A stretch of 64,000 nucleotides of DNA from IMG/VR virus record IMGVR_UViG_3300046559_000436, positions 33,261 to 97,260 of that record; one strand, written 5' to 3'. Positions within the stretch are counted from its first letter, which is position 1; each line of letters begins with the position of its first letter. Of this stretch, positions 1 to 64,000 are shown piece by piece. The DNA comes from a virus. Under the pieces are notes generated by a model, which was given only the letters and a program-made list of their open reading frames with translations, made no database searches and had not been told where the DNA came from. A program made the position numbers and the translations under genes.

Positions 1-1
1 G

Positions 2-709
2 CCCCCGCTGGCCCAACAGATCAACCAGCTTCTGGCAACGCACACGTTCCAGAATATCTACGCGGGCACCCAGAAGTCGTCCGCCACAGGTGGGTCAGGA
101 AGCTCCAGCACCAACGGTCTATGGCTGGCCCAGTCGTTCACCACAGCCGTTGGTCAAACGACCATCGGGTACGGTCTCATCCAGGTGTTCCCGAGTCCGT
201 CCACCAGCTCCAGCACCGTTCTCGGCCCCACCACGATCTCGATCTACACCAACGTGGCCGGAGCGCCCGGCGTGCCTTTGGTTACCACCGCAGTCACGGT
301 TGAGTATTCCAACTTTTCCCCGTTGGACACTATATTCCCCCTGCCAGTTACCGGCTTGTCGGCTTCTACTCAGTACTGGATCGTAATCGCGGCAGCCGGG
401 AACTCGTCGTTCTCGTACTCCTGGAACAAGTCCAGCGCGGTAAGTGGGGCTTCGACTTCCCCCAACGGCAGCACCTGGACCACCCAGGCGTACGGCTTCC
501 GGTACCAGATCTTCGACCAGTCCATCGTTCAGCCTGTCGTTGCCACCTGGGAGGACGGTGGCCAACGGTGGACCGCCAGCTATTGGAGTAACAACAACAG
601 CGTTATTGGGTCCTACGGCGAATACACCGCTGGTCAGACTGTTGCGGGATACACTCAGTCGTATCGAACTTTCCTTCATAGCTCCAATCTATTCTCGGGG
701 ACAGTCTAG
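2..709 (+). CDS. Minor tail protein, 5'-truncated by the window edge; short paralog of 1699..4050
   Basis: Frame of track ORF 185..709 is open back to nt 2 (PPLAQQINQLLATH...). Shares QxNQLLxTH, NGxxLAQxFT and TWED motifs with 1699..4050. Confidence 0.7.
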   Translation, partial: PPLAQQINQLLATHTFQNIYAGTQKSSATGGSGSSSTNGLWLAQSFTTAVGQTTIGYGLIQVFPSPSTSSSTVLGPTTISIYTNVAGAPGVPLVTTAVTVEYSNFSPLDTIFPLPVTGLSASTQYWIVIAAAGNSSFSYSWNKSSAVSGASTSPNGSTWTTQAYGFRYQIFDQSIVQPVVATWEDGGQRWTASYWSNNNSVIGSYGEYTAGQTVAGYTQSYRTFLHSSNLFSGTV

Positions 710-1198
710 ATGGCCAACACCCTCGAAATTCTTAACTTCGTCAACACGTCGTTCGCTATGAACCCCCCTTCCTTCGTCGGATACCAATCCACCACCCAGA
801 CGCTGACTAACGCCGCTTGGACGTCTTTGAGCCTGGATTCCTCTTCATACGACAACTACGTTGGTCATTCCAACAGCACCAACAACTCCAGGTACACGGC
901 CCAGATCGCCGGTTGGTATACGTGTTGCGGGGTGTACGCCCCGCAGGCTGGTAACAGTTCCGGGTTCCGTGCTGTTCGTCTCGCCACCAACGGGACGTCC
1001 ACGGTATTGGGTGGGGCCAGCTACTCGGGTCAGCCGACCACCGCTGAAGACAGCCCGGTCACCCCCACCAAGGACGTTTTTCTCAACGTTGGTGACTACG
1101 TTGAAGTCCAGGGATGGCAGAACACAGGCGGTAATTACAACACCGCCATCAACTCGGACCTTCGAAGCGGCCTCTGGGTTCGTTTCTCGCATTTCTAG
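710..1198 (+). CDS. Minor tail/tail-fibre-associated beta-sandwich protein (paralog 1)
   Basis: Ser/Thr/Asn-rich, C-terminal GDYVEVQGWQ motif, tail-module context. Confidence 0.7.
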   Translation: MANTLEILNFVNTSFAMNPPSFVGYQSTTQTLTNAAWTSLSLDSSSYDNYVGHSNSTNNSRYTAQIAGWYTCCGVYAPQAGNSSGFRAVRLATNGTSTVLGGASYSGQPTTAEDSPVTPTKDVFLNVGDYVEVQGWQNTGGNYNTAINSDLRSGLWVRFSHF

Positions 1199-1207
1199 GA
1201 GAGTCCG

Positions 1208-1690
1208 GTGGCCAACACCCTCGAGCTGTCCAATTTCACCAACATCGGATTCGTTCTGAATCCACCGGCGTTTATTGGGTACCAGGCGACTACCCAGTCT
1301 CTAAACAACACCAACTGGACGTCCCTTAGCCTCGACGCTGAGAGTTACGACAACTACACCGGTCACTCCAATATCACCAACAACAGTCGGTACACCTCTC
1401 AGGTATCTGGTTGGTACACTGTCAGTGGGGTCTACGCCGCAGTTGGTAACGCCACCGGGTTTCGAGCGGTACGTATCGTCAAGAACGGCAACCAGCTCCT
1501 AGGATTCGCCAGCTACAGCGGGGCCACCACCTCCTCCGGCACCAGCATCATCACCCCAACGAATGACCTCCTGCTTGCCGCTGGGGACTACGTTGAAGTC
1601 CAGGGATGGCAGAGCACGGGTGGCAACTTGAATACTGACATCGGCGTCGACACGCGATCTGGCCTGTTCGTTCGTTTCTCACATTTTTAA
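1208..1690 (+). CDS. Minor tail/tail-fibre-associated protein (paralog 2, tandem duplicate)
   Basis: Collinear with 710..1198 over its full length (MANTLE..NPP.F.GYQ...SYDNY.GHSN..NNSRYT...VRFSHF). Confidence 0.7.
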   Translation: MANTLELSNFTNIGFVLNPPAFIGYQATTQSLNNTNWTSLSLDAESYDNYTGHSNITNNSRYTSQVSGWYTVSGVYAAVGNATGFRAVRIVKNGNQLLGFASYSGATTSSGTSIITPTNDLLLAAGDYVEVQGWQSTGGNLNTDIGVDTRSGLFVRFSHF

Positions 1691-1698
1691 GGACTGAG

Positions 1699-4050
1699 AT
1701 GCCCGCAACACCTCCTTGGGAGTCCGCCAGGAACGGCGTCTCGAATGACTTGAATGCGGTCAACCACGCCAATCAGGTAAACCAGCTTCTCGGCACCCAT
1801 GGCATTAACCCGGTCTACGAGGGTAACAGGGTAGTCGTCCCGGCCGACGGAACCGGATTCTTCCAGGAATTCACCGGAAACGGCATCGATCTTGCTCAGA
1901 CGTTCACTATGTCGGGCACCACCACCGGGCGGGTGTCTCTCCCGGTCTTCTCTACCAGCACTGGCTCTGATTTCACCGTCACTCTGTGTCCAGACTCCGG
2001 GGGTAACCCGGTCACCACCAACGTGCTGGCCCAGACCATGGTTCCGGCCTCCTGGGTGAACAACCTCACCAATCAGTTTGGAACCGTAGGCGCCGGTCCT
2101 CTGGTTATCGCTCAGAACCAGACCATGACCGGTACCCAAAACATCACCACCGGCCAGGCGTGGGGTGCCATTACGGTCGATGGCACTGGCACCCCGCTTT
2201 TCAACAACTCCGTCTGTACCAACGGGAACTACTTCATCTCGGCTGGCGGCATCACCACGGCCTTGTCGGGCGCTGTCTTCACATCCCAGTTCGTCGGAAC
2301 TGGTCAGCTAGCCACTCCGATCCTTCAGCCCTCCATTCCGGTTCCGACCTACTTCGGCATGCTGGCGGCCAACAGCAACTCGTTGTTCTTCATCGGCGGC
2401 AATATCGCTAGCGGCGGAACCACCCTTACTGCCAACACCTACACCGCCTCGTGGAATCCACTGACCGGAATAGTCGGAACGTGGAGCCTTCAGGCCGCCA
2501 TTCCTCTTGCCGTCCAGCACGGATCTGCCGCCACTTCTGGCAACACCGTCTACGTTGTTGGTGGGGCCGACCAATCCGATGTTGTTCGGGCCGAGGTGTA
2601 TTACGCTACAGTAAGCAATGGCCAGATCACCACCTGGAACAGGGCTCAGAACCTGCCGACTCCCCTGCAGCAAAGTGCTGTCGCGGTGGTTAACGGTTGG
2701 CTTGTGGTGGCGGGTGGCTCCACAACATCAGGTTCCAACACCTCGACCAGCCTGGTGTATTATGCCCAGATCCTCCCGGATGGCTCCCTAGGTCTATGGC
2801 GGAGCGGTCCCAGCCTCGCCTCCGCTATGTACACCTGGGCGCCCGGCTGGAATTTCGCTACCACGGACAGCGGCATGCATATTGTCGGTGGAACTGTCAC
2901 CGGTGGCGGCGCGATCTTCCTTGTCCAGAGTTTGTCTGTCACGGCCAACGCCGTAGGGGACTACTGGAAATCTCAAGGATTCGGCAGTATCGGTGGGGCA
3001 CAGATGGTCACGGCCTTCCCCATGGGCAACGGCAAATGGAATCTGATCACCCCGCACATCGGGAACCCGTCCTCGTACGCGTGGTCCGTGCTAACGCCGA
3101 TGCCGTTCATGTCGGTCCCTCTGGTGGCCACCGGCTTGACCAACGGCGCCACCTACCACATCATGTACCAGGAACATCAGTACCGAACCTCATCCGACTT
3201 TCTCAGCATCGGGATGAGTAACGGAGCTTACCCGGTAAGTGCGCAATCCAGGACCCGAGGCGGTTCCGTTTGGTCCACATTCAGTTCGGGTAACTCGATC
3301 CCTATGGTGATCTACGACAACTCGGTTTCAGCCAACGGGTTGATCCTGCACACCTGGGAGGACCCCACCTCGACCGGCAGTACAGCTTTCAGCAACATGG
3401 CCAGTCGGACCACCTCCATGCTGTACAATTCGTACAATCTTCCCATCGGGTATTGCGAATCGACGGTTCTGCCCAACGAACCGTTGAACATGAACCCCAC
3501 CTTCACCACGGGCGTCACTAACTGGACTGCCCATAACTGCACTTTCGTCCAATCGAGCGCTCAGGTCCACGGTGGATTCGCGTTCTCTGGTCTGATGACT
3601 CCGAACGGCGTTGCGTCGGCGCCCAACGTTACTTCCGAGCTGGTCCCGATCCAGCAGGCTCTTGTGTCGTTCCGACCGGTTCAGATCTATCAGATCAACG
3701 GTTGGTTCTATTCCCCAACCGGTTGGGGAAACGTCTCTCTGTCTGTTGACTGGTATGACGCCAACCAGACTTACATCACCACCACAAATTCCACCACCAC
3801 CCTTGCCGCCGCGACGTGGACCAACCTGGTGATGAGTTATAACCCTCCGTCAAATGCCTTCTACGCTTCGATCAACTTCATCGAAGCCACGACTCCGGCC
3901 GCTGGCAACACCGTCTTCTTCTCGAACGTGTTCATCGTAGCGTCCCCCGAACGTACACTTGCAGTTGCGCCTGTGGTTCAAATAAACTATGGATCAAGCG
4001 GCTCAAACGGCGTTCCCTGGCCGCCACTCGGCGTCACGGCTTTCAACTAG
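1699..4050 (+). CDS. Tail/receptor-binding protein with Kelch-like propeller and C-terminal carbohydrate-binding-like domain
   Basis: Repeated hydrophobic-GG...W Kelch-type units (LFFIGG, VYVVGG, LVVAGG, MHIVGG); CBM4/9-like start NPTFTTGVTNW. Confidence 0.7.
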   Translation: MPATPPWESARNGVSNDLNAVNHANQVNQLLGTHGINPVYEGNRVVVPADGTGFFQEFTGNGIDLAQTFTMSGTTTGRVSLPVFSTSTGSDFTVTLCPDSGGNPVTTNVLAQTMVPASWVNNLTNQFGTVGAGPLVIAQNQTMTGTQNITTGQAWGAITVDGTGTPLFNNSVCTNGNYFISAGGITTALSGAVFTSQFVGTGQLATPILQPSIPVPTYFGMLAANSNSLFFIGGNIASGGTTLTANTYTASWNPLTGIVGTWSLQAAIPLAVQHGSAATSGNTVYVVGGADQSDVVRAEVYYATVSNGQITTWNRAQNLPTPLQQSAVAVVNGWLVVAGGSTTSGSNTSTSLVYYAQILPDGSLGLWRSGPSLASAMYTWAPGWNFATTDSGMHIVGGTVTGGGAIFLVQSLSVTANAVGDYWKSQGFGSIGGAQMVTAFPMGNGKWNLITPHIGNPSSYAWSVLTPMPFMSVPLVATGLTNGATYHIMYQEHQYRTSSDFLSIGMSNGAYPVSAQSRTRGGSVWSTFSSGNSIPMVIYDNSVSANGLILHTWEDPTSTGSTAFSNMASRTTSMLYNSYNLPIGYCESTVLPNEPLNMNPTFTTGVTNWTAHNCTFVQSSAQVHGGFAFSGLMTPNGVASAPNVTSELVPIQQALVSFRPVQIYQINGWFYSPTGWGNVSLSVDWYDANQTYITTTNSTTTLAAATWTNLVMSYNPPSNAFYASINFIEATTPAAGNTVFFSNVFIVASPERTLAVAPVVQINYGSSGSNGVPWPPLGVTAFN

Positions 4051-4056
4051 GGGTGT

Positions 4057-4452
4057 ATGAGTTCCCACCAGGCGGTCAAGCATCCGTTTCGGATGATCAA
4101 GAAATCCTCTGACCAGTTCATGACACTGGTGGCTGACAGAGTTCTGCCATCCTCTGCCATGTTCTACACAGCCATGATCGCCCCGTTGGTGGTCATTCCG
4201 ATGTCGAGCAGCGTCAAGACTCTGTTGATGATTGTGGCCAGCAACTGGATTCAGTGGTGGGCTCTTCCCGCCCTTCAGAGCAGGCAGAACGAGATCAGCA
4301 ACAAGCAAGACGCCAAGGCCGACGCGGACCACGAGGTGATGACCTACCTGGCCAACGCCTCCGACAGTCAGGACGCCAGGCTGACCAGCCTCGAAAGCCA
4401 CCTGGCTGACATCAAGGAACTACTGTCCCCAGTCATTCGGAAAAGGGATTGA
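4057..4452 (+). CDS. Membrane protein (DUF1003-like)
   Basis: Two hydrophobic segments, then Q..ALP..Q and a coiled-coil tail. Confidence 0.5.
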   Translation: MSSHQAVKHPFRMIKKSSDQFMTLVADRVLPSSAMFYTAMIAPLVVIPMSSSVKTLLMIVASNWIQWWALPALQSRQNEISNKQDAKADADHEVMTYLANASDSQDARLTSLESHLADIKELLSPVIRKRD

Positions 4453-4907
4453 TTTTGATCAGCAACGACTCCGGTCATGTCACTCCCGCTCACGTCCAGC
4501 CTCACGCCTCTCATTACAACGTGCACTTCCCTGAGCACGGCACCCGTGAGGGCGACCCGTACTACAAGGAGTTCGAAGCCTTCCGCAAGCGCGCGAAGAA
4601 GGACCCCTCTCTGTACACCTGTGAGGTCGGCAAGCGTCGCGGAGACACGTCGGACTGCACCACGGACAAGCCTCTCGAACTGCATCACGCCCACATCGAG
4701 TGGGCCCTGCAGAACGAAGTGGACATGGACATGGTCCGCCGTCAGTTCCCGGAGATCACGGACGAGAACGAGCTGGGGCACTGGATCGAGTCCGACAGGA
4801 ACCTGATCTTCCTGTGCCAGTTCCATCACCGAGGCCACGGGGGCGCTCACGTCGCCTCCGCCTCGGACTTCGAAGGGCAGCACTTCGTCAAGCACATGAT
4901 CGACTAG
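4449..4907 (+). CDS. HNH-like/His-Cys-rich phage protein
   Basis: C..C..LELHH...NL..LC..HH.G..G.H pattern; start uncertain. Confidence 0.55.
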   Translation: MILISNDSGHVTPAHVQPHASHYNVHFPEHGTREGDPYYKEFEAFRKRAKKDPSLYTCEVGKRRGDTSDCTTDKPLELHHAHIEWALQNEVDMDMVRRQFPEITDENELGHWIESDRNLIFLCQFHHRGHGGAHVASASDFEGQHFVKHMID

Positions 4908-4917
4908 GGAGCCGCCG

Positions 4918-5121
4918 ATGCCCGAAGAGGAAGAAAGCTACCGGAATCTTGAACATCGACTGGATCAGCTAGACTCCTGGCATCAGTCCGAGGACGCTGT
5001 CAAGCAAGCTAAGACTGAAATCAAGTCAGAAAGGCGCTCCAGAGAGCAGCTGATATTCTCTCTGATCAGTGCCGTCTCGATGTTGGTCAACGTCTACCTT
5101 TCCGTATTTCACAGGAAGTGA
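4918..5121 (+). CDS. Small membrane protein (holin-like)
   Basis: Coiled-coil then C-terminal TM segment; RBS ggag; lysis region. Confidence 0.45.
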   Translation: MPEEEESYRNLEHRLDQLDSWHQSEDAVKQAKTEIKSERRSREQLIFSLISAVSMLVNVYLSVFHRK

Positions 5122-5124
5122 TTT

Positions 5125-5481
5125 ATGAGTACAGAGGTGCGCTGGCTCACCGAGCCCGAGGACCACGACTATCCCGCCGCGCTCGACTATCTCGAACTAC
5201 TGATCGATTTGAGCCTGGCCGAGCAGGTGGTGTCCATGCTCGAAGAGGCTCCTGTCGTCTCGAAGAAGGCCAAGGACATTCTACGCGCGTCCACTTTGCC
5301 ACTTCTGTCGGAGAATGACCCTCACGTGGCTAAGGACCTACACAAGATCAAGCAGGGTCATGCGCTGTCTCCGGTCCTTCTTGCCCGTGGGGACAACCTG
5401 ATCATCGCTGACGGCTACCACCGCGTCTGCGCCTGTTATCACGTGGATCCCAACACCGAGATCTCCTGCAAGCTAGTTTAA
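5125..5481 (+). CDS. ParB/Srx-like domain protein
   Basis: LSPVLL...LIIADGYHRV motif. Confidence 0.6.
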   Translation: MSTEVRWLTEPEDHDYPAALDYLELLIDLSLAEQVVSMLEEAPVVSKKAKDILRASTLPLLSENDPHVAKDLHKIKQGHALSPVLLARGDNLIIADGYHRVCACYHVDPNTEISCKLV

Positions 5482-5524
5482 GGTTCAACGACTAGCTGGT
5501 GTTTGCTTTGCTCAGCTGGTATCC

Positions 5525-5884
5525 TTGTATCAAAGGTTCACGTCAACCAACTCATCGGAGTTAACCGTGACTGCTGTACTCTCTGGCCAGGTGTCTAGCC
5601 TGGTCCGTACCACCACTGGCGGCAACTCGACCGTGGTCGTCCTTCCGGTGTCCGTCACCGCCGCACTGCCCGCCGCTCTGAAGCTCGGTTCCGACTTCGG
5701 CACCGCCAACATCCGGGTGGCCGTCTACAACGACGTCAACGGCTGGCGCGTCTACGACCCGTACGTGATCGTCGACGGCGCCACCGTGACGGAGCTGGAC
5801 CTGTCGGCTGGCGACAGCAAGCTGTCCATCGGCCGCGACTCGGGCACCGGCCTCGTCGGCTGGACCGTCGTCGCTGCCGTCTGA
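5525..5884 (+). CDS. Hypothetical protein (true start probably downstream, near 5567)
   Basis: Strong high-GC codon bias in the 3' part. Confidence 0.5.
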   Translation: MYQRFTSTNSSELTVTAVLSGQVSSLVRTTTGGNSTVVVLPVSVTAALPAALKLGSDFGTANIRVAVYNDVNGWRVYDPYVIVDGATVTELDLSAGDSKLSIGRDSGTGLVGWTVVAAV

Positions 5885-5906
5885 TCAACCAGCAAGGAGG
5901 GGCCTA

Positions 5907-6935
5907 GTGGCTCGTTTTTCCGGTGCCGAGTGGATCGGCCCTACGCCCAACGAGACTGCAGGTGGACAGGTCGACGTCCACGGTCTCGTGCTTCACATCC
6001 AGGAGGGGACCGAGGCCGGTTCCGAGTCCTGGTTCAAGAACCCTGACGCACAGGCTTCTGCCCACTTCCTCAACCCCAAGTCCGGCGGCCTGCGTCAGCT
6101 GGTCGACACCGCCGACCGGGCTTGGGCGGAGATGGCCGGAAACCGCCACTGGATCTCCGTCGAGAACGAGGGCATGTCAGGCGAGAGCCTGACGGACAGC
6201 CAGGTGGAGAACGTCGCCCAGCTCTTCGCCTGGATTCACAACACCTACGGAACTCCGGTTCAGTCCACCGACGACCCGAATGGGCAGGGCGTGGGCTGGC
6301 ACGGCATGGGCGGCGACGCCTGGGGCGGCCACTTCGACTGTCCGGGTGACCCGATCAAGGCGCAGCGGCCACGAATCCTGGCCAGGGTCGCGGAGATCCT
6401 CGGCGGTACTCCCCCCACTGGCGGTGGCGGTGGTTCGACCGGGGGCGGCTCCGGTGAGCCTCGACAGCAGGTGACCCTCGACGGCCTGACCTACGGGTAC
6501 GGCACTTCTGGCCAACAGGTCAGGCAGGTCCAGCGGCTCCTAGTCGGTCAGGGCTGCGACCCGCAGGGCATCGACGGCATCTGGGGCGACCACACCACCG
6601 GAGCCTACGCCGAGTGGCAGAAGAAGTGCGGTTTCTCGGGTTCCGACGCCGACGGCGTCCCGGGGTCTACCACGATGCGTCGCCTTCTCTGGACCGGCGG
6701 AGTACCCGCCTTCCAGCACGACCTGCAGTGGACCGGGTCCTACCACGGGGTCGACGAGGCTGCCAAGACCTGGCAGCAGAAGATGACCGACCGCACCTGG
6801 GCTGTCAACGGTGTGGACGGATACTACGGCCCTCACTGCCAGGAACTCTGTCGAGAGTTCCAGCAGCGTCACGGGCTTCAGGTGGACGGGATCGTCGGTC
6901 CGATCACCTGGCTCATGACCTGGATGGCGCCGTAG
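5907..6935 (+). CDS. Endolysin: N-acetylmuramoyl-L-alanine amidase with peptidoglycan-binding domains
   Basis: LVLH...SAHF...AW...N...ISVENEG...H...CPG amidase_2 motifs, Gly-rich linker, DGIWG/DGIVGPIT PG-binding repeats, RBS aaggagg. Confidence 0.9.
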   Translation: MARFSGAEWIGPTPNETAGGQVDVHGLVLHIQEGTEAGSESWFKNPDAQASAHFLNPKSGGLRQLVDTADRAWAEMAGNRHWISVENEGMSGESLTDSQVENVAQLFAWIHNTYGTPVQSTDDPNGQGVGWHGMGGDAWGGHFDCPGDPIKAQRPRILARVAEILGGTPPTGGGGGSTGGGSGEPRQQVTLDGLTYGYGTSGQQVRQVQRLLVGQGCDPQGIDGIWGDHTTGAYAEWQKKCGFSGSDADGVPGSTTMRRLLWTGGVPAFQHDLQWTGSYHGVDEAAKTWQQKMTDRTWAVNGVDGYYGPHCQELCREFQQRHGLQVDGIVGPITWLMTWMAP

Positions 6936-6985
6936 AATAGGGTGAGCGCCTAGGCGACCGCCTGATCACCCAGGAGACCCGTTCT

Positions 6986-7291
6986 ATGACCCAGCCCACC
7001 GACCCTGTTCAGTCGTTCGTCAAGATCAGCATCGAACAGGTATATTCAGAGGTGCGAACAATTCACGATGCGTTGCAGCGGATCGAGTCGACACTTGCGT
7101 CGATGCGCGATCTTGAGCCACGGATTCGTGATCTGGAAAAGCTCCGCCTGCAAGAGCAGGTGCCGGACCACGAATCCCGACTTCGGGCGCTAGAGGACCG
7201 CCGCATCCCCCATTCCGTGATGACAGTCTTCGCGGGAGTTGTGGGGACAGCGGCGCTCGTCTGGCAGGGCATCCTGATGCTGATGAAGTAG
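6986..7291 (+). CDS. Holin-like membrane protein
   Basis: Coiled-coil (DHESRLRALE) plus C-terminal TM; directly after the lysin. Confidence 0.55.
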   Translation: MTQPTDPVQSFVKISIEQVYSEVRTIHDALQRIESTLASMRDLEPRIRDLEKLRLQEQVPDHESRLRALEDRRIPHSVMTVFAGVVGTAALVWQGILMLMK

Positions 7292-7456
7292 GTTCCGATG
7301 GGCCTGAACTGGGGGTTCAGGTAAGTTCCGATTACTTCCAAGTAGTCTGAACCACCTGAACCCCCTATTCGTACCCGGGTGAACCCACACAGAGTCACGG
7401 ATCATATAAACAAATCCCTCTAGACTTGGGGGCAATTGATCTGGTATAATTGCTAT

Positions 7457-7759
7457 ATGAACGAGAATATCAACAACACCGAAGAGCGAGTTGCTCTCAA
7501 CAAGTTCTCAAAGGTGACGGAGTGCCACTTCACCACGGCCAGCCGCCTCCGTTCCGGTGACCGGATGCCGGGCCCCGAACTCCTGCTGAAGATCGTCAAG
7601 AAGTACAACCTCGATCCGATGAAGACGCTGGAGGCGTTCGGGACCAAGAACCCCGCAGTCTTCGGCCGATTCCTGAGAGAGAACGTCTTCCACATCACGG
7701 AGGAGGACCTCGCCAACGACAAGAACGGGTCTGGTTCCCACTCGTCCCGAGCGGCCTAA
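7457..7759 (+). CDS. XRE/Cro-type HTH protein
   Basis: TTASRLRSGDRMPG..LL.KI; tataat just upstream suggests a near-leaderless transcript. Confidence 0.65.
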   Translation: MNENINNTEERVALNKFSKVTECHFTTASRLRSGDRMPGPELLLKIVKKYNLDPMKTLEAFGTKNPAVFGRFLRENVFHITEEDLANDKNGSGSHSSRAA

Positions 7760-7812
7760 CAACACAATACGGAGCCAGCCGATGGCGACACTACCCCTTC
7801 GCCGAATCGATT

Positions 7813-7850
7813 AAGCCCCCGACGCCGCTGTGCTGAGGGGGCTTTCTCGT
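7813..7850 (+). terminator. Intrinsic terminator-like hairpin
   Basis: aagccccc...gggggctt followed by tctcgt. Confidence 0.55.
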
Positions 7851-8090
7851 ATCTGTGGACTTGCTTCTAGAGCAAAATGTCTGCTACAATAATCCTATGA
7901 GGGGCAAGACACCGTGGTCCAAGGCACTGAAGGAAGCTCTTGACCGGGGCGAGGTCGTACGAGAGACCGAGACCGATCAGGAGGTTACTTATGAGGCCCG
8001 GTTCAGATTCGATCCCACACCCTGGGTTACCGGGGACGGCCGTCGATTCGATGGCAGTCAATGTTTCGCTTTCCCGAAAGGAATACTCTA

Positions 8091-8630
8091 ATGCCTCGTC
8101 TCCCCCACGACCACCCCGCGAACGACCTTCCGGCCACCCCGGACCAGAAGAACTTCATTCTCAAGTACAAGATGGCTCCGGTCTCTGTGGTTCTGCGGCT
8201 CACCTACCGAGAAGCCCAGCGGATCATGTCTGGCGGCGGGGTTCCGGTGGAACCCCCGGTTCCGAACCAGCCCAAGAAGCCGGTTCCGGCGGTTCAGCTG
8301 GAGAAGGGTGGGTTGCACTTGATCGGAACCCGGGTGTTCCGGCTTCACATGGGTGGTTCCGGTCTCCTGTACGCGAAGGTTCTGACGGAACTCGAAATTC
8401 CGCGCGTCGCCAGCAACGGAGTTCGGCGATTCCGATGGGAGTTCGCCAAGGGCGTCATGCGATCGATTCGGCCGGAGAACAGGCTCACCAAGGAACAGGC
8501 CGAAGCATTTGGCCGTCGGTTCTCATGCTGCGTCCGCTGCGGGATCGAGCTGGACCCCAACATCACTGACCGAGACGGCAACCGCCGTTACATCGGTCCC
8601 ATCTGCGAGAAGAAGATGGGATGGTCATGA
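8091..8630 (+). CDS. DUF6011-like Zn-ribbon protein
   Basis: CCVRCG.EL...IGPICEKK. Confidence 0.65.
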   Translation: MPRLPHDHPANDLPATPDQKNFILKYKMAPVSVVLRLTYREAQRIMSGGGVPVEPPVPNQPKKPVPAVQLEKGGLHLIGTRVFRLHMGGSGLLYAKVLTELEIPRVASNGVRRFRWEFAKGVMRSIRPENRLTKEQAEAFGRRFSCCVRCGIELDPNITDRDGNRRYIGPICEKKMGWS

Positions 8631-9151
8631 CAAAGCCTCTCCTACTGCTTGATGTGGACGGGCCGCTGAACCCGTACGCGGCCAAGCCGTCCCGCCGACC
8701 CGAGGGTTACGAGACACACCGGCTGGTGCCGACCGGCCACAACCCTCGAAAGCCGTTCCGGGTCTGGCTCAATCCGAGCCATGGCCCGTCTCTGCTGGCA
8801 CTGCCTTTTGACCTGGTCTGGTGCACCACCTGGGAACACGACGCCAACCGACTGATCGGACCCAACATCGGGCTACCTGAACTGCCGGTGCTGGAGTTTC
8901 CTCCAGCTCTCAAGTTCCGGAACTTCGAGCGGGACGAGGATGGCACCTACTGGAAGACGCACACTGTCGTCGAATGGGCGGCCGGGCGACCATTCGCCTG
9001 GGTGGACGACGAGATCCGGGCAGCTGATCACGAGTACATCGCCAACCACCACCGGGGGGCGGCCATGGCGCACCAGATCAACCCAGCCAAGGGGCTTCTG
9101 CCCGAAAACTTCGATATCCTGAAAGTGTGGGCCAAGCGCAATGGCAATTAA
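8627..9151 (+). CDS. HAD-domain phosphatase (Swiss-army-knife RNA-repair type)
   Basis: LLLDVDGPLNP, W.TTW, WK, FAWVDDE. Confidence 0.85.
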   Translation: MTKPLLLLDVDGPLNPYAAKPSRRPEGYETHRLVPTGHNPRKPFRVWLNPSHGPSLLALPFDLVWCTTWEHDANRLIGPNIGLPELPVLEFPPALKFRNFERDEDGTYWKTHTVVEWAAGRPFAWVDDEIRAADHEYIANHHRGAAMAHQINPAKGLLPENFDILKVWAKRNGN

Positions 9152-9605
9152 CATCGACAGATACACGTACACCCCGACCAGGGAACACGGGATCGTCGGA
9201 ATTAGCCCAACTCTTGGTGCTCAGTTCGAGGCCGAATGTAGGTGCGGCAGCAAGATCAAGCCGGGCCCCAATCCCTCAGCTGCCTTCGCCAACGGACGGG
9301 TGCACGTGCTGAAGGCCACGGAGGCCCCTCCCGCCGATTCCGAGGAGCCTTCCGGTACCGAGCGGCCCGCCCCTGCCCCCAGGCCGCAGAGAACCCCGCC
9401 CCAGGCCGGGACGAAGCCTCCATGCGCCTGCCTGTGCGGCGGTACCACCGGCGGGGGCCGCTATCTGCCCGGCCATGACTCCCGCCACCTCAAGAACCTC
9501 ACGGAGCGCATCAACAAGGGAGAGATGACCTTGTCAGACGCCATGCTCGTGCTGGAAGCGTCACCCAAGCTGGCCGCCAAGCTGGCCAAGAGGCTGTCTC
9601 ACTAG
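9141..9605 (+). CDS. Hypothetical protein with CxC...PGHD metal-binding motif
   Basis: CACLCGGTTGGGRYLPGHDSRH. Confidence 0.6.
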   Translation: MAINIDRYTYTPTREHGIVGISPTLGAQFEAECRCGSKIKPGPNPSAAFANGRVHVLKATEAPPADSEEPSGTERPAPAPRPQRTPPQAGTKPPCACLCGGTTGGGRYLPGHDSRHLKNLTERINKGEMTLSDAMLVLEASPKLAAKLAKRLSH

Positions 9606-9699
9606 CAAGCTGTCATAGGGCGCTGGTATACTGCTCGTAGAAATAGCGGGCTGGCCAGCGCCCTAGCTGTGTTCGTGCCCAACGGAGAATTGAGGGAAC

Positions 9700-10671
9700 G
9701 TGGCTGCACCGATTACTGTCTCGTGGTCCGAAATCAACAACTACCGATCGTGCCCTCACAAGCACGAGCTGGAGTACACCCAGCGCTGGCAGCGGCCCAA
9801 CAACCCCCACTCGGCCCTCGGTCGGGGAACCTTCGTCCACAAGGTGCTTGAGGTCTACTACACCTCGCTCCTGACCGGCAAGGACATCGAGACCGCCTAC
9901 CGGGACGCCCGTCGCGAGATCGGCGACTACCGTGGGCTGGGCTTCGACCGTGAGACCTGCGACCTGGTCGAGTGGATTCTTGAGGGGTACCACGAGAAGT
10001 GGTCGACCGAGGACTCCCTGAAGTGGAAGGTCGTCGCGGTCGAACACCGGTTCCAGGTTCCGCTACTGACTGCGGGCGGACGTAAGTCTCGGTTCATCCT
10101 CAAGGGCGGCATCGACCTGATCGTCCGGGACCAGCGCGGCCGATTGATCATCATCGACCACAAGACCTGTGCCGTCCTGCCGGACGATCAGAGCTACGAG
10201 ATGTCCGACCAGTTCGGCCTGTATCTGTGGGCCATGCGGCAGCTCGGTCACAAGATCTTCGCGGGCATCCACAACGCGCTCAAGACCAAGCGCAACAAGG
10301 GTGACTTCCCTGAGAACGTCGAGATGTGGGAAACTGTGAAGGCCGAGGGCGGCAAGCCCGGCGCCAGGCCGGTTCCCCAAGAGCTGGATGCACGGTTCGC
10401 CCGGACCTGGCTGGCCCGGACCGACCGTGAGCTGACCACCATCGCCCTCGAAGCGATGCAGACCGCGCAGAAGATGCACAACGCCAGCCTCCCCAAGGAG
10501 CGCAACCCCGACGACATGAAGTGCAAGCGGATGTGCTCCTTCCGCGACGCGTGTATCATCGGTCGTCGACAGGGGCCGGAGAAGGAACTTCACTTCCTAA
10601 AGGAGGTCGGGTTCGTTCAGAACTTCGCTCGCCACCTCGGAGAGCCCAGCAACCCGAACAGCCTCCTCTAG
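9700..10671 (+). CDS. Cas4/RecB-like PD-(D/E)XK exonuclease
   Basis: SWS...CP, G..VH, E.RF, G.IDL, IIDHKT, Q...Y, C-terminal C...C.F...C. Confidence 0.88.
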   Translation: MAAPITVSWSEINNYRSCPHKHELEYTQRWQRPNNPHSALGRGTFVHKVLEVYYTSLLTGKDIETAYRDARREIGDYRGLGFDRETCDLVEWILEGYHEKWSTEDSLKWKVVAVEHRFQVPLLTAGGRKSRFILKGGIDLIVRDQRGRLIIIDHKTCAVLPDDQSYEMSDQFGLYLWAMRQLGHKIFAGIHNALKTKRNKGDFPENVEMWETVKAEGGKPGARPVPQELDARFARTWLARTDRELTTIALEAMQTAQKMHNASLPKERNPDDMKCKRMCSFRDACIIGRRQGPEKELHFLKEVGFVQNFARHLGEPSNPNSLL

Positions 10672-10680
10672 GAGTTCAAT

Positions 10681-10848
10681 ATGGACGACCAGAACCTGAA
10701 CGCCGACTTCGACAAGCTCTCCGAGAGAGTCAGTCTCAAGCAGCTGGCCGATCAGGGGGTCGAGGCTCTACTGGCCGGACTCGGCAATCGGGTTCTTCCC
10801 GACGCCGTCGGCCAGGTCGGAGTGGCGGCCTTCAACTCCTCGATCTAG
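10681..10848 (+). CDS. Small hypothetical protein (55 aa, not in the ORF track)
   Basis: aggag RBS, MDDQNLNADFDKL..., typical codon use. Confidence 0.55.
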   Translation: MDDQNLNADFDKLSERVSLKQLADQGVEALLAGLGNRVLPDAVGQVGVAAFNSSI

Positions 10849-11054
10849 GGGACTTGACTCTAGCACAAGACATGTGCTAGAATGGGATTACTCCGGAGAC
10901 GGGGCGGGTTCCTTCCCCCCGACTCGTCCCGTCTCACGGACAAAAGCTTCCACCTGCACTAAGTACCCAGCTCTTGCGGACGACCTTTCACGGGGAAGGT
11001 CGGGGCTACCTGGGAGACGTGGTCAGCGGAAGGGCGGCGGCCGTAAAACGTGGT

Positions 11055-11126
11055 GTGCTGGAAGTCGTCGGCGGGACGACGCCCCCTAAACCGGGGAGAC
11101 GGTGGGTTCGAGCCCCACTCAGCATA
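11055..11126 (+). tRNA. Atypical tRNA-like element (apparent anticodon AAA)
   Basis: Acceptor gtgctgg/tcagcat, D-stem gtcg/cgac, cccc-ctaaacc-gggg, T-arm gtggg-ttcgagc-cccac. Confidence 0.5.
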
Positions 11127-11389
11127 CGAATGGTCACACCAAGTGCACTTGGCGCATTCGAACACCCCGACATACAGTGACCTCTGGTCGGATCGCGTAC
11201 TAAACCCGTCCATGCTTACCCTTACGGGTCGGCGGCGTTCAGGGAGACGGGGTACCGGGATAGAGTGAACGTACTCCCGGGAAGGTGGGCCGGACGTCTG
11301 TATGCCGCAGTTTACGGGCACACGGGTAACAGTCAGAATTGCGAGACTAGAATCCGGGAGCGGGAGGGGTACCCCGCACAACTTAACAA

Positions 11390-11498
11390 GGGCCTGTAGT
11401 TTACTTGTCCGAACGAGGGGCGCCCCTCAAGTAGGTCGCACTACCGGAAGAACGGCGGCAGAAATCCGCTGGTGCGGGTTCGAATCCCGTCAGGTCCA
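11390..11498 (+). tRNA. tRNA-Phe(GAA)-like element with a large D-loop insertion
   Basis: Acceptor gggcctg/caggtcc, anticodon arm ggcgg-cagaaat-ccgct, T-arm gcggg-ttcgaat-cccgt; 109 nt in total. Confidence 0.55.
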
Positions 11499-11683
11499 CG
11501 TTGTCCAGGTCACCACGGTCGAGGAAACAACCCCTCGGACGGATCGAGACGGACAAGCACAGACGATCGTGACCGAGTCTGTGCTCAGCAGAGAAGCGGC
11601 GCAGACAAGGGCAGGGCCGCCACGCGGGGAGCGCCTCCGGAAACGGAGGACACGAGGGATGAGACCCGCATCCAACTTAATAA

Positions 11684-11764
11684 GCCCCTTTGGCGGAATG
11701 GCAGACGCGCTGGTCTTAGGAACCAGTGTCTTCGGACGTGAGAGTTCAAATCTCTCAGGGGGCA
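11684..11764 (+). tRNA. tRNA-Leu(TAG)
   Basis: Canonical cloverleaf, ctggt-ct tag ga-accag, long variable arm. Confidence 0.92.
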
Positions 11765-11899
11765 CGGGACGTACAGAATGTCGGAAGTAACCGGAGTGGA
11801 ACACGTCGGAGTGCGCACGATGACGTGGAAAGCAAAGGCGAGGTAAGACAATAGCGCAGAACGCCGGACGGTGTTTGTCTGCCACGTCCACCGATCACT

Positions 11900-11973
11900 G
11901 CCCCTTTAGCTCAGTTGGCCAGAGCGGCTGCCTTGTAAGCAGCGGGTCGCCGGTTCGAATCCGGCAGGGGGCT
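11900..11973 (+). tRNA. tRNA-Thr(TGT)
   Basis: Canonical cloverleaf, gctgc-ct tgt aa-gcagc. Confidence 0.93.
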
Positions 11974-12140
11974 CTAGCCTGGGACCGACGGGTTCCGGGT
12001 GAGGTCGCGGGAAGGCCACCCGACGACCATCGGCTGTGCGTAGGCGCTACTGGGATGCTGCAGACCCAGGGTCGGTCCGAGTCCGGCGGTCGAGCTGAGC
12101 TAGGTGAAAGTGACCCCACCCACTTCCTCCGGTGCTCCGA

Positions 12141-12180
12141 GAAAACCCCTCTGTTGCCTGGAAAGCAGAGGGGTTTTCTT
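12141..12180 (+). terminator. Terminator closing the tRNA/ncRNA cluster
   Basis: gaaaacccctctg...cagaggggttttctt. Confidence 0.8.
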
Positions 12181-12246
12181 GTGCTTACGTGTATTCCGCC
12201 AGAGAAATAGAGCATGGTACAATTATATATAGAGAGGAGGACGCGT

Positions 12247-12456
12247 ATGCTGAACAGACCGGCAATTCGACAGCGCATGTCAGAAATGGGCATCAACCAG
12301 GCCACTCTGGCTAAGAAGATGCACGTCAAGGACATGCACGTGTCACTGTGGCTAAACAACCACAGAGCCCCAGACTTGCCCAACGTCATCAAGATCGCGG
12401 ATGCGCTTAACTGTAGTCTTGATGACATCGTGATCAGAGTCAGGAGCGCGGCGTGA
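12247..12456 (+). CDS. XRE-family HTH regulator
   Basis: GINQATLAKK...VS.W...RAPDL...KIADAL..SLD; RBS aggagg. Confidence 0.85.
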   Translation: MLNRPAIRQRMSEMGINQATLAKKMHVKDMHVSLWLNNHRAPDLPNVIKIADALNCSLDDIVIRVRSAA

Positions 12457-12529
12457 CCAACACCCCCGACATGGATGAGGGCTCTGACCGCCCAAGTCAG
12501 AGCCCTCGGATGATCACCCAGGAGATGAG

Positions 12530-15445
12530 ATGACCACTACCCCCTCAATTACACCACAGACAATGTCGAGCACGCAATGCGAGCTGCGACAGGGTTGCCC
12601 CATGGCCCGCGTCCACGGCCCGTTCGCTGACGGTTACCTGGAGTACCAGCGGTCCGGTTGGCAGGGAACTCTGCCGCTGCCGAAGCTGGAGAAGAACGAC
12701 CCTCCGCGCGGGTTCACCGGTCAGAAGTTTATCGAGGTCTGGCCGACCGAGTCCGACCTGCACATGTGGTCCCACGAGTCCAGCTCCAACCTGGGTCTCA
12801 GGCTGCCGAACGACATCATCGGCATCGACGTGGACCAGTACATCAAGAAGGGCCGCCCGAAGACCGGCCACGACCGATTGGTCGTGCTTGAGAAGACGCT
12901 AGGGGAGCTTCCGCCCACCTGGCGTTCGACTCGACGCGGCTACAGCAACCCTTCGGGTATCCGGTTCTTCCGGGTTCCGGCCGACAAGATGTGGCCGGGC
13001 GTGGTGGATATCGACGTCGAGGTCATCCAGCATCGTCACCGGTACGCCGTGGTCTGGCCGTCGGTGGTGCCGGACACCGAGACCGGCGAGGTCATGCAGT
13101 ACCAGTGGTTCACCCCCGAGGGCGAGGTGGCGATCCGTCCGCCGTCCCCGAGCGAACTGCCGGAACTGCCGGAGGCGTGGGTGCGCCACCTGTGGCAGCA
13201 GGCCAGGGTGTCGGGGTCGGTAACGGTTCGGTCGGGTGACTATCCGATCATGCCGGACATCCCGGACGAGGTGGACACATCGGCCCCGTGGTATCTGAAG
13301 GCACTGGCCAGGCCGGACGCCAGCGGTCGGGGCAACCAGACCATGGTGTCGGTAGTCGGCGGCATCGCCAAGATGTTCGTCGAGAGTGGCCTGCCGTACG
13401 AGGCCGCCGTTGCCACCGCGTTGGGTTACGAGCGCAGCTCGATCGACCCGCAGCCGGACGAGACCGTGCTGGATCGCCTGCAGTATTTCTGGGCCGTGGA
13501 GATGGCCAAGAAGCGCGAGCGGGACGAGGCTACGCCCTTCAGCACCCTACGGCCCCAGAAGATCGCGGGAGACCCCACCGGAGCCCCCGGAGACGTCACG
13601 ACGGGCGTAGTCTCGGAGGCCATGTACGACGACGAGGACAGGGGGTACCTGGCGGAACGGATCGACGGCAAGGTCGGATACTCGACCATCACCATCGAGA
13701 TGTCCAAGAACGGACCGAAGCCTGTCGAGGTGATCTACTCCGATTTCGAGATCGAGGCGGTCGGAGTGAGCGCCAACCAGGCCGGTGACGGGACCACCTG
13801 GGTGGTCAACATCACCAAGCGGGACGGAACGGTGCTGGAGGACGTCGAGCTGCCCAGCAAGACTCTCAGCTCGACCAACACGGCCCGGGGGTGGTTCGCG
13901 GATCGTGGCTGCATTCTGTCGGCCAGCGACGACAAGAAGTACGGACCGATGGGCCTGCGGCTTCTCCGGAACCTGCAGTGGCAGAATCCGGCCAGCTTCC
14001 GGGTAACGGACCACCTCGGATGGGACGACCGCTCGGGAACCTTCGTCACGTATGAGGGGGCCATCACGGCGAACGGGATCAACCAGCGCGCCGAGGCCAG
14101 GCCGAGCCGTGGACTGAAGAGCCGCAAGCTCGTCAACCACCACTACGGCTTCGGAGACGAGGAGCGCACGAAGGAGCTGCTGCGGGAGATCCTGACCTTC
14201 CACGACAGCACTTTCACCTCGGTGCACGCGGCGTGGATGTGCGCGGCTGTACTGAAGGGTCACCTGATGCGCAAGTCGTCGCTGTTCCCGATCTTCCTGG
14301 TCGAGGCGGCGTCGGAGTCCGGCAAGACCACCGGCTACGCGCAGCTGATCCGTCAGTTGTTCGGGGATCTGTCCAAGGAGGAGGGCGTCGGCACCCGGGC
14401 CAGCATCCGTAACGCCTTGACGGCGCACCGAGGAGCACCGGTCCGGATCGACGACGCGGACGAGCTGGACTCCATCAAGGAGATCCTGCGCCAGGTTCCG
14501 AACGAAGGCGCGGTTGACAAGTCGGGTGAGGACAACCAGTCCACCGTCCGGGCCAAGCTGGTCGCACCGGTCTGGATCTCCTGTGAGGGGTCCGGAATCC
14601 GGGGTGAGAAGGCGATGATGGACCGCGTGGTGACCTGCGACCTGCCCAACCCGAAGGGTCGCATGTCGCTGAAGGACCCGAGTCGGACCCAGTGGGACGA
14701 CATCGTGGACTTCATGGGGGACCACTGCCAGAGCGAATTCGGTCTGACCGAGTACTCGGGCACGCTGGTGCAGATGATTCTCAGGGAGTCCCGGCTGATC
14801 GAGGAGTTCGGCCGCCTGAGGAAGGCCAGCGGACGGTACAACGACAAACTGGCGGTGCTGAAGGTGGGGGCCAGGGTGCTGGCGTCCGTCACGGGCGACG
14901 AGTCCCACATCGTTCGGGTCGACGAATGGTGCGATACCCAGATCGACACGGGCGATGAGAACGCGCTGACCATGACGGTGATTCCGGCGGCCATCACTGC
15001 GCTGGGCATTCACGAGACTCCGATGCGTGAAATGAAGCCCCCGTACTACAACATCCCGGCTCCGGTCGTGTTCCTGACGGAGAAGGACGGCAGCCAGTCC
15101 ATGTGGGTGCACATCAAAAATCTGGCCAGCTGGTGGGAGAAGCACCGGAACGGCCGGATCGAGGAGCGGACCGAAACGGCCACGGCTCTCCAGGAGCAGT
15201 CGGCCAGGATCGGAATGCGCGGTGGCAAGGCTGGCGTAAGAAACCGGGACTGGAAGCAGGTGTGCATCACTGACACGCTCGGCGGCAAATACCCTAATGA
15301 ACGCATCTACATCGTTCGGATCCCCGACAAGTACCGGGACGTCATTCTCGAACGACTCGGACTGGAGACCAGCGAGGAGCGCGTGCAGGGCACTTCGAAG
15401 CTCACGCCCGGCCAAGTGATCGCCATCGGGCGGTCCGCCCACTAA
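12530..15445 (+). CDS. Bifunctional primase-polymerase fused to a P-loop helicase-like domain
   Basis: N-terminal prim-pol (NLGLRL...IGIDVD, YAVVWPS, Y.W, LPELPEAW); C-terminal ESGKTT Walker A and RIDDAD Walker B. Confidence 0.85.
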   Translation: MTTTPSITPQTMSSTQCELRQGCPMARVHGPFADGYLEYQRSGWQGTLPLPKLEKNDPPRGFTGQKFIEVWPTESDLHMWSHESSSNLGLRLPNDIIGIDVDQYIKKGRPKTGHDRLVVLEKTLGELPPTWRSTRRGYSNPSGIRFFRVPADKMWPGVVDIDVEVIQHRHRYAVVWPSVVPDTETGEVMQYQWFTPEGEVAIRPPSPSELPELPEAWVRHLWQQARVSGSVTVRSGDYPIMPDIPDEVDTSAPWYLKALARPDASGRGNQTMVSVVGGIAKMFVESGLPYEAAVATALGYERSSIDPQPDETVLDRLQYFWAVEMAKKRERDEATPFSTLRPQKIAGDPTGAPGDVTTGVVSEAMYDDEDRGYLAERIDGKVGYSTITIEMSKNGPKPVEVIYSDFEIEAVGVSANQAGDGTTWVVNITKRDGTVLEDVELPSKTLSSTNTARGWFADRGCILSASDDKKYGPMGLRLLRNLQWQNPASFRVTDHLGWDDRSGTFVTYEGAITANGINQRAEARPSRGLKSRKLVNHHYGFGDEERTKELLREILTFHDSTFTSVHAAWMCAAVLKGHLMRKSSLFPIFLVEAASESGKTTGYAQLIRQLFGDLSKEEGVGTRASIRNALTAHRGAPVRIDDADELDSIKEILRQVPNEGAVDKSGEDNQSTVRAKLVAPVWISCEGSGIRGEKAMMDRVVTCDLPNPKGRMSLKDPSRTQWDDIVDFMGDHCQSEFGLTEYSGTLVQMILRESRLIEEFGRLRKASGRYNDKLAVLKVGARVLASVTGDESHIVRVDEWCDTQIDTGDENALTMTVIPAAITALGIHETPMREMKPPYYNIPAPVVFLTEKDGSQSMWVHIKNLASWWEKHRNGRIEERTETATALQEQSARIGMRGGKAGVRNRDWKQVCITDTLGGKYPNERIYIVRIPDKYRDVILERLGLETSEERVQGTSKLTPGQVIAIGRSAH

Positions 15446-15457
15446 CTTAATACCGTC

Positions 15458-15795
15458 GCTGAGCCCCCCAGGAGGAAGACTCTGGGGGGCTCAGCTGTAT
15501 CTCGGGCCTGCAGAAGACTAGGTCTTCCGGAGGACCCCCAGGGTCTTCCAACTACAAGGAGTCACGAGAAACAACGGGGAGTAGATGACGATTGCTCCCG
15601 GAAGAACCCAGGAAGACCCCTATATATATATAAGAAGACCTATAAGAAGACCTAATATCTTCCAAAAAAGTACGAAGTCAGAGGGGGTGGAAGACCTGAA
15701 GACCATAGAAGAAGTAGTTTCTTACGTACGCGCGCCTCTCACAGACGTGTGCGTGCAAGGACCCCCCGCTCTCCCCGGAGGGTCTTCCCGCCCCC
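15458..15795. repeat. Origin-like element A: terminator, then GAAGAC(C) iterons around a (TA)n tract
   Basis: About 10 gaagac/gtcttc copies and tatatatatata; immediately after the primase-helicase gene; second copy at 58.4-58.75 kb. Confidence 0.7.
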
Positions 15796-16029
15796 TGGGG
15801 CTCTCCGGGGAGCTGCGGCTCTCTGTGGGGTCTCTGGCGGCCTAGGAGCCCCTAGCCGGTCCTCTAGGGCCATCCGCCCCCGTACTGTTGCGGGAGACCC
15901 CACAGAGAGCCGGGACGAGCCCAGCCAGCGGCCTGGGTAGCCTGCCCCTGTGGGCGCTGCGCGGCTCCGGCGCGGTGGCCCTAGTGCCAGGGCTTGCGTC
16001 TATGGAAAGGTAGGTAGTTAGATGGGGAT

Positions 16030-16263
16030 ATGACGATGAGCACTGACCGACTGAACGAGCTTCGCACCTTCGATGCCGACGCCTCGACCCCCCAGCAGCG
16101 ACAGGACGCCGTCCTGGAACTGACCGCCGAGGTCCAGCGCTGCTGGGCCCGCATTGCCGAACTTGAGAAGGACTCGGACTTCCTCAACCGCCTCCATGCG
16201 GCCGGGGTCGACAACTGGGACGGCTACCACTTCGGATTCGGCAACGAGGACGACGACGAGTAG
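16030..16263 (+). CDS. Hypothetical protein
   Basis: Phage-type L.AAGVDNWDGY motif. Confidence 0.7.
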   Translation: MTMSTDRLNELRTFDADASTPQQRQDAVLELTAEVQRCWARIAELEKDSDFLNRLHAAGVDNWDGYHFGFGNEDDDE

Positions 16264-16341
16264 CTTGCGCTTGTAGCAAGCACAGTGCTGTAATAAGGAT
16301 ATTCCGCCCCGGGCTTCCGGGGCCCACCCCAGGAGGCACCG

Positions 16342-16563
16342 ATGGCGCTGAGTTACGAGGTACACGCTCGGAGCGAGTGGTTCCCGATCGACCTGTACGA
16401 CAACCCCGAGGGCAAGGACGCCGACGACAGCACCAAGGCGGTGATGGTGCAGATGGGCGTCCTCAAGTTCAAGACTCGTAAGATCTCCGAGGATGTCGCT
16501 CGGAAGCTCAACGAGGCTCTCATCAAGGGCCACGTCGAGGCCACCGAACGGCTCGGCCTGTGA
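16342..16563 (+). CDS. Hypothetical protein
   Basis: Promoter, aggagg RBS, codon bias. Confidence 0.65.
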   Translation: MALSYEVHARSEWFPIDLYDNPEGKDADDSTKAVMVQMGVLKFKTRKISEDVARKLNEALIKGHVEATERLGL

Positions 16564-16776
16564 ACGTCCCGCAGGATTCGGTCCCGGCGACTCCGTAACT
16601 TGACACAACGGCAACTGCTGTGATAAGATGGAGTCATCCAATCAGGAGGGAAAGCACCGTGATCGTTTACGGCGACAGCGACAACGGTGGACTGGGTGAC
16701 TCGGACGAGAACGGTCGTCCGCAGTCCCCTCGTCCACTCTGGTGGTAACTGCTCAACCCGGGCGCAAGCCCGGCCA

Positions 16777-16849
16777 GCCTCTGTAGCTCAGCGGATAGAG
16801 CGAGACCCTTCTAAGGTCGAGGTCGCAGGTTCGAATCCTGCCAGAGGCG
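16777..16849 (+). tRNA. tRNA-Arg(TCT)
   Basis: Canonical cloverleaf, loop ct tct aa, T-loop ggttcgaatcc. Confidence 0.92.
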
Positions 16850-16899
16850 CGCCATCGGACCCGCAAGGGGATCGAAGGGCAGACAGACAGGAGAATCAC

Positions 16900-17751
16900 G
16901 TGGGACTTCTCATTCCATTCGAAGAAGAAGAGCAGAGCAAGTACAAGATCGTCGTCCTGTACGGCGAGGTCGGTTCGGGCAAGACCAGCTCGTCGATGAT
17001 GCTCGCCAATCGCGGCCGGATCATCGTCGTTCGTGCGGACCCCGGCATGCACAAGGGTGCTCTGAAGGCCATCGGCGTCAACACCAAGAACATCCTCGTC
17101 CACCAGTTCGAGCACTTCGGCGACATCAAGGACCTCTACTGGGCCCTGAAGGAGAAGTTCGACGAGGACCCCGACTTCGCTGTTGCGATGGTGTGGGATT
17201 CGATGTCGGCCATCAACAAGAAGCTCGTCGACAACGAGGTCGCCCGTCGTCTGGAGAAGAAGACGAAGGTGATGTCCGGCGTCGACGAGTTCGAAGTTGA
17301 CCGGGAGGTATACGGCAAGGTCACGGAACAGCTGCGGTGGATCAACCGCTACTTCTTCGAGCTGCCGTGTCACCAAGTCGTCATCTCCCAGGAGAAGCAG
17401 GACAAGGACAAGAACGAGGGCACGATCTACTACCGCCCCTACCTGTCCCCCGCGTACTCCTCCGACCTTCTCGGCGTAGCCGACGTGGTGATCAGCCAGG
17501 TTGCCGAGGTGGACGCTGACGGCGAGGTTCAGCGGTTCGGCTACACGGTGCCGTTCGAGCGCCGAGTGGCCAAGGACCAGCTGCACCTGCTCCCTGCCCG
17601 TCTGGCGAACGTGAACATGGCGGACGTGGCCGCCTACATCGAGGGCGAGATCGAGCCCGCCTCCGAGGAGGAACGCATCCTCAACCCCGAGAGGTGGCGC
17701 GAGGGCGGCGCGAAGCGACTGTCGAAGGACCAGTCGCGCATGTCGATCTAG
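16900..17751 (+). CDS. AAA_24/Sak4-like ATPase (single-strand annealing)
   Basis: LYGEVGSGKTS, VWDSMS, HQVVISQE, ADVV, R.AKD; GTG start after aggag. Confidence 0.8.
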   Translation: MGLLIPFEEEEQSKYKIVVLYGEVGSGKTSSSMMLANRGRIIVVRADPGMHKGALKAIGVNTKNILVHQFEHFGDIKDLYWALKEKFDEDPDFAVAMVWDSMSAINKKLVDNEVARRLEKKTKVMSGVDEFEVDREVYGKVTEQLRWINRYFFELPCHQVVISQEKQDKDKNEGTIYYRPYLSPAYSSDLLGVADVVISQVAEVDADGEVQRFGYTVPFERRVAKDQLHLLPARLANVNMADVAAYIEGEIEPASEEERILNPERWREGGAKRLSKDQSRMSI

Positions 17752-17979
17752 GGGATTGCTCCTCTGGAAAGACGAGTGGTACCATGGAATTACCGGCCGC
17801 CCCGCAGTGGTGACGACGACCTGAACCCATCGGGGCGGCCGACCAAGCTCCCTGGTCTTGACCAGCTGGAAACGGCATGATAGACTGGGATCGCTCCCAA
17901 GTCCGCTGGGAGCAAGCGCGCCCGGCTTAGCAGGGCAGTCAATCAAACCGGCCGCAGGGCCAAACAGAGGAGAAACAAA

Positions 17980-18483
17980 ATGGCGAAGCTCGCTGACGAC
18001 CTGGCGAACGATGTCACCAACTACGTTCCGGAGACCTTCGAGCCCATCGAGGACGGCGTCTACCTCGCCCGGCTCGAGGAGGACGTGGAGGTCAAGGTCG
18101 GCCCGAGGGGTCCGTACTGGAGCTGGAAGTTCGTCGTCCGTGAGGAGGACAACCCCGGCCTGACCCGCAAGAAGGTCACGCTCTACCACCGCACCTCGCT
18201 CTCGGCGGCGGCGGCGTTCAAGCTGCACGAGACCTTCGCCGCGTTCGGCGTCTCGGCCAACACCGACACCGAGGACCTGGTGAACACGGCCGAGCCCGCC
18301 GTCAAGGTCCACGTCGTCCAGAAGGTGGCCGAGCAGGGCAAGTACGCCGGTGAGATCGTGAACGACCTCGCCGACGGCCAGTGCCTCTACCCGATCAACA
18401 GCGATGCCAAGGTCAGCGCCGCGCAGAACGCCGCTCCGGCGCAGCCGGGTCCGGGCAAGAAGAGCAACAAGCCGCTGCTCTAA
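17980..18483 (+). CDS. DUF669-like single-stranded DNA-binding protein
   Basis: FEPIEDGVY.A.L, W.WKF, Y.GE..N; follows the Sak4-like gene. Confidence 0.75.
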   Translation: MAKLADDLANDVTNYVPETFEPIEDGVYLARLEEDVEVKVGPRGPYWSWKFVVREEDNPGLTRKKVTLYHRTSLSAAAAFKLHETFAAFGVSANTDTEDLVNTAEPAVKVHVVQKVAEQGKYAGEIVNDLADGQCLYPINSDAKVSAAQNAAPAQPGPGKKSNKPLL

Positions 18484-18639
18484 CCCTACCTCCTAGGCGC
18501 TAAGGGTTAGAACACTCCGCTACTGAGCCCCCCTCCCAAGCTCCAGGGAGGGGGGCTCAGTTGTGTTTGTGGCAAATCTCGTGATATAATAGGGGAGCAA
18601 GAGACGCAACCATAACTTTAACCGAAAGGAAAAGACAAA

Positions 18640-18870
18640 ATGGACAACATGATCGATCTGGAGAAGCTCTCTCAGGTGATGAGAGAGAAGGAGGTGAACG
18701 TGACCACCCTGTCCCGCAGAATCGGCCGTGACCGGGTGGTGGTCAGCGGCTGGAAGAACGGTCGTCGTATCCCGAACCTGGAGTCGGCCCTGTGCCTGGC
18801 CAAGGGCCTGGGTGTACCGGTCGAGGACATCTGCTACGAGGTCGCTCTGCCGGGTGATGAGGCGGCCTAG
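18640..18870 (+). CDS. XRE-family HTH regulator
   Basis: LSRRIG...VS.WKNGRRIPNLE...LAK.LGV.VED. Confidence 0.85.
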   Translation: MDNMIDLEKLSQVMREKEVNVTTLSRRIGRDRVVVSGWKNGRRIPNLESALCLAKGLGVPVEDICYEVALPGDEAA

Positions 18871-18969
18871 CACTAATTGTCACGCAGGAAAATCGCGTGA
18901 TAGACTAGTCTCAGAAAGACACCAGGGGGACATCGGCCCCCTCCGACACCGAGTGAACGGAGTTCCGCA

Positions 18970-20742
18970 ATGAACATGTTCGAGTCCATGATGGAGTCCC
19001 TGGGGCTGCAGGCGCGCAAGGAACAGACCGCCCTGGTCGAGTTCATCCGCACCAACCTCGCCAACGAGGAGCAGGCCATGATTCAGGCGGGCACCGGTGT
19101 CGGTAAGTCCTTCGCCGCTCTCGCCACCGCGTTCGAGGCCAACGAGAAGTACGGAATCCCGTCGCTCATCGTCTGCCCCACGAACGCCCTGATCGACCAG
19201 TACGTCAAGAAGGACGCCCCTCGGGTGGTCGAGGCCCTGAACGAGGAGGGCAAGGAGCCCAAGAGGATCGCGCACATCAAGGGCCGCAACAACTACCTGT
19301 GTTCCGCCAGCCACGGCGCGATGCTCGACAAGAACGCCCCCAAGCTCATCAAGGAGTTCATCGAGAAGGGCGTCTTCGAATGGGCCGAGGCCGGTCTCGA
19401 AGGGTGGGGCTGCTCGGGTGACTGCGACCAGCGGATGGGCGACATCTGCGCCATCCAGGCGGCTCGCGAGTTGGCTTCCCGGGCTCACGTAGTGATCACC
19501 AACGGCCACGTGCTGGTGTGGGACCTGAAGGTCGAGCAGATGACCGACGGGGTGGTGAACCTGCTGCCGCGAGTCGGGGCGGTGTTCATTGACGAGTGCC
19601 ACGCTGTGGACGAGGTGGCCAAGAGCTGCAACTCGGACCAGATCGGCCCGAACGCGGCGGTGTACGACATGGTCCCGGGTCTGCAGAGGTGGGTGGCCCG
19701 AACCACGATGCTGATGAACCAGATGAAGCTCAACGAAGCACCGGTCGACATCGACGCCGAACTGACGCGAATGCTCCAGGAGGCCGACCGTACGGCCGGT
19801 CGTCTGGAGTCTCAGCTCGCCGGGATGCGGGACCCTTCGTACGCGGCGGAGGCCAAAGAGATCCGCAAGGATCTGAAGGCCGTTCAGCGGTTCATCGACT
19901 TCGCCACCGACAGCGACGACCGGTTCATCAGCACGATCACCATCGAGCCGGGTAAGGACGGCGTGGACGTCACGCAGCTGAACCGCAAGTGCATCGACAG
20001 TTCCAGCTGGATGAAGAGGATTCTGCTGCGCCAGCCGTCCGCGCTGATCAGCGGCACCATCCCGAAGTCGCTCGGTCGCCGGATCGGAATCCCGGACGCG
20101 ACCTTCGAGGACGTCGGTACTCCGTTCGACTACAGCAAGTCGGTGCTGGCCATCGGGTACGACTCGGCCAAGGACCGGAACGCGGAGGTCCGGCGCATCA
20201 AGAGCGTGGTCGACGCGGTTCTGGAGTACGCCCGGAAGCCGCACGAGGAGGGTGGCGGCGGATCTCTGGTGCTGTTCACTTCCTGGCGGGACCTGGAGGT
20301 TGTGATGCCCCAGGTGTACAAGGCCCTCAAGAAGGAGGGTCTCGACAAGAAGTGTCCGGTATGGATGCAGACCCGGGGTGACTCCGCCGAGACTCAGCGC
20401 GACCTGGTGGAGTTCAAGGAGCACGGCCACGGCGTGATGGGCGGAGTGGCCAGCCTCTGGACCGGCGTGGACGTCCCCGGCGCGGCCCTGCGCCAGGTGA
20501 TCATCTACAAGCTCCCGTGGGGGGTTCCGACCCTGGAGGTCAAGGCCATCGAGAAGATCCACGGCCGTGACCCCTACGTGGACGACATGATGACCAAGTT
20601 GGTACAAGGTGCCGGGCGCCTCGTCCGTAGCACCGACGACTTCGGTCGGGTGCTCATCACCGACAGCCGAGCCCGCCAGCTGCGGTGGCGCACCAACCCG
20701 ATGAGCCGCCACATGGCGGAGTTCGCTCCGGCCAACCACTAA
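18970..20742 (+). CDS. dinG: DinG-family SF2 helicase
   Basis: QAGTGVGKS, KGRNNYLC, VITN, IDECH, ISGT, LVLFTSW, W.GVDVPG, QGAGRLVR. Confidence 0.92.
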   Translation: MNMFESMMESLGLQARKEQTALVEFIRTNLANEEQAMIQAGTGVGKSFAALATAFEANEKYGIPSLIVCPTNALIDQYVKKDAPRVVEALNEEGKEPKRIAHIKGRNNYLCSASHGAMLDKNAPKLIKEFIEKGVFEWAEAGLEGWGCSGDCDQRMGDICAIQAARELASRAHVVITNGHVLVWDLKVEQMTDGVVNLLPRVGAVFIDECHAVDEVAKSCNSDQIGPNAAVYDMVPGLQRWVARTTMLMNQMKLNEAPVDIDAELTRMLQEADRTAGRLESQLAGMRDPSYAAEAKEIRKDLKAVQRFIDFATDSDDRFISTITIEPGKDGVDVTQLNRKCIDSSSWMKRILLRQPSALISGTIPKSLGRRIGIPDATFEDVGTPFDYSKSVLAIGYDSAKDRNAEVRRIKSVVDAVLEYARKPHEEGGGGSLVLFTSWRDLEVVMPQVYKALKKEGLDKKCPVWMQTRGDSAETQRDLVEFKEHGHGVMGGVASLWTGVDVPGAALRQVIIYKLPWGVPTLEVKAIEKIHGRDPYVDDMMTKLVQGAGRLVRSTDDFGRVLITDSRARQLRWRTNPMSRHMAEFAPANH

Positions 20743-21370
20743 CCCAATCGGCCCCCGCCCAGTAGAGGGCGGGGGCCCCACTATTAGGAGAGATATGAGT
20801 TACGTCAACGTCACCACTCTGAGTGAGGACTCGGTGGAGCAGCTCGGGCTGAAGAGGGACTTCGACATCGAGAAGACCCACGGCCACCAGTCGTTCGAGA
20901 CCGATAGCGAGTCGCTGATGGCGGCAGCTGAGCTGATCAGTCGACTCGACAACCTCCAGAGCGGCGAGATGCTCATCGTCACGGCGGTGGGCTTCTGATG
21001 AGCACCACTCGGTACTTCGATCTGGGCGTGGTCCTGAGTCTGACCACGGGCAAGATGGTCACCAAGGAGGGGAGGGCTTCGGTCAAGGACCTCGTGGACT
21101 TCTTGACGAAGGACGCCGGACCCGAGGTGGTCACTCTGGCGGACCTGGTCACAGCTGCCCGCGAGAAGGTTCTGGGGCAGTATCCCGACCTGGCCTCGGC
21201 GGTCGTGCCGTCGTTCAGGACCGAGGAAGACATCTGGGAGTGGGTCGACTCCTTGAGATTCGATTATGGGGGGAAGGTGTATCTCACCGGTGTGTGACAA
21301 CTGTGACGAAGAGAGTGACGAGAGTCGCGAGCAGCGGCGCAAAGACGACTACGAGCTGTAAGGGGCCGAT

Positions 21371-21784
21371 ATGAGCGCAACCATCCGGGATACTGGGGTC
21401 CGAGGTGTGACCGTTTCGTCGCCAGAGGGGTGGTCAGTTCCGGATGTAGCTGAGCGACTGGCCGCGCTGGCACGCCGTAGCGGCTGGGACGTGATCGATC
21501 AGAGGTGGTGGCACGACCGCCGGAAGGGGCTCCAGACGTTCTTTCTGGCCGTGGGGCGCCCTCTACGGCCCGGGGAGGTCCCCAGCTGCCCCGCTGGCCC
21601 CGGAGTGGGCTGGCAGTACCACCTCGTGTGGGAGGAGATCCCGGAGAAGGACCGCACTACGAACCACCGGTCCAGGATGACCATCCGGGTGAGCCGTGCG
21701 TACACTCCGAGCACCGGCAAGTGGCAGAACGGCCCCGCGATAAAGGTGATCAGCGACACCATCACTCGCAACCCGGCTCGCTAG
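21371..21784 (+). CDS. Hypothetical protein
   Basis: ORF track and operon context. Confidence 0.5.
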   Translation: MSATIRDTGVRGVTVSSPEGWSVPDVAERLAALARRSGWDVIDQRWWHDRRKGLQTFFLAVGRPLRPGEVPSCPAGPGVGWQYHLVWEEIPEKDRTTNHRSRMTIRVSRAYTPSTGKWQNGPAIKVISDTITRNPAR

Positions 21785-21854
21785 AATTGTCGCAGCCGAA
21801 AACGCTGTGATAAGATAGCCTCATAAGACGCTCCACTACCCCAGGAGAACAAGA

Positions 21855-22157
21855 ATGACCGACGTTACCAACGCCTACGGGCATAGGATCGGATCGCGCG
21901 GCATCACCACCCGCTCCTCTCTGCTGGATGCACTTCGGGGTCTGCTCAACCTGTACCCGGCCCACAACCTCCAGGTCAAGAACGTCACGGACATCGTCGG
22001 ATGTTCTCCGGCGGTCTTCTGGACCTACTTCGCCCACCTGGATGACGCGTACCGGGCCCTGGCCGACACCGTCGGGGACGGGGATGCCCAGACGCTCTGG
22101 GCGCGACAGGTCAAGCACATCGTCAAGGTGCTGGACGAGGTCGCCGAAACCAGCTGA
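21855..22157 (+). CDS. TetR-like HTH protein
   Basis: TR..LLDA...L...V.NV...VG.SPA.F..YF..LDD. Confidence 0.65.
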   Translation: MTDVTNAYGHRIGSRGITTRSSLLDALRGLLNLYPAHNLQVKNVTDIVGCSPAVFWTYFAHLDDAYRALADTVGDGDAQTLWARQVKHIVKVLDEVAETS

Positions 22158-22218
22158 CGCAAGTCAACGGGGCCGACCCAATGGGTCGGCCCCACCACTG
22201 TATCCGAAAGGGAGAAAC

Positions 22219-24396
22219 ATGACCGCCACCTTCCTCGGACGGACCCGAGTCGGAAGCACGTTCCTGCCCGAGCTGCCGCCGGACTGGCCGGTAGCGTTCG
22301 ACTATGAGACCGCTGGGCTGTACCCGGACGGAGACTCCGGTACCAAGACTCAGCCCGCATCCCCGGAGGGCAGGGCGTCGGCCCTGGCCATCGCGTGGTT
22401 CGACCCCGAGACCGGCGAGCTGGTCTCACACGCCTTCCCGTTCGACCAGGGCAAGATTGCCGGGAAGCCGGGTAGGGCGATCCGGGACCCCGAGACCGGT
22501 CGACAGAGCTTCTCTCCGATCCAGGCCACCCTGGACTTCGACAACCCCAACCTGGAACCGCAGTGGTACGTTGAGCTGATGGCCTGGCTCAGCCGTCGAC
22601 GGTATCTGGTGGCCCACAACGCCAAGTTCGACATGGCGGTCGCTCGGATCGGTCTGCGTGCGGACGCAGGGGGGTTCGGCGGAGAGGAGGGCCTCGGCGG
22701 GACCGAGCTGGATCAGGAAGGGACCTACATCTATGACACGATGCTGTCCCAGATGCTGTTGGCCCCTCTGGACATGCCGTCGCTGAAGCCTACGGCCAAG
22801 AAGCTGTGGGGTGACGACGAGACCGAGGAGCTGGAAGCCCTCAAGAAGGGGCTGAAGGCCAACGGCGTGGGGCTCGGTAAGCGATACGACCTGGTGGACT
22901 GGCCGATCCTGGCCAAGTACGCGGCCAAGGACGCCGAACTTACCATTCGCTTGCACCAGGTTCAGATGAACGCGGTCGACGACGAGATTGCGCCCCCGCT
23001 GTACGAGAGCCTGCTCGAAGACGACCTGCAGACCATGCGGGTACTGTACCGGATGGAGAAGCGCGGGCTGCCCTTCCTGAAGGAAGACGGTTTGGAGGTT
23101 GCCGAGGAGCTGCGTAAGCACGCCAAGATGGTGGCCAGCACGATGCCATTCGATCCCAGCAAGCTCGCTCAGGCCATCCGGTTCTTCTACGGGTGGAAGT
23201 GCAGCAACTCCGAAATCAGGTCCCAGAAGTTCCTGACCGGGGACGAGCGGGACTGGTCGAAATTCCTGTGCGACAAGAGTTGCGAGGAGTGCCAGGGGAA
23301 GAACGGGCTCGGACTGGAGCCGACCAGCCGGACCGAGAAGCGCGGCGACCCCCAGCTCAATCAGGCCGAGATCGACAAGCTGGCCAAGCAGGGTCAGCCC
23401 TGGATCAAGGAGTTCCAAGAGTACGTCAGCTGCATGTCGGCCATCGCCAAATGGTACGACGGCTGGTCCCTTCGAGTGGGCAAAGACGGTCGTCTTCGGC
23501 CGGTTTTCAAGCAAGGCAAGCAGGAGACCGACAAGTCGGGCGGAGCCAAGAGCAAGGAGGGCGGCACCAAGACGGGTCGGCTGGCGGTGGAGCGGGTGCA
23601 GATCCAGGCGGTTCCCCGTAAGACGCACCTGCCCATCCCGGCCCCCCACCCCAAGAAGCTGATCCGGCCGACCAGCGGCAAGGTCGTGTGGGAATCGGAC
23701 CTGCCCAACGGTGAGATGAGAATCGTCACTGTGATGTCCAACTGCAACGCGATGTGGGACATCATCGACAAGCTGGACCGAGAAAAGGACGCCAGCGGCA
23801 TTCACGGTCTGGTGTGCACCCAGATGTTCGGGTTGACACCTGAGGACGAGGATTTCCCCACCTTCAAGCAGGTGTCGAAGTGCATCGGTTTCGGGACGGT
23901 GTTCCAGTCCGGACCGCAGACCCTGGCTGACCAGGTCTACCAGCAGTGCGGCGTGAAGTTCAAGGTTCAGGAGATGAAGGACTTCATCGCGGACTTCCGG
24001 GGTAAGTTCCCGGAGATCCAGCAACTGTCCGACCTGGCGGTGAAGAAGGCCGATCAGTGGCGCGGGCTGGGTTACGTCACACTGATCAACGGTCGCAACC
24101 GTTGGTTCGAGCCACACGAGCGGGTGGCCACCTGCGCGATGTCGTCGGTTATTCAGGGTTCGCTCGCTGAGACCATGAAGACGTCCATGCGACAGGTGGA
24201 GGCTACTTACCCGGGCATCCTGATCAACCAGGTACACGACTCGGTATGGGTGGAGGTGGACGACAGCCCGGAAGGCGAGGCGCTGGCTTGGGACGTGGCG
24301 CGGATGGTTCAGAACACCTTCGAGGAGACGTTCGACGTACGCGAGCGACCCCGGATGAAGTTCCCGGTGACTCCGGAACGGCTTGACCTGAAGTGA
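22219..24396 (+). CDS. Family A DNA polymerase with 3'-5' exonuclease, candidate DpoZ
   Basis: FDYET.GL, AHNAKFD, YAAKDA (exonuclease); TKTGRL; motif A SDLPNGEMR; motif B KQVSK...FG..F; motif C QVHDS. Confidence 0.9.
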   Translation: MTATFLGRTRVGSTFLPELPPDWPVAFDYETAGLYPDGDSGTKTQPASPEGRASALAIAWFDPETGELVSHAFPFDQGKIAGKPGRAIRDPETGRQSFSPIQATLDFDNPNLEPQWYVELMAWLSRRRYLVAHNAKFDMAVARIGLRADAGGFGGEEGLGGTELDQEGTYIYDTMLSQMLLAPLDMPSLKPTAKKLWGDDETEELEALKKGLKANGVGLGKRYDLVDWPILAKYAAKDAELTIRLHQVQMNAVDDEIAPPLYESLLEDDLQTMRVLYRMEKRGLPFLKEDGLEVAEELRKHAKMVASTMPFDPSKLAQAIRFFYGWKCSNSEIRSQKFLTGDERDWSKFLCDKSCEECQGKNGLGLEPTSRTEKRGDPQLNQAEIDKLAKQGQPWIKEFQEYVSCMSAIAKWYDGWSLRVGKDGRLRPVFKQGKQETDKSGGAKSKEGGTKTGRLAVERVQIQAVPRKTHLPIPAPHPKKLIRPTSGKVVWESDLPNGEMRIVTVMSNCNAMWDIIDKLDREKDASGIHGLVCTQMFGLTPEDEDFPTFKQVSKCIGFGTVFQSGPQTLADQVYQQCGVKFKVQEMKDFIADFRGKFPEIQQLSDLAVKKADQWRGLGYVTLINGRNRWFEPHERVATCAMSSVIQGSLAETMKTSMRQVEATYPGILINQVHDSVWVEVDDSPEGEALAWDVARMVQNTFEETFDVRERPRMKFPVTPERLDLK

Positions 24397-24704
24397 CCAG
24401 CCCCTAGCGGGCCAGATCACCCCGCTGACCCCCGGAGGGCCTACAGTATGGGCATTGCTCCGGGGGAAAGCATGGTAGTACAATGGTGGTACACGGTGGG
24501 GCACGCGGCCCCACCCCGAACCCGAGAGGGAGTGATTATGGACAGCAGATGGACCACGAAGGATGACCTGGACGCGGCTTTCTACGGGATCGTGGGGCCG
24601 CAGGTCAACCGCATCGTTAGCATCAAGATCAGCGGTCTCATGAAGATCAGCGCGGCGGGCGGCCCCAGGCCGGACACCCGAGTGCCGGTGATGGTGGGTC
24701 AGCT

Positions 24705-25205
24705 GTGGAGATGACCAGCAAGGACGTCAAGGGAAAGACCACGGGCGTGCAGACCGAAGTGACCCTTCCGGTCAATCTGACCTTCAGCTATGATCCTGAG
24801 GACCCCTTCGCGTTCTACATGAAGTTCAACCCCAGCCGTTTCAATGAAGAGGTCCAGTGGGTGGGTTCCCTGGACCTCCTGCGCCAGGGTGTTCACGCTC
24901 CGGCCGGTCTTGCCGACATCCAGGTCTACCCAATCGACAAGGGTCAGATCGCGATTCGGCTCGAAGCCGAGGTAGGCCATTCGACCACCCGAGTGGCGGC
25001 CAAGGACATCAAGGCGTTCATCAGCGCCATCGACGAGGAGGAATCAGTGTCCAGTGTGACGATCGGTGAGGCGGTCGAGATTACTCTGGAGCAGTTTCTG
25101 GAGGATCTCGGCCTCTACCCCTATGACAACGGCCCGTCTCTCCCGCCGGGGTGGTGCCCGAACTGTATGCGAGTCCACTCCGGCAACGGATGCGGTGACG
25201 CCTGA
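24705..25205 (+). CDS. SsgA-like sporulation/cell-division protein (SALP)
   Basis: F.YDPEDPFA..M.F...V.W....DLL.QG...PAG.ADI.V.P. Confidence 0.8.
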   Translation: MEMTSKDVKGKTTGVQTEVTLPVNLTFSYDPEDPFAFYMKFNPSRFNEEVQWVGSLDLLRQGVHAPAGLADIQVYPIDKGQIAIRLEAEVGHSTTRVAAKDIKAFISAIDEEESVSSVTIGEAVEITLEQFLEDLGLYPYDNGPSLPPGWCPNCMRVHSGNGCGDA

Positions 25206-25470
25206 TGGGCTGGGGCAGCGCGGGGGCGACGATCTTCGACCCTACGATCGAGGCTCTGGTCAAATCCGGGACCACTGACGAGGTGCTGTTCGACACGGCG
25301 GTGAACCTCATCAACAACCTCCAGAGCGAGGACTGGGACACCGAGGGAGAGTCCCTGGATCACTTCAAGGACAATCCGGTGATCGTCCGGGCGTTCGCCA
25401 GCCTCGGAATCCGGTTGCACCACAGCACCTAGTATTGATCCGCAGCAAAACGCTGTGATACAATTGTCCT

Positions 25471-25968
25471 ATGGTCAGGACAGTGAACGTAGGTAGAGCG
25501 GCGAATGACAAAGTCGGGGTCCCCGAGGGGCAATGGGTCTCGGTGGACCCCGGCGACATTCACGTCGGGGTATGCTTCTGGAACGGCCCCGAGCCGCAGT
25601 GGGCCAGGGAATTCCGGCCAGACCAGTTCGTAGACTGGCTCGTGGATCAGATGCAGGCCGGTGAGATCGAGCTGGTCGTGTACGAGATCTTCATGCTTTA
25701 TGGTCAGAAAGCACACCAGCAGACAGGGTCCACCTTTGGGACCGCTGAATTGATAGGCGTCATGCGTCACTTGTGCCGAAGGGCGGAGGTGCCGTTTGTG
25801 GGCTATCAAGCCAGCGCCCACAAAGGTCTGTACAAGTGGGAGAAGTTCAAGCCACCGCACAAATCTTTGAGAGACTGGGTCAGCTACGGGCACGGTTCGC
25901 ACACGAAAGACGCAGAATGCTGCGGCTTTTACCACCTGATCAAGAATGGAGTGATTAAGAATGGCTGA
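25471..25968 (+). CDS. RuvC-like Holliday junction resolvase
   Basis: VSVDPG...GV, VVYE.F, ELIG, H..DA. Confidence 0.7.
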   Translation: MVRTVNVGRAANDKVGVPEGQWVSVDPGDIHVGVCFWNGPEPQWAREFRPDQFVDWLVDQMQAGEIELVVYEIFMLYGQKAHQQTGSTFGTAELIGVMRHLCRRAEVPFVGYQASAHKGLYKWEKFKPPHKSLRDWVSYGHGSHTKDAECCGFYHLIKNGVIKNG

Positions 25969-26311
25969 GAAGGCGCCTTTCAAGAAGAGCGGCGGGCTGT
26001 GGCACTCCCCCCCGAAGGAGAAGGACCTGAACAACCCGGATGTCCCTGTCCACAAGCGGCCCACGCTTGAGTGGCGCGAGGTCAAGGAGTGGCGTGAGAC
26101 CATGCTGGTGATCGGCCAGCAGCGCGGTCGGTCGGCGGCCTTCTTCCTGCTGTGCGGGGGCGGCGGGGCTGGCACGGACAGCTACCCGATGTTCATGTCG
26201 GACGCCACCGAGATGATGAAGACGGCGACCATCGTTCAGGGGACCGTCACTGGTCGTTGGACCATCGTCAAGAAGGGTCAGAACTACGGGCTGAAGTACC
26301 TGGGAGAGTGA
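25961..26311 (+). CDS. Hypothetical protein
   Basis: GRSAA.F...YPMFMSD...G.WT.VKKGQNYGL. Confidence 0.65.
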   Translation: MAEKAPFKKSGGLWHSPPKEKDLNNPDVPVHKRPTLEWREVKEWRETMLVIGQQRGRSAAFFLLCGGGGAGTDSYPMFMSDATEMMKTATIVQGTVTGRWTIVKKGQNYGLKYLGE

Positions 26312-26314
26312 AAG

Positions 26315-26794
26315 ATGGGTGGGAATCAGTACGTGAGGTTCCTGATCAAGGACGCAGCGGCGAAGCTCGACGAGGTGGTCCACGCTCTAGGGACCATCCA
26401 GTCGGACTTCGCTCAGGCAGGTGAGGTATCTGCCTCGCATCGGGCCACGAAGCTGGCAAACGACGTCATAGCGTACAAGGAGTCATTGATGAGCAAGATC
26501 GGCGATGAGCTTGGCGGCGAGGTGGTGGAGAAGATGCGCCAGGCCACTGGGGCCAAGCCCAGACCGCAGCGGCCCTGCATGTTCTACCTGATGCGCAAGC
26601 ACGACCACTCCGGTGTGAGTGGCACGGGGGTGGTGGCCGAGGGTATCGAGTTCTCGGACGGCCGGGTGGCCATGCGATGGGTGACCCGGATGGCAGGATC
26701 GACCTGCACCTACGACTCGATTGACGATGTGATCGAGATCCATGGTCACGGCGGAAGCACGGAGGTGATCTATGGCCGACCTGGCCGGGATTAA
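26315..26794 (+). CDS. Hypothetical protein
   Basis: C-terminal phage-type domain SGVSGTGVVAEG.EFSDG...IHGHGG.T. Confidence 0.7.
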   Translation: MGGNQYVRFLIKDAAAKLDEVVHALGTIQSDFAQAGEVSASHRATKLANDVIAYKESLMSKIGDELGGEVVEKMRQATGAKPRPQRPCMFYLMRKHDHSGVSGTGVVAEGIEFSDGRVAMRWVTRMAGSTCTYDSIDDVIEIHGHGGSTEVIYGRPGRD

Positions 26795-26911
26795 GGAGCT
26801 GGTCGTGACGGTGTGCGACGCGTTCGGGATCACTCGGGACGAGTTTCTGAAAATCGTCAAAGAAGAGGCCGAAGATATGGGCCTCACGATTCTGGAAGAG
26901 GTGCTGGCGCA

Positions 26912-27484
26912 ATGTTGAACTCTGATGTGATGGCGTGGGGGTCCCTGGTCACCTGCGTCACAACGTACGTCGGGTACCAGGCAGGGTCGTTGAAGGCCCG
27001 GGTCGTGGCGGACCGGGAGTACCGGGACCCCGAGACCGGGATGCTGACTCGGAAGGGCTTCGAACATCGCGCCCTGAAGATGCTGGCCAAGAGCTGCAAC
27101 TACATCGTGGTGATGGTCGACCTCAACGACCTGAAAAAGGTCAACGACGAGTTCGGCCACGCGGCGGGCGACATGTTCATCCGCGAGCAGGCTGGTCGAA
27201 TCAGTGACTGGGCCCGTAGGAAGAACGGGGTGGCGGCCAGGCTCGGCGGGGACGAGTTCGTGGTGATCGTCACCGGCTCTGCCGACACCACGGCGCTCAA
27301 GGAAGATCTGAACCGACCGATCTGCTGGGAGGGCGAGACCAGGTACTGGACCGCCAGCGTCGGATTCTCCTGGATCTCGATCGGGGTGCTCAAGAGCGAC
27401 CGGAAGAACTGCCTGTCCAAGGCTCTCGGCAAGGCTGACCAGGACATGTACAAGAACAAGGGCGAGGGGCGCAGCCGCCGCTAG
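26912..27484 (+). CDS. GGDEF-domain diguanylate cyclase with N-terminal hydrophobic helix
   Basis: DPETGML.R, VDLNDLKKVNDEFGHAAGD, ARLGGDEF, ASVG, ADQDMYKNK. Confidence 0.9.
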   Translation: MLNSDVMAWGSLVTCVTTYVGYQAGSLKARVVADREYRDPETGMLTRKGFEHRALKMLAKSCNYIVVMVDLNDLKKVNDEFGHAAGDMFIREQAGRISDWARRKNGVAARLGGDEFVVIVTGSADTTALKEDLNRPICWEGETRYWTASVGFSWISIGVLKSDRKNCLSKALGKADQDMYKNKGEGRSRR

Positions 27485-27951
27485 TTGCGCCAGCGCAAAA
27501 CGCCGTGATAAAATAGTCTCAGACGCCGGAGGGTCCGGCGGTCGGAAGGAGCACGGGATGGCGCGGTTCAAGGTCGAGGTCGAGGTGTCCAGCCGAGGTC
27601 TGGCGGTGGACGTCGAGCACGGCATCCGGGAGATCCTGTCGGATCACAACTACAACCCGCAGAACCTGCAGGTGAAGACGATGCCGGAACCGACGCGGCT
27701 GGCGGACTTCCCGTCGCAGAACGTCCGGCGACGGATCGGGGACGAGACCTACCGGGTGGTGATTCCCGGCCTCTTCAAGGAGGGCAGGGAGGTCACGGTC
27801 CCCATCTGGGAGACGGACGTCGACCTGGAGCTGCTGGACCACTACCTCAACGGCGGCTGACGAAAGCCGGATGCGGGGGGTCGATCTCTCAAATGTGAGG
27901 GGTCGACCCCCTGGGTCTTACTTTCCGAACAGACCTAAGAGGAGACAGAAG

Positions 27952-29148
27952 ATGACCGGGAAGTTGATCGTCGTAGCGGACGGGTTCTACGGAAGCTGCG
28001 GCAAGGGCCACGTCACCGAGATGCTGTTGAACTCGGACGACAGCCTGGTTCAGGCGAACGTTCGAGTGGGCGGCCCGAACGCAGGGCACATCGTGTACGG
28101 GCCGCAGTGCCCGAGCTGGTGCGGGATCGGCGACGAGGGCCCGAGCGATGTCCCGTGGGGGGCGGAGCCCGAGGAGGACCACCTCGTGGTGGGCGGAATC
28201 CGTCTGCACCCCTGGAAGCTGCGTCAGGTGCCGGTCGGGGCGGTAGTGAACCACTACTGCAAGTTGGTGATCGCGGCCGGGTCGGAGATCCACCTGCCGA
28301 CGCTGCACGAGGAGATCAAGGCGCTGGAGGACGCTGGCCACCGCGTCATCAACCGGCTCTACATCGACTCGGCGGCTACGGTTCTGACTGAGCGTCACAA
28401 GGAGCAGGAGAAGCACCGCGACCTGACCGGCAAGCTCGGTTCGACGGCCAAGGGGATCGGCGCCGCTCGGGCGGACCGGATCTGGCGGACGGCGGAGACC
28501 TGGGGCGAGCACGTCAAGGACCACAACGATTCCCAGTGGACGACGGACAACACGGCGGACTACCTGTACCAGCTGATGAGCCGGGCCGGTGGCACGGTGA
28601 TCATCGAGGGCACCCAGGGGTTCGGGCTGGGTCTGCACACCGAGAACTACCCGCAGGTGACCAGCACGGATTGCCGGGCGGTGGACTTCCTGGCACAGGC
28701 CGGACTGTCGCCCTGGCACAAGGCGGTCGAGAAGTTCGAACCGTGGGTGGTGCTGCGGACCAGGCCGATCCGGGTGGCCGGGAACAGCGGCCCGATGAAG
28801 GGTGAGACCACCTGGGAGGAGATCGGGCTTCGGCCCGAGAAGACCACGGTCACGCGGAAGGTGCGCAGGGTCGGCGAGTTCGACGCCGGGCTGGCGAACC
28901 GGGCGATCGACGCCAACGGCGGTCACAACGTGGCCAGGGTGGCGCTCACGATGGTGGATCACGTGATCCCGGAGCTGGCGGGGGCGGACTTCATCGAGGA
29001 CCTGACGCCCGAGGTGGTGACGAGGCTGAAGGGGTTCATCGAGGACATCGAGATCAAGCTCAGCGGCCAGGTGATCAGCTGGGTGGGGACGGGGCCGGAC
29101 ACCGGACTGTGGCTGGTGGACGAAAAGGGCGACCGACTGCCCTGGTGA
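27952..29148 (+). CDS. purZ: PurZ (PurZ0-type) 2-amino-deoxyadenylosuccinate synthetase
   Basis: GFYGSCGKG (Ser in place of the PurA Asp of GDEGKG), GGPNAGH, GST.KGIG, IEGTQG, YP..TS, PIRVAGNSGP, TTVTRKVRR, LTMVD. Confidence 0.85.
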   Translation: MTGKLIVVADGFYGSCGKGHVTEMLLNSDDSLVQANVRVGGPNAGHIVYGPQCPSWCGIGDEGPSDVPWGAEPEEDHLVVGGIRLHPWKLRQVPVGAVVNHYCKLVIAAGSEIHLPTLHEEIKALEDAGHRVINRLYIDSAATVLTERHKEQEKHRDLTGKLGSTAKGIGAARADRIWRTAETWGEHVKDHNDSQWTTDNTADYLYQLMSRAGGTVIIEGTQGFGLGLHTENYPQVTSTDCRAVDFLAQAGLSPWHKAVEKFEPWVVLRTRPIRVAGNSGPMKGETTWEEIGLRPEKTTVTRKVRRVGEFDAGLANRAIDANGGHNVARVALTMVDHVIPELAGADFIEDLTPEVVTRLKGFIEDIEIKLSGQVISWVGTGPDTGLWLVDEKGDRLPW

Positions 29149-29208
29149 GGTAAGACCTGGGGCGGCTCCGGACGAGGAGCCGCCCCGTTCAGTAGAAGGA
29201 GCAGGGAA

Positions 29209-29790
29209 ATGACGCAGTTCGAAGAGATGGCGGGTCCGATCGAGGTGGACGGCGTGCAGATCGCCGACCCCAAGGTTTCGGACTTCTTCAAGAGCGGGTT
29301 GAGGTTCGTCCGGACGGAAGGTCAGCCGGACGGTAGCGTGAAGTACTTCAGCGAGAAGACGCCGGACCCGCTGACGGCGTTCTCGGGGGCCACGCACATG
29401 ATCAGCAAGGAGGAAGCCGTGGATCAGCTGGGGTTGACCAAGGAGAGCGACGAGACGACGGAGAGGATCGCCGACCTGAAGGAGTGGTGGGTGGAGATGG
29501 CGTCCATGGACGTCGGGATGGTCGCCGAGAAGGCGGTGACGTACGGCAGCAACTCGCTGGAGCAGCTCGGTCGCAAGATGGCTCAGCTGGGCGGCCGGAA
29601 GGTGGTCAGCAGCGAGGAGGCGCAGGAGCTGGGCTGCTGGGTCTACCTGACCGGCAAGGTAGAGCGCTGGACCGACGCGGTGATGCGGGGGGAGCGCCCG
29701 AAGGACGACACTCTGACGGACATCATCGCGTACGCCACGATGGCCACGCGCATCCGTCAGGCCGGGGGGTGGCCGGACAGCCGGGGGTAA
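29209..29790 (+). CDS. DUF1599/Nmad1-like all-alpha nucleotide-modification-associated protein
   Basis: K...YG.......K..R....DDTLTDIIAYA; adjacent to purZ. Confidence 0.6.
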   Translation: MTQFEEMAGPIEVDGVQIADPKVSDFFKSGLRFVRTEGQPDGSVKYFSEKTPDPLTAFSGATHMISKEEAVDQLGLTKESDETTERIADLKEWWVEMASMDVGMVAEKAVTYGSNSLEQLGRKMAQLGGRKVVSSEEAQELGCWVYLTGKVERWTDAVMRGERPKDDTLTDIIAYATMATRIRQAGGWPDSRG

Positions 29791-30985
29791 TTGCGCCGGA
29801 GTAAGACCCGGGTGTAGGATAGGGATATCGCCGGGGGGACAACCTCCCGGCTCTCCCGAAAGAAGAGGCGATGGCTGACACTACGGTGCAGATGAGCATC
29901 TCCCTTACGATCGCGTCAGGGGCGGTCGGAGGTGATGGGACGCCGATCACCCCCGACAACGTCGGGGCGTACCTAGTAGGTGCGTCCTACTACATCACGC
30001 AGTACCAGGGCGTGGAGATCACGCAGGCGACGGTAACCGCCGTCAACCCCAGCTGAACCTGTAGACAACCCGAAAGGAAACCTGAGATGGCGAACGTGCG
30101 AGTTCCGGTCCTCGTGATCTTCGAGTACGACGACGAGGCCACCACGGGGCCGAACTACGGCGATGAGCCGATGACCCCGGAGTTCATCCGGGAGTACATC
30201 AAGGGTGCGGGCGAGCACCTGATCGTGCCGAGCGTGACCGTGTGCGAGGCGGAGATCGGCAAGGTTCGCAAGACGGACGAGGACGGCAAGTTCTCGTCCA
30301 TGTGACGCAAACCGGGGCCCCCTGTGACACAAGACACAGGGGGCCCTGTTGTGTGGGAACAAAAGAGTGATATACAATTGTCATAGAGACAACAAGAAGG
30401 AGGCAGTGATGACCAAGGACGAGGCCAGTGGGCTGGTGGGCAAGTTCCGGGAGAACTTTCCGGAGGCGCTTCGGAGCGTGGAGGCGGCACAGGCGGCCAC
30501 TCCGCTCGTGAAGGAGCTGCAGCACCGGTTCCCAAACGAGGTGATCACCGAGCAGATGGCGGACGCCGCCCGGAAGATCGGTGACGCGAACGGGCTGCAC
30601 CCCGGCCTGGTCATGACCGTCCTCCTGGCGGCCGAGAAGGAGGGCTGGGAGTATGTTGGCTGACGCGTGCTGTAGCAGATGCGGAAAGCCCTTCGTGAAG
30701 GGGGACCGGATCGTCCACGATCCGTGTTGTCTGGCTCCTGACTGCGATAGCCTGATGGCGAGATCTCACTTCCGGTGCCTCCCCGTCGGGCTCCAGAGAC
30801 TGAAGGACGACCTGTGACCGATGAGGTGACGTGCTGGCGGGGGAAGTGCGACAACGACCCCAGCGAGTACGTCCTGTGCGCCAAGTGGCAGCGGCGCGAG
30901 AGTCCCTGCTATGAAGGACCCGAGATCAAGAAGAGCTTCTGGGCGAGGTTCGTCCGGTTGCTCGTCAACAAGAAGGAGAGCTGAG

Positions 30986-31225
30986 ATGCGCAAGATTGTC
31001 ATGGGCGCGGCTGCGATCGCGGCAGTTCTGAGCCTGGGCGCGTGCGGCGGACCGTCTGTGGACGGGACGGTGCAGTCCAAGTCGTCCCACCACGACAAGA
31101 AGGGTGACAGCTACACGGTCACCCTCAGGACCAGGGCTGGCAAGACCGCAACGCTGACGGTGTCGTCGAAGACGTTCAGGTCGTGCGACGTGGGCGAGAC
31201 CTACTCGAAGTGCCGGAAGGGCTGA
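30986..31225 (+). CDS. Small lipoprotein
   Basis: Signal peptide with lipobox LGAC. Confidence 0.65.
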   Translation: MRKIVMGAAAIAAVLSLGACGGPSVDGTVQSKSSHHDKKGDSYTVTLRTRAGKTATLTVSSKTFRSCDVGETYSKCRKG

Positions 31226-31230
31226 CCGAA

Positions 31231-31608
31231 ATGAATGTCGAGATCACGACGTTCGGATTCCGGCACGGGGACCCTCCGGCCGCACACCTCACGCTGGACC
31301 TGAGGCAGCACTTCCGCGACCCGCACGTCAGCAAGGATCTGCGGTACAAGACTGCCGAGGACGCCGACGTTCGCGAGAACGTGCTGAAGACGCCGGGCGT
31401 GGAATTCCTGCTGGTCTCCGCGTCCTCGCTGGTGGAGGCATTCGCGCAGGACCCCAAAGACCACGACCTCAGGATCGCGGTCGGGTGCGCGGGCGGCAGG
31501 CACCGGGCGGCCACGGTCGGAATGACGCTGGCCGAGAGGCTGGAGGCGTGGGGGCACAAGGTGACCCTGACGCACCGGGACATCAAGAAGGGGGTCGTGG
31601 CGCGATGA
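31231..31608 (+). CDS. RapZ C-terminal-domain protein
   Basis: ITTFGFRHG.P, DLR..FRDP, IAVGCAGGRHR, HRD. Confidence 0.85.
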   Translation: MNVEITTFGFRHGDPPAAHLTLDLRQHFRDPHVSKDLRYKTAEDADVRENVLKTPGVEFLLVSASSLVEAFAQDPKDHDLRIAVGCAGGRHRAATVGMTLAERLEAWGHKVTLTHRDIKKGVVAR

Positions 31609-32033
31609 ACGACCATGCGTCGGGGATCGCGCTGGCCTACGCGTCGCTGAGGGCGGCTGCGCATGTCGGGGATTTCTGGGTGCAGACCGACTGCCAGGCC
31701 GTACGCAAGGGTGATCCGGGGTGGGCCGGGCGTCTGGCGTGTGGCAGGCACGCGGGCACGTACGTGGGGACGCAGCTGCTGGCGCTGGTGGTGGCGGGGG
31801 TCCTGGCAGGCCACGGGTGGGGTCTCTCCGGCCTCACGTGGGGGCTGACGGCCTCTGGGGCCACCCACTACTGGGCGGACCGGAGGAAGCCCCTGGAGAG
31901 GTTGTCAGACAGGGTGGGGAAGGGCGAGTTCTACCGTAGGGGCGAGGGTCTGGGTCGAGGCTCATTCCACCTCGACCAGGCATGGCACCATGGATGGGAA
32001 TTCATCGCGGCACTGATGATTGGGGCGATGTGA
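31605..32033 (+). CDS. DUF3307-like membrane protein
   Basis: H.GDF..QT, H...Y, HY..D, DQA.H. Confidence 0.7.
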   Translation: MNDHASGIALAYASLRAAAHVGDFWVQTDCQAVRKGDPGWAGRLACGRHAGTYVGTQLLALVVAGVLAGHGWGLSGLTWGLTASGATHYWADRRKPLERLSDRVGKGEFYRRGEGLGRGSFHLDQAWHHGWEFIAALMIGAM

Positions 32034-32428
32034 TGGGAGTGCCGAGAAACCTGGACTCCGAAGGTGCGATCGTGGTAGTGAGCGGTAGCCACTCGTATTG
32101 CAACGGATGCGGCGAGGAGGTGTCGGACTGGGGTCCGAACCGCAAGAGGCACGTGGACGTGGCGGGTTACTCCGGACGACCGGGCGAGGGATGTCAGAAG
32201 AGGTTCGTCGGAAAGACGACGGACCAGCTGCATTTCGGGCCGGACGAGGTGGCGGGGGTGTGGAAGAACCTGCCGTTCGTGTGGCTGTACCTGCGACCGG
32301 AAGCCAACCCGCGACTGAGGGTCACCAAGGTGGGGTCGTAGCGACAGCGCTTGACGCAGGAGCAAACGCCGTAGTAAGATGGGTACAACAGCGGGGGGCC
32401 ACTCCGCTAGGAGCGAGGAGGATCTGAT

Positions 32429-32626
32429 ATGGGTTGGGGTCGTAAGAGCAGCGGTGACGAGAACCAGGGCTCTAAGGAGGCTGGGGAGGGTGCCGAGCGC
32501 GCGGGCGGCACGAACTGGTTCTCCAAGAAGGAGAACGCCGGAAGCAACAGCTCGTCGAGCAACGACGGGAAGGCCGGTTCGGGCGGCACGCTGAGTGACT
32601 CCGAGCTGGAGTCGAACGGCTGGTAG
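32429..32626 (+). CDS. Small Gly/Ser-rich protein
   Basis: Own promoter (ttgacg..taagat), gaggagg RBS. Confidence 0.6.
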   Translation: MGWGRKSSGDENQGSKEAGEGAERAGGTNWFSKKENAGSNSSSSNDGKAGSGGTLSDSELESNGW

Positions 32627-32702
32627 AACCCCGGCACAGGGTGGCCGGGGGAGACCCCGGCCACCCACGCGGTGTTAGAAAAATCACCAAGGAGGATCTT
32701 AT

Positions 32703-33587
32703 ATGGGCACGAAGCTCGTGTACATGGCCATGCCGCTCGATTTCACGACGGAGAGCGGCGACCGTCCGTTCGTGGACTTCGTCGAGAACGACCTGAAGGC
32801 CAGCAAGCACGTGGTGTACCGGCCGGACCAGAGCTTCACGTTCCAGAAGGGCACGGAGCCCAGCGAGGTGGTGCAGGCCGTCAACAACGCGGCCATCAAC
32901 GGGGCCAGCGGCATGGTGGCGTTCCTCCCGAAGGGGACGCAGACGATCGGGGTGCCGATGGAGATCCAGTCGGCGATCTCGGCTGGGAAGCCGGTCGTCG
33001 TGGTGACGGACCACTCGGACAGCTGGGTCGTGGCGGGCTGGACCAAGACGAACGGCGTGAAGGTGGTGGAATTCAACGCGAGCCAGATCCGAGGAGGGGT
33101 CGGCTGGTTGAACGAGACCATGAGCCACCGCGATGGGTGGACGTTCAAGCAACCCGTAGAGAACCCGGTCGTGTTCGAGGCCATGTCGGAGGACGCGGAA
33201 CTGCCGATCAGGGCATACGCGACGGACGCCGGGTTCGACCTGTACGTGTCGCGGAACACGTTCATCCCGGCCGGTGGGTTCGCGGACGTGCCGTGCGGGG
33301 TGGCCATGCAGATCAACGCCGGGGAGTGGGCGCTGATCACCGGACGCAGCAGCTCGATCAGGAAGAAGAAGCTCCACGTGATCAACGGCGTGATCGACGC
33401 CGGATACAGCGGAGAGCTGTTCGCGGGAGTGCAGAACCTGAGTTCGCACACGGTCACGATCACGAAGGGCGAGCGGGTGGCCCAGGTGATCCTGATGGGG
33501 GCGGCGGCCAACGGGAGGGCAGTAAGGTTCGGCAAGGTGGCACAGGCACCGCGTGGGAACAACGGCTTCGGAAGCAGCGGACGATGA
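32703..33587 (+). CDS. Fusion of a nucleoside-deoxyribosyltransferase/hydrolase-like domain with a trimeric dUTPase-like domain (candidate DutZ)
   Basis: N-terminal VYMA.P...T.GV.MEI..A...GKPV; C-terminal DAGFDL, GRSS, GVIDAGYSGEL, RVAQ, RG..GFGSSG. Confidence 0.85.
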   Translation: MGTKLVYMAMPLDFTTESGDRPFVDFVENDLKASKHVVYRPDQSFTFQKGTEPSEVVQAVNNAAINGASGMVAFLPKGTQTIGVPMEIQSAISAGKPVVVVTDHSDSWVVAGWTKTNGVKVVEFNASQIRGGVGWLNETMSHRDGWTFKQPVENPVVFEAMSEDAELPIRAYATDAGFDLYVSRNTFIPAGGFADVPCGVAMQINAGEWALITGRSSSIRKKKLHVINGVIDAGYSGELFAGVQNLSSHTVTITKGERVAQVILMGAAANGRAVRFGKVAQAPRGNNGFGSSGR

Positions 33588-35093
33588 CCGGAGACGATGA
33601 GCAGTACGACTTCGGGTTCTACGTGGAGAAGATCGACCACGACGACTACGGCGAGAAGATGGCCGAGAGCCTGTGGAAGGTCAGCCTGCCCCATCAATGC
33701 GGCAGATGGCGGATCGACAACACCAACATCTACCTGGAGGGCAGCACGAAAGCGGAAGCGGTCGAGGAGCTGGAAGCATTCATCAGCCAGGCCAAGAAGG
33801 CCCTGGACGCGCTGAACCGGGGAGAAGAGCACGGAACTGACGACTGAGTAGAGCGGAACCGGGTTGGCTGGGCTCGTCCGAACCGAAGGTTCGGGAGGGT
33901 TCGAGAACCCGGTTCCGATCAGGACCCATCGGTTCCGCCGGTGAGTTCCGATCGGAACCGGAAACGGAACTCGTTCGGCGCGAAGTGTCGGGCGGCCGGA
34001 ACTAAGGAGCAGAGGATGAACAGTTCGGAACTGAACGACAGGGTAGCGGAACTGGAACGTTCCGCCGGAGGTCGGTTGGGCAAGGTTCTGCCGGTGAAGG
34101 TGCGGATCGCGGTCGGCGATCGGGTGATGGTCATGGACCTGGAACCCGGGATGCTGACCACGAAGGGCTGGGGTTCCGAACCGGAACCGGCCGTCATCTT
34201 GCTGGACCTGACCTGATGGACCTGATCGAGGTCGAACAGGAGAAGGACGAGTGGGAGAAGGGGCCGTCGTTCCGGTGGCGGGTGACCGTACTGGGGACGG
34301 AGTCTCACAAGACGGTATGGGCGGAAACGGAGGAAGAGGCCCTCAAGCAGGCCAAGTTCCTGGTAGGGGAGGCCCTGGTCAAGATGATCGGGTGCGACTC
34401 GTGGTGCTGTTACGACGACGGAGAGGGATGAGATGGACATCAAGATCTCGATCGGGTTCGGGCGAAGGGGCCAGCACTCGATGAGGGTTCAGAACCAGAA
34501 CCTGGAAACTCAGGTGCAGGTTCTGACGGGAGCGTTGACCAAGGTCAACGAGGAGAACAAGGAGTTGAAGGAGCAGCTGTCGGAAGCCCTGCGGGAGAGG
34601 GTGGCCAAGGGGCACCGGATGACCAGCCAGGGCCTGAGGCTGGTTAAGGGACCGGTCGTGAGAGCGGTGGAAGGCGTGCCGAACCGATACCAGATCACGG
34701 AAGGAGACGAGGGGGCGTGATCGGGCAGGGGTACCGACCGAAGGTCGGCGAAGAGCTGGTGGTGGTGGTCCCGAGCTACCACCGGCGGGAGCCGGGGGTG
34801 TCGACGGCAAAGGTGGTGAAGGTAGTCACGGAGTGGGTGTACTTCGATAACGTACCGGGGCTGACCGAGCCGAAGTTTCGGATCCGGACGCAGTGCACCG
34901 AGAACCGGCTCAACTACAACGCCAGGTACCTGACGAAGGAGCAGCACGAGACCGAGAGAAGGAGGTCGGAGGCGGAGAAGACGCTGAGAGAGTACAAGGC
35001 GGTGCCGGACCCGTGGTCGGCACTGTTCAAGGATGACGAGAAACTCATCAAGCTGGCGGACGCGGTCAGGAAGATCATGGAGGAGGAAAACGG

Positions 35094-35891
35094 ATGAAGA
35101 TCGTTGAGCCCGTGGTGCGGATCATCTCGAAGCCCGAGATCAACTGGGACGAGATCGAGGCGCATCTGGTGGGGGACGTGGGGGCGGCCGACGGGGGGCG
35201 GTGGACATGGGATCGGGAGGAGAACGGGTCGGCGGATTCGGAGAGCCTGATCGAGTTCGCAGGAAGGAAGTGCTACCGGAGCTACGGGGTGGGGTTGAAC
35301 CCGAACATCAAGAAGGTGCGAGAACACCAGGACGAGTACCTCAATAACCTGATCAGATCGGGCCACGGGAGCGTGTTGGAACACGCCAATTACACGCTGG
35401 TGCTGCACAACGTCAGCAGGGTGCTGACACACGAACTGGTCAGGCACCGGGCAGGGACGGCGTACAGCCAGGAGAGCCTGCGGTACGTCAGGCTGACGGA
35501 GATTCCGATGTGGCTGCCGGAGTGGGTCAAGGAGGACCCGGACGCCATGACGAAGGTGGTCGAGCTGGTCGAGCAGATGGAGGAGTTCCAGGCATGGGGG
35601 GCGGAGCACTGGGGGCTGGACTCGCCCGGGACGGAGTTCCGGACGAAGAAGGAGGTGACGTCGTTCATGCGTCGGCTGGCGCCGGAGGGACTGGCCACGA
35701 GCGTAGTGATGACGGCTAACGTGAGAGCGATCAGGCACATCATCGAGATGCGGACGGCAAAGGGGGCGGAGGAGGAGATCCGGGAGGTGGCCGGGAAGAT
35801 CGGCAAGCTGATGGCGTGGGAGGCCCCGCAGCTGTTCGGGGACTACTTGGTCAACGACGGGGAGTGGCTGTCAGACAACAAGAAGGTGTAG
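35094..35891 (+). CDS. thyX: Flavin-dependent thymidylate synthase
   Basis: GH.SVLEH, RHRAGTAYSQESLRY, N.RA.RH...R, EEIR. Confidence 0.95.
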   Translation: MKIVEPVVRIISKPEINWDEIEAHLVGDVGAADGGRWTWDREENGSADSESLIEFAGRKCYRSYGVGLNPNIKKVREHQDEYLNNLIRSGHGSVLEHANYTLVLHNVSRVLTHELVRHRAGTAYSQESLRYVRLTEIPMWLPEWVKEDPDAMTKVVELVEQMEEFQAWGAEHWGLDSPGTEFRTKKEVTSFMRRLAPEGLATSVVMTANVRAIRHIIEMRTAKGAEEEIREVAGKIGKLMAWEAPQLFGDYLVNDGEWLSDNKKV

Positions 35892-35925
35892 TTGCGCAAA
35901 GCGCAGCTTAAGTGTAAGATGGGGT

Positions 35926-36000
35926 GGCTGAGTGGAGCAGGTCGGTTAGCTCGCTGCGCTCATAACGCAGAGGTCGTGGGTTCGAATCCCACCTCAGCCA
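35926..36000 (+). tRNA. tRNA with CAT anticodon (elongator Met or Ile2)
   Basis: ctgcg-ct cat aa-cgcag; canonical T-arm; paired G1-C72. Confidence 0.9.
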
Positions 36001-36058
36001 CGAAGGCCAGCCGGAGCCTTTGGCCTTTATTAAAGAAACACATTGAAATCCGGCACTT

Positions 36059-36131
36059 CGGATTGTGGCGCAGCTGGTAGCGCACCCGCTTTGGGAGCGG
36101 GTGGCCGTCGGTTCGAATCCGACCAATCCGA
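36059..36131 (+). tRNA. tRNA-Pro(TGG)
   Basis: C1 start, cccgc-tt tgg ga-gcggg. Confidence 0.92.
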
Positions 36132-36775
36132 CGTATCGAGAAGGCCCCCGTCGAAGATAGTGATGGGGGCCTTTTTCGTAGAGGGGAGCTTGACACACAG
36201 GAAAATCATGAGATAGAATAGTGATATCAGGCAGAGCGAGGCACCCGAAAGGCGAAGAGATGGCCACGACGGTCAAGGAACTGATAGAAGAGCTGCAGGG
36301 GCTTGCCCGAGAGCACGGCGAGGACCTGGAGATAGTGACCAGGACCTTCAGCCACGGGGCGGACGACTGGGACTACCCGGAGGGGTGCTCGGCGTACGTG
36401 GAGGATTTCAAAGCGCCCTGGTGGCATGGGACCACCGGCAAGAAGCTGGTATTCGACACTCCGTGAAGGAGAAGGAGCGGCAATGAAGACATGGGTCATC
36501 GTAAGAGAGCTGGCCAACGGAAAGCTGATCGCGGAGGGGCCGGACGGGAGGGTGTGGGGAAGCTATGATCGGACGATCCCGGCGGACGGGTCCAAGGATG
36601 AGAACTGGACCCACGAACTGGTGACGGACATCAGCGGGCTGGTGAGGGCGTCGGTGGTCCGGATGACCAAGGACGGCGGCCACGCGGAATCGCGGTTCGA
36701 ACGCAAGATCTGAGTTGAACAAGGGGGCCGCCTGGGAGGGCGGCCCCCGGCAACGCGACCAAAGGAGTGGGCATA

Positions 36776-38071
36776 ATGATCGAGCGATACAGCACGGACC
36801 GAATGCGCGTGATCTGGTCGGACGCTGGGACCATGTCACTGTGGTCGACGGTGGAGCGGGCCATGGCCGAGGCGCAGGGCGCACCGGAGCACGTGGTGAA
36901 GGAGCTGTGGGAGAAGCGGCTGCCGATGGCTGAAGCCGGAGTGGTGGAGTGGCGCTGTCGCGAAGCGACAACCCGCCATGACGTGGTGGCGTTCGTGGAG
37001 CTGATGAGAGAATCGGTCAGCCTGGAAGCGGCCAGGTGGGTGCACAGGGGGGTGACCAGCTCGGACCTGGTGGACTCGGCACAGGCGATTCGGGTCAAGG
37101 AGTCGCTGGGGATGATCGCGAAGGCTGGCCAGGGACTGACGAACGAGCTGGGGGCGCTGGCCCAGCGATGGTCGAGCCAGCCGTGGATCGGGCGGACGCA
37201 CGGCCAGTGGGCGCAGGAGACGACGTTGGGTCACCTGTGGTCGAACCGGGCCATGGCGGTCAACAAGGCCGTTCTCAAGGTCAGGGCCGCCATGGGCGAG
37301 CAGATGGTGATGATGTCGGGGCCGGTGGGGGACTACAAGACGCTGGGAGGTGAGAAGGAAGGGAAGGCAGCCGAACAGGCGTTCGGGCGACTGGTGAAGA
37401 TGCCAGTGGCCGCGAAGTCGACGCAGGTCGTTGACAGGGGCGGGCTGGCGGAGGCCATGTGGGCGTGCGAGAGGCTGATGGCCGCGATAGCACAGGTGGC
37501 GACGGACGTGCGGCTGATGGGGCAGAGCGAGGTGGGGGAGGTCGCCGAAGCATTCGCCGCGAAGCAGCGGGGGTCGTCGATCATGGCCCACAAGAACAAC
37601 ACGGTCGGGGCGGAGAACCTGATCGGGCTGGAGCGGGTGGTAAGGGCCAACGTGATGCCGGTGGTGGAGGGCGTGGCGACGTGGGGGATGCGGGACATCA
37701 CACACTCGGCGGTGGAAAGGGTGTGCGTGCCGCTGGTGCTGGGGACGACTGAATACGGGGCGCTGAGGTGCGCCAAGCTGATGGCGGGACTGGTCGTCCG
37801 ACCTGAAAGGGCGATGGACAACATCGACAAGACGGGCGGGGTGCTGGAGGCGGGGGGGCTGGTCACGTGGCTGACGGAGAACGGGGCGGGACCGAAGGAA
37901 GCGTGGGAGGTGGTCCACGAGGCAAGTAAGGAGGTGGAGGTGGGCGACCTGTGGGTGGGGTCCAGCCCGATGGACCTCAAGCAGATGACGCAGCGGATGG
38001 TCAACAAGAAGGTCAAGAACAACGAGGCCGGTTGGTCGGAGTTTAAGGGAAACTGGGCGGAGAAGCAATAG
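36776..38071 (+). CDS. purB: Adenylosuccinate lyase
   Basis: MIERYS, E..TRHDV.AF, H.G.TSSD..D, GRTHGQ.A, SGPVG, STQ...R, GSSIMAHKNN, RDI.HS..ER. Confidence 0.9.
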   Translation: MIERYSTDRMRVIWSDAGTMSLWSTVERAMAEAQGAPEHVVKELWEKRLPMAEAGVVEWRCREATTRHDVVAFVELMRESVSLEAARWVHRGVTSSDLVDSAQAIRVKESLGMIAKAGQGLTNELGALAQRWSSQPWIGRTHGQWAQETTLGHLWSNRAMAVNKAVLKVRAAMGEQMVMMSGPVGDYKTLGGEKEGKAAEQAFGRLVKMPVAAKSTQVVDRGGLAEAMWACERLMAAIAQVATDVRLMGQSEVGEVAEAFAAKQRGSSIMAHKNNTVGAENLIGLERVVRANVMPVVEGVATWGMRDITHSAVERVCVPLVLGTTEYGALRCAKLMAGLVVRPERAMDNIDKTGGVLEAGGLVTWLTENGAGPKEAWEVVHEASKEVEVGDLWVGSSPMDLKQMTQRMVNKKVKNNEAGWSEFKGNWAEKQ

Positions 38072-38074
38072 GCA

Positions 38075-38545
38075 ACCAGCCCCCGTCGAAAGGCGGGGGC
38101 TCAGCTGTATTTACCCGAGAGTCAAATCCTCGTAAAGATATACGGCGCGTTCGAAAGAAACCTCCCACCGTTTTCTTAATTACTCTCCGCATTTGTTGAT
38201 ATACTCGCAGTTACCGGGGCGCGAGAGGGCGCATGTAACACGTAGTGACACACAATCACAGATAGTAATATATACGTACAGTTACAGCACTCACGGGGAG
38301 TTATTGACATGTCCAGAACCAGGGAGCAGCGAGGCGCTCCCCACAATCACAGGGAGTGATGCGTAATCACTACACGTACACATCACAGAGAGTAGGGGAT
38401 AATTACTAGTAGTAATACTACGTATAGTAATGGGGGATTACTAGTAGTAATACGTCACGGAGGGTCACGGCGATCACGGGGAGTAGGGCAGCTCAGATAG
38501 TTCGTATACGTACTTTGCTTGTGTGACAAAGACCACACCCGGGGG
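38075..38545. other. AT-rich non-coding region with palindromes and TCAC(A/G)G repeats (possible genome end/packaging or operator region)
   Basis: No ORF; attactagtagtaatac occurs at 38402 and 38437; multiple atcac/tcacgg copies. Confidence 0.5.
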
Positions 38546-38628
38546 GTTGCGTTGCCTGACCCGCATATGATAAAATGGTATTACACCAAGGGGGCGGGGC
38601 CCCCAGACCACCCGAAAGGAAACCCACC

Positions 38629-39168
38629 GTGAAGGCCAAGACCGCCAAGACCGCAGCCACCCAGGTCGCTCCCTCCCTTGCTAAGGCCGCTCTGCGCGCC
38701 GTTGCCAAGACCACCCCCGCCGCGTGGTACGCGACCCCCCGCAGCCTCGCCGAGGGCCGCAAGCTGGCCAGCCCGGAACCCGGGTCCTCCGCCTGGCTGG
38801 CAGGCCAGCGGGAGGCCCGGGAGGCCCGGGAGCAGGCGGAGATCGTCGAGGGCAGCTGGGCGCAGCCGGGTCGTCGGGCGGTCTGGGACGACGGGCTGGA
38901 CCGGTGGGACGTCACGGTCACTAGCCGTCACTACGAGGGCGGGGCGCACCTGGCCGAGATCGAGATGACGGACGGTAGCGACTTCGGTGACTGGGAGCGA
39001 CTGGACGTGGACGTCCGCGACCTGGCCCCCAAGACCACCACCGGAGCGTGCAGCGCGCACGCGAGCGAGGGAGGCCACCCGGACGACGTGTGCGGCTGGT
39101 GCGCGCGTTGCCTGGCCTGCGAGGGTGGCAGCTGGGCCGACCACGCGCACGCCGCTTGCCGGTCCTAG
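38629..39168 (+). CDS. Hypothetical cassette protein, Cys/His-rich C-terminus
   Basis: GTG after gaaagga. Confidence 0.65.
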   Translation: MKAKTAKTAATQVAPSLAKAALRAVAKTTPAAWYATPRSLAEGRKLASPEPGSSAWLAGQREAREAREQAEIVEGSWAQPGRRAVWDDGLDRWDVTVTSRHYEGGAHLAEIEMTDGSDFGDWERLDVDVRDLAPKTTTGACSAHASEGGHPDDVCGWCARCLACEGGSWADHAHAACRS

Positions 39169-39271
39169 CCGACCCGGCCGGGGGACTTGCGCTCCCGGCA
39201 AGGAAATGATAAAATAGAGATACAAGGGCGGGGGGGACCGACCCCCCGCCCGGCCCCGAAAGGACCACGAA

Positions 39272-39949
39272 ATGCGCAGCATCGCCGGAACCCAGACCGC
39301 CACCGCCCGCACCGCCCGCCAGAGCCAGAACGCCGCGTGGGGCAAGGCCGAGATCCCCGCCGTCCTGGCCGGGGTGCTGGTCGCGGCCCGTCCGGCCGAG
39401 GTCGCCAAGCCGAAGGCCACCCCGACCGGCGCCACCCGGACCCGCAAGGTCGCCGAGCTGCACCGGTGCCGCTGCTCCGAGCTGGTGCTGGAGTCGGGCG
39501 AGTGGACCGGGTGCGAGTCGATGGTGAAGGGCACCTTCGCCCCCGGCCACGACGCGAAGGCCGCGAGCCTGGTGGTTCGGGGCGCGCTGGAGGCCAGCGA
39601 CGACCCGGAGGTCGGCGGGAAGGTCTACGACGAGGCCGCCCAGTGCTGGAGGAGCCCGCTGGAGATCTTCGAGGGCACCAAGCTCGGCCAGAAGGTCGCC
39701 GCCCGGCTCGGGCAGGCCGAGGCCAAGCAGAAGCAGGCGGCCGAGATCTTCTCCCACGCCACGGGTGCCAGCGAGGCGGCCGAGACCGAGTCCATGGAGG
39801 CCGAGAAGGCCGCCAAGCCGGGGAAGGTCGTCCAGGTCGTCCAGCACCGTCGGGCGGGCGCCACGGCGGGGATGCTGACCACCAACGAGCCGACCGGGGC
39901 CGACCTGGACGAGGTGGAGACCAAGGTCCGGCAGTTCTCCCGGGCCTGA
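39272..39949 (+). CDS. CxC...FAPGHDAK family protein
   Basis: CRC...TGC....GTFAPGHDAK. Confidence 0.75.
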   Translation: MRSIAGTQTATARTARQSQNAAWGKAEIPAVLAGVLVAARPAEVAKPKATPTGATRTRKVAELHRCRCSELVLESGEWTGCESMVKGTFAPGHDAKAASLVVRGALEASDDPEVGGKVYDEAAQCWRSPLEIFEGTKLGQKVAARLGQAEAKQKQAAEIFSHATGASEAAETESMEAEKAAKPGKVVQVVQHRRAGATAGMLTTNEPTGADLDEVETKVRQFSRA

Positions 39950-40056
39950 CGGCCAGCGGGGGGCGGGCAACCGCCCCCCTTGCCAAACCGGCAACCGATG
40001 TGATTTAATGGAATTACGGGGGCGGGTTCCGCCCCCTGGCCCCGAAAGGACCACCA

Positions 40057-40302
40057 ATGAACGTCACCGTCACCTTCAAGTCCCCCGCCCGCCGCCGCCT
40101 CGCCATCGCCTTCCTGATCGCGCTGGTGTTCCTGACGGGCCTGTGCGTCGGCAGCAACAGCGCGCACAGCGCAGACGCCAAGGGGTGCTCCAGGATCAAC
40201 TACACGCAGGCCGAGTACAAGAGCGACCTCGCCAAGTACGGCAAGTCGGTCGCCGACTACAACGAGGGCTTCGCCACCGCCACCACCGAGTGCCCCCGCT
40301 GA
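40057..40302 (+). CDS. Small secreted/membrane protein
   Basis: N-terminal hydrophobic helix; cassette promoter and RBS. Confidence 0.7.
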   Translation: MNVTVTFKSPARRRLAIAFLIALVFLTGLCVGSNSAHSADAKGCSRINYTQAEYKSDLAKYGKSVADYNEGFATATTECPR

Positions 40303-40390
40303 GCTTGACAAACCCGCAACGTCCGTGATTTAATGGAATTACAGCGGGGGCCGCAGCCCAGCGGCCCCCGCCACCCGAAAGGAACCGAAC

Positions 40391-40858
40391 GTGAACGAGA
40401 CCACCACCTTCGAGCTGACCGGCAGCACCTTGGCGACCGTCGCGCAGCTGGCCGACGACGAGGGCGTCACCCTCGCCCAGGCGCTGGCGCTGATCATTGA
40501 CCAGGCCAGCGACCCGATCAGCCGGGGGCTGCTGTTGGGTGGGGAGAGCGGCAAGGACCTGCTCGGCGACGTTTTCCAGGCCCCGAGCGCCCAGCACCCG
40601 GTCAGGACGCATCGGACGGCGACGACCGACGACGTTGCCGAGGCGATCGACCTGGTTAACGAGGTGCGCAGCGCGTGGCAGGACCACCTCGACGAAGCTG
40701 GTGAGTCGGACAGCTTCCCGTACGAGCAGGTCGAGACCTCGTACGCCCTGGACGCCCTGGAGGAGGTTTACCCGGGCAGCCCGACCACCGAGGACCTCAC
40801 CTGGGACCTGACGTTCCCGAACGGTGACACGCTGCACCTGGTCTTCACCCTCGCCTGA
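40391..40858 (+). CDS. Hypothetical acidic protein
   Basis: Cassette promoter and RBS. Confidence 0.7.
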   Translation: MNETTTFELTGSTLATVAQLADDEGVTLAQALALIIDQASDPISRGLLLGGESGKDLLGDVFQAPSAQHPVRTHRTATTDDVAEAIDLVNEVRSAWQDHLDEAGESDSFPYEQVETSYALDALEEVYPGSPTTEDLTWDLTFPNGDTLHLVFTLA

Positions 40859-41003
40859 GGCCACCTCGGCGGCTCGGTTGGCAACACCCGAGCCACCCGG
40901 CAGCACCTCAGCCGACGTGGGCTTGACACACACGCAAAGCCCGTGATTTAATGGAATTACACAAGGGGGGACAAGCCCCCCGGGCCCCGAAAGGACCAAG
41001 AAA

Positions 41004-41507
41004 ATGACCATCACCGCCACCGCCACCGCCTGCCGCTGCTCCCTGGTCGTCACCGAGGGCGGGGAGCGCACCGGGTGCACCAAGACCGTCACCCGCGCTT
41101 TCGCCCCCGGCCACGACGCCAAGCTGAAGAGCCTGCTCGGCCTGGCCCAGGCCAACTCCGAGGCGGTCATCGTGACCATCCCGGGCGAGAGCGACACCGA
41201 CCCGAACACCGAGGTCGAGATGAGCCCGCTGGAGGCGGCCGGGCGGTTCGGCAACTTCGGCTACATGGTCGTCCAGATCGCGGCCAAGATCACCGCGAAG
41301 CGCGACCGGGCCGCTGCGCACAAGGCGAAGCTCGCGGCCAACGCCGAGGCTCGCGCCAGCAAGAAGAAGGCCGCCAAGGTGGCGCTGCCGGTCCAGAAGG
41401 CCAAGGTCGGCCGCTGGGAGTACGAGGGCGTCGTGAAGGCCGACCGGTTCGTGTACACCAACAAGAAGGGCGAGACGGTCGCGGCCGAGCGGTTCCAGCT
41501 GGTCTGA
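41004..41507 (+). CDS. CxC...FAPGHDAK family protein
   Basis: CRC...TGC...RAFAPGHDAKLK; KVGRWEYEG. Confidence 0.75.
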   Translation: MTITATATACRCSLVVTEGGERTGCTKTVTRAFAPGHDAKLKSLLGLAQANSEAVIVTIPGESDTDPNTEVEMSPLEAAGRFGNFGYMVVQIAAKITAKRDRAAAHKAKLAANAEARASKKKAAKVALPVQKAKVGRWEYEGVVKADRFVYTNKKGETVAAERFQLV

Positions 41508-41843
41508 TCGGCAAACCACGGGGTGTCGGCAACGACGACCGACCCCCCTCGCCCCAGACCGACCAACACGCAACGCAACCAAGGAGCACGAAATGCGCAA
41601 GATCAAGATCCGGGTCAAGGCGTTCATCCTCGGGGTCACCGAATTCAGGAGCGACCTGACCACGCACCTGGCGGCTTTCTCTCTGGAGGAAGCGTACGAC
41701 CGAGGTCGCGAATTCGCCCACGTCGTCACCCTCCGTCGGTACGACTCCGCCCGCTGACTTGACACAACCGCAATCCATATGATTTAATAGAATTACAAGG
41801 CCGGGGGGGAACGCCCCCCGGCCCGACCCGAGAGGAACCTGAA

Positions 41844-42332
41844 ATGACCGCCACCTCGAAGTTCAAGCTCACCGGCCCGCAGACCGCCGCGATCGCCAAC
41901 ACGGGCCAGCTCGGCCAGGTCATCGGCCACGCGCGGACCATCAAGGCGCTGCACGGGCTGCGCCTGATCACCAGCGACGGGTTCCTGACCGAGGGCGGCG
42001 AGAAGGTTCGCAAGGAGCTGTTGGCCAGCCCGACCCGCAAGACCTTCGAGCTGCAGATCCCGACGCTGGTCATCGACGGCCTGGACGACGACGAGATCGA
42101 CATGATCTTCCAGGCGGTTCACCTGGTGGTCGCCGACCAGCGCCAGAGCTACCCGAAGATGGCCGACTGGGAGGCCGTCGGTCACGCGCTGGGAACGCTG
42201 ACGCTGCCGGGTGAGGGCTGCGTGGGTGGTAGCGAGCTGGACGGCGACGAGTCCGACCCGCTCTTCCGGGCGTACAAGCTGATCCTGAGCGGCCCGAAGG
42301 TCGTCAAGCAGCTGATGGGCTTGCCCGCCTGA
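41844..42332 (+). CDS. Hypothetical protein (N-terminal winged-helix-like)
   Basis: RTIKAL....LI.....LT.GG. Confidence 0.65.
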   Translation: MTATSKFKLTGPQTAAIANTGQLGQVIGHARTIKALHGLRLITSDGFLTEGGEKVRKELLASPTRKTFELQIPTLVIDGLDDDEIDMIFQAVHLVVADQRQSYPKMADWEAVGHALGTLTLPGEGCVGGSELDGDESDPLFRAYKLILSGPKVVKQLMGLPA

Positions 42333-42700
42333 GCTTGACACGGACGCAACGCCTGTGATTTAATGGAGTTACAACGACGGGGGGCGCTCGGCCCCCCGCC
42401 CGACCCGAAAGGTCACACCATGAACCGCAACACCCCCCGCGCCAGCCGCGCGCTGCGCCAGGTCGGCCGCGACACCACCAGCGCGGGAACCCGCGACTCG
42501 GCCGCCTTTGCCGCCGACCAGGCCCACTTCGAGCGGTTCCTGCGGCTCAACCCGGCCCCGAAGAACGTCGTCCACATCAGGCCGAGCGACGTCAAGGCGC
42601 ACCGCGCCCGCCGCGCGAACTGACCGACCGGCGCGCCCGGCCACCTCGACCGGGCGCGCCCCGCAGGGCCCACAGTTTCACAAGACCCGAAAGGCCTGAC

Positions 42701-43048
42701 ATGAACACCGCGCACTGGCACATCGGCAACAACACCCCCGGCTTCCTTCCCGACCCTGACTCGACGTGGGTCGCCCACACGCCGCAGGACGCCTTGATCG
42801 GCCTGATCGGCGACCTGAACAGCCTGGTTGAATACCTCGACGGCCTTGACAGCGAGGCCGAGGACGCGGTGGCCACGTTGGAGGAGGCGCTGCCCCACTT
42901 CACCGACGATGGCGAGGTTGACCTCAGCAACGTCGACGACTCGGATGTGGAGCGCATCCTCAACTCGCTGGCCGACCAGCTGCTCATCAACGCGAACCAG
43001 ACGGCTTGGTGGACTCGCCGATGCGAGCTGGACTGCGCCGACGCCTGA
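42701..43048 (+). CDS. Hypothetical acidic protein
   Basis: G.NTPG.LPD motif; RBS. Confidence 0.65.
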   Translation: MNTAHWHIGNNTPGFLPDPDSTWVAHTPQDALIGLIGDLNSLVEYLDGLDSEAEDAVATLEEALPHFTDDGEVDLSNVDDSDVERILNSLADQLLINANQTAWWTRRCELDCADA

Positions 43049-43140
43049 CCCTGAGCTTGACCCACGGGAAACGCCCGTGATAAGATGGAATCACAAGCGG
43101 GGGTCCGGTCTGGACCCCCGCCAACCCGAGAGGCCACAAA

Positions 43141-43563
43141 ATGAGCAGCAACGACCACCAGTTCGCGACCGTCAACCTGAACGGCAAGACCGCCGAGGCC
43201 ATCCGGCTGGTGATGCGTCAGACCGGTTGGACCGTCGAGCAGAGCCTGGCCTGGCTTCTGTCCACGACCAACCCGGACCACGTGCCGACGGTTCAGACGG
43301 CGATCGAGGGCAACGAGGTCGGCGTGCAGGTCGTCAAGAACACGATCACCTCGTACCCGTTCGAGGTTGGCGCCGTCGTCTCGGTGAGCGTGCCGACCGA
43401 GGACGACGACTACACCTTGAAGCTCTACGGCACGGTGATCGGGTTCGCCCCGCAGGGTCCGTGCGTCAAGCTGACCAGCCGCTCCATCGCCGAGGCCAAG
43501 TCGTACGACATTCACATCCACGGCGAGGACCTCTGGTCCTACGAGGACGTCACGGCTCTCTGA
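43141..43563 (+). CDS. Hypothetical protein
   Basis: Cassette promoter and RBS. Confidence 0.65.
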   Translation: MSSNDHQFATVNLNGKTAEAIRLVMRQTGWTVEQSLAWLLSTTNPDHVPTVQTAIEGNEVGVQVVKNTITSYPFEVGAVVSVSVPTEDDDYTLKLYGTVIGFAPQGPCVKLTSRSIAEAKSYDIHIHGEDLWSYEDVTAL

Positions 43564-44293
43564 CCCCGATCAGCCCCCCGTCAACCGGGCGGGGGGCTCC
43601 GTTTTGACCGAAAGGCGTTGAGATGGGCTGGTTCAAGGGCAGCAACAATGAGTCGAGCAAGGGCAGTGTCGGCACGGATGGCCGTGGCGGGTTCGTCTCG
43701 GTCGACAACGACGGGGTGGCGTTCGGTAACGGCCACGTCGACCCAGTCGACAACCTGATTGCCTTGGCGGGCGCGCTCGCCGACGCGGACGGCGACGACG
43801 ACGACTGACCACTTGACGTGGACGCAAGACACGTGATTTAATTGGATTACGGCGGGGTTCCAACCGGGAACCCCGCCCGACCCGAAAGGTCCCGAGATGA
43901 TCCTGGCCCTGAGCAACGCGATACGCAAGGCGTTCGAGCTCAACCCAATCAAGGTCACCCCGTACATGATCACCAAGAGTGATCTGGCCGACCTCGGTCA
44001 CGCCCAGTGCCACCAGCACTCCTTCTCGTGTTCGAGTGACGTTCCGGCCTGGCTCGTCAACGGTTGGGCCTCGTGCAACCACCACCTCGCCGACACCGTC
44101 CGGGCGGCAGCCGACTTTAATCGCCACCACCGGGTCTGGCTCGGCTGATCGGTGACCACCCAACCTGCTCGGCCTAACCTCCGAGCAGGTTGGCAACTCC
44201 CCGAACATGCTTGACACGGACGCAAAATCCGTAGTAAGATGGAATCACAGCAGGGGCCGGTGGGGTCCCTGCTCTCCTGAAAGGACCAGTCCA

Positions 44294-44698
44294 ATGAACG
44301 TCACCCCCGAGCTTGACCTCGACCAGGCCGTCGCTGAGATCGCCGACCAGTTCAGGGCCGTCAAGGCTCGTAACGTCCGGTGTTCGATGACTTCTCTCCC
44401 GTTGCTGGACCTGATGCTCCAGTTTAACGTTGACCGGTCGGACGCATTTGCTCTCCGCGAGCTTGGTTACGAGTTGGTCACTCCCCGTCTCGTCGACCTC
44501 CCCGAGCAGCGTCGCGGTCGCGGCCAGGACCTCACCCCTCGCGCTGGCAAGTCCGGTTACCACGCCCGGAAGGCCACCGTCCACGGCGCCTGGCTCCAGA
44601 ACCCCCACATCACCGTTGACGAGGTCGCCCGTCTCGTCGACGTCCACCCCTCGACCGCCCGTCTCTACCTCCGCGAGCTTCGTTCCTCCCACATCTGA
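44294..44698 (+). CDS. HTH-containing protein
   Basis: C-terminal TVDEVARLVDVHPSTARLYL. Confidence 0.65.
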   Translation: MNVTPELDLDQAVAEIADQFRAVKARNVRCSMTSLPLLDLMLQFNVDRSDAFALRELGYELVTPRLVDLPEQRRGRGQDLTPRAGKSGYHARKATVHGAWLQNPHITVDEVARLVDVHPSTARLYLRELRSSHI

Positions 44699-45472
44699 CA
44701 GCCGCGCCTTCGGCGCGCCTATCACCCCGCCCCGCCACTCTGAGGCCACGAGGAGCCCTCCGACCCGTTCGGAGGGTTGCTCCGGCACCTCAGCCCGAGG
44801 AGCCCGTCCCGACCCCGAGGAGAACCCGTCATGAGCAACGACTACGCCGATGGCCGCAACGCGGGCTGGAACCGCACCGAGGTCACGCTCGAAGGTGCCC
44901 ACGCCAACCACGCGATCCGAAACCCGATCCCGGCCAGCGCCAGCGCCGACTACGTCCAGGGTTACCGGGACGGCGTCGAGCTGGGCGTCTCCGGCTTCAA
45001 CCCCGATGGTACCCGCCAGTAGCCGCACCTCGACCCGACTTGGTTGGGGGTCTTGCGCCCCCACCAAGTCCCATGGTTTAATTGTATTACGGCCGGAGCT
45101 TCCGGCCTCTCCCGAAAGGAACCCGAGATGATCATCACCGCCGCTGCCGACGTCATGAACCTGGTCGACAACAAGGTCGAGCAGATGCACGACGCCCAGA
45201 GCGCTCTGCAGATCGGCCTCCCCGGCTCCGTCTCCCGAGTGGCTGGCCTGGTCGACTCGGCCGCCGCTCTCCAGGTCAACATCCGCACCATGATCAAGCG
45301 CGAGGCCGCTCGCCTCGCCGATCACGAGCTGGAGACGGTTCTCGTCTTCTACTCCAAGCTCCTGGACGCCAAGCTGGAGCTGGTCGAGGTCCTGTCCGAC
45401 CACTGACCTCGCCCCACCCGGAAGCCCCCGACCCTCTCCCAGGGTCGGGGGCTTCGCTGTTTTAATGGTCCT

Positions 45473-46081
45473 ATGACCATGACGCCAGAGCAACGAGCCC
45501 ACATTCGTGAGGTCGGCCGGGCCGCCTCTGAAGCCTGGCAGCGCGACCACCCCAACGACCGGGCGGGCTCCAACAGGGCCCGTCAGCGGGCGGTCAGCTC
45601 ACTGCGCTACCAGTACGACCCCCGCCGCAAGAACCGCTCCATCACCAAGTCCACCGTCTACCTTCCCTGCTCCTGCGGCCGGGTCGGGGGTCTCTGGCTC
45701 GGCGGCGACGGTCTTCAGCCTGGTCAGGTCGTTTGGCGAGACTGCCCCAACGTCACCCGTTTCGATTGGTCCACCGGCCACATCAACTGGGTTCGTAGGG
45801 CTGCTGCCAAAGAGTTCCTGATGGGTCGTCATCTCTATCTCAGGCCACGCCCCGCCACTCCGGACGACTGGTCCTCTGTTACTCCCAGTGACCCCGAACC
45901 GCTAGACCCCTGCTTCGTTCTCGAACAGCTTGGGGTAGCCAGCGACTCCGACTCCTTTGCCTTGCTGGTGCTCTCCGCCGCCCGTGGTCTGAATACCGAC
46001 GCCACCCGGCTCCCCGTCCAGCGCGCTGACATGGCGGTTGTTGAATGGGCCAAGCAGCAGCTGGCTAACCCCTCGGCTTGA
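45473..46081 (+). CDS. Hypothetical protein
   Basis: ORF track; followed by a hairpin facing the convergent traB-like gene. Confidence 0.5.
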   Translation: MTMTPEQRAHIREVGRAASEAWQRDHPNDRAGSNRARQRAVSSLRYQYDPRRKNRSITKSTVYLPCSCGRVGGLWLGGDGLQPGQVVWRDCPNVTRFDWSTGHINWVRRAAAKEFLMGRHLYLRPRPATPDDWSSVTPSDPEPLDPCFVLEQLGVASDSDSFALLVLSAARGLNTDATRLPVQRADMAVVEWAKQQLANPSA

Positions 46082-46210
46082 CCCCCGGCTCACCTGCGGC
46101 TCGACCCCCCGGCCTACCCGGCTGGGGGGTCGTTTGCTAACCGTTACTTTGACTTGTTGTCTAAGGCCTCTGACCTGGGTTAGCTTACTTAGCCAGGCTA
46201 GCCGCTCCCT

Positions 46211-48076
46211 CTAGACGAGCCGCCACAGCTCGCTTTCCTGGTCGTACTCCACCTTTCCTTCCTGCTTGAGCTTCCAAAGAGCATTCTTGATGGTGCTGCT
46301 GTTGACCGTCTCACCCAGCGACCCCTTGAGCCCGCCCTTGGTCGCAGGCCCCATCGCCAGCTCCAGCATGATCGCTTCCGCTGCCTGGGACCGAGTCAGC
46401 CGGGACACCTCCTCGGCCACCTCCTGCATCTTCTCGAACGAGATCCGGTCACTCTTAGTAACCGTCGCTCTGGCTCCGCCGCGCCACTCGGCGATTCTCT
46501 CGATCTCCCTCGGCAGGTCGTTCTCCGCGTCCACGTAGATCCCGCGCATAGCCGCCGGGTGCGTTCCCTCCAGCGTCTGCAACAGGAATTCGCCGTGCTT
46601 GCCGAGCTTGTTGGGCTTCATCAGCTCAAGGTCGTCGAACACCATCCCGGCATGGTTCTTCTGCATCCGGAATCCGATCCTGTTGTTGAGCTGGCCTCTC
46701 GCCGACGTGGTCCCGCCGAACGCCGACTTGTCCGGTGTCTGGGTGGCCAGGATCAGGAAGATGCCGACCGCTCTCGCTCTCCGCAGCAGGTCGAACAGCA
46801 TCGCGACGTTGGTCATCTCTCCCTTCGTCTTCTTGTTGACCTTGTCCCACTCGCTCAGCTGGGTGAACTCATCGACGATTGCCCACACCACCGGCCTGCC
46901 ATCGACCGTCGGGTCCCACTTGTCGGCCTTCCTGGCCTTGAGGATCTCAGCCCGCTCCTCGACCTCCTTGAGAAGCCATTCGAGCACCCCCCGTGCTCCG
47001 GGCTCGTCGCTGGCCGTGCCGTCGAGGATCGGTTCGAGCAGGTTGGCCTCGATGCCCTCCTTGAGGTCGATGAACAGGACCTGGCTGCACTCTCTCTGCG
47101 TCAGTGACAACGTCAGCAGCCGGAGCATCGTCGACTTTCCGCCACCTGTCGTACCGGCGATCAGCGTGTGAACCAGCGGGTCGAGAAGGATCGGGTCTTC
47201 GTACTCGTCCAGGCCGATCAGGATGGGCGCGTTCCAGGCCACCGGCCCCTGAGGCTCGTACGGTACCAGGGACGGCAGAGAACCAGGCGCCCGGTACTCT
47301 ACGGCCACCACCCCCTCTACGCCCGCCGGAGATACCACGGGAGCCCTCCGGAGCCTACCCGCGCGCCCGATCACCCCCGCAGCCTTCTGCACCTCCTCCA
47401 AGCCGAGTTCCAGCGGCAGCTCGACCTCTGCCCGCCAGCCCTCGCCGAGACCCTTCTCATTGGCCGGGATAACCTCGAACTCAGCGATCTCGACCAGCTT
47501 CTTGTACTTGTTCCAGAGCGCTCGCTGAATGGCGCCCGGCAGTCCGCGCTCGAATTCGGGATCGGTCTCTACCTTGGGCGCGACCTTCTCATACTGCTGC
47601 TTCAACTTCAGCAACGCCATCTCCTCCCGCAGCTCCAGCAGTCGCTGAGAGCCACCGGCGTTGTTGATCTGGGTCATCCGGTGATTGCGGTCGAGCCATC
47701 GCTCCATCCAGTGCTCGTACCAGGCGAACGACCAGGCCACGTTCATCGCGCCAGCTCCCAGCGCCGCCCACAGACTCTGGGAGCCACCGCCCGACCAACC
47801 GGCCACCCCGGCTTCCGCCAGGAAGGTGGCCGCCCATCCCGCGCTTGTCCCGAGACCTTCGGCGAATCCGTGGCCGTCCGCCCTCTGGAACAGGAGTTTG
47901 AACGCACCGACTCCGGCCGCACCTCCTGCCACGATCTCGATCAGCTGGGCGTCTTGACCGTAGAGGTTGTGCGTCACCAACCCGCCCAGGGCTCCGGCCC
48001 CCGCCACCAGGCCGGAAGTCGCCACTCTCTTCCGCCAGTCCCCTGTGTTCGGGTTCTGGTTCCAGTTCATACTCAT
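46211..48076 (-). CDS. FtsK/SpoIIIE DNA translocase, TraB-like plasmid-transfer protein
   Basis: N-terminal TM segments; HTLIAGTTGGGKS, IDLK, IVDE, R.ARAVGI.L..ATQ.P, RI.FR; C-terminal wHTH. Confidence 0.85.
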   Translation of the reverse strand: MSMNWNQNPNTGDWRKRVATSGLVAGAGALGGLVTHNLYGQDAQLIEIVAGGAAGVGAFKLLFQRADGHGFAEGLGTSAGWAATFLAEAGVAGWSGGGSQSLWAALGAGAMNVAWSFAWYEHWMERWLDRNHRMTQINNAGGSQRLLELREEMALLKLKQQYEKVAPKVETDPEFERGLPGAIQRALWNKYKKLVEIAEFEVIPANEKGLGEGWRAEVELPLELGLEEVQKAAGVIGRAGRLRRAPVVSPAGVEGVVAVEYRAPGSLPSLVPYEPQGPVAWNAPILIGLDEYEDPILLDPLVHTLIAGTTGGGKSTMLRLLTLSLTQRECSQVLFIDLKEGIEANLLEPILDGTASDEPGARGVLEWLLKEVEERAEILKARKADKWDPTVDGRPVVWAIVDEFTQLSEWDKVNKKTKGEMTNVAMLFDLLRRARAVGIFLILATQTPDKSAFGGTTSARGQLNNRIGFRMQKNHAGMVFDDLELMKPNKLGKHGEFLLQTLEGTHPAAMRGIYVDAENDLPREIERIAEWRGGARATVTKSDRISFEKMQEVAEEVSRLTRSQAAEAIMLELAMGPATKGGLKGSLGETVNSSTIKNALWKLKQEGKVEYDQESELWRLV

Positions 48077-48167
48077 GGTTCAGGTCCTTTCTGGGAGTTT
48101 TGGTTCAACCGATAGCAGGGGGTTCAGGTTCCGAACCGGAACCTGAACCCCGAGCTGGCTGCTGAAC

Positions 48168-49181
48168 CTACCGGTAGTGGCCGGTTCCGGGAGCGTTGTC
48201 GAGCCAGAACTGGTGGGCGTCCTTGCGCAGAGTGGAGGCCGTGGCCTTGGCGGTGGGCTTCAGGTCGTAGATCTCGATCACCTCGCTGAGCGGAACCGAG
48301 TTCAGCTGGCCACCGCGCTCCCCGATCGTCCGGGCCAGGTGCGCCACCTTGTCTCTGCGTTCTGTCGGAACCCCCTCTGACCGGGAAGGTTCCGGTTCGG
48401 CGGGGGGTGCGGGGGGTTCCGGTTCAGCCAGCGGAACGGGGAGCTGAACCTTGGCGAGTTCCAGTTCCGGCTTGTTCGGAACCACGGGCTTCGGGCGGTT
48501 CACCCAGTCCGGAATGTCCAGTTCGGGTTCCGGTTCACGCGTGAGCTGAACCGTAGGAGTCTGGTTCAGGTTCAGGAGCTGGGCCAGCTGCAGCAGGCCG
48601 GGGTTCGGAATCGGAAGTTCCACCGTGGCGGCGGAACCCGGTTCTCCGTCCTCCCACCGGAACTCGTCGTGAGCCAGTTCCGCCCGCTTCTGACGTTCGA
48701 GTTCCGCCACTCGACGACGGTAGTCCTGGCGCTTCAGGCGGTTCCGGTCGTTCTCGTTGAGCTTGGGTCGCAGGGTGTGCAGGAACGACTGGGTCAGACC
48801 CTTGGAAGCCACCGTGAACAGCACACCCAGAACGGCGGTCGCCCAGCTGTGGACCTGGTCGCCATGCATCGCCGAGACGGTGGCGGAGGAGACCAGGGTG
48901 CCCCACGACCACAGCTCGGTCCGCCAGTCCCCGCCGTAGGCGTCGGAGATGGTCATGGCGAGTGAGGCGATCCAGGCCATGTCGAGCACGGAGCAGGCCA
49001 GGAAGGCAGCCCAGTGGGCGGACCCGCTGGCCATCAGCGAATAGAGCGAGTAGGTGGACCAACCGGCCGCGCCCAGGACGGACACGGACGCCAGGACGAA
49101 GAACACGACCTTGACGACGGTCTGCCCCTGCCTGGCGGGGTTGTGGGGTCGTCTGATAGAATTTGTGTCGTTGGGAACCAT
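48168..49181 (-). CDS. Spd-like (spread) membrane protein: TM segments, coiled coil, EP-rich linker, C-terminal helical domain
   Basis: Architecture and adjacency to the TraB-like gene. Confidence 0.6.
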   Translation of the reverse strand: MVPNDTNSIRRPHNPARQGQTVVKVVFFVLASVSVLGAAGWSTYSLYSLMASGSAHWAAFLACSVLDMAWIASLAMTISDAYGGDWRTELWSWGTLVSSATVSAMHGDQVHSWATAVLGVLFTVASKGLTQSFLHTLRPKLNENDRNRLKRQDYRRRVAELERQKRAELAHDEFRWEDGEPGSAATVELPIPNPGLLQLAQLLNLNQTPTVQLTREPEPELDIPDWVNRPKPVVPNKPELELAKVQLPVPLAEPEPPAPPAEPEPSRSEGVPTERRDKVAHLARTIGERGGQLNSVPLSEVIEIYDLKPTAKATASTLRKDAHQFWLDNAPGTGHYR

Positions 49182-49251
49182 TCCCCGGTCTCCTTTCAGG
49201 TTAGCCCTCGGCGCGCGGCTCGAACACTGAGCGTCGGGGGCTGATCTATGT

Positions 49252-49455
49252 TTAGCGGTTCTCGTAGGCCAGGATCATCTCGTCAACGTCGGCCCCGGCC
49301 TTGACCATGCGCAGGGCTAGGAGGCCACCCGGCACCTGCTTGCCGCTCTCCACCCTGGAGATGGTGGTGACGGTGGTGCCGAACCGGGTGCTGGCCTTGG
49401 TCTGGGAATCCTCCCCGCGCAGTCGTCGCATGATCTCACTGACAGTGGCTGTCAT
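49252..49455 (-). CDS. XRE-family HTH regulator
   Basis: RRLRG..SQ.......T..TISRVESGKQ.P. Confidence 0.8.
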   Translation of the reverse strand: MTATVSEIMRRLRGEDSQTKASTRFGTTVTTISRVESGKQVPGGLLALRMVKAGADVDEMILAYENR

Positions 49456-49743
49456 TGCATAACTCCTCTCGTTCTTGTCTATACACATTCTATCATATGA
49501 ATTGCCACAAACACAAGCGGGCCCCATCCTTGACAAGGATGGGGCCCGATCGTTCGGTTCAGTGGTAGCAACGTCTCCGGCAGGTGTGCTCGGGGCTGGC
49601 CTTCCAGTCGACGTGAGCCGACTCGCATTCTTCGCAGATGATATCGTAGCCGCCCTTGGTCGGAACCTTTTTGGTCTCGACGTCGGGGTGGGTCCGACAG
49701 AACCGCCGACCACCGCGCTCGACAGCGGAGACCTTGACCGCCA

Positions 49744-50550
49744 TCAGCTGCGGGACCTGGAGCCAGAGACGGTCCGCATGGACACCGAGCGGTCGGAGAG
49801 GTGGCCGGTGCCGCCGAGCCTGATAGAGCCGGAGACGGTGTCGGCGGTGATGCTGCCGGTGGACTTCTCGGCGTTGATCACCTTGACGGAGCCGGAGACG
49901 GTGTTGACACGGAGCGCGGAACCCTCCCAGTGGCGGATCTTGACCGAACCGGAGACGCTGTGGACGCGAGCTTCCGAGGTGGCCTTGTTGACGCACACCG
50001 AACCACTGGTGGTGGAGACCTCGACGCGTTCGACGACCTCGATGTCGGTGGCTCCGCTGGTGGTTTTGACATCGACCTTGCGGAACCGGCCCTCGGCCAG
50101 CAGCGACGCGCTGACAGTGTCGGTTGTCAGACTGCGGTCGTTGGGCATGCGGATGATGACCTGGACCGGACTGGGCCCCTGGTGAGCCTGAACCTGCTGG
50201 GCCCGGTTGTTGTAGATCTCCTTGCCGTCGGAGTAGATCTTGCCGTTGACGATCGAGATGTTGTTGAGTCCGGAGATAACGTTCCCGTTGAAGGAACCGC
50301 CGAACACGACCATGTTGCTGCTGATGGTGAGGCCCTCGACCTTCACCCGGACTTCGAGCACATCATCGGCATACTCTCGGAACTTGGCGCCGATGACCGC
50401 GTCAGCACTCGGGCCCTCGTTGTCGGCCGTCCGGATGACGACCTCGACCGCGTCGACCTCATCGGTCGCCTCGACGGTGATCTCACCGGCCGTCAGACGG
50501 ATGTCGATATCCTGGGCGGTCTTGCAGCTGTAGATGCTCTGGGTGGCCAT
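49744..50550 (-). CDS. DUF4097-like beta-repeat protein
   Basis: Repeated T(T/V)SGS(V/I) units. Confidence 0.8.
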   Translation of the reverse strand: MATQSIYSCKTAQDIDIRLTAGEITVEATDEVDAVEVVIRTADNEGPSADAVIGAKFREYADDVLEVRVKVEGLTISSNMVVFGGSFNGNVISGLNNISIVNGKIYSDGKEIYNNRAQQVQAHQGPSPVQVIIRMPNDRSLTTDTVSASLLAEGRFRKVDVKTTSGATDIEVVERVEVSTTSGSVCVNKATSEARVHSVSGSVKIRHWEGSALRVNTVSGSVKVINAEKSTGSITADTVSGSIRLGGTGHLSDRSVSMRTVSGSRSRS

Positions 50551-50776
50551 CCTACTTCTCCTTCTTGGTGGGGGTGGTGGCTTCGTACTTCTTGAGAACC
50601 TTGTCGGCAGCCTTGACGATCCTGTCGGTGCGCTTCTGCGCCAGGCCGCTGTCCTTTGTTGCCACTTTCTCTCCCTGTCTGTGAGACAATTCCATCAGAT
50701 CCCTTTGCGTGGACGCAAGAGTCTGAAAATGCGGGAGCCCCCCGGCCGCGAAGGGCTCGGGGGGCTCCCGGGTGGG

Positions 50777-51262
50777 TCACTCCTGGTTGTCGGACTCCGG
50801 CTCCGGCTGGGCCTTCTTGGCGGCCTTCTCGGCCTCGGCGGCAGCCTTCTTGGTGGCCTTGGCGGCCTCCCGCTCGGCCTTGGCGGTCTGGGCCTTGGCC
50901 AGGTTGTCGCGACCGGTCAGGAACTTGAGGTAGAGGGCGTCGCCGAGCTGCTTGGCGACGGTCTCCGGGTCCGAGGACGAGGAGCCGAACCGCAGCTCCA
51001 GGTCGGGACGCTTCACCATGTCGAGCAGGAAGCCGACAGCCTTGGCGTCGTGACCCGGCGCGAAGGTCTTGGAGGTGAGGACGCCAGGGCAGCCGGTGGT
51101 CAGTTCCTCGTCGGCCTCGCCCGTGCCACCGGCCTCGGGCTGGACGACCTCGCTCATCGCGAGGAGGCGCGAGCACAGGCACGGCTGCTTGTCCTTGGCC
51201 TTCTTGATCTTCGGCTTGGTGGCGGTCTCGGTCTCGGCGACGAGGGCGGTCTGCTCGGTCAT
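50777..51262 (-). CDS. CxC...FAPGHDAK family protein
   Basis: CLC...TGC....KTFAPGHDAK. Confidence 0.75.
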   Translation of the reverse strand: MTEQTALVAETETATKPKIKKAKDKQPCLCSRLLAMSEVVQPEAGGTGEADEELTTGCPGVLTSKTFAPGHDAKAVGFLLDMVKRPDLELRFGSSSSDPETVAKQLGDALYLKFLTGRDNLAKAQTAKAEREAAKATKKAAAEAEKAAKKAQPEPESDNQE

Positions 51263-51381
51263 TTTGAATCTCCAGTGTCGTGGGGGGAGCTTTCGGCGCT
51301 CCCCCCGGCTACATTTCTATGATACCACCTTCCTTGCGGTCGAGTCAAGTCTTCTCTGAAAACTCGTCATCTGACGGGCCT

Positions 51382-52314
51382 TCAGAACTCACCAGGGGCT
51401 ACCTGGTTGCACTGGAGGCCGAGGAGACGCCAGAGAGTCACGACCTGATTGCGGTCGTCAAAGACCTGCTCGACCCGGTAGTGGTCTCGGACGTGGTCGT
51501 TGAACAGCGACAGCTTGACCAGGTCGTCGGAGCGGTTGTCGCCGACCTTTCTCATGATCAGGCGGTCGACGGTCAGAAGCTGGCTCTCCAGCCACTGGAG
51601 GGTCTCCCGTCGGCAGGACTCTGAGCGGCCGGAGAGGACCAGGAGTCGGCGACCGGTGGAGCGCAGCATACGGGCCAGGTCGACGATGGGGACACGGGGA
51701 AGGTCCTGGCCGACCTTGTGCCACTCGTAGGGGGAGCGGTTGTGGGGTCCGAGCGTGAGGGTTCCATCCATGTCGACGATGAACGCCTTGGGCAGGGAAC
51801 GGTTGGGGATGTAGGACTCGATGTGGGGGAGGATGTTGAAGGAGTTGAGCCAGTCCGAGGTCAGGCGGAAGGGCAGGCCACCCAGCTTGGCCGTCCTGAC
51901 GATCTTGGCCTGACGGTTGATGACGTCGGGACCGACTCGGACGCCGTCGGGACGCAGGGCGTCACGTTCAAGGCAGACCTCACGGGGAACATGAGTGAAG
52001 TCCTTGACGTGGAAGGAGACGTTCTGGTGACGGAAGGCCTTGGCGATCTGGGAGGGCATGGAGGACGAAAGATGGGTGTTGTCGAAGATGACACCACGGC
52101 CCTCCTTGACAAGGGATCGGGCCATGGCGAGCATGGTGGAGAAGGCCAGGCCCTCGAACTCCTTGGTCCACAGGAGGGAGCCGGAAGGCGTACCGAGAGT
52201 GGCGCGGACGTCATCCATGGAGAGACGGATGAGGCCCTCGGAGAGGGCGAACTCACGAGCCCAGGTGGATTTGCCGGAGGCGGACAGGCCGTAGGTCAGG
52301 TGAAGGTTGATCAC
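51382..52314 (-). CDS. pnk: T4 PseT-like polynucleotide 5'-kinase/3'-phosphatase
   Basis: GLSASGKSTWA, D.DGTL, SGR, MR..GD.R.D..VK, FDDR.QVV..WR. Confidence 0.92.
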   Translation of the reverse strand: MINLHLTYGLSASGKSTWAREFALSEGLIRLSMDDVRATLGTPSGSLLWTKEFEGLAFSTMLAMARSLVKEGRGVIFDNTHLSSSMPSQIAKAFRHQNVSFHVKDFTHVPREVCLERDALRPDGVRVGPDVINRQAKIVRTAKLGGLPFRLTSDWLNSFNILPHIESYIPNRSLPKAFIVDMDGTLTLGPHNRSPYEWHKVGQDLPRVPIVDLARMLRSTGRRLLVLSGRSESCRRETLQWLESQLLTVDRLIMRKVGDNRSDDLVKLSLFNDHVRDHYRVEQVFDDRNQVVTLWRLLGLQCNQVAPGEF

Positions 52315-52686
52315 GAGCGGTTCCTTTCGTGATTAGGGGTTGCGGTTCCAGCGGACCTCGACGCCGGAGGAGGTGCCGGTGATGTCGCGGTAGTCGTCGT
52401 AGAACTCGGTGACGGGTCCGGAGTCGGACTGGTCGGCGCGGCTCTCCATCTGGCTCTTGAGGTAGGCCACGCCCACGGTGGCGGCTGCTGCGGCCCCGGA
52501 GACAGCGGAGGTGGCCCCGTGGCCGCTGGCCACGTGAGCCACCCCGCAGGCCGCGTTGAGAGCCTTGGCGGGCTCCTGGTAGGTGGTGACGGCGGTCTTG
52601 ATCCGGTCCATCATGCCCATGGTGAAGACTCCTGCTACAATAGTCTTGTTGTTGTCGGACTGACAAGACTATTATAGCAGGAGTAT

Positions 52687-53838
52687 TTACACAGAAGCAA
52701 TCTCGGACTGACCGGGTCGGCGACCTCCGAAGCTGGGTTCGAGCTGGCGCCAGGCCCAGTTGGAGAGCTTGACGTGGTTGGCGTCGAGAACAAGGAAGAT
52801 CGCCTTGAGAAGGCGGGGCTCGACGACCTTCTTGGCCATCAGGGCGAAGTCCTTGCGAGTGAAGACGATGTCGTGCTCGCGAAGAGAGGAGAGGGTGAGC
52901 TGATGGGCGTCGTGAACTGACGCGAGCAGATCGGAGTGGGCGTGGTTGAGTTCGGACTCGATCTGGCGGCACCAGGCGTACAGCTCGTCGGGAACATCCT
53001 TGGCGGACATAAGGTCCCGAAGATCCCCACCGGCAGCGAGAATGGTGTGAATGGTCTTCTCGTTAGTCTCGGTGAACAGACCGTGGATACGCTTGTAGTC
53101 GGCGAACTTGATCTTGGCGCGCTGTCCGTTCTCCTTGAAACGGACTACGTAGCCCTCCTGGACAGTACCCTTGACGTTGTTGTCGTTGGCCTCGCGAGTC
53201 AGAGCGGCAAGGGTCTCGAAACCGCTGAGAGGTCGGACGCTGGGACCGGGCCAGACCTGGCGGAGGTGGTGGATATCGATCTCGTTGCCAGTGTCGAGGC
53301 TGTAACCGCCGAGAAGGACGCAATCCTCAAGGCCATCGTAGTCGACGACGATCCGGTTGGCGGGGTAGATGATCTCGGCCAGGTAGGTGACGCGCGGGTC
53401 GAGGAACTGGCCGTAGCCGGACTGGATGTGATCGTCGAGCCAGGACTGGGCCCACTGGGCCTGATCGCTGGCGAAGGAGCCTCGGGTGGCTGTGAGCCAG
53501 TGGCCGTCGAAGTTGAAGAAGATGCCGAGGGAGCCATCCATCTTGTCGAAGACATCGAAGGGGCCGTTGGGCAGCTCGCCGAAAACGCTCTGGGGGCCGT
53601 GCTGATCAAAATTGTGAAACTTCTCGAATGGGAGAGCCACGACCTCCATGTCGTACTGGCTGTAGACCAGGCCACGGCATCGAAGCGTTACCTGGTTCCA
53701 GTGGTTGTCGAACTGGGCCTTCTCGGTGTAGTTGAGGAGAACCAGTTCGGGATGGTCGGGGTGGTGGCCCGCCCGAAGGTAGCCGTCGTTGATATCGGAT
53801 TCGGCCGTTTCCAGGCTGAACAGGTCGGTGATCTTCAC
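52687..53838 (-). CDS. Rnl1-family RNA ligase
   Basis: CRGL, PFEKF.N, KMDGSLG, ATRGSF.S.QA, EIIYP.NRIVVDY, EGYV, K.K...Y. Confidence 0.92.
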   Translation of the reverse strand: MKITDLFSLETAESDINDGYLRAGHHPDHPELVLLNYTEKAQFDNHWNQVTLRCRGLVYSQYDMEVVALPFEKFHNFDQHGPQSVFGELPNGPFDVFDKMDGSLGIFFNFDGHWLTATRGSFASDQAQWAQSWLDDHIQSGYGQFLDPRVTYLAEIIYPANRIVVDYDGLEDCVLLGGYSLDTGNEIDIHHLRQVWPGPSVRPLSGFETLAALTREANDNNVKGTVQEGYVVRFKENGQRAKIKFADYKRIHGLFTETNEKTIHTILAAGGDLRDLMSAKDVPDELYAWCRQIESELNHAHSDLLASVHDAHQLTLSSLREHDIVFTRKDFALMAKKVVEPRLLKAIFLVLDANHVKLSNWAWRQLEPSFGGRRPGQSEIASV

Positions 53839-54295
53839 GGAGTGGGCTCCTTCTCGGACCAGGTAAAGACGATGGGGTACTTGGTGACGAGCCTGCCGTC
53901 AGACTCCTCGTAGCGCCAGATGCCCTCAACGTAAGGGACCATCTGGGTGGCGCTGGGGGCTTCATGAACTTGAGACCCTCGATCTCCTCATAGACGCAGA
54001 AGATGGAGCCGTTGAAGGAGCGGGGGCCGCTGGAGTCGGGGCCAGGCGGGCGGATGAACTGGGTGAAGAGGAGCTGAAGCTCCGTCTCGACATGGTAGTT
54101 GCGTTCGCGCTGATCGTCGGCGACGAGGCAGATGTGGGTGCCGGTGCGCCGGATGAGGGTGCCATCGGGGGTCTCGGTCTCGTCCTCGACGACCTTGACG
54201 TAGACGTCTCGGAGGTCGGGAACGGACCTGAGTTCCTGGTGGGTGAGAGGGGGCGAGATCTCGAAGGAACCGGACATGATCGTGTACATGGACAC
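53835..54295 (-). pseudogene. Hypothetical gene interrupted by an apparent -1 frameshift near 53955-53959
   Basis: Coding-like frame changes at a C5 run; the downstream frame ends in a GTGA overlap with the RNA ligase start. Confidence 0.5.
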
Positions 54296-54305
54296 GGAAG
54301 GACTC

Positions 54306-54815
54306 CTAATCGTGGGAGTAGTGGTCGACGTCGATGCGGTCGGGAGTGATGGTGACCTCGGCATGATCACCGAAGGCGTCGATGAGGACGTTTTCGAAGT
54401 GGCCGGACTCGATGGCGTCGGAGAAGGCTTCGAAGATGAGGTAACGGGACTCGTCGGGTCCCTCGTACGGCTGGCGGACGTACTTGCGGGCGTCCTCGTC
54501 CCAGACGTGGGGATATTCGCCGAGGGAGGGGTGGCGGCCGACGGAGTTTTCGTAGCGGTCGAAGCCGTCGGTGCCCTCTTCATCGGAGTTGAGGAGGAAG
54601 CCGGGCTTACAGGCGGAGAAGGTGCAGGGGTCGCCGTCGTTGAAGTAGGGGGTGTATTGGGTCCAGCGGACGGCGGCGAAGTCGGGGTGGTCGAGAACGG
54701 CTCGGAGAATGGGCCGGAACTTCTCGATGGGCCACTGCTCGACGCGGGTGGCGCCCTCGTCGAAGTCACCGTAGACGGGGACTCCGAAGAACGAGGTGCG
54801 GGGCTCAGTGGTCAA
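54306..54815 (-). CDS. Conserved hypothetical protein
   Basis: W.QYTPYFNDGDPC.F, FGDHAEVT...YSHD. Confidence 0.75.
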   Translation of the reverse strand: MTTEPRTSFFGVPVYGDFDEGATRVEQWPIEKFRPILRAVLDHPDFAAVRWTQYTPYFNDGDPCTFSACKPGFLLNSDEEGTDGFDRYENSVGRHPSLGEYPHVWDEDARKYVRQPYEGPDESRYLIFEAFSDAIESGHFENVLIDAFGDHAEVTITPDRIDVDHYSHD

Positions 54816-55242
54816 GGCAGGCTCCTTGGTGAGGCTGAAGGCGGGGGGTGGACTCTTGGTCGGTCGACGACGGCCCCAAGAGGTGGGAGAGGGGGAGAGT
54901 GGTTCGCTTGGAGCCACTCATCCAGGGGTGGATGGGCATGCCGTCGATGTAGTCGGCGGGGCTGGGGAGCCAGCCCAGGTCTTCGATGATGTGACGCTCG
55001 GCGACGAGACGGACGGGGACGGACACGAAGAGGCCGTCGATCCTAGACTTGGGGACCTTGAGAACGTTGCCGAAGATGCGCTGGCACAGGTAGACGCCAA
55101 GGGTGTGATGGTAGAGCGAGCGATGGCGAACGTCGCCGATGACCATCTTGGAGCTATCGATAAACTCGTGGACGGACAGGTAGTCTTCGGGAGTGCCGCC
55201 CCACTTGCGGGCCGAACTCTGGGCGTGCATGTAGCTGTTCAT
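54805..55242 (-). CDS. DUF6915-like protein
   Basis: HA.SSA.KWGG..EDY...H..ID.SK...RHR...HH, AE.HI.EDLG. Confidence 0.75.
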   Translation of the reverse strand: MNSYMHAQSSARKWGGTPEDYLSVHEFIDSSKMVIGDVRHRSLYHHTLGVYLCQRIFGNVLKVPKSRIDGLFVSVPVRLVAERHIIEDLGWLPSPADYIDGMPIHPWMSGSKRTTLPLSHLLGPSSTDQESTPRLQPHQGACLDH

Positions 55243-55332
55243 GGGTACCTCCTTTCCAACGCCGGTGCCCCCGGCTCCGAAGAGGAGACGGGGGCTGGCG
55301 AGGTCAGTTGTGGCTCCTGGGGGCCAGGAGCG

Positions 55333-55959
55333 TCAGTGCTTGATGCCGCTGAACTTGGAGCCGGAGGGGCCGTCAACGACCATGGTGTGGGCGGTCTTGT
55401 CCCAGTGGGCCGGACCGAAGGCGGTCAGGACGGTGCCCTCCCAGTAGACCGGGTTGACCTGGCCGGACTGGCCGACGCACATGATGTAGGTGCCGGTGGA
55501 CTGGCCGGTGTAGACGCCGGTCGGGTCGGCCTGGCCGATGGAGGTGAGGCCGTATCCGTGGGTGTCGGAGCCGGAGACGGTCTGCTGAGGGTTGGTCAGC
55601 TCCGTGGTGGAGGCGATCGGAGCGCCGATGGAGGAGCACTGGAAGACGGGGTCGTTGGAGCCCATGTTCAGGAAGAAGGAGGTGGTGACGGCGCCGTTGG
55701 CCTGGGCGGCCTGCAGCTCGATGAGGTTCTGGCGGAGCTGGGAGTACTGGAAGTTGGGGACGGGCTGGTCTCGAAGAAGGGCGTTCATGCCATCGGCGGC
55801 GGCCTTCTGCTCGGTGTTCTGGGCCTTGGACTGGCTGCTGTCGTTGCCGAAGCAGGCGGTCGCGGTGAACATCACGAGACCAGCGAGAGTCGCGGCGGCG
55901 ATCGCTCGTCGTGCCGTCGAAGACGGGGCGATGTTGGGGCGCTTGGCATTCTGGTTCAT
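55333..55959 (-). CDS. Lipoprotein
   Basis: Signal peptide ending ATAC; SIG.PI...T.LTNP, Q.DP.G.Y. Confidence 0.7.
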   Translation of the reverse strand: MNQNAKRPNIAPSSTARRAIAAATLAGLVMFTATACFGNDSSQSKAQNTEQKAAADGMNALLRDQPVPNFQYSQLRQNLIELQAAQANGAVTTSFFLNMGSNDPVFQCSSIGAPIASTTELTNPQQTVSGSDTHGYGLTSIGQADPTGVYTGQSTGTYIMCVGQSGQVNPVYWEGTVLTAFGPAHWDKTAHTMVVDGPSGSKFSGIKH

Positions 55960-56008
55960 GGGGTAGATCTCCTGTACTAGAGGTCGGAGTTGAGGATTCT
56001 GCGCGCGG

Positions 56009-56413
56009 TCAGCCGCAGGTGACGTTGAGGCTGTCGATGGTGGCCGGGTCGAGAGTGGCCTTGTAGGAGGGAGTGAGCTGGGTGAAGTCCGAGCAGATGA
56101 TCGACTGGAGAGCGGCGACCTGAGCGTTGAGCTGGGCCTGCTGGTCGGCGTCCTGGGTGGTGGAGGTGGTGACCTTGAGGGTCTTGTAGTCGGCGTACTT
56201 GCGGGTGATCTCGTCGACGCGGGCCTGCTGGAAGCCGAGGGACTGACGGTTGATGGCAGCGGATCGGTTGACGTTCTGGGTACGGAACCACCAGCCCGCC
56301 TGCCACCCGCCGAAGATGAGGGCACCAGTGGCGACGACGGCAACAGAGCCGAGGACGAGAGAGCGGCCAGCGACGGTGACGTCACTGGAACCGTCGTACT
56401 TGACGCGGGTCAT
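56009..56413 (-). CDS. Membrane-anchored protein
   Basis: TM segment then coiled coil. Confidence 0.65.
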   Translation of the reverse strand: MTRVKYDGSSDVTVAGRSLVLGSVAVVATGALIFGGWQAGWWFRTQNVNRSAAINRQSLGFQQARVDEITRKYADYKTLKVTTSTTQDADQQAQLNAQVAALQSIICSDFTQLTPSYKATLDPATIDSLNVTCG

Positions 56414-56415
56414 GG

Positions 56416-56658
56416 TCAGGACTCCTTGTTGGGGTTGTTTCCGATGTGGTGGGGGAACCGGGGGGCGCTGAGGGAGCGCCCGATAGCCGCGAGACTCTGC
56501 TCGACCTGCTTGAGAGAGCGGACTCCGAAGCCACGGAGTCCCCAGAGGTCCTCCCAGGTCTTGGCGCACAGCTCGTCGATGGTGTTGACGTCGGCGCGCT
56601 TGAGGCAGTTGTAGGGGCGGGTGGGAAGCTGGAGTTCCTCGACGGGGGTCCCAGTCAC
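56416..56658 (-). CDS. Stand-alone RNA polymerase alpha-CTD-like protein
   Basis: PVEEL.L.TR.YNCLKRA.V.TI.EL......DL..LRGFG..SL..V. Confidence 0.88.
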   Translation of the reverse strand: MTGTPVEELQLPTRPYNCLKRADVNTIDELCAKTWEDLWGLRGFGVRSLKQVEQSLAAIGRSLSAPRFPHHIGNNPNKES

Positions 56659-57157
56659 TTCGGGTCCACCGGAGGGCGCTTGGCCTCGGACGCGGCGATC
56701 TTGGCGTCGTAGCGACGGTTGATGAAGAGCTTCACAACTTCCTTGAAGCCCTCGAAGGCCCCGCCGATGGCGAGGAAGAGGACGACGTAGAAGACGAGGT
56801 CAGGCCACTGCATGAGAGACTCCTTGTCTGGGGGTGCCGTCAGAGCCAGGGGTGACGGGACTTGAACTCGCGGGTCTTGGCTCGCCAAGAGGTGATGGCG
56901 TAGATGATGAAGGCGAGGGTGGCCAGGGCCGCGATCAGGTCGAAGGCCGCGAGAGCCAGCATGGCCGGGTCGTGGGTCACCGGCGGGGCCCCTTCTTCTT
57001 GTCACGCTTCGAGGTGGCGTTGGCCAGGATGAGAAGGAGACCGAAGACGCCGAGAACGAAGAGAGCGAGCCAGGCCGAGACCTGGGCCTCAGTGGAGGCG
57101 GTGGCGAGCTGGTTCATTGCGTGTGCCTTTCGAGGTGTCTTGTCGTTGTGTCTGAGA

Positions 57158-57820
57158 CTATCTTATCAGGCGCTTTGCATCTCTGTCAATCTGGGCCTGA
57201 AGACGGGCAGCCGCGATGCGGACCTCGGAAAGAGGCGGAGGACCGGAGGGAAAACGGCCATCGGGGGCGAGGAAGAGGACGACCTCGGTGGTGATAGGGG
57301 AACGGAGACGGCCATCGAAGGGGACGGCACGAAGCTGCTGGCGGAACTTGGAGGCCCACCAGTGGGCCCGACGGCAGGTGCGGCAGCAGGCAGAGCCCTT
57401 GCGATTGATGGCGAGATTGGGGCCGGAGTAGGAGTGGCCACGCGGGCACTCCCTGTGGGAGGCGCGGTTGGCACGGAGGTTCTGGGCGGAACGGGACTCC
57501 CAGAAGAGGTTGACGGCTCGGTTGTCGGACCGGTCGCCGTTGAGGTGACCGGCCGTAAAGTTACCGGAAGGGGCGGAAGTATGCCAGGCCAGCATGACGA
57601 GCTGCGCCACGGACTTGGTGGTGCGCTTGCCGTCCGAAGCAAGGGCGAGCATCCGACGGCCACGGGTGGCGACGAGTCTGCCGTCGGGGAAACGATCGTC
57701 GCTGAAAGAGCGGACACGTCCGAGGAAGGAGATGAGATAGGCATCGTAGCCGGGGGCTTCGCGCCAGGCGACCCCGGTTTCGTCCAGAATGTCGTCTTCA
57801 GTGGGGGGGAGGATGCTCAT
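57158..57820 (-). CDS. NUMOD4-HNH homing endonuclease-like protein
   Basis: WR..PGY..Y.IS..GRVRS, HLNG...DN...NL.W....N, CP.GH.YSG.NL. Confidence 0.8.
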   Translation of the reverse strand: MSILPPTEDDILDETGVAWREAPGYDAYLISFLGRVRSFSDDRFPDGRLVATRGRRMLALASDGKRTTKSVAQLVMLAWHTSAPSGNFTAGHLNGDRSDNRAVNLFWESRSAQNLRANRASHRECPRGHSYSGPNLAINRKGSACCRTCRRAHWWASKFRQQLRAVPFDGRLRSPITTEVVLFLAPDGRFPSGPPPLSEVRIAAARLQAQIDRDAKRLIR

Positions 57821-57868
57821 GCCCTAGCTTAACATACTGATTTCCTGTGAGTCAAGTAGGATGAAAAG

Positions 57869-58354
57869 TTAGCCTCTCAACTTCTGACGTTGACGAAAGC
57901 GAGCGGAAGCGTCTTTGGAGCATTGGCGGCAGAAGCGGCCGGTGGGACGTTTGATAAGGTTGTCGCCCGAGTAAGGGTGGCCCTGGGGGCAATGAGTTTT
58001 GCGGGCTTGGCCATGGACTCCGGCACGCACGGAATCGCGAACGTTCTCAGAGTCAGTACCCCAGATGAGATTATCCACGTGAGGGTTCATTCGATCAGAG
58101 TCAAGATGGCGCACGATGGTTAGGTTGGAGGAAGATTTCTTGAGAAACAAATGAGCGACGAGACGGTGTACCTGATGAGACTTGGTGCGTCCTTCATCCG
58201 TAATGACGTTGACAAAGGCATACCCTTTATTGTTAGGGCCGTAGGACACCGCTCTACCGTGCTTGGAGACTCGAAAAGACAGGACCCGGCCATGGCTGCT
58301 GATCAGGTACTTGGAAGCTCCGGGCACGGGCAGCCACCGCTCTGGTGTTGTCAT
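57869..58354 (-). CDS. NUMOD4-HNH homing endonuclease
   Basis: W.PVPG...Y.ISS.GRV, VHRLVA..F, RHLD....N....NL.WGT..EN, CPQGHPY. Confidence 0.85.
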   Translation of the reverse strand: MTTPERWLPVPGASKYLISSHGRVLSFRVSKHGRAVSYGPNNKGYAFVNVITDEGRTKSHQVHRLVAHLFLKKSSSNLTIVRHLDSDRMNPHVDNLIWGTDSENVRDSVRAGVHGQARKTHCPQGHPYSGDNLIKRPTGRFCRQCSKDASARFRQRQKLRG

Positions 58355-58399
58355 AGGATAAGTGTAGCAGTGAAAGTACCTGAGAAGCAAATTAAGGGC

Positions 58400-58745
58400 G
58401 CGGAAGACTGGGGGTCTGGAAGAGGGACGACGGTAGGGTCTTCCGGCAGGGGGGATGGGTCTTCCTATATACGAATGACTACGAGGAGTAAGGGTATTAG
58501 TTACTGGGATTGGACGGGTAGTTATGGTGGATAGTGACGGAAGCACTGTGGAAGACCTATATATATATATAAGAAGACCTAGAATAATAAATATATCTTC
58601 CTGTTTTTTCCCCGGTGAGACGGGGTATGAAGACCAGAAGACCCGGAAGACCCCATTTCTGTCTTTTTTACGTGTGTGCCTGTGTGCGCTGAGGCGTGTG
58701 CGCACAAAGCCACCCCGTTCTTCCCGGAAGGTCTTCCCGCCGCTG
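58400..58745. repeat. Origin-like element B (second copy of the GAAGACC-iteron/(TA)n element)
   Basis: ggaagacctatatatatatataagaagaccta...atatcttcc...gaagaccagaagacc...ggtcttcccgcc, collinear with element A. Confidence 0.7.
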
Positions 58746-58850
58746 GCGGGGTGCGGTAGCAGACGTTGCGCCGTGGCGAGAGTGTATGGTAGAGTGTGTG
58801 TATTGGCCGAGAGGAAACCTTCTCGGGACCTACCCCCTCAGGAGCACAGC

Positions 58851-59264
58851 ATGGGACACCCCGTCATCATCGGCAAGCTGATGGAAGTTATGAACGCCCG
58901 TCAGGGCCAGACCCTCACTCGCGAGCAGATCGCCGGGCTGGCCGGTGTTACTCCGGGTCAGGTGCGTGACGGCATGCGTTCGCTGGTCGAGCGCAGCAGC
59001 GGTTCGGTCCAGGTCGTGGTCCGGGCGCGAGCCTGGAGGATGGTGCCGGACCACAAGGCGTCAGAGAAGGCTCCGGTGGCATCTCCGGCGGTCTCGAAGC
59101 CCGCTCCCGCCCCCCGGGCCCCGGAACCCGCTCAGAAGGAGCCGGAGACCGTCCAGAAGGCCGCTTCGATGCCGGAGCTGCTGGAGGTGCTCGGAATCAC
59201 GCGGCTCGGCGGCCTGATGGCTCGCAGCGAGGACGGCCGACTGTGGGAGGCCAAGGAGCTGTGA
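58851..59264 (+). CDS. Winged-HTH-like protein
   Basis: LTREQIA..AGVT..QVR..M..L. Confidence 0.6.
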   Translation: MGHPVIIGKLMEVMNARQGQTLTREQIAGLAGVTPGQVRDGMRSLVERSSGSVQVVVRARAWRMVPDHKASEKAPVASPAVSKPAPAPRAPEPAQKEPETVQKAASMPELLEVLGITRLGGLMARSEDGRLWEAKEL

Positions 59265-59755
59265 GTAGAGAACAGCGGCTCGCCCAACTGGAGGAGCTGC
59301 TGGCGGAACTCCGGGAGGATACCCAGTACGGCGGGGCGTCCTCCCGGGCTTCCGTGGGGCTTCCTGCGGCCTACGACTACGGGGCGGGCACCCAGGACCG
59401 GGCACTTGCTCCCAGGGCGTGGGAAGCCCATCCCGTGACCGCGCCATCTCCGATCCTGGATCAACAGGGTCGCGTGATTGCGTACGGTTACGCGCCAGTT
59501 CAGCTTCCAGAGCAGTCCGGCCCGAAGATCGATGTCTGGACACAAAGGTTGATCGCCGGGTCGGTGTTTGTCGGAACGGTTTCGGTCAGTGGAGTGTTCC
59601 TGCTCCACGCTGCCGCTGCCGCAATGGTCCCGCTCGCGTTGATAGCGTTGATCGCTGTGTCGGCTGCATACTTGAAGCACTCCTCTCGATCCGGCGGTGG
59701 TAGAGGAGAAGCCAACATCAGTATCAACGTGAAGGTGAATCAGCGAAATGGGTGA
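59261..59755 (+). CDS. Membrane protein resembling actinomycete plasmid Spd-type proteins
   Basis: Pro-rich N-terminus, D...QRL.AG, two TM segments, Gly-rich tail. Confidence 0.45.
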   Translation: MSREQRLAQLEELLAELREDTQYGGASSRASVGLPAAYDYGAGTQDRALAPRAWEAHPVTAPSPILDQQGRVIAYGYAPVQLPEQSGPKIDVWTQRLIAGSVFVGTVSVSGVFLLHAAAAAMVPLALIALIAVSAAYLKHSSRSGGGRGEANISINVKVNQRNG

Positions 59756-60546
59756 GATCTCTCTTCGCCGATCGTGGGCGGCCCCGGTAGTGCTGACTGC
59801 TACCGGGGTTGTCTGCGTGTTTGGGTTGTGGGCTGTCAGCAAGTCGGACAAGCCTTCCCCCAAATCCTCGTCCGAGGTGGCGGTGTCGGCCCCTACCTAC
59901 CAGGACATTGCCGGATGGAAACTGGAGACGTTCGGCGAACTTGCTGACGTCACGGCGGTAGATCAGCTGCTGAATGTTAGCAACTTCCAGACCGGAACGT
60001 CGGGTAGGGTGCTATGCCCCGACCTGTTGGCCGAGACTACCCGGGCCATGAACGTCATCCACCCAGCCCCGGACGACCAGATGCAGAAGGAGCTAGTCAC
60101 GATGTTGAACAGTTACAAGTCAGCCGGTGACAAGTGCGTGGCCGGTGATGTCAGCGGGTCATTCAACGACCTACGAATCGCCGAGAAGGCGCAGAAGGAG
60201 TTGGGACTCAGGTGATCAAGTCCGACCTGATCCGAGAGCTTAGCAAGATCGAGGAAGCTCTCAGGTGGGCCGAGAAGCATCTGTGCCTCACCAATGAGGC
60301 CAACGCCGCTCTCCACTGCAACGAACGGGTGTTCTATAGCCCGTTGACCACTCAGGTGCACGAGGCCAGGGAGTCGGCGTCTCGCATCCTTGTCGAACTG
60401 ACGGAGACCCCCAGGGATCAGACTGGCGCCCAGGACAAGGAGTAGGGTAGAATGGTGGGTGTAGGCGCGGTTGTTCTGGGGTAGGTCCGCTGCGTCAGCT
60501 GAGAGCCTCCGGCTTCTGCGGTCAACGCCGTTGCCGGGGGCTCTCG

Positions 60547-61092
60547 GTGTATCCAGAGGAGGTTGGTGCTGTGGTCAAGGTAGACGACGAGTATTTCGAT
60601 GAAGACGCCGAGGGTGCGCAGCTGGCGCGAGAAAAGGCCGTCGCCAGGCTTGGCAAGATTCACTCCGCCATGCAGATGAAGATTTCGGGAGCCGACTGGC
60701 CAGAAATCGCTGCAGAACTTGGGTACGGCAGCGCGGACGCGGCGGCCAGGGACGTCCATCAGGCTCTTGAAGAGGAGATGCTCAACAACGAGCGATTCTC
60801 TACCGAAGTCATTCGCATGATTCAGCTCAAGCGTCTGGACGCCATCTATCAGGGGCTGGAGCCAGGCATTGCCCGAGGCAACGCCAGATCCGGAGATATT
60901 GCAGTCAAAGCCATCGACCGGATCTCCAAGCTGGCCGGTCTTGATGCTCCTCTCAGAACCCAGTCCCAGGTAGACATCGACATCAACGTGGTGTCTGCAG
61001 AGATCGAGCGCACAAAGCGTGAGATCGCCGTCAAGAGAGCCGAACTCGAAGCGTCCGGCATCATCGACGCCACGATTGTGGAAGAGCGATGA
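60547..61092 (+). CDS. Terminase small subunit-like HTH protein
   Basis: M...G..W.EIA..LGY....A..DV..AL, RLD, AID...KL.GLDAP. Confidence 0.65.
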   Translation: MYPEEVGAVVKVDDEYFDEDAEGAQLAREKAVARLGKIHSAMQMKISGADWPEIAAELGYGSADAAARDVHQALEEEMLNNERFSTEVIRMIQLKRLDAIYQGLEPGIARGNARSGDIAVKAIDRISKLAGLDAPLRTQSQVDIDINVVSAEIERTKREIAVKRAELEASGIIDATIVEER

Positions 61093-61620
61093 GAGAAAAG
61101 ATCAAAGTTCGAAAACTCATGGGGCGCTGGTACGTGAGTTCCCCACCTGTGGGCTTCGGTGGTCGGGACTGGGTATTGTGCTCTTCCCATGCCGAAGCCC
61201 TGAGCAAGGCTGTATTGGTAGTGTCTCATCGGATCGCCCCGCAAAATCTTTACGCGAACACGTCAATGGAAGGATGGGCACCGTGGACACTGAAAGCACC
61301 CCGCCTCTGAAGAGAGAGATTCTCCTGTGCGGCGGCCCTCACCGTGGCGAATGGGTAGAGGTTCCGATCCACTCGTCGTCCTACTACGCGGCCAAGTTCG
61401 CCCAGCCCCGAATGTCTCTGTTGTCCGACGGCCCCCCCGAGATGGCAATGGAGAGCCACCGCTACGACATTCAGCCGATCACCACTGGGGACAGGCAGGT
61501 GGTGTGGGTCGGAATTCACCAAGACGTGAACCCGAGCCAGCGGGAGAGAGCGATCGCCAGAGAGCTGTTCCAGCGTGACGTGTACGCGCGGGTGTACGGC
61601 CTGGATCGTTGATAGTCCGC

Positions 61621-61650
61621 TTGACAAGCGTGATTGTCGCATGGTAGAAT
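61621..61650 (+). promoter_or_regulatory. Sigma70/HrdB-type promoter
   Basis: ttgaca-N18-tagaat. Confidence 0.8.
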
Positions 61651-61687
61651 TTTTCTTGTTGAAGCTGAGCAAGGAGACCTACCTAAA

Positions 61688-62425
61688 ATGAGCCACTCCC
61701 GCCTTTCGCACATCGTAGCGGTGGAGAAGTCCGTCAAGGGCAACGCCGCTGCCACTCTGACCACCGCGCACCACCAGCTCCAGCGGAACGAGCTGACCAA
61801 GGGCATCACCCGGGTCTACCGACCGCTGAACGAGAACGATCACGTTCTGCCGTCCGAGGCGACTCGGGTTCAGATCAGCGCCGAAACCGTGATCGAGGGC
61901 ATCCAGAAGGACCTCGTCCGGCTGTTCGACGTCACCGTGACCAAGGACCAGGGCAACCTGGTGGCCCACGCGGACGTCGTCATCGACGGCCAGGTGCTGG
62001 TGTCTCAGGCCACGGTTCCGACGCTGCTCTTCCTGGAGAAGCAGCTGGTCGACCTGACCACCTTCATCAAGAAGCTTCCGGTGCTGGACCCGTCCGAGCA
62101 CTGGGTGAAGGACGACAACACCGGCCACTACAAGACCCAGGTGGTCGAGAACTTCCGCACCAACAAGGTCTACCGCAACCACGTGAAGGCGGAGGCCACC
62201 GACAAGCACCCGGCCCAGGTCGAGGTCTACCAGGCCGATGAGCCGGTCGGCGTGTGGTCCACGGTGAAGTTCTCCGGCGCCCTGCAGGCCAGCCGAGTGA
62301 AGGAGCTGACCGATCGAGTGGTCAAGCTCCAGGAGGCCGTCAAGGTCGCCCGCGAGGAGGCCAACGCCACCGAGGTCGAGAACAAGACCATGGGCGAGGC
62401 CGTGCTAGGATGGCTGTTCGCCTGA
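61688..62425 (+). CDS. Uncharacterised helical-hairpin/beta protein (recalled as DUF7873-like; needs verification)
   Basis: L..IVAVEK, GI.R.Y.P, TKD..N..A.ADV.IDG, LLFLEKQL, LP.LDP...W, AT.KHPAQV, FSGAL, AVK.ARE.AN. Confidence 0.75.
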   Translation: MSHSRLSHIVAVEKSVKGNAAATLTTAHHQLQRNELTKGITRVYRPLNENDHVLPSEATRVQISAETVIEGIQKDLVRLFDVTVTKDQGNLVAHADVVIDGQVLVSQATVPTLLFLEKQLVDLTTFIKKLPVLDPSEHWVKDDNTGHYKTQVVENFRTNKVYRNHVKAEATDKHPAQVEVYQADEPVGVWSTVKFSGALQASRVKELTDRVVKLQEAVKVAREEANATEVENKTMGEAVLGWLFA

Positions 62426-62504
62426 CGGTGATCGTCGCCCTGCGGCGGGGTGATGCTCGGTACAGTCCACGCCCGAGCGTCGCCCGGCGGTTCGGCGACC
62501 GTCT

Positions 62505-62820
62505 TAGAAGCTGAGGTTAAGTTTCAGGCTAAAATCGCGGTAAAGTCCAGGTTCGAGCCCTGGCTGGCGCACTTCGAGCGCCGGTGGCCCAATTGGTAGA
62601 GGCAGCCGCTTTGAAGCTCAGATTCTCGCCACAAGCTCCTTAAAACAACCAAACACGGTTCTTCTAACACGCAGAAACTGCGGTAATGTCCGGGGTTCGA
62701 ATCCCTGCTCCGCCTCTGCCCTAACGGGCGCTGTAACACTCCTCGGCGGAGGACCAACGGTGGCTGTTGGATTGCCTCTTAGATTCAGATCTGCGAACTT
62801 GCGGCCGTGTGGAGTTATTA
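62505..62820 (+). ncRNA. Structured RNA with two tandem circularly permuted tRNA-like domains (YrlA-like topology)
   Basis: In each domain the T-arm and 3' acceptor strand precede the 5' acceptor strand and D-arm; pairings checked by hand (see findings). Confidence 0.75.
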
Positions 62821-62827
62821 CACTATC

Positions 62828-62866
62828 GAAGCCCGGGGCTATGGGTAAGCCCCGGGCTTTTTCTTT
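62828..62866 (+). terminator. Intrinsic terminator
   Basis: aagcccggggct...agccccgggctt followed by tttcttt. Confidence 0.85.
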
Positions 62867-63236
62867 GTCTAAATACTTGACTGTGAGGAACGTTTCTGAT
62901 AAGATAGACAGATGACAGAGGTAAAGCTCACCAAGCTTTCATTGGCCTCTAGGCTCAAGAAGGCTGCGACAGATCTCTATGAGTTTCTGGAGAATCCGAA
63001 ATCCGTCAGTCACCCTGACGCGTTTCTGTTGGCCACGGCTCATCTGATAGATGTCACCTCTGTTGAGCTGGAAGCGGAAATAACTTCCTTGAAGCGCACG
63101 CTCGGTGGTCAGACCGCCAAGATCGCTCATCAAGGCGACGTAATCAAGAGGCTGGAAACCGAGACCGCAGGGTTGAAGGCTACTCTCGACAAGGCTCGGA
63201 ACGATAAGAGCCCGGCAGTAGGGATGGCATCAGGTT

Positions 63237-63749
63237 ATGGTAGTGATTGAGACGCCTCAGATCGGCGACGTCGGTTTGGTCAGAGTCAAAGGACTGACCG
63301 GGTGGTTCATCGACCTCGGACAGGAGTTGAACGGCTCCAAGGAAGTAGACGCCAAGTTCGAGCACGCTCTGATGTATACGGGCGGTGGCGAGGCGCTGGA
63401 AGGTCAGCCTGGCGGTGCGGTCATCGACAGTCTCGCAGGTCGCTACGGATCTCGTGAGATTACCTGGGTCCGACCGCTGCCCGGCATCGACCAGGACCAG
63501 ATGTCGGCGCTCGTGGTTGAGGCCACCAGGTTGGTGGGGACGAAATACTCGTTCCTGGACTACGCGGCGTTGGCTATCAAGCGGTTCCACCTGCCCGTTC
63601 CAGGGGTTGAGAAGAGGGTCATCTCGACCAAACATATGATCTGTTCTCAGATTATTGTCGAAGTCTACCGAAACTCGGGCGTGGCCAACCTGTTCCCGGG
63701 GAGGTCGTCTGGGTACGTCACTCCGGCTGACTACGCGGTGTTCAGATGA
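63237..63749 (+). CDS. Permuted papain-like (YiiX/NlpC-P60) enzyme
   Basis: GD, HA..Y.G, E..P.G, G..YS, ICSQ.....Y, VTP.D. Confidence 0.8.
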   Translation: MVVIETPQIGDVGLVRVKGLTGWFIDLGQELNGSKEVDAKFEHALMYTGGGEALEGQPGGAVIDSLAGRYGSREITWVRPLPGIDQDQMSALVVEATRLVGTKYSFLDYAALAIKRFHLPVPGVEKRVISTKHMICSQIIVEVYRNSGVANLFPGRSSGYVTPADYAVFR

Positions 63750-64000
63750 AAGCCCTCAACAGTAGATGGGACAAGTTAAATCGGAAGTACCACCTGTACC
63801 ATTGGTGGAAGAGCGTCATATTTCTGGGCGTTCTAGGCTTGATCGAACTGTACGTCGCGTTAACTCCAGGGGTTCACAGATAGTGCTTGTTCTGGCTTGG
63901 TTTCTGATCGTCTGTTTTCTAATCTCTTGCATCTCCTCGCTGGTGATGGTTGGGATGCTGATCTTCGAGGTCTGGGTCCGGTGGGTGGGACCGGCCTTTT

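Follow-up and report, generated by a model that had tools for sequence, protein, structure and literature searches.

The region examined here quite probably serves nucleotide metabolism and replication, as a module, in a PurZ0-type 2-aminoadenine (Z)-genome phage of a sporulating actinomycete. The window, a stretch of 64,000 nucleotides, was taken from a 97,260-bp IMG/VR phage record (a genome of ~97 kb). The record belongs to an uncultured actinomycete phage that carries a PurZ0-type Z gene set together with its own adenylosuccinate lyase (PurB). This gene set is a divergent addition to the established PurZ0 systems and does not constitute a novel system type; the pairing of PurZ0 with PurB was already known, being common among relatives and annotated in cultured phages. 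All features given with coordinates below lie on the plus strand.

The gene at positions 27952 to 29148 (P0002; 398 aa) is predicted to encode a PurZ0-type N6-succino-2-amino-2'-deoxyadenylate synthase. The protein matched PF00709 (5.8e-29) and scored 320.8 bits against the PurZ model NF038379, above the curated cut-off of 300, while every PurA model stayed far under its own cut-off, with the archaeal-type PurA models at 188 bits. Its best PDB match was the PurZ0 structure 7VF6 (4e-78, 266 bits); other matches were archaeal PurA (9e-31) and PurZ (2e-24 and 9e-15; 89 and 58 bits). In a tree with E. coli PurA as the sole outgroup, the protein was nested among the PurZ0 sequences, in a clade with those of Ghobes and Wayne (support of 100/99), and the ATP-type PurZ proteins of phiVC8, DMU1, and S-2L formed a separate clade (100/100). 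An earlier note on this DNA had described a PurA homolog whose GSCGKG motif carries Ser for the catalytic Asp and whose LTMVD keeps the T..D of TKLD, and alignment bore out both observations. GSCGKG (positions 27991 to 28008) aligned with GDEGKG of E. coli PurA, GSTGKG of PurZ, and GSEAKG of PurZ0; Asp13 of PurA is replaced by Ser, and the P-loop differs from the usual PurZ0 form. LTMVD aligned with TKLD of E. coli and retained the guanine-specifying Asp, which is shared by the PurZ0 proteins of Ghobes, Wayne, and Hiyaa, whereas the PurZ proteins of phiVC8, DMU1, and S-2L have Asn or Gln. The guanine-nucleotide pocket thus reads LTMVD and GTGP (with the Thr of STGP retained) in the window versus LNF[CA][NQ] and G[FW]G in PurZ. 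The PurZ0 assignment is well supported by the phylogeny, the 7VF6 match, the guanine-binding Asp, and a DutZ/DmtZ context without DatZ or MazZ. The nucleotide donor would be GTP, which PurZ0 reportedly uses according to Tong et al. in 2023. One sentence of PMC12884076 states the ATP/GTP preference in reverse. The start of purZ0 is most likely ATG 27952 rather than 27871, since the interval from one start to the other holds a GC-rich hairpin of 18 bp that is followed by a T-rich tail (27874 to 27913, just 5' of purZ0; from a terminator-like scan and the sequence) as well as a ribosome-binding site, AGAGGAG, and since 27952 is also the start in the public gene call.

A divergent PolA, a dUTPase-like enzyme, and ThyX, which had also been proposed for this region, were all present. 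The dUTPase-like domain is part of a predicted DmtZ-DutZ fusion (32703 to 33587; PF05014 and PF00692), in which homology predicts an NDT-like dAMP hydrolase/transferase and a dUTPase-fold dATP/dGTP/dUTP diphosphatase. Aligned from end to end with DmtZ-DutZ of Wayne, which has been characterised, the fusion showed 35% identity (E value of 5e-56). Alignment of the N-terminal domain with Ghobes DmtZ showed identity at 6/6 positions (Tyr6, Asp12, Pro57, Asn77, Glu103, and Trp124), of which Tyr6, Asn77, and Glu103 constitute the catalytic triad (Ghobes numbering; PMC12884076). dutZ occurs in all 98 PurZ0 genomes, and dmtZ is usual and mostly fused (PMC12884076); the record likewise contains dutZ fused to dmtZ. 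The polymerase (21928 to 24396; PF00476, PF01612, and NF038381) is a family A DNA polymerase with a 3'-5' exonuclease and belongs to the DpoZ lineage, which goes with PurZ0 phages. Its best NCBIfam model was NF038381 phage_DpoZ_2 (242.4 bits, under the 350-bit cut-off), PolA models scored at most 74 bits, well under this value, and the protein was 27% identical to Wayne DpoZ (E value of 9e-64). NF038381 is passed by the polymerases of Wayne and Ghobes but not by that of Hiyaa (191.9 bits). The flavin-dependent thymidylate synthase ThyX (35094 to 35891) matched PF02511 (7e-41) and TIGR02170 (118.9 bits; cut-off of 87.9). In none of 80 related loci did a ThyX lie 10 kb or less from PurZ0; therefore, it is no conserved part of the module.

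Searches of the whole 97-kb record yielded no match to HD/DatZ (PF01966), no DUF5664, and no guanylate kinase. DUF550/MazZ (PF04447) was also without a match in the whole record, an absence that is weak, as the PF04447 control was matchless everywhere. The absence of DatZ, MazZ/DUF550, and DUF5664 matches the PurZ0 pattern of PMC12884076. The earlier note had envisaged a more autonomous dZTP pathway. This holds for a single step only, the one owed to the phage PurB, because DatZ, MazZ/DUF550, DUF5664, and guanylate kinase are all missing from the record. In the pathway that we propose, the DutZ domain would convert dATP and dGTP to dAMP and dGMP, and the fused DmtZ domain would destroy dAMP and release adenine, with the deoxyribose-5-phosphate being transferable to free Z. 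PurZ0 would couple dGMP with Asp, with GTP as the donor, to form dSMP. The phage PurB would then remove fumarate from dSMP to yield dZMP, host kinases would make dZTP, and the DpoZ-like PolA would place Z opposite T, giving virion DNA that would contain Z. ThyX would support the supply of dTMP.

The lyase gene (P0122; 36776 to 38071; 431 aa) encodes a phage-lineage PurB, which we propose as a dSMP lyase. Its start, ATG 36776, is preceded by an AAGGAG ribosome-binding site, and a promoter-like site (TTGACA-18-TAGAAT, 36190 to 36219; a consensus match only, at 11/12 positions) lies 5' of two small open reading frames and purB. The protein matched Lyase_1 (4.5e-33) and TIGR00928 purB (1.2e-80), the latter with 271.5 bits, under the equivalog cut-off of 326.2 that is passed by Hiyaa PurB (335.2 bits). 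Bacterial adenylosuccinate lyases were its best PDB sequence matches (E value of 7e-54). A truncated PurB, suggested by the missing PF10397 (ADSL_C) match, was ruled out by the fold of the full-length AF2 model (pLDDT of 82), which aligned over its whole length to the adenylosuccinate lyases of S. aureus and T. maritima (TM of 0.78-0.79 over 410-433 columns versus 2X75 and 1C3C). The full lyase with an SSIMAHKNN motif that had been expected here is thus present. The phage alignment showed no variation at H68, H90, H142, S267, S268, K273, N275, E280, and R315, and the window PurB also has R306; the catalytic roles of these residues are presumably those established in work on B. subtilis and T. 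maritima. Fold and catalytic residues are shared with cellular PurB (TIGR00928), of which the nearest in the tree were actinobacterial, but identity is only ~36-38%, the score is under the equivalog cut-off, PF10397 is without a match, and the loop prolines are lost.

We assessed the linkage of the two genes on IMG/VR loci, using the closest 80 PurZ0 loci and 80 viral PurB loci. Of the 80 PurZ0 loci, 31 had a PurB no more than 10 kb away from PurZ0; where each flank covered at least 8 kb, this was so in 8 of 14 loci. In several loci PurB followed 1.3-1.5 kb after the PurZ0 start, and in some its immediate neighbours were the PurZ0-adjacent gene on one side and DmtZ-DutZ on the other. PurB-like genes are also annotated in cultured Streptomyces (Hiyaa group) and Gordonia (Ghobes group) phages. 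The statement that characterised Z-phages normally borrow the host PurB agrees with the published accounts of the Z pathway that were consulted, which attribute the dSMP-to-dZMP step to the host enzyme. Literature searches brought up no paper that deals with a phage-encoded PurB in this pathway. Many PurZ0 phages, including the Arthrobacter phage Wayne and its relatives, are without PurB; therefore, the host enzyme can suffice, and a phage copy may only raise flux. Survey and window together show that PurZ0 phages with a lyase of their own, often within the cluster, make up a considerable proportion, and thus the second step of Z synthesis is often phage-encoded in actinophages. The part played by the phage lyase becomes testable in the cultured phages Hiyaa, Keanu, and Galactica (Streptomyces) and Ghobes (Gordonia), and a phage-only minimal gene set for dZMP could include this lyase. 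The established logic of Z-DNA synthesis is unchanged by these findings.

PurB could also be unrelated to Z, serving as a general purine auxiliary metabolic gene (SAICAR to AICAR and adenylosuccinate to AMP) that merely shares the early region with PurZ0. This would be in line with the 55 of 80 viral PurB loci that contained no PurZ-like gene within the locus, with the frequent lack of PurB in PurZ0 phages, and with the position of purB in the window, where it follows two tRNA genes at a distance of 7.6 kb from purZ0 and has its own promoter-like site. We nevertheless consider such a role unlikely: in our trees, PurZ0-linked PurBs form phage clades and are not scattered among cellular PurBs, the gene sits inside the cluster in several loci, no other purine-synthesis genes were found among the window open reading frames scanned, and a phage that would destroy dATP and dAMP is a poor fit with a gene raising adenine nucleotide supply. 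One origin for all PurZ0-linked PurBs was not established (support of 84-91, with Ghobes on a very long branch).

Even with the PurZ0 pathway in place, the PurB of this sublineage might be decaying or repurposed and inactive on succinyl-purine nucleotides. Its signature loop reads SSIMAHKNNT versus the canonical SSxMPxKxNP, with both prolines replaced, a loss seen only in the window PurB sublineage. Substitutions occur at seven positions whose conservation among other PurBs is at least 90%, including both loop prolines and the Glu of WHERD (Glu to Met), and the score under the purB cut-off and the long branch point in the same direction. Decay or repurposing is very improbable, however: the frame is open, five related metagenomic proteins share 70-75% identity, the known catalytic residues are all kept, and the fold is confidently predicted over the full length. 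Judged by its residues, the phage PurB looks intact, also catalytically, and specialisation for the diamino-deoxy substrate, which the earlier note had considered, is only hinted at by the sublineage-specific substitutions. An ordinary PurA-PurB pair of the IMP-to-AMP branch in a phage with normal adenine in its DNA is hardly credible, for although the two enzymes would be precisely the two steps of that branch and the synthetase matches PF00709 and archaeal-type PurA models, the synthetase has Ser at Asp13, scores above the PurZ cut-off and far under all PurA cut-offs, is nested among PurZ0 sequences, and shares its region with DmtZ-DutZ and a polymerase of the DpoZ lineage.

A further candidate member of the Z pathway is the gene directly 3' of purZ0 (29209 to 29790). 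Its product has 193 aa, of which the C-terminal ~100 make up a four-helix domain that is conserved. The product was 43% identical to Ghobes gp51 (E value of 1e-21), and its AF2 model (pLDDT of 83) showed four helices. The domain gene occupied this position in 75 of 80 IMG/VR PurZ0 loci, and in four Wayne-like loci without it DUF5664 occupies the slot. This recurrence and the sublineage PurB without both signature-loop prolines are the modest novelties of the present analysis. The product had no match to Pfam or PHROG families and none in Foldseek, hhalign gave no kinship with the Wayne DUF5664, and VIA-align returned generic helical matches only (Z of at most 6.5), among which 2P06 (AF_0060) was the sole row covering the whole domain. 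Because none of these searches gave a clear family or fold match, a MazG-like reading is a lead only; the atlas leads were DUF1599/Nmad1 and DUF6378. Tentatively, the PurZ0-linked PurBs may be a dSMP-lyase lineage co-inherited with PurZ0, with the window sublineage re-tuned to the 2-amino-2'-deoxy substrate and the four-helix domain acting as a new nucleotide-pool enzyme in the role that DUF5664 has in Wayne-like phages; we regard this combination as possible but rather doubtful.

The PurZ/DatZ/MazZ cluster of cyanophage S-2L and Vibrio phage phiVC8 shares the underlying logic, in which a PurA-like enzyme leads from dGMP to dZMP and dATP is removed. These phages have an ATP-type PurZ with Asn or Gln for the TKLD Asp, whereas the window retains Asp, and they carry DatZ and MazZ where the window has DutZ and DmtZ. 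Neither S-2L nor the 12.8 kb of phiVC8 examined has an annotated PurB, which the window carries. The cluster of Ghobes/Archimedes (Gordonia) and Wayne (Arthrobacter) (7VF6; PMC12884076) has in common with the window the Ser for Asp13, the guanine-binding Asp, the PolA of the DpoZ lineage, and the lack of DatZ and MazZ. DutZ and DmtZ are fused in Wayne, as in the window, and in Ghobes an adenylosuccinate lyase is annotated and the post-PurZ0 gene has a homologue. The window PurZ0, however, is only ~40% identical to the Ghobes/Wayne type and differs by a ~36-aa Cys/His-containing insert and the GSCGKG P-loop. The record has no DUF5664, unlike Wayne-like phages, the 97-kb genome is about twice the size of Ghobes/Wayne-type genomes, and the PurB of Ghobes, with its 377 aa, is shorter and very divergent.

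The nearest cultured relatives are the Streptomyces phages Hiyaa, Keanu, Galactica, and Spocter (genus Hiyaavirus). Compared to the window, PurZ0 is ~50% and PurB ~36% identical, and at the nucleotide level no similarity goes beyond 233 bases. Hiyaa PurB keeps the canonical SSxMPHKxNP loop, unlike the window PurB, and ThyX, SsgA-like, and GGDEF genes, which the window has, are not annotated in the 25-kb Hiyaa stretch around purZ0. The gene order is that of the window, with PolA followed by PurZ0, the adjacent conserved gene, the NDT-dUTPase fusion, and PurB, and the two pathway genes are annotated as 'PurA-like adenylosuccinate synthetase' and 'PurB-like adenylosuccinate lyase'.

The Z-genome (2-aminoadenine) gene set of the window is real, and the earlier note was right to read its synthetase as PurZ0-type. 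A PF00709 match was found in an ORF spanning 27871-29148. Of the two candidate starts, 27871 and ATG 27952, the latter is almost certainly the true one for purZ0: they are separated by an 18-bp hairpin (27874-27913) and an AGAGGAG ribosome-binding site, and 27952 is where the public gene call begins (P0002, 398 aa). The synthetase scored 320.8 bits on the NCBIfam PurZ model NF038379 (cut-off, 300) and fell far under the cut-offs of all PurA models. Its best PDB match was 7VF6 (4e-78), the PurZ0 of Gordonia phage Archimedes (PMC12884076), followed by archaeal PurA (9e-31), phiVC8 PurZ (2e-24), and S-2L PurZ (9e-15). In a maximum-likelihood tree with E. coli PurA as the root, the window protein was placed within a 27-row PurZ0 clade together with the Ghobes (Gordonia phage) and Wayne (Arthrobacter phage) enzymes (ultrafast bootstrap 100, SH-aLRT 99). 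A nested 12-row clade (100/99) joined it to the Streptomyces phages of the Hiyaa group, while PurZ of phiVC8, DMU1, and S-2L formed a distinct clade (100/100).

Both synthetase motifs singled out in that note, GSCGKG and LTMVD, had been read correctly, and the aligned motifs separate PurZ0 from PurZ. At the P-loop, E. coli PurA has GDEGKG, PurZ GSTGKG, PurZ0 GSEAKG, and the window GSCGKG. At the TKLD site of E. coli PurA, PurZ has LNF[CA][NQ] and PurZ0 keeps the Asp (LTM[VL]D or LSFAD; LTMVD in the window); at the STGP site of E. coli PurA, the corresponding sequences are G[FW]G in PurZ, GTGP or ATSP in PurZ0, and GTGP in the window. An insert of about 36 aa with the pattern CPxWC ... DH ... 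GHPW was observed after GPNAGH (28096-28206; P0002 residues ~49 to 85); a shorter form occurs in the Hiyaa-group PurZ0, whereas the insert is missing in Ghobes, Wayne, PurZ, and PurA. Its Cys/His pattern suggests a small metal site. GTP is reportedly the nucleotide used by PurZ0 (Tong et al. 2023), and a published summary agrees. One sentence in the results on dutZ/dmtZ enrichment of PMC12884076 has the opposite order (ATP preferred by PurZ0 and GTP by PurZ, "respectively"), which is probably a slip of wording.

A domain search identified an NDT-like domain fused to a dUTPase in a 294-aa protein (32703-33587), which was 35% identical over its full length (E 5e-56) to the biochemically characterised DmtZ-DutZ of Wayne. 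All six DmtZ residues whose importance in Ghobes is known from mutagenesis or modelling (Tyr6, Asp12, Pro57, Asn77, Glu103, and Trp124) were kept. Among 98 PurZ0 genomes, dutZ was present in every one and dmtZ in 85, with fusion in 77 of these 85 (PMC12884076); the window fusion is thus the majority pattern. The PolA (21928-24396) matched the DpoZ model at 242 bits, under the 350-bit cut-off, which the Hiyaa polymerase also misses, whereas those of Wayne and Ghobes pass. ThyX (35094-35891) scored above its model cut-off; none of 80 related IMG/VR loci showed a thyX within 10 kb of PurZ0, and the window gene, although it lies in this module, is a local addition and not a member of the conserved Z cluster. 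Searches of the whole 97,260-bp record gave no match to HD (DatZ) or guanylate kinase, and the likewise empty searches for DUF550 (MazZ-like) and DUF5664 are weak absences, since their controls also matched nowhere. Host kinases are still required by the phage for the conversion of dZMP to dZTP.

The purB gene starts at ATG 36776, downstream of an AAGGAG ribosome-binding site, and encodes a Lyase_1 protein of 431 aa, for which the top models and top solved relatives were adenylosuccinate lyases. It scored 271.5 on TIGR00928 (cut-off, 326.2), and no PF10397 match was detected in it. The AlphaFold model (pLDDT 82) aligned over its full length with the adenylosuccinate lyases of S. aureus and T. 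maritima (TM 0.78 to 0.79), which rules out truncation. The sole long low-confidence stretch of the model was the signature loop, which is mobile in adenylosuccinate lyases. The residues described as catalytic for the B. subtilis and T. maritima enzymes were all kept. The window PurB and the three proteins nearest to it in the alignment (P0123, P0124, and P0127) carry seven substitutions at sites that are at least 90% conserved elsewhere, including both prolines of SSxMPHKxNP (SSIMAHKNNT in the window) and the Glu of WHERD (WGMRD). At the sequence level, these changes would fit either altered specificity or relaxed constraint.

The published accounts consulted still attribute the lyase reaction either to the enzyme of the host or to "uncharacterized phage proteins." PurB-like genes are annotated in the cultured Streptomyces phages Hiyaa, Keanu, Galactica, and Spocter and in six Gordonia phage records (Ghobes, Archimedes, Frizzle, and Sapo). 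Linked genes were surveyed in 80 IMG/VR loci, those nearest to the window PurZ0, with DutZ or DmtZ-DutZ found in 77, a related PolA in 35, PurB in 31, and ThyX in none; PurB was present in 8 of the 14 loci having at least 8 kb on each flank. Relative to the purZ0 start, purB was located 3 to 5.5 kb downstream, past DmtZ-DutZ (8.8 kb in the window), 5.6 to 8.5 kb upstream, or 1.3 to 1.5 kb downstream, within the cluster. A phage PurB beside PurZ0 is thus not unusual but common in the lineage and already annotated. The claim of a more autonomous pathway, which holds insofar as one extra step is phage encoded, was for these reasons overstated. PurB was scattered over most PurZ0 subclades, with the exception of the Wayne-like one. 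The PurZ0-linked PurBs fell into two phage clades, which together with three actinobacterial PurBs formed a set (SH-aLRT 100) separate from the remaining cellular and viral PurBs; the PurZ0-linked PurBs need not share one origin. The nearest relatives of the window PurZ0 and of the window PurB both lie on contigs of 95,672 and 85,119 bp, and this match suggests that the two genes were coinherited. PurB divergence exceeded that of PurZ0 by 12 to 17 identity points.

The C-terminal part (about 100 aa) of a 193-aa protein (29209-29790) is a domain also present in Ghobes gp51 (43% identity). This domain is encoded directly 3' of PurZ0 in 75 of the 80 loci (e.g., 12103-12666 in locus L004 and 8009-8389 in locus L077), and of the five loci without it, four are Wayne-like, with the position occupied instead by DUF5664, a characterised dATP/dGTP diphosphatase. 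The domain is predicted to form four helices (pLDDT 83); in family and structure searches it matched no family, and no structure was clearly related to it, with DUF1599/Nmad1 and DUF6378 as weak leads. From gene position only, we infer that it may have a nucleotide-pool role like that of DUF5664, and it is a candidate for a missing member of the PurZ0 pathway.

The source IMG/VR virus record (97,260 bp), of which the window covers bases 33261-97260, is 96% complete by CheckV, and the window G+C content is ~63%. The sole megablast match among 50,697 phage records was a stretch of 233 bases within purZ of Streptomyces phage Keanu; the phage is therefore without a close cultured relative. Between PolA and purZ0 lie genes for an SsgA-like sporulation/division protein (24705-25205), which points to a sporulating actinomycete as the host, and a stand-alone GGDEF diguanylate cyclase (26813-27484); together, they suggest interference with host development. 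Between about 4 and 46 kb, genes run on the plus strand, and a minus-strand FtsK/SpoIIIE-family ATPase gene (46211-48076) marks the switch of direction. Farther on, a polynucleotide kinase-phosphatase (AAA_33 plus HAD_PNKP; 51382-52314) and an adjoining T4 Rnl1-type RNA ligase (52687-53838), both on the minus strand, look like a tRNA-repair pair countering anticodon nucleases. Immediately 5' of thyX, positions 34717-35097 encode a small protein whose domain resembles the phage ProQ C terminus (PF24203, 8.8e-13), and tRNA-Met (35926-36001) and tRNA-Pro (36059-36132) genes lie between thyX and purB. The window holds six tRNA genes, four of them between 11055 and 16850.

What the first reader, a model, noticed from the sequence alone, without database searches (positions are those of the whole stretch)
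61621..62866. Self-contained operon: uncharacterised protein plus two tandem circularly permuted tRNA-like RNAs (candidate new RNP system)
Seen: a promoter (61621), a 245-aa gene (61688-62425), about 400 nt with no credible ORF, then a terminator. Domain 1 reads gcggt (62537-41), T-arm ccagg-ttcgagc-cctgg (62547-63), 3' acceptor strand ctggcgc (62564-70), loop acttcga, 5' acceptor strand gcgccgg (62578-84), D-arm gcc-caattggtaga-ggc, then gccgc (62605-09) pairing back to gcggt. This is a cloverleaf in permuted order: the acceptor end is sealed by a loop and the anticodon loop is replaced by an outgoing stem (agtttcag/ttgaagct; gaagctga/tcagattc, imperfect). Domain 2 repeats the plan: ggtaat (62682-87)/attgcc (62771-76), T-arm cgggg-ttcgaat-ccctg, acceptor ctccgcc (62708-14)/ggcggag (62745-51), hairpin ccaacgg/ctgttgg in the D position, and outer stems gcaga/tctgc, acacggtt/ggccgtgt and agctcc/ggagtt. 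Both 3' strands carry tcagat. Established: this topology is that of bacterial YrlA Y RNAs, which partner Ro60/Rsr. No Ro60 gene is in this window and I see no Ro-binding bulged helix. Inference: the upstream protein binds these RNAs, forming a tRNA-mimic RNP that could act as a decoy for tRNA-targeting defences or as a scaffold for RNases or the ribosome.
Basis: partly seen in the sequence, partly recalled or inferred. Interest (0 to 1): 0.92.

Follow-up and report, generated by a model that had tools for sequence, protein, structure and literature searches.

The report
Double tRNA-mimic RNA with DUF7873
Right behind an unstudied phage gene (DUF7873) lies a folded RNA of about 370 bases carrying two back-to-front tRNA look-alikes; this gene-RNA pair recurs after almost every relative of the gene, in phages and in Streptomyces chromosomes, separately from the Ro60 protein that normally partners such RNAs, so it is probably an undescribed RNA-protein system.

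Summary
A near-consensus promoter (61621-61650), a 245-aa gene (Pfam DUF7873), about 400 nt without a credible ORF and a strong terminator (62828-62860) form one unit. The gap holds two circularly permuted tRNA-like modules.

A covariance model of module 1 finds such modules on the same strand behind the gene in 170 of 172 loci: 83 of 85 viral, 80 of 80 actinobacterial, 7 of 7 distant phage relatives. T, acceptor and D stems are 96-100% paired, with many compensatory changes.

The modules are YrlA-like, but this is not the known Ro60 system. The 97-kb phage and five other phage genomes have no Ro60. Of 69 Streptomycetales genomes with DUF7873, 30 show no Ro60. Where Ro60 is present it has its own tandem YrlA pair next to it, with an outer helix the window RNA lacks.

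No third conserved gene, no fused forms and no informative fold for the protein were found. Protein-RNA binding, transcript ends and function remain untested; RNA-seq contigs give only weak support for transcription.

This scan has noted the same module many times on other DNA. I found no paper describing it.

Verdict: a real, ancient gene-RNA module; a new variant of the Y-RNA/tRNA-mimic kind.

The parts
61621..61650 (+). sigma-70-type promoter: TTGACA, 18-nt spacer, extended -10 TG-TAGAAT
   Evidence: 11 of 12 matches; 2 sites found against 0.1 expected in shuffles
61659..61667 (+). GAAGCUGAG in the 5' UTR, identical to 9 nt of the RNA's conserved 5' element (62507-62515); meaning unknown
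   Evidence: the motif is not enriched in the 5' UTRs of other loci
61671..61676 (+). Shine-Dalgarno AAGGAG, 11 nt before the ATG
   Evidence: read directly
61688..62425 (+). DUF7873 gene (245 aa, P0001)
   Evidence: translation; Pfam PF25283 E 4e-94; 5055 relatives (90%-identity clusters)
62426..62506 (+). G+C-rich hairpin spacer between stop codon and conserved RNA; no terminator or promoter found in it
62507..62536 (+). 5' flank of module 1: conserved CUGA-type repeats (AAGCUGA, then two further units)
   Evidence: alignment A2: sequence-conserved from phages to Streptomyces
62537..62609 (+). tRNA-like module 1: connector stem, 5-nt variable loop, T arm, 7-bp acceptor stem closed by loop ACUUCGA, D arm with bulged A
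   Evidence: R1 76.1 bits; covariation; Rfam YrlA 20 bits
62610..62681 (+). 3' flank of module 1 and linker (UCAGAUUCUCGCC...), then 5' strands of the stems that enclose module 2 (agctcc 62634-39, acacggtt 62653-60, gcaga 62671-75)
   Evidence: partner-swap duplex test for module 2 flanks
62682..62776 (+). tRNA-like module 2: connector stem, T arm, 7-bp acceptor stem closed by a 30-nt loop with its own small hairpin, 5-7-bp hairpin in the D position; divergent copy
   Evidence: R1 19.4 bits, E 0.002; family covariation
62777..62827 (+). 3' strands of the stems enclosing module 2 (tctgc 62790-94, ggccgtgt 62803-10, ggagtt 62811-16), with UUAGAUUCAGAU motif
62828..62866 (+). intrinsic terminator: 13-bp stem, 7-nt loop, U run

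Best explanation
One transcription unit makes the DUF7873 protein and, from the same transcript, a structured non-coding RNA of about 370 nt. The RNA has two YrlA-class tRNA-like heads, each on a stem. They are joined by conserved non-tRNA flanks and a linker (CUGA/UCAG-type repeats).

Most likely the two products form a ribonucleoprotein that works like a Ro60/Y-RNA particle with a different protein. In this reading DUF7873 holds the conserved scaffold. The tRNA-like heads engage enzymes that recognise the tRNA elbow or acceptor end: RNase P, the CCA-adding enzyme, modification enzymes, or exoribonucleases such as PNPase.

Seven-base-pair acceptor stems, often followed by N-CCA, suggest that RNase P may open the closing loops, as reported for Mycobacterium smegmatis YrlA.

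Shown: the anatomy, the covariation, the near-universal gene-RNA linkage, and independence from Ro60 genes.

Inferred: co-transcription, protein-RNA binding, processing, and a role in RNA or tRNA metabolism that phages carry along, often inside their tRNA gene arrays.
For: Linkage
- R1 modules lie on the same strand behind the gene in 83 of 85 viral sources, 80 of 80 actinobacterial loci and 7 of 7 distant phage relatives at 28-37% protein identity (Vibrio, Klebsiella jumbo, Rhizobium, cyanophages).
- In 121 Streptomycetales genomes, every listed R1 hit of 64 bits or more whose coordinates I compared lies within about 1.1 kb downstream of a DUF7873 match.

Structure
- Module 1: T stem 99.5% and acceptor stem 99% paired; 19 of 23 pairs show double changes.
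- Module 2: T 99.5%, acceptor 98.3%, D 95.9% paired; 20 of 21 pairs show double changes.
- Slid controls drop to 39-54% paired.
- Flanks of module 2 pair better with their own partner than with swapped ones (-34.9 against -26.6 kcal/mol; native in the top 10% in 20 of 37 loci).

One unit
- Promoter and terminator bracket gene plus RNA, with no signal between them.

Independence from Ro60
- No TROVE in 6 of 6 phage genomes.
- 30 of 69 DUF7873-positive genomes show no TROVE; odds ratio 1.9, p 0.10.
- Ro60 genes have their own tandem YrlA pair immediately upstream in the same genomes.

A two-part cassette
- No other gene recurs in more than 11 of 92 phage loci.
- No fused forms of the protein.

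Processing lead
- N-CCA follows the 3' acceptor strand of module 1 in 35 of 90 loci.
- M. smegmatis YrlA is cut by RNase P and then receives CCA (Wang et al. preprint 10.1101/312249).

Scaffold matters
- 16 of 80 Streptomyces loci have lost head 1 but keep its flanks and module 2.
Against: - No binding, transcript-end or phenotype datum exists.
- The DUF7873 fold gives no RNA-binding clue. The best PDB match is 3kdq, a protein of unknown function (Z 9.2). PUR-alpha matches are weak.
- The protein is near neutral, pI 6-7.
- RNA-seq evidence is only long contigs that bridge gene and RNA in four studies. Such contigs cannot prove transcription or show ends.
- One viral lineage (L154/L155) has the gene without the RNA.
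- The window's own acceptor loops lack CCA, and the phage has no CCA-adding enzyme.
- Adjacency alone would also fit a cis-acting 3' UTR element.
Confidence: 0.55

Rival explanations
1. Cis-acting 3' UTR element. The structured tRNA-like region only stabilises, processes or regulates the DUF7873 mRNA, for example as an exonuclease block or an RNase P/RNase Z entry site. It has no function in trans and forms no stable particle with the protein.
For: The RNA is always downstream on the same strand and apparently co-transcribed. tRNA-like structures are known to direct 3'-end processing, as in MALAT1/mascRNA (introduction of 10.1101/312249).
Against: - Two elaborate heads plus sequence-conserved flanks and linker, kept from Streptomyces to Klebsiella jumbo phages, are far more than a stabiliser needs.
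- D- and T-loop elbow nucleotides are invariant.
- In some loci the modules lie 0.5-1.8 kb from the gene.
Confidence: 0.15
2. Ordinary Y RNA. The RNA is a YrlA that works with the host's Ro60/Rsr, and DUF7873 is a neighbour with an unrelated or accessory role.
For: - The topology and tRNA-like core are those of YrlA (Rfam RF02553; 20 bits here, 37-39 bits in relatives).
- Half of the sampled Streptomycetales genomes encode TROVE.
- Rfam scores of Ro60-adjacent Streptomyces YrlAs overlap this range at 30-43 bits.
Against: - 30 of 69 DUF7873-positive genomes and all 6 phage genomes lack TROVE.
- Ro60 genes carry their own YrlA pair next to them.
- That pair has the outer helix ACGGC...GCCGACUU matching the Rfam consensus. 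The window RNA lacks it.
- Linkage is to DUF7873, not to TROVE.
Confidence: 0.08
3. Phage counter-defence decoy. The particle soaks up or misleads host toxins or defence nucleases that act on tRNA acceptor ends, T loops or elbows.
For: In cultured phages the module sits inside tRNA gene arrays: Phendrix, Mimi, NiceHouse, Rhizobium and Vibrio phages. A phage protein-RNA complex built on tRNA fragments acts as an anti-CRISPR (AcrIIIA1, PMC11662646).
Against: - The same module is a single-copy locus among ordinary chromosomal genes in 57% of sampled Streptomycetales.
- There is no anticodon loop, so anticodon nucleases are not mimicked.
- In this window the module is about 25 kb from the nearest tRNA gene.
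Confidence: 0.1
4. Split, chargeable tRNA-like molecule. The acceptor loops are opened to give CCA-ended pieces that are aminoacylated and act on the ribosome like a two-piece tmRNA, with DUF7873 in the role of SmpB.
For: - Gene order T arm, 3' acceptor strand, N-CCA, spacer, 5' acceptor strand, D arm is that of permuted tmRNA and permuted tRNA genes.
- N-CCA occurs in 35 of 90 loci.
- Weak permuted-tmRNA match in Phendrix, 19 bits.
Against: - ARAGORN calls no tmRNA or tRNA here.
- Acceptor pair 3:70 (A3 columns 75 and 35) is GC or CG in 39 of 42 sequences and UG, not G-U, in one, so the alanine identity pair is absent.
- I identified no tag reading frame and did not search for one.
- CCA is absent in most loci, including this window.
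- Some lineages have lost head 1.
Confidence: 0.05

Closest known systems
YrlA-class bacterial and phage Y RNAs with Ro60/Rsr (Rfam RF02553; Chen et al. 2014, PMC4201824; Wang et al. 2018, 10.1101/312249)
   Same: Permuted tRNA-like module (T arm, loop-closed acceptor stem, D arm) on a stem formed by flanking sequence. Often two modules in tandem. Encoded next to the gene of a presumed protein partner. Found in both bacteria and phages.
   Different: - The partner gene is DUF7873, not Ro60/TROVE.
- The outer helix lacks the ACGGC/GCCG-CUU helix seen in the Rfam consensus and in Ro60-adjacent Streptomyces copies.
- It has family-specific CUGA/UCAG repeats and a conserved linker.
- The RNA lies downstream of the gene in one unit.
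- Chen et al. kept only candidates within 4 kb of Ro60, so this class was excluded by design.
Mycobacterium smegmatis YrlA (7-bp acceptor stem, cut by RNase P, trimmed, CCA added)
   Same: 7-bp acceptor stems, and a discriminator-like A followed by CCA in many relatives.
   Different: Processing is not tested here. The window's loops read ACUUCGA and UCUGCC..., without CCA.
[quoted passage not shown]
   Same: The idea of a tRNA-like RNA working with a partner other than Ro60. Rhodococcus phage NiceHouse has a Band-7-like gene about 640 nt behind the DUF7873 gene's stop, beyond the RNA gap and a tRNA-Lys gene.
   Different: b7a-tRNA resembles an authentic, non-permuted tRNA. This genome has no Band-7 or RtcB gene. 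The original paper was not available to me.
Two-piece (permuted) tmRNA with SmpB
   Same: Permuted order of the tRNA-like parts, and a dedicated small protein partner.
   Different: I identified no tag reading frame and no G3:U70 pair, ARAGORN does not detect it, and there are two heads.
AcrIIIA1 protein-RNA anti-CRISPR complex (PMC11662646)
   Same: A phage protein that works together with tRNA-derived RNA.
   Different: AcrIIIA1 uses fragments of host tRNAs and tmRNA, not a phage-encoded structured RNA. No relationship to DUF7873 is known.

Membership tests
YrlA / bacterial Y RNA (RF02553) | Circularly permuted tRNA-like module: T arm, loop-closed acceptor stem, D arm, no anticodon loop | tested here: met
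   Read in the sequence; Rfam alignment; covariation in both modules
YrlA / bacterial Y RNA (RF02553) | Score at or above Rfam's gathering threshold (69 bits) | tested here: not met
   20 bits in the window; 37-39 bits at best in relatives. The criterion discriminates poorly here: Ro60-adjacent Streptomyces copies also reach only 30-43 bits.
YrlA / bacterial Y RNA (RF02553) | Encoded next to (within about 4 kb of) a Ro60/TROVE gene (criterion of Chen et al. 2014) | tested here: not met
   No TROVE in the 97-kb genome or in 5 other phage genomes. In Streptomyces the TROVE gene lies 70-100 kb away or was not found.
YrlA / bacterial Y RNA (RF02553) | Outer helix of the Rfam consensus type (ACGGC ... 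GCCG-CUU), taken as the Ro60-binding stem | tested here: not met
   Outer pairs are mismatched in the window's alignment to RF02553. The motif is present in the Ro60-adjacent copies L184/L185.
YrlA / bacterial Y RNA (RF02553) | Physical binding to Ro60 | not testable with these tools
   Needs immunoprecipitation or in vitro binding
Canonical tRNA (RF00005) | Cloverleaf in standard order with an anticodon arm | tested here: not met
   ARAGORN finds nothing in 62400-62900; RF00005 scores at most 17.8 bits against a threshold of 29
Tandem-tRNA junction artefact | T arm of one annotated tRNA gene followed by the D arm of the next | tested here: not met
   No tRNA genes overlap the region. True artefacts of this kind were seen elsewhere: tandem tRNA-Asn genes in Streptomyces.
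Permuted tmRNA (RF04321) | G3:U70 alanine identity pair and detection by ARAGORN or Rfam (a tag reading frame was not searched for) | tested here: not met
   No ARAGORN tmRNA. Pair 3:70 is GC or CG in 39 of 42 sequences and never G-U. Not among the window's Rfam matches up to E 10; 19 bits in one relative, Phendrix.
Pfam DUF7873 (PF25283) | Full-length match above the curated cut-off | tested here: met
   315 bits against a cut-off of 27; residues 5-244 on profile positions 3-242
Band-7 / b7a-tRNA / RtcB RNA-repair modules | Band-7 or RtcB gene in the neighbourhood | tested here: not met
   No PF01145 or PF01139 match in the genome

The most novel reading that the evidence does not exclude
DUF7873 and its double-headed RNA form a widespread Ro60-independent counterpart of the Ro/Y-RNA particle. 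RNase P opens the RNA's acceptor loops, giving a multi-piece tRNA mimic with free (N)CCA ends. The particle uses this mimic to capture, guide or titrate enzymes that act on tRNA ends. Phages carry this cellular tRNA-surveillance device with their tRNA arrays to keep translation running during infection.
Probability: 0.15. Interest if true: 0.9.

Novelty: new variant of a known kind. Interest (0 to 1): 0.74.

Why it matters
Ro60-bound Y RNAs are the only described RNAs built as loop-closed, permuted tRNA mimics, and their effector-binding tRNA-like domain still has no agreed partner.

This is a second family with the same head but a different dedicated protein. It has thousands of members (5055 protein clusters), in bacterial chromosomes and in phages of Actinobacteria, Proteobacteria and Cyanobacteria.

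Such a family would show that tRNA mimicry on a protein-bound scaffold is a general design, not a peculiarity of Ro60. It would also give a tractable system, for example Streptomyces or cultured Gordonia and Arthrobacter phages, to ask what the tRNA-like head recruits. Finally, it would assign a first functional context to DUF7873 and to a 400-500-nt gap left unannotated in many phage genomes.

Tried and rejected
- Megablast of the locus against cultured phages: no match.
- PHROGs: no family for the protein.
- PDB by sequence profile: nothing below E 0.1.
- Foldseek against PDB and BFVD, and VIA-align wide: only 3kdq (unknown function), uncharacterised phage proteins and generic helical matches. 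Weak PUR-alpha rows (TM about 0.1) were not trusted.
- ESM Atlas: only DUF7873 itself; Gp157/DUF6847-like models at TM 0.44-0.48 by query.
- Longer or fused forms of the protein: none informative.
- Clustering of neighbouring ORFs in 92 phage loci: no recurrent partner. The next three clusters are shadow ORFs over the gene itself.
- Whole-RNA MAFFT plus RNAalifold: alignment too ragged outside the cores.
- Column-pair scan of A2 for outer helices: only one 4-bp helix (second CUGA repeat with the first UCAG), 90% paired.
- Single-sequence MFE: z -1.72, not significant.
- RNA-seq: the runs are kept as contigs only. They bridge gene and RNA but cannot show ends, strand or level.
- GAAGCUGAG motif in the 5' UTR as an autoregulatory site: not enriched in the 5' UTRs of other loci. 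Most hits are the K-L-N codons at the start of the gene.
- R1 hits away from DUF7873: explained as tandem tRNA-Asn genes or Ro60-linked YrlAs.
- Literature: no paper mentions DUF7873. Searches on YrlA plus phage, permuted tRNA, and Y RNA plus Streptomyces found no description. Burroughs and Aravind 2016 is not held.
Full report
**What is there**

The window is the right-hand 64 kb of a 97,260-bp IMG/VR virus record that is 96% complete.

At 61621-61650 there is a near-consensus promoter, TTGACA-18-TG-TAGAAT, with 11 of 12 matches. At 62828-62860 there is a 13-bp terminator hairpin followed by a U run. No promoter or terminator lies between them.

Between the two signals lie:
- a Shine-Dalgarno sequence (61671-76);
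- a 245-codon gene (61688-62425);
- about 400 nt with only short overlapping ORFs.

**The protein**

It is a full-length member of Pfam DUF7873 (E 4e-94). It matches no PHROG family.

The family is large. There are 5055 clusters at 90% identity, many from chromosomes of Streptomyces, Kitasatospora, Micromonospora, Salinispora and Kutzneria. Among cultured phages it occurs in 75 records of Gordonia, Arthrobacter, Rhodococcus, Vibrio, Rhizobium, Klebsiella/Serratia jumbo phages, Ralstonia and cyanophages.

An AlphaFold model (pLDDT 81.5) shows long helices packed on a beta sheet. Structure searches gave no function:
- The best PDB match is 3kdq, a Corynebacterium protein of unknown function (Z 9.2; Foldseek probability 0.96).
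- The remaining matches are generic helical hits and uncharacterised phage proteins.

The protein is near neutral, with pI 6-7 and a basic N-terminal helix. It has no fused forms.

**The RNA modules are real and conserved**

Rfam's only relevant match in the gap is YrlA, at 20 bits against a threshold of 69.

In Phendrix, Mimi, NiceHouse and Ziko the gene is followed by a stretch of 400-530 nt that is unannotated or carries only tiny ORFs. In the three whose gap I read, it contains two permuted tRNA-like modules.

I collected 80 actinobacterial and 80 IMG/VR loci with a protein profile. From 42 diverse module-1 sequences I built a covariance model, R1, with 79 positions and 23 pairs.

| Module | Alignment | T stem paired | Acceptor stem paired | D stem | Pairs with changes on both sides |
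|---|---|---|---|---|---|
| 1 | unfitted MAFFT | 99.5% | 99% | invariant, with a bulged A | 19 of 23 |
| 2 | 43 sequences | 99.5% | 98.3% | 95.9% paired | 20 of 21 |

For module 1, no shuffle of 500 reached the observed scores, and sliding the partners by 1-3 columns dropped pairing from 88% to 42-54%. For module 2 the covariation score was 0.71, against 0.11-0.17 when slid.

The connector stem, which stands in the place of the anticodon stem, pairs in 61-63% of cells in a fixed register. In an anchor-based count it had 6 of 6 pairs in 48 of 90 loci, against 15.6 expected with swapped partners.

The flanks of module 2 form long-range stems that covary. The native duplex energy is -34.9 kcal/mol against -26.6 for swapped partners.

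The flanks of module 1 are conserved in sequence (CUGA/UCAG-type repeats).

**Linkage of gene and RNA**

| Set of loci | Loci with an R1 module downstream on the gene's strand |
|---|---|
| Viral sources | 83 of 85 |
| Actinobacterial loci | 80 of 80 |
| Distant phage relatives, 28-37% identity | 7 of 7 |

- The only viral exception is one lineage, L154/L155, where a coding region follows the gene.
- The distant relatives are two Vibrio phages, a Klebsiella jumbo phage, two Rhizobium phages and two cyanophages. In the Microcoleus phage the module lies 1.8 kb away.
- In a sample of 121 Streptomycetales genomes, 69 have DUF7873. The strong R1 hits (64 bits or more) whose coordinates I compared all lie just downstream of it.

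R1 hits elsewhere fall into two classes:
- junctions of tandem identical tRNA-Asn genes, the artefact Chen et al. warned about;
- pairs of modules directly upstream of Ro60 (TROVE) genes.

In 16 of 80 Streptomyces loci the tRNA-like head of module 1 is replaced by a short hairpin, while its flanks, the linker and module 2 are kept. This points to the non-tRNA scaffold as an essential part.

No other gene accompanies the pair. In 92 phage loci nothing else recurs in more than 11 of them, and those neighbours are terminase, endolysin and nucleases. In Streptomyces (L012) the locus sits among ordinary chromosomal genes, not in a prophage.

**Relation to Ro60/YrlA**

The heads are YrlA-like, but three tests separate this locus from the known system.

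1. Ro60 genes are often missing.
   - No TROVE gene in this phage or in five other phage genomes.
   - In the 121 genomes the counts are: both genes 39, DUF7873 only 30, TROVE only 21, neither 31. The odds ratio is 1.9 and Fisher p is 0.10.
2. Where Ro60 exists it has its own tandem YrlA pair within a few hundred bases upstream. The cell therefore keeps two separate loci.
3. The Ro60-linked copies carry the outer helix ACGGC...GCCGACUU of the Rfam consensus. The window RNA does not.

Rfam's threshold does not discriminate here. The Ro60-linked Streptomyces copies score only 30-43 bits.

Chen et al. 2014 reported only YrlA candidates within 4 kb of Ro60 (PMC4201824). Their design therefore excluded this class.

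**A lead on processing**

In module 1, the 7-nt 3' acceptor strand is followed by N-CCA in 35 of 90 loci (ACCA in 29). The same occurs in distant relatives and in one Ro60-linked Streptomyces YrlA.

M. smegmatis YrlA has a 7-bp acceptor stem. It is cut by RNase P, trimmed, and given CCA (10.1101/312249). The same could happen here.

This is untested. The window's own loops lack CCA, and the phage has no CCA-adding enzyme.

**Expression**

For a Streptomyces anulatus locus (L020), 18 RNA-seq runs from 6 studies hold 37-44% of the sampled words.

In four runs from four studies, contigs about 95% identical bridge the gene and the whole RNA region. In three of the four, similarity to L020 breaks off at about 7128-7130, where the RNA ends.

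These contigs are 3-32 kb long. They cannot show transcript ends or exclude DNA carry-over, so this is weak support only.

**Literature and earlier notes**

No paper in the library mentions DUF7873. Searches around YrlA, permuted tRNAs and phage tRNA-like RNAs found no description of this pair.

The nearest ideas in print are:
- Ro60/YrlA;
- the predicted Band-7-associated tRNA of Burroughs and Aravind, known to me only through, because the paper is not held;
- the AcrIIIA1 protein-tRNA-fragment complex.

This scan's notebook shows the same module was reported many times on other genomes. Those notes gave me the Burroughs-Aravind lead and a warning about pairing in distant relatives, which I tested myself.

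**Verdict**

The gene-RNA module is real, ancient and mobile between cells and phages.

That it is a ribonucleoprotein analogous to Ro60/Y RNA is the best reading (about 0.55) but rests on linkage. Its function is unknown beyond a probable tie to tRNA or RNA metabolism.

Noticed in passing
L184:392-457 and 571-677 (Streptomyces, upstream of a TROVE gene starting near 749); likewise L185: Streptomyces Ro60 genes are preceded by two tandem YrlA-like modules. These score only 30-43 bits against Rfam YrlA (threshold 69), so the Rfam model under-detects actinobacterial YrlAs.
   Followed up: partly
L071:6790-6850 and 15 other Streptomyces loci (L021-L023, L029, L034, L043, L047, L055-L057, L066, L075, L079, L083, L088): In L071 the tRNA-like head of module 1 is replaced by a short hairpin, while the CUGA/UCAG flanks, the linker and module 2 are kept. 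The other 15 loci show only the module-2 hit and were not read.
   Followed up: partly
L180:1466-1618 (and L181-L183): Tandem identical tRNA-Asn(GTT) genes occur in the four Streptomyces genomes I checked and score 50-60 bits with the permuted-tRNA model. Similar 77-nt hits occur in most of the 121 sampled genomes. This is a systematic false positive for any YrlA-type search.
   Followed up: yes
window 35963-36092: A weak R1 hit (18.8 bits) spans the junction of tRNA-Met (35926-36001) and tRNA-Pro (36059-36132). It is the same tandem-tRNA artefact.
   Followed up: yes
window 11055-11127: ARAGORN calls a tRNA-Phe with the unusual anticodon AAA. Rfam's tRNA model does not reach its threshold there, so the call is doubtful.
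   Followed up: no
window 60547-61092: The ORF two genes upstream of DUF7873 matches PHROG 645, annotated 'RNase E' (E 2e-20), with no Pfam match. It is a possible RNA-processing neighbour, but it is not conserved next to DUF7873 in other phages.
   Followed up: partly
window 61659-61667 and 62507-62515: The 9-mer GAAGCUGAG occurs both in the 5' UTR just before the Shine-Dalgarno sequence and at the start of the conserved RNA. In many relatives the similar AAGCUSA lies in the first codons (K-L-N). It is not enriched in other 5' UTRs, so this may be coincidence.
   Followed up: partly
window 62877-62905 and 63237-63749: A second promoter-like site (TTGACT-17-TAAGAT) starts the next unit right after the terminator. 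The ORF at 63237-63749 matches PHROG 1128 (enoyl-CoA hydratase/carnitine racemase-like).
   Followed up: no
L009:3871-4743 (Rhodococcus phage NiceHouse): A Band-7-like membrane protein gene follows the DUF7873 RNA and a tRNA-Lys. This recalls the Band-7/tRNA-like association predicted by Burroughs and Aravind. It was not seen in this window's genome.
   Followed up: partly
Streptomyces genomes G098, G048, G088, G104, G069, G085, G077, G026, G014, G056: DUF7873 and one TROVE gene lie 69-101 kb apart on the same contig in ten genomes. This looks like conserved chromosomal synteny rather than functional adjacency.
   Followed up: no
L154:3730-4260 (and L155): This is the only viral lineage found in which DUF7873 is followed by a terminator-like hairpin and a coding region instead of the RNA. 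A weak 22.6-bit hit lies upstream on the opposite strand.
   Followed up: partly
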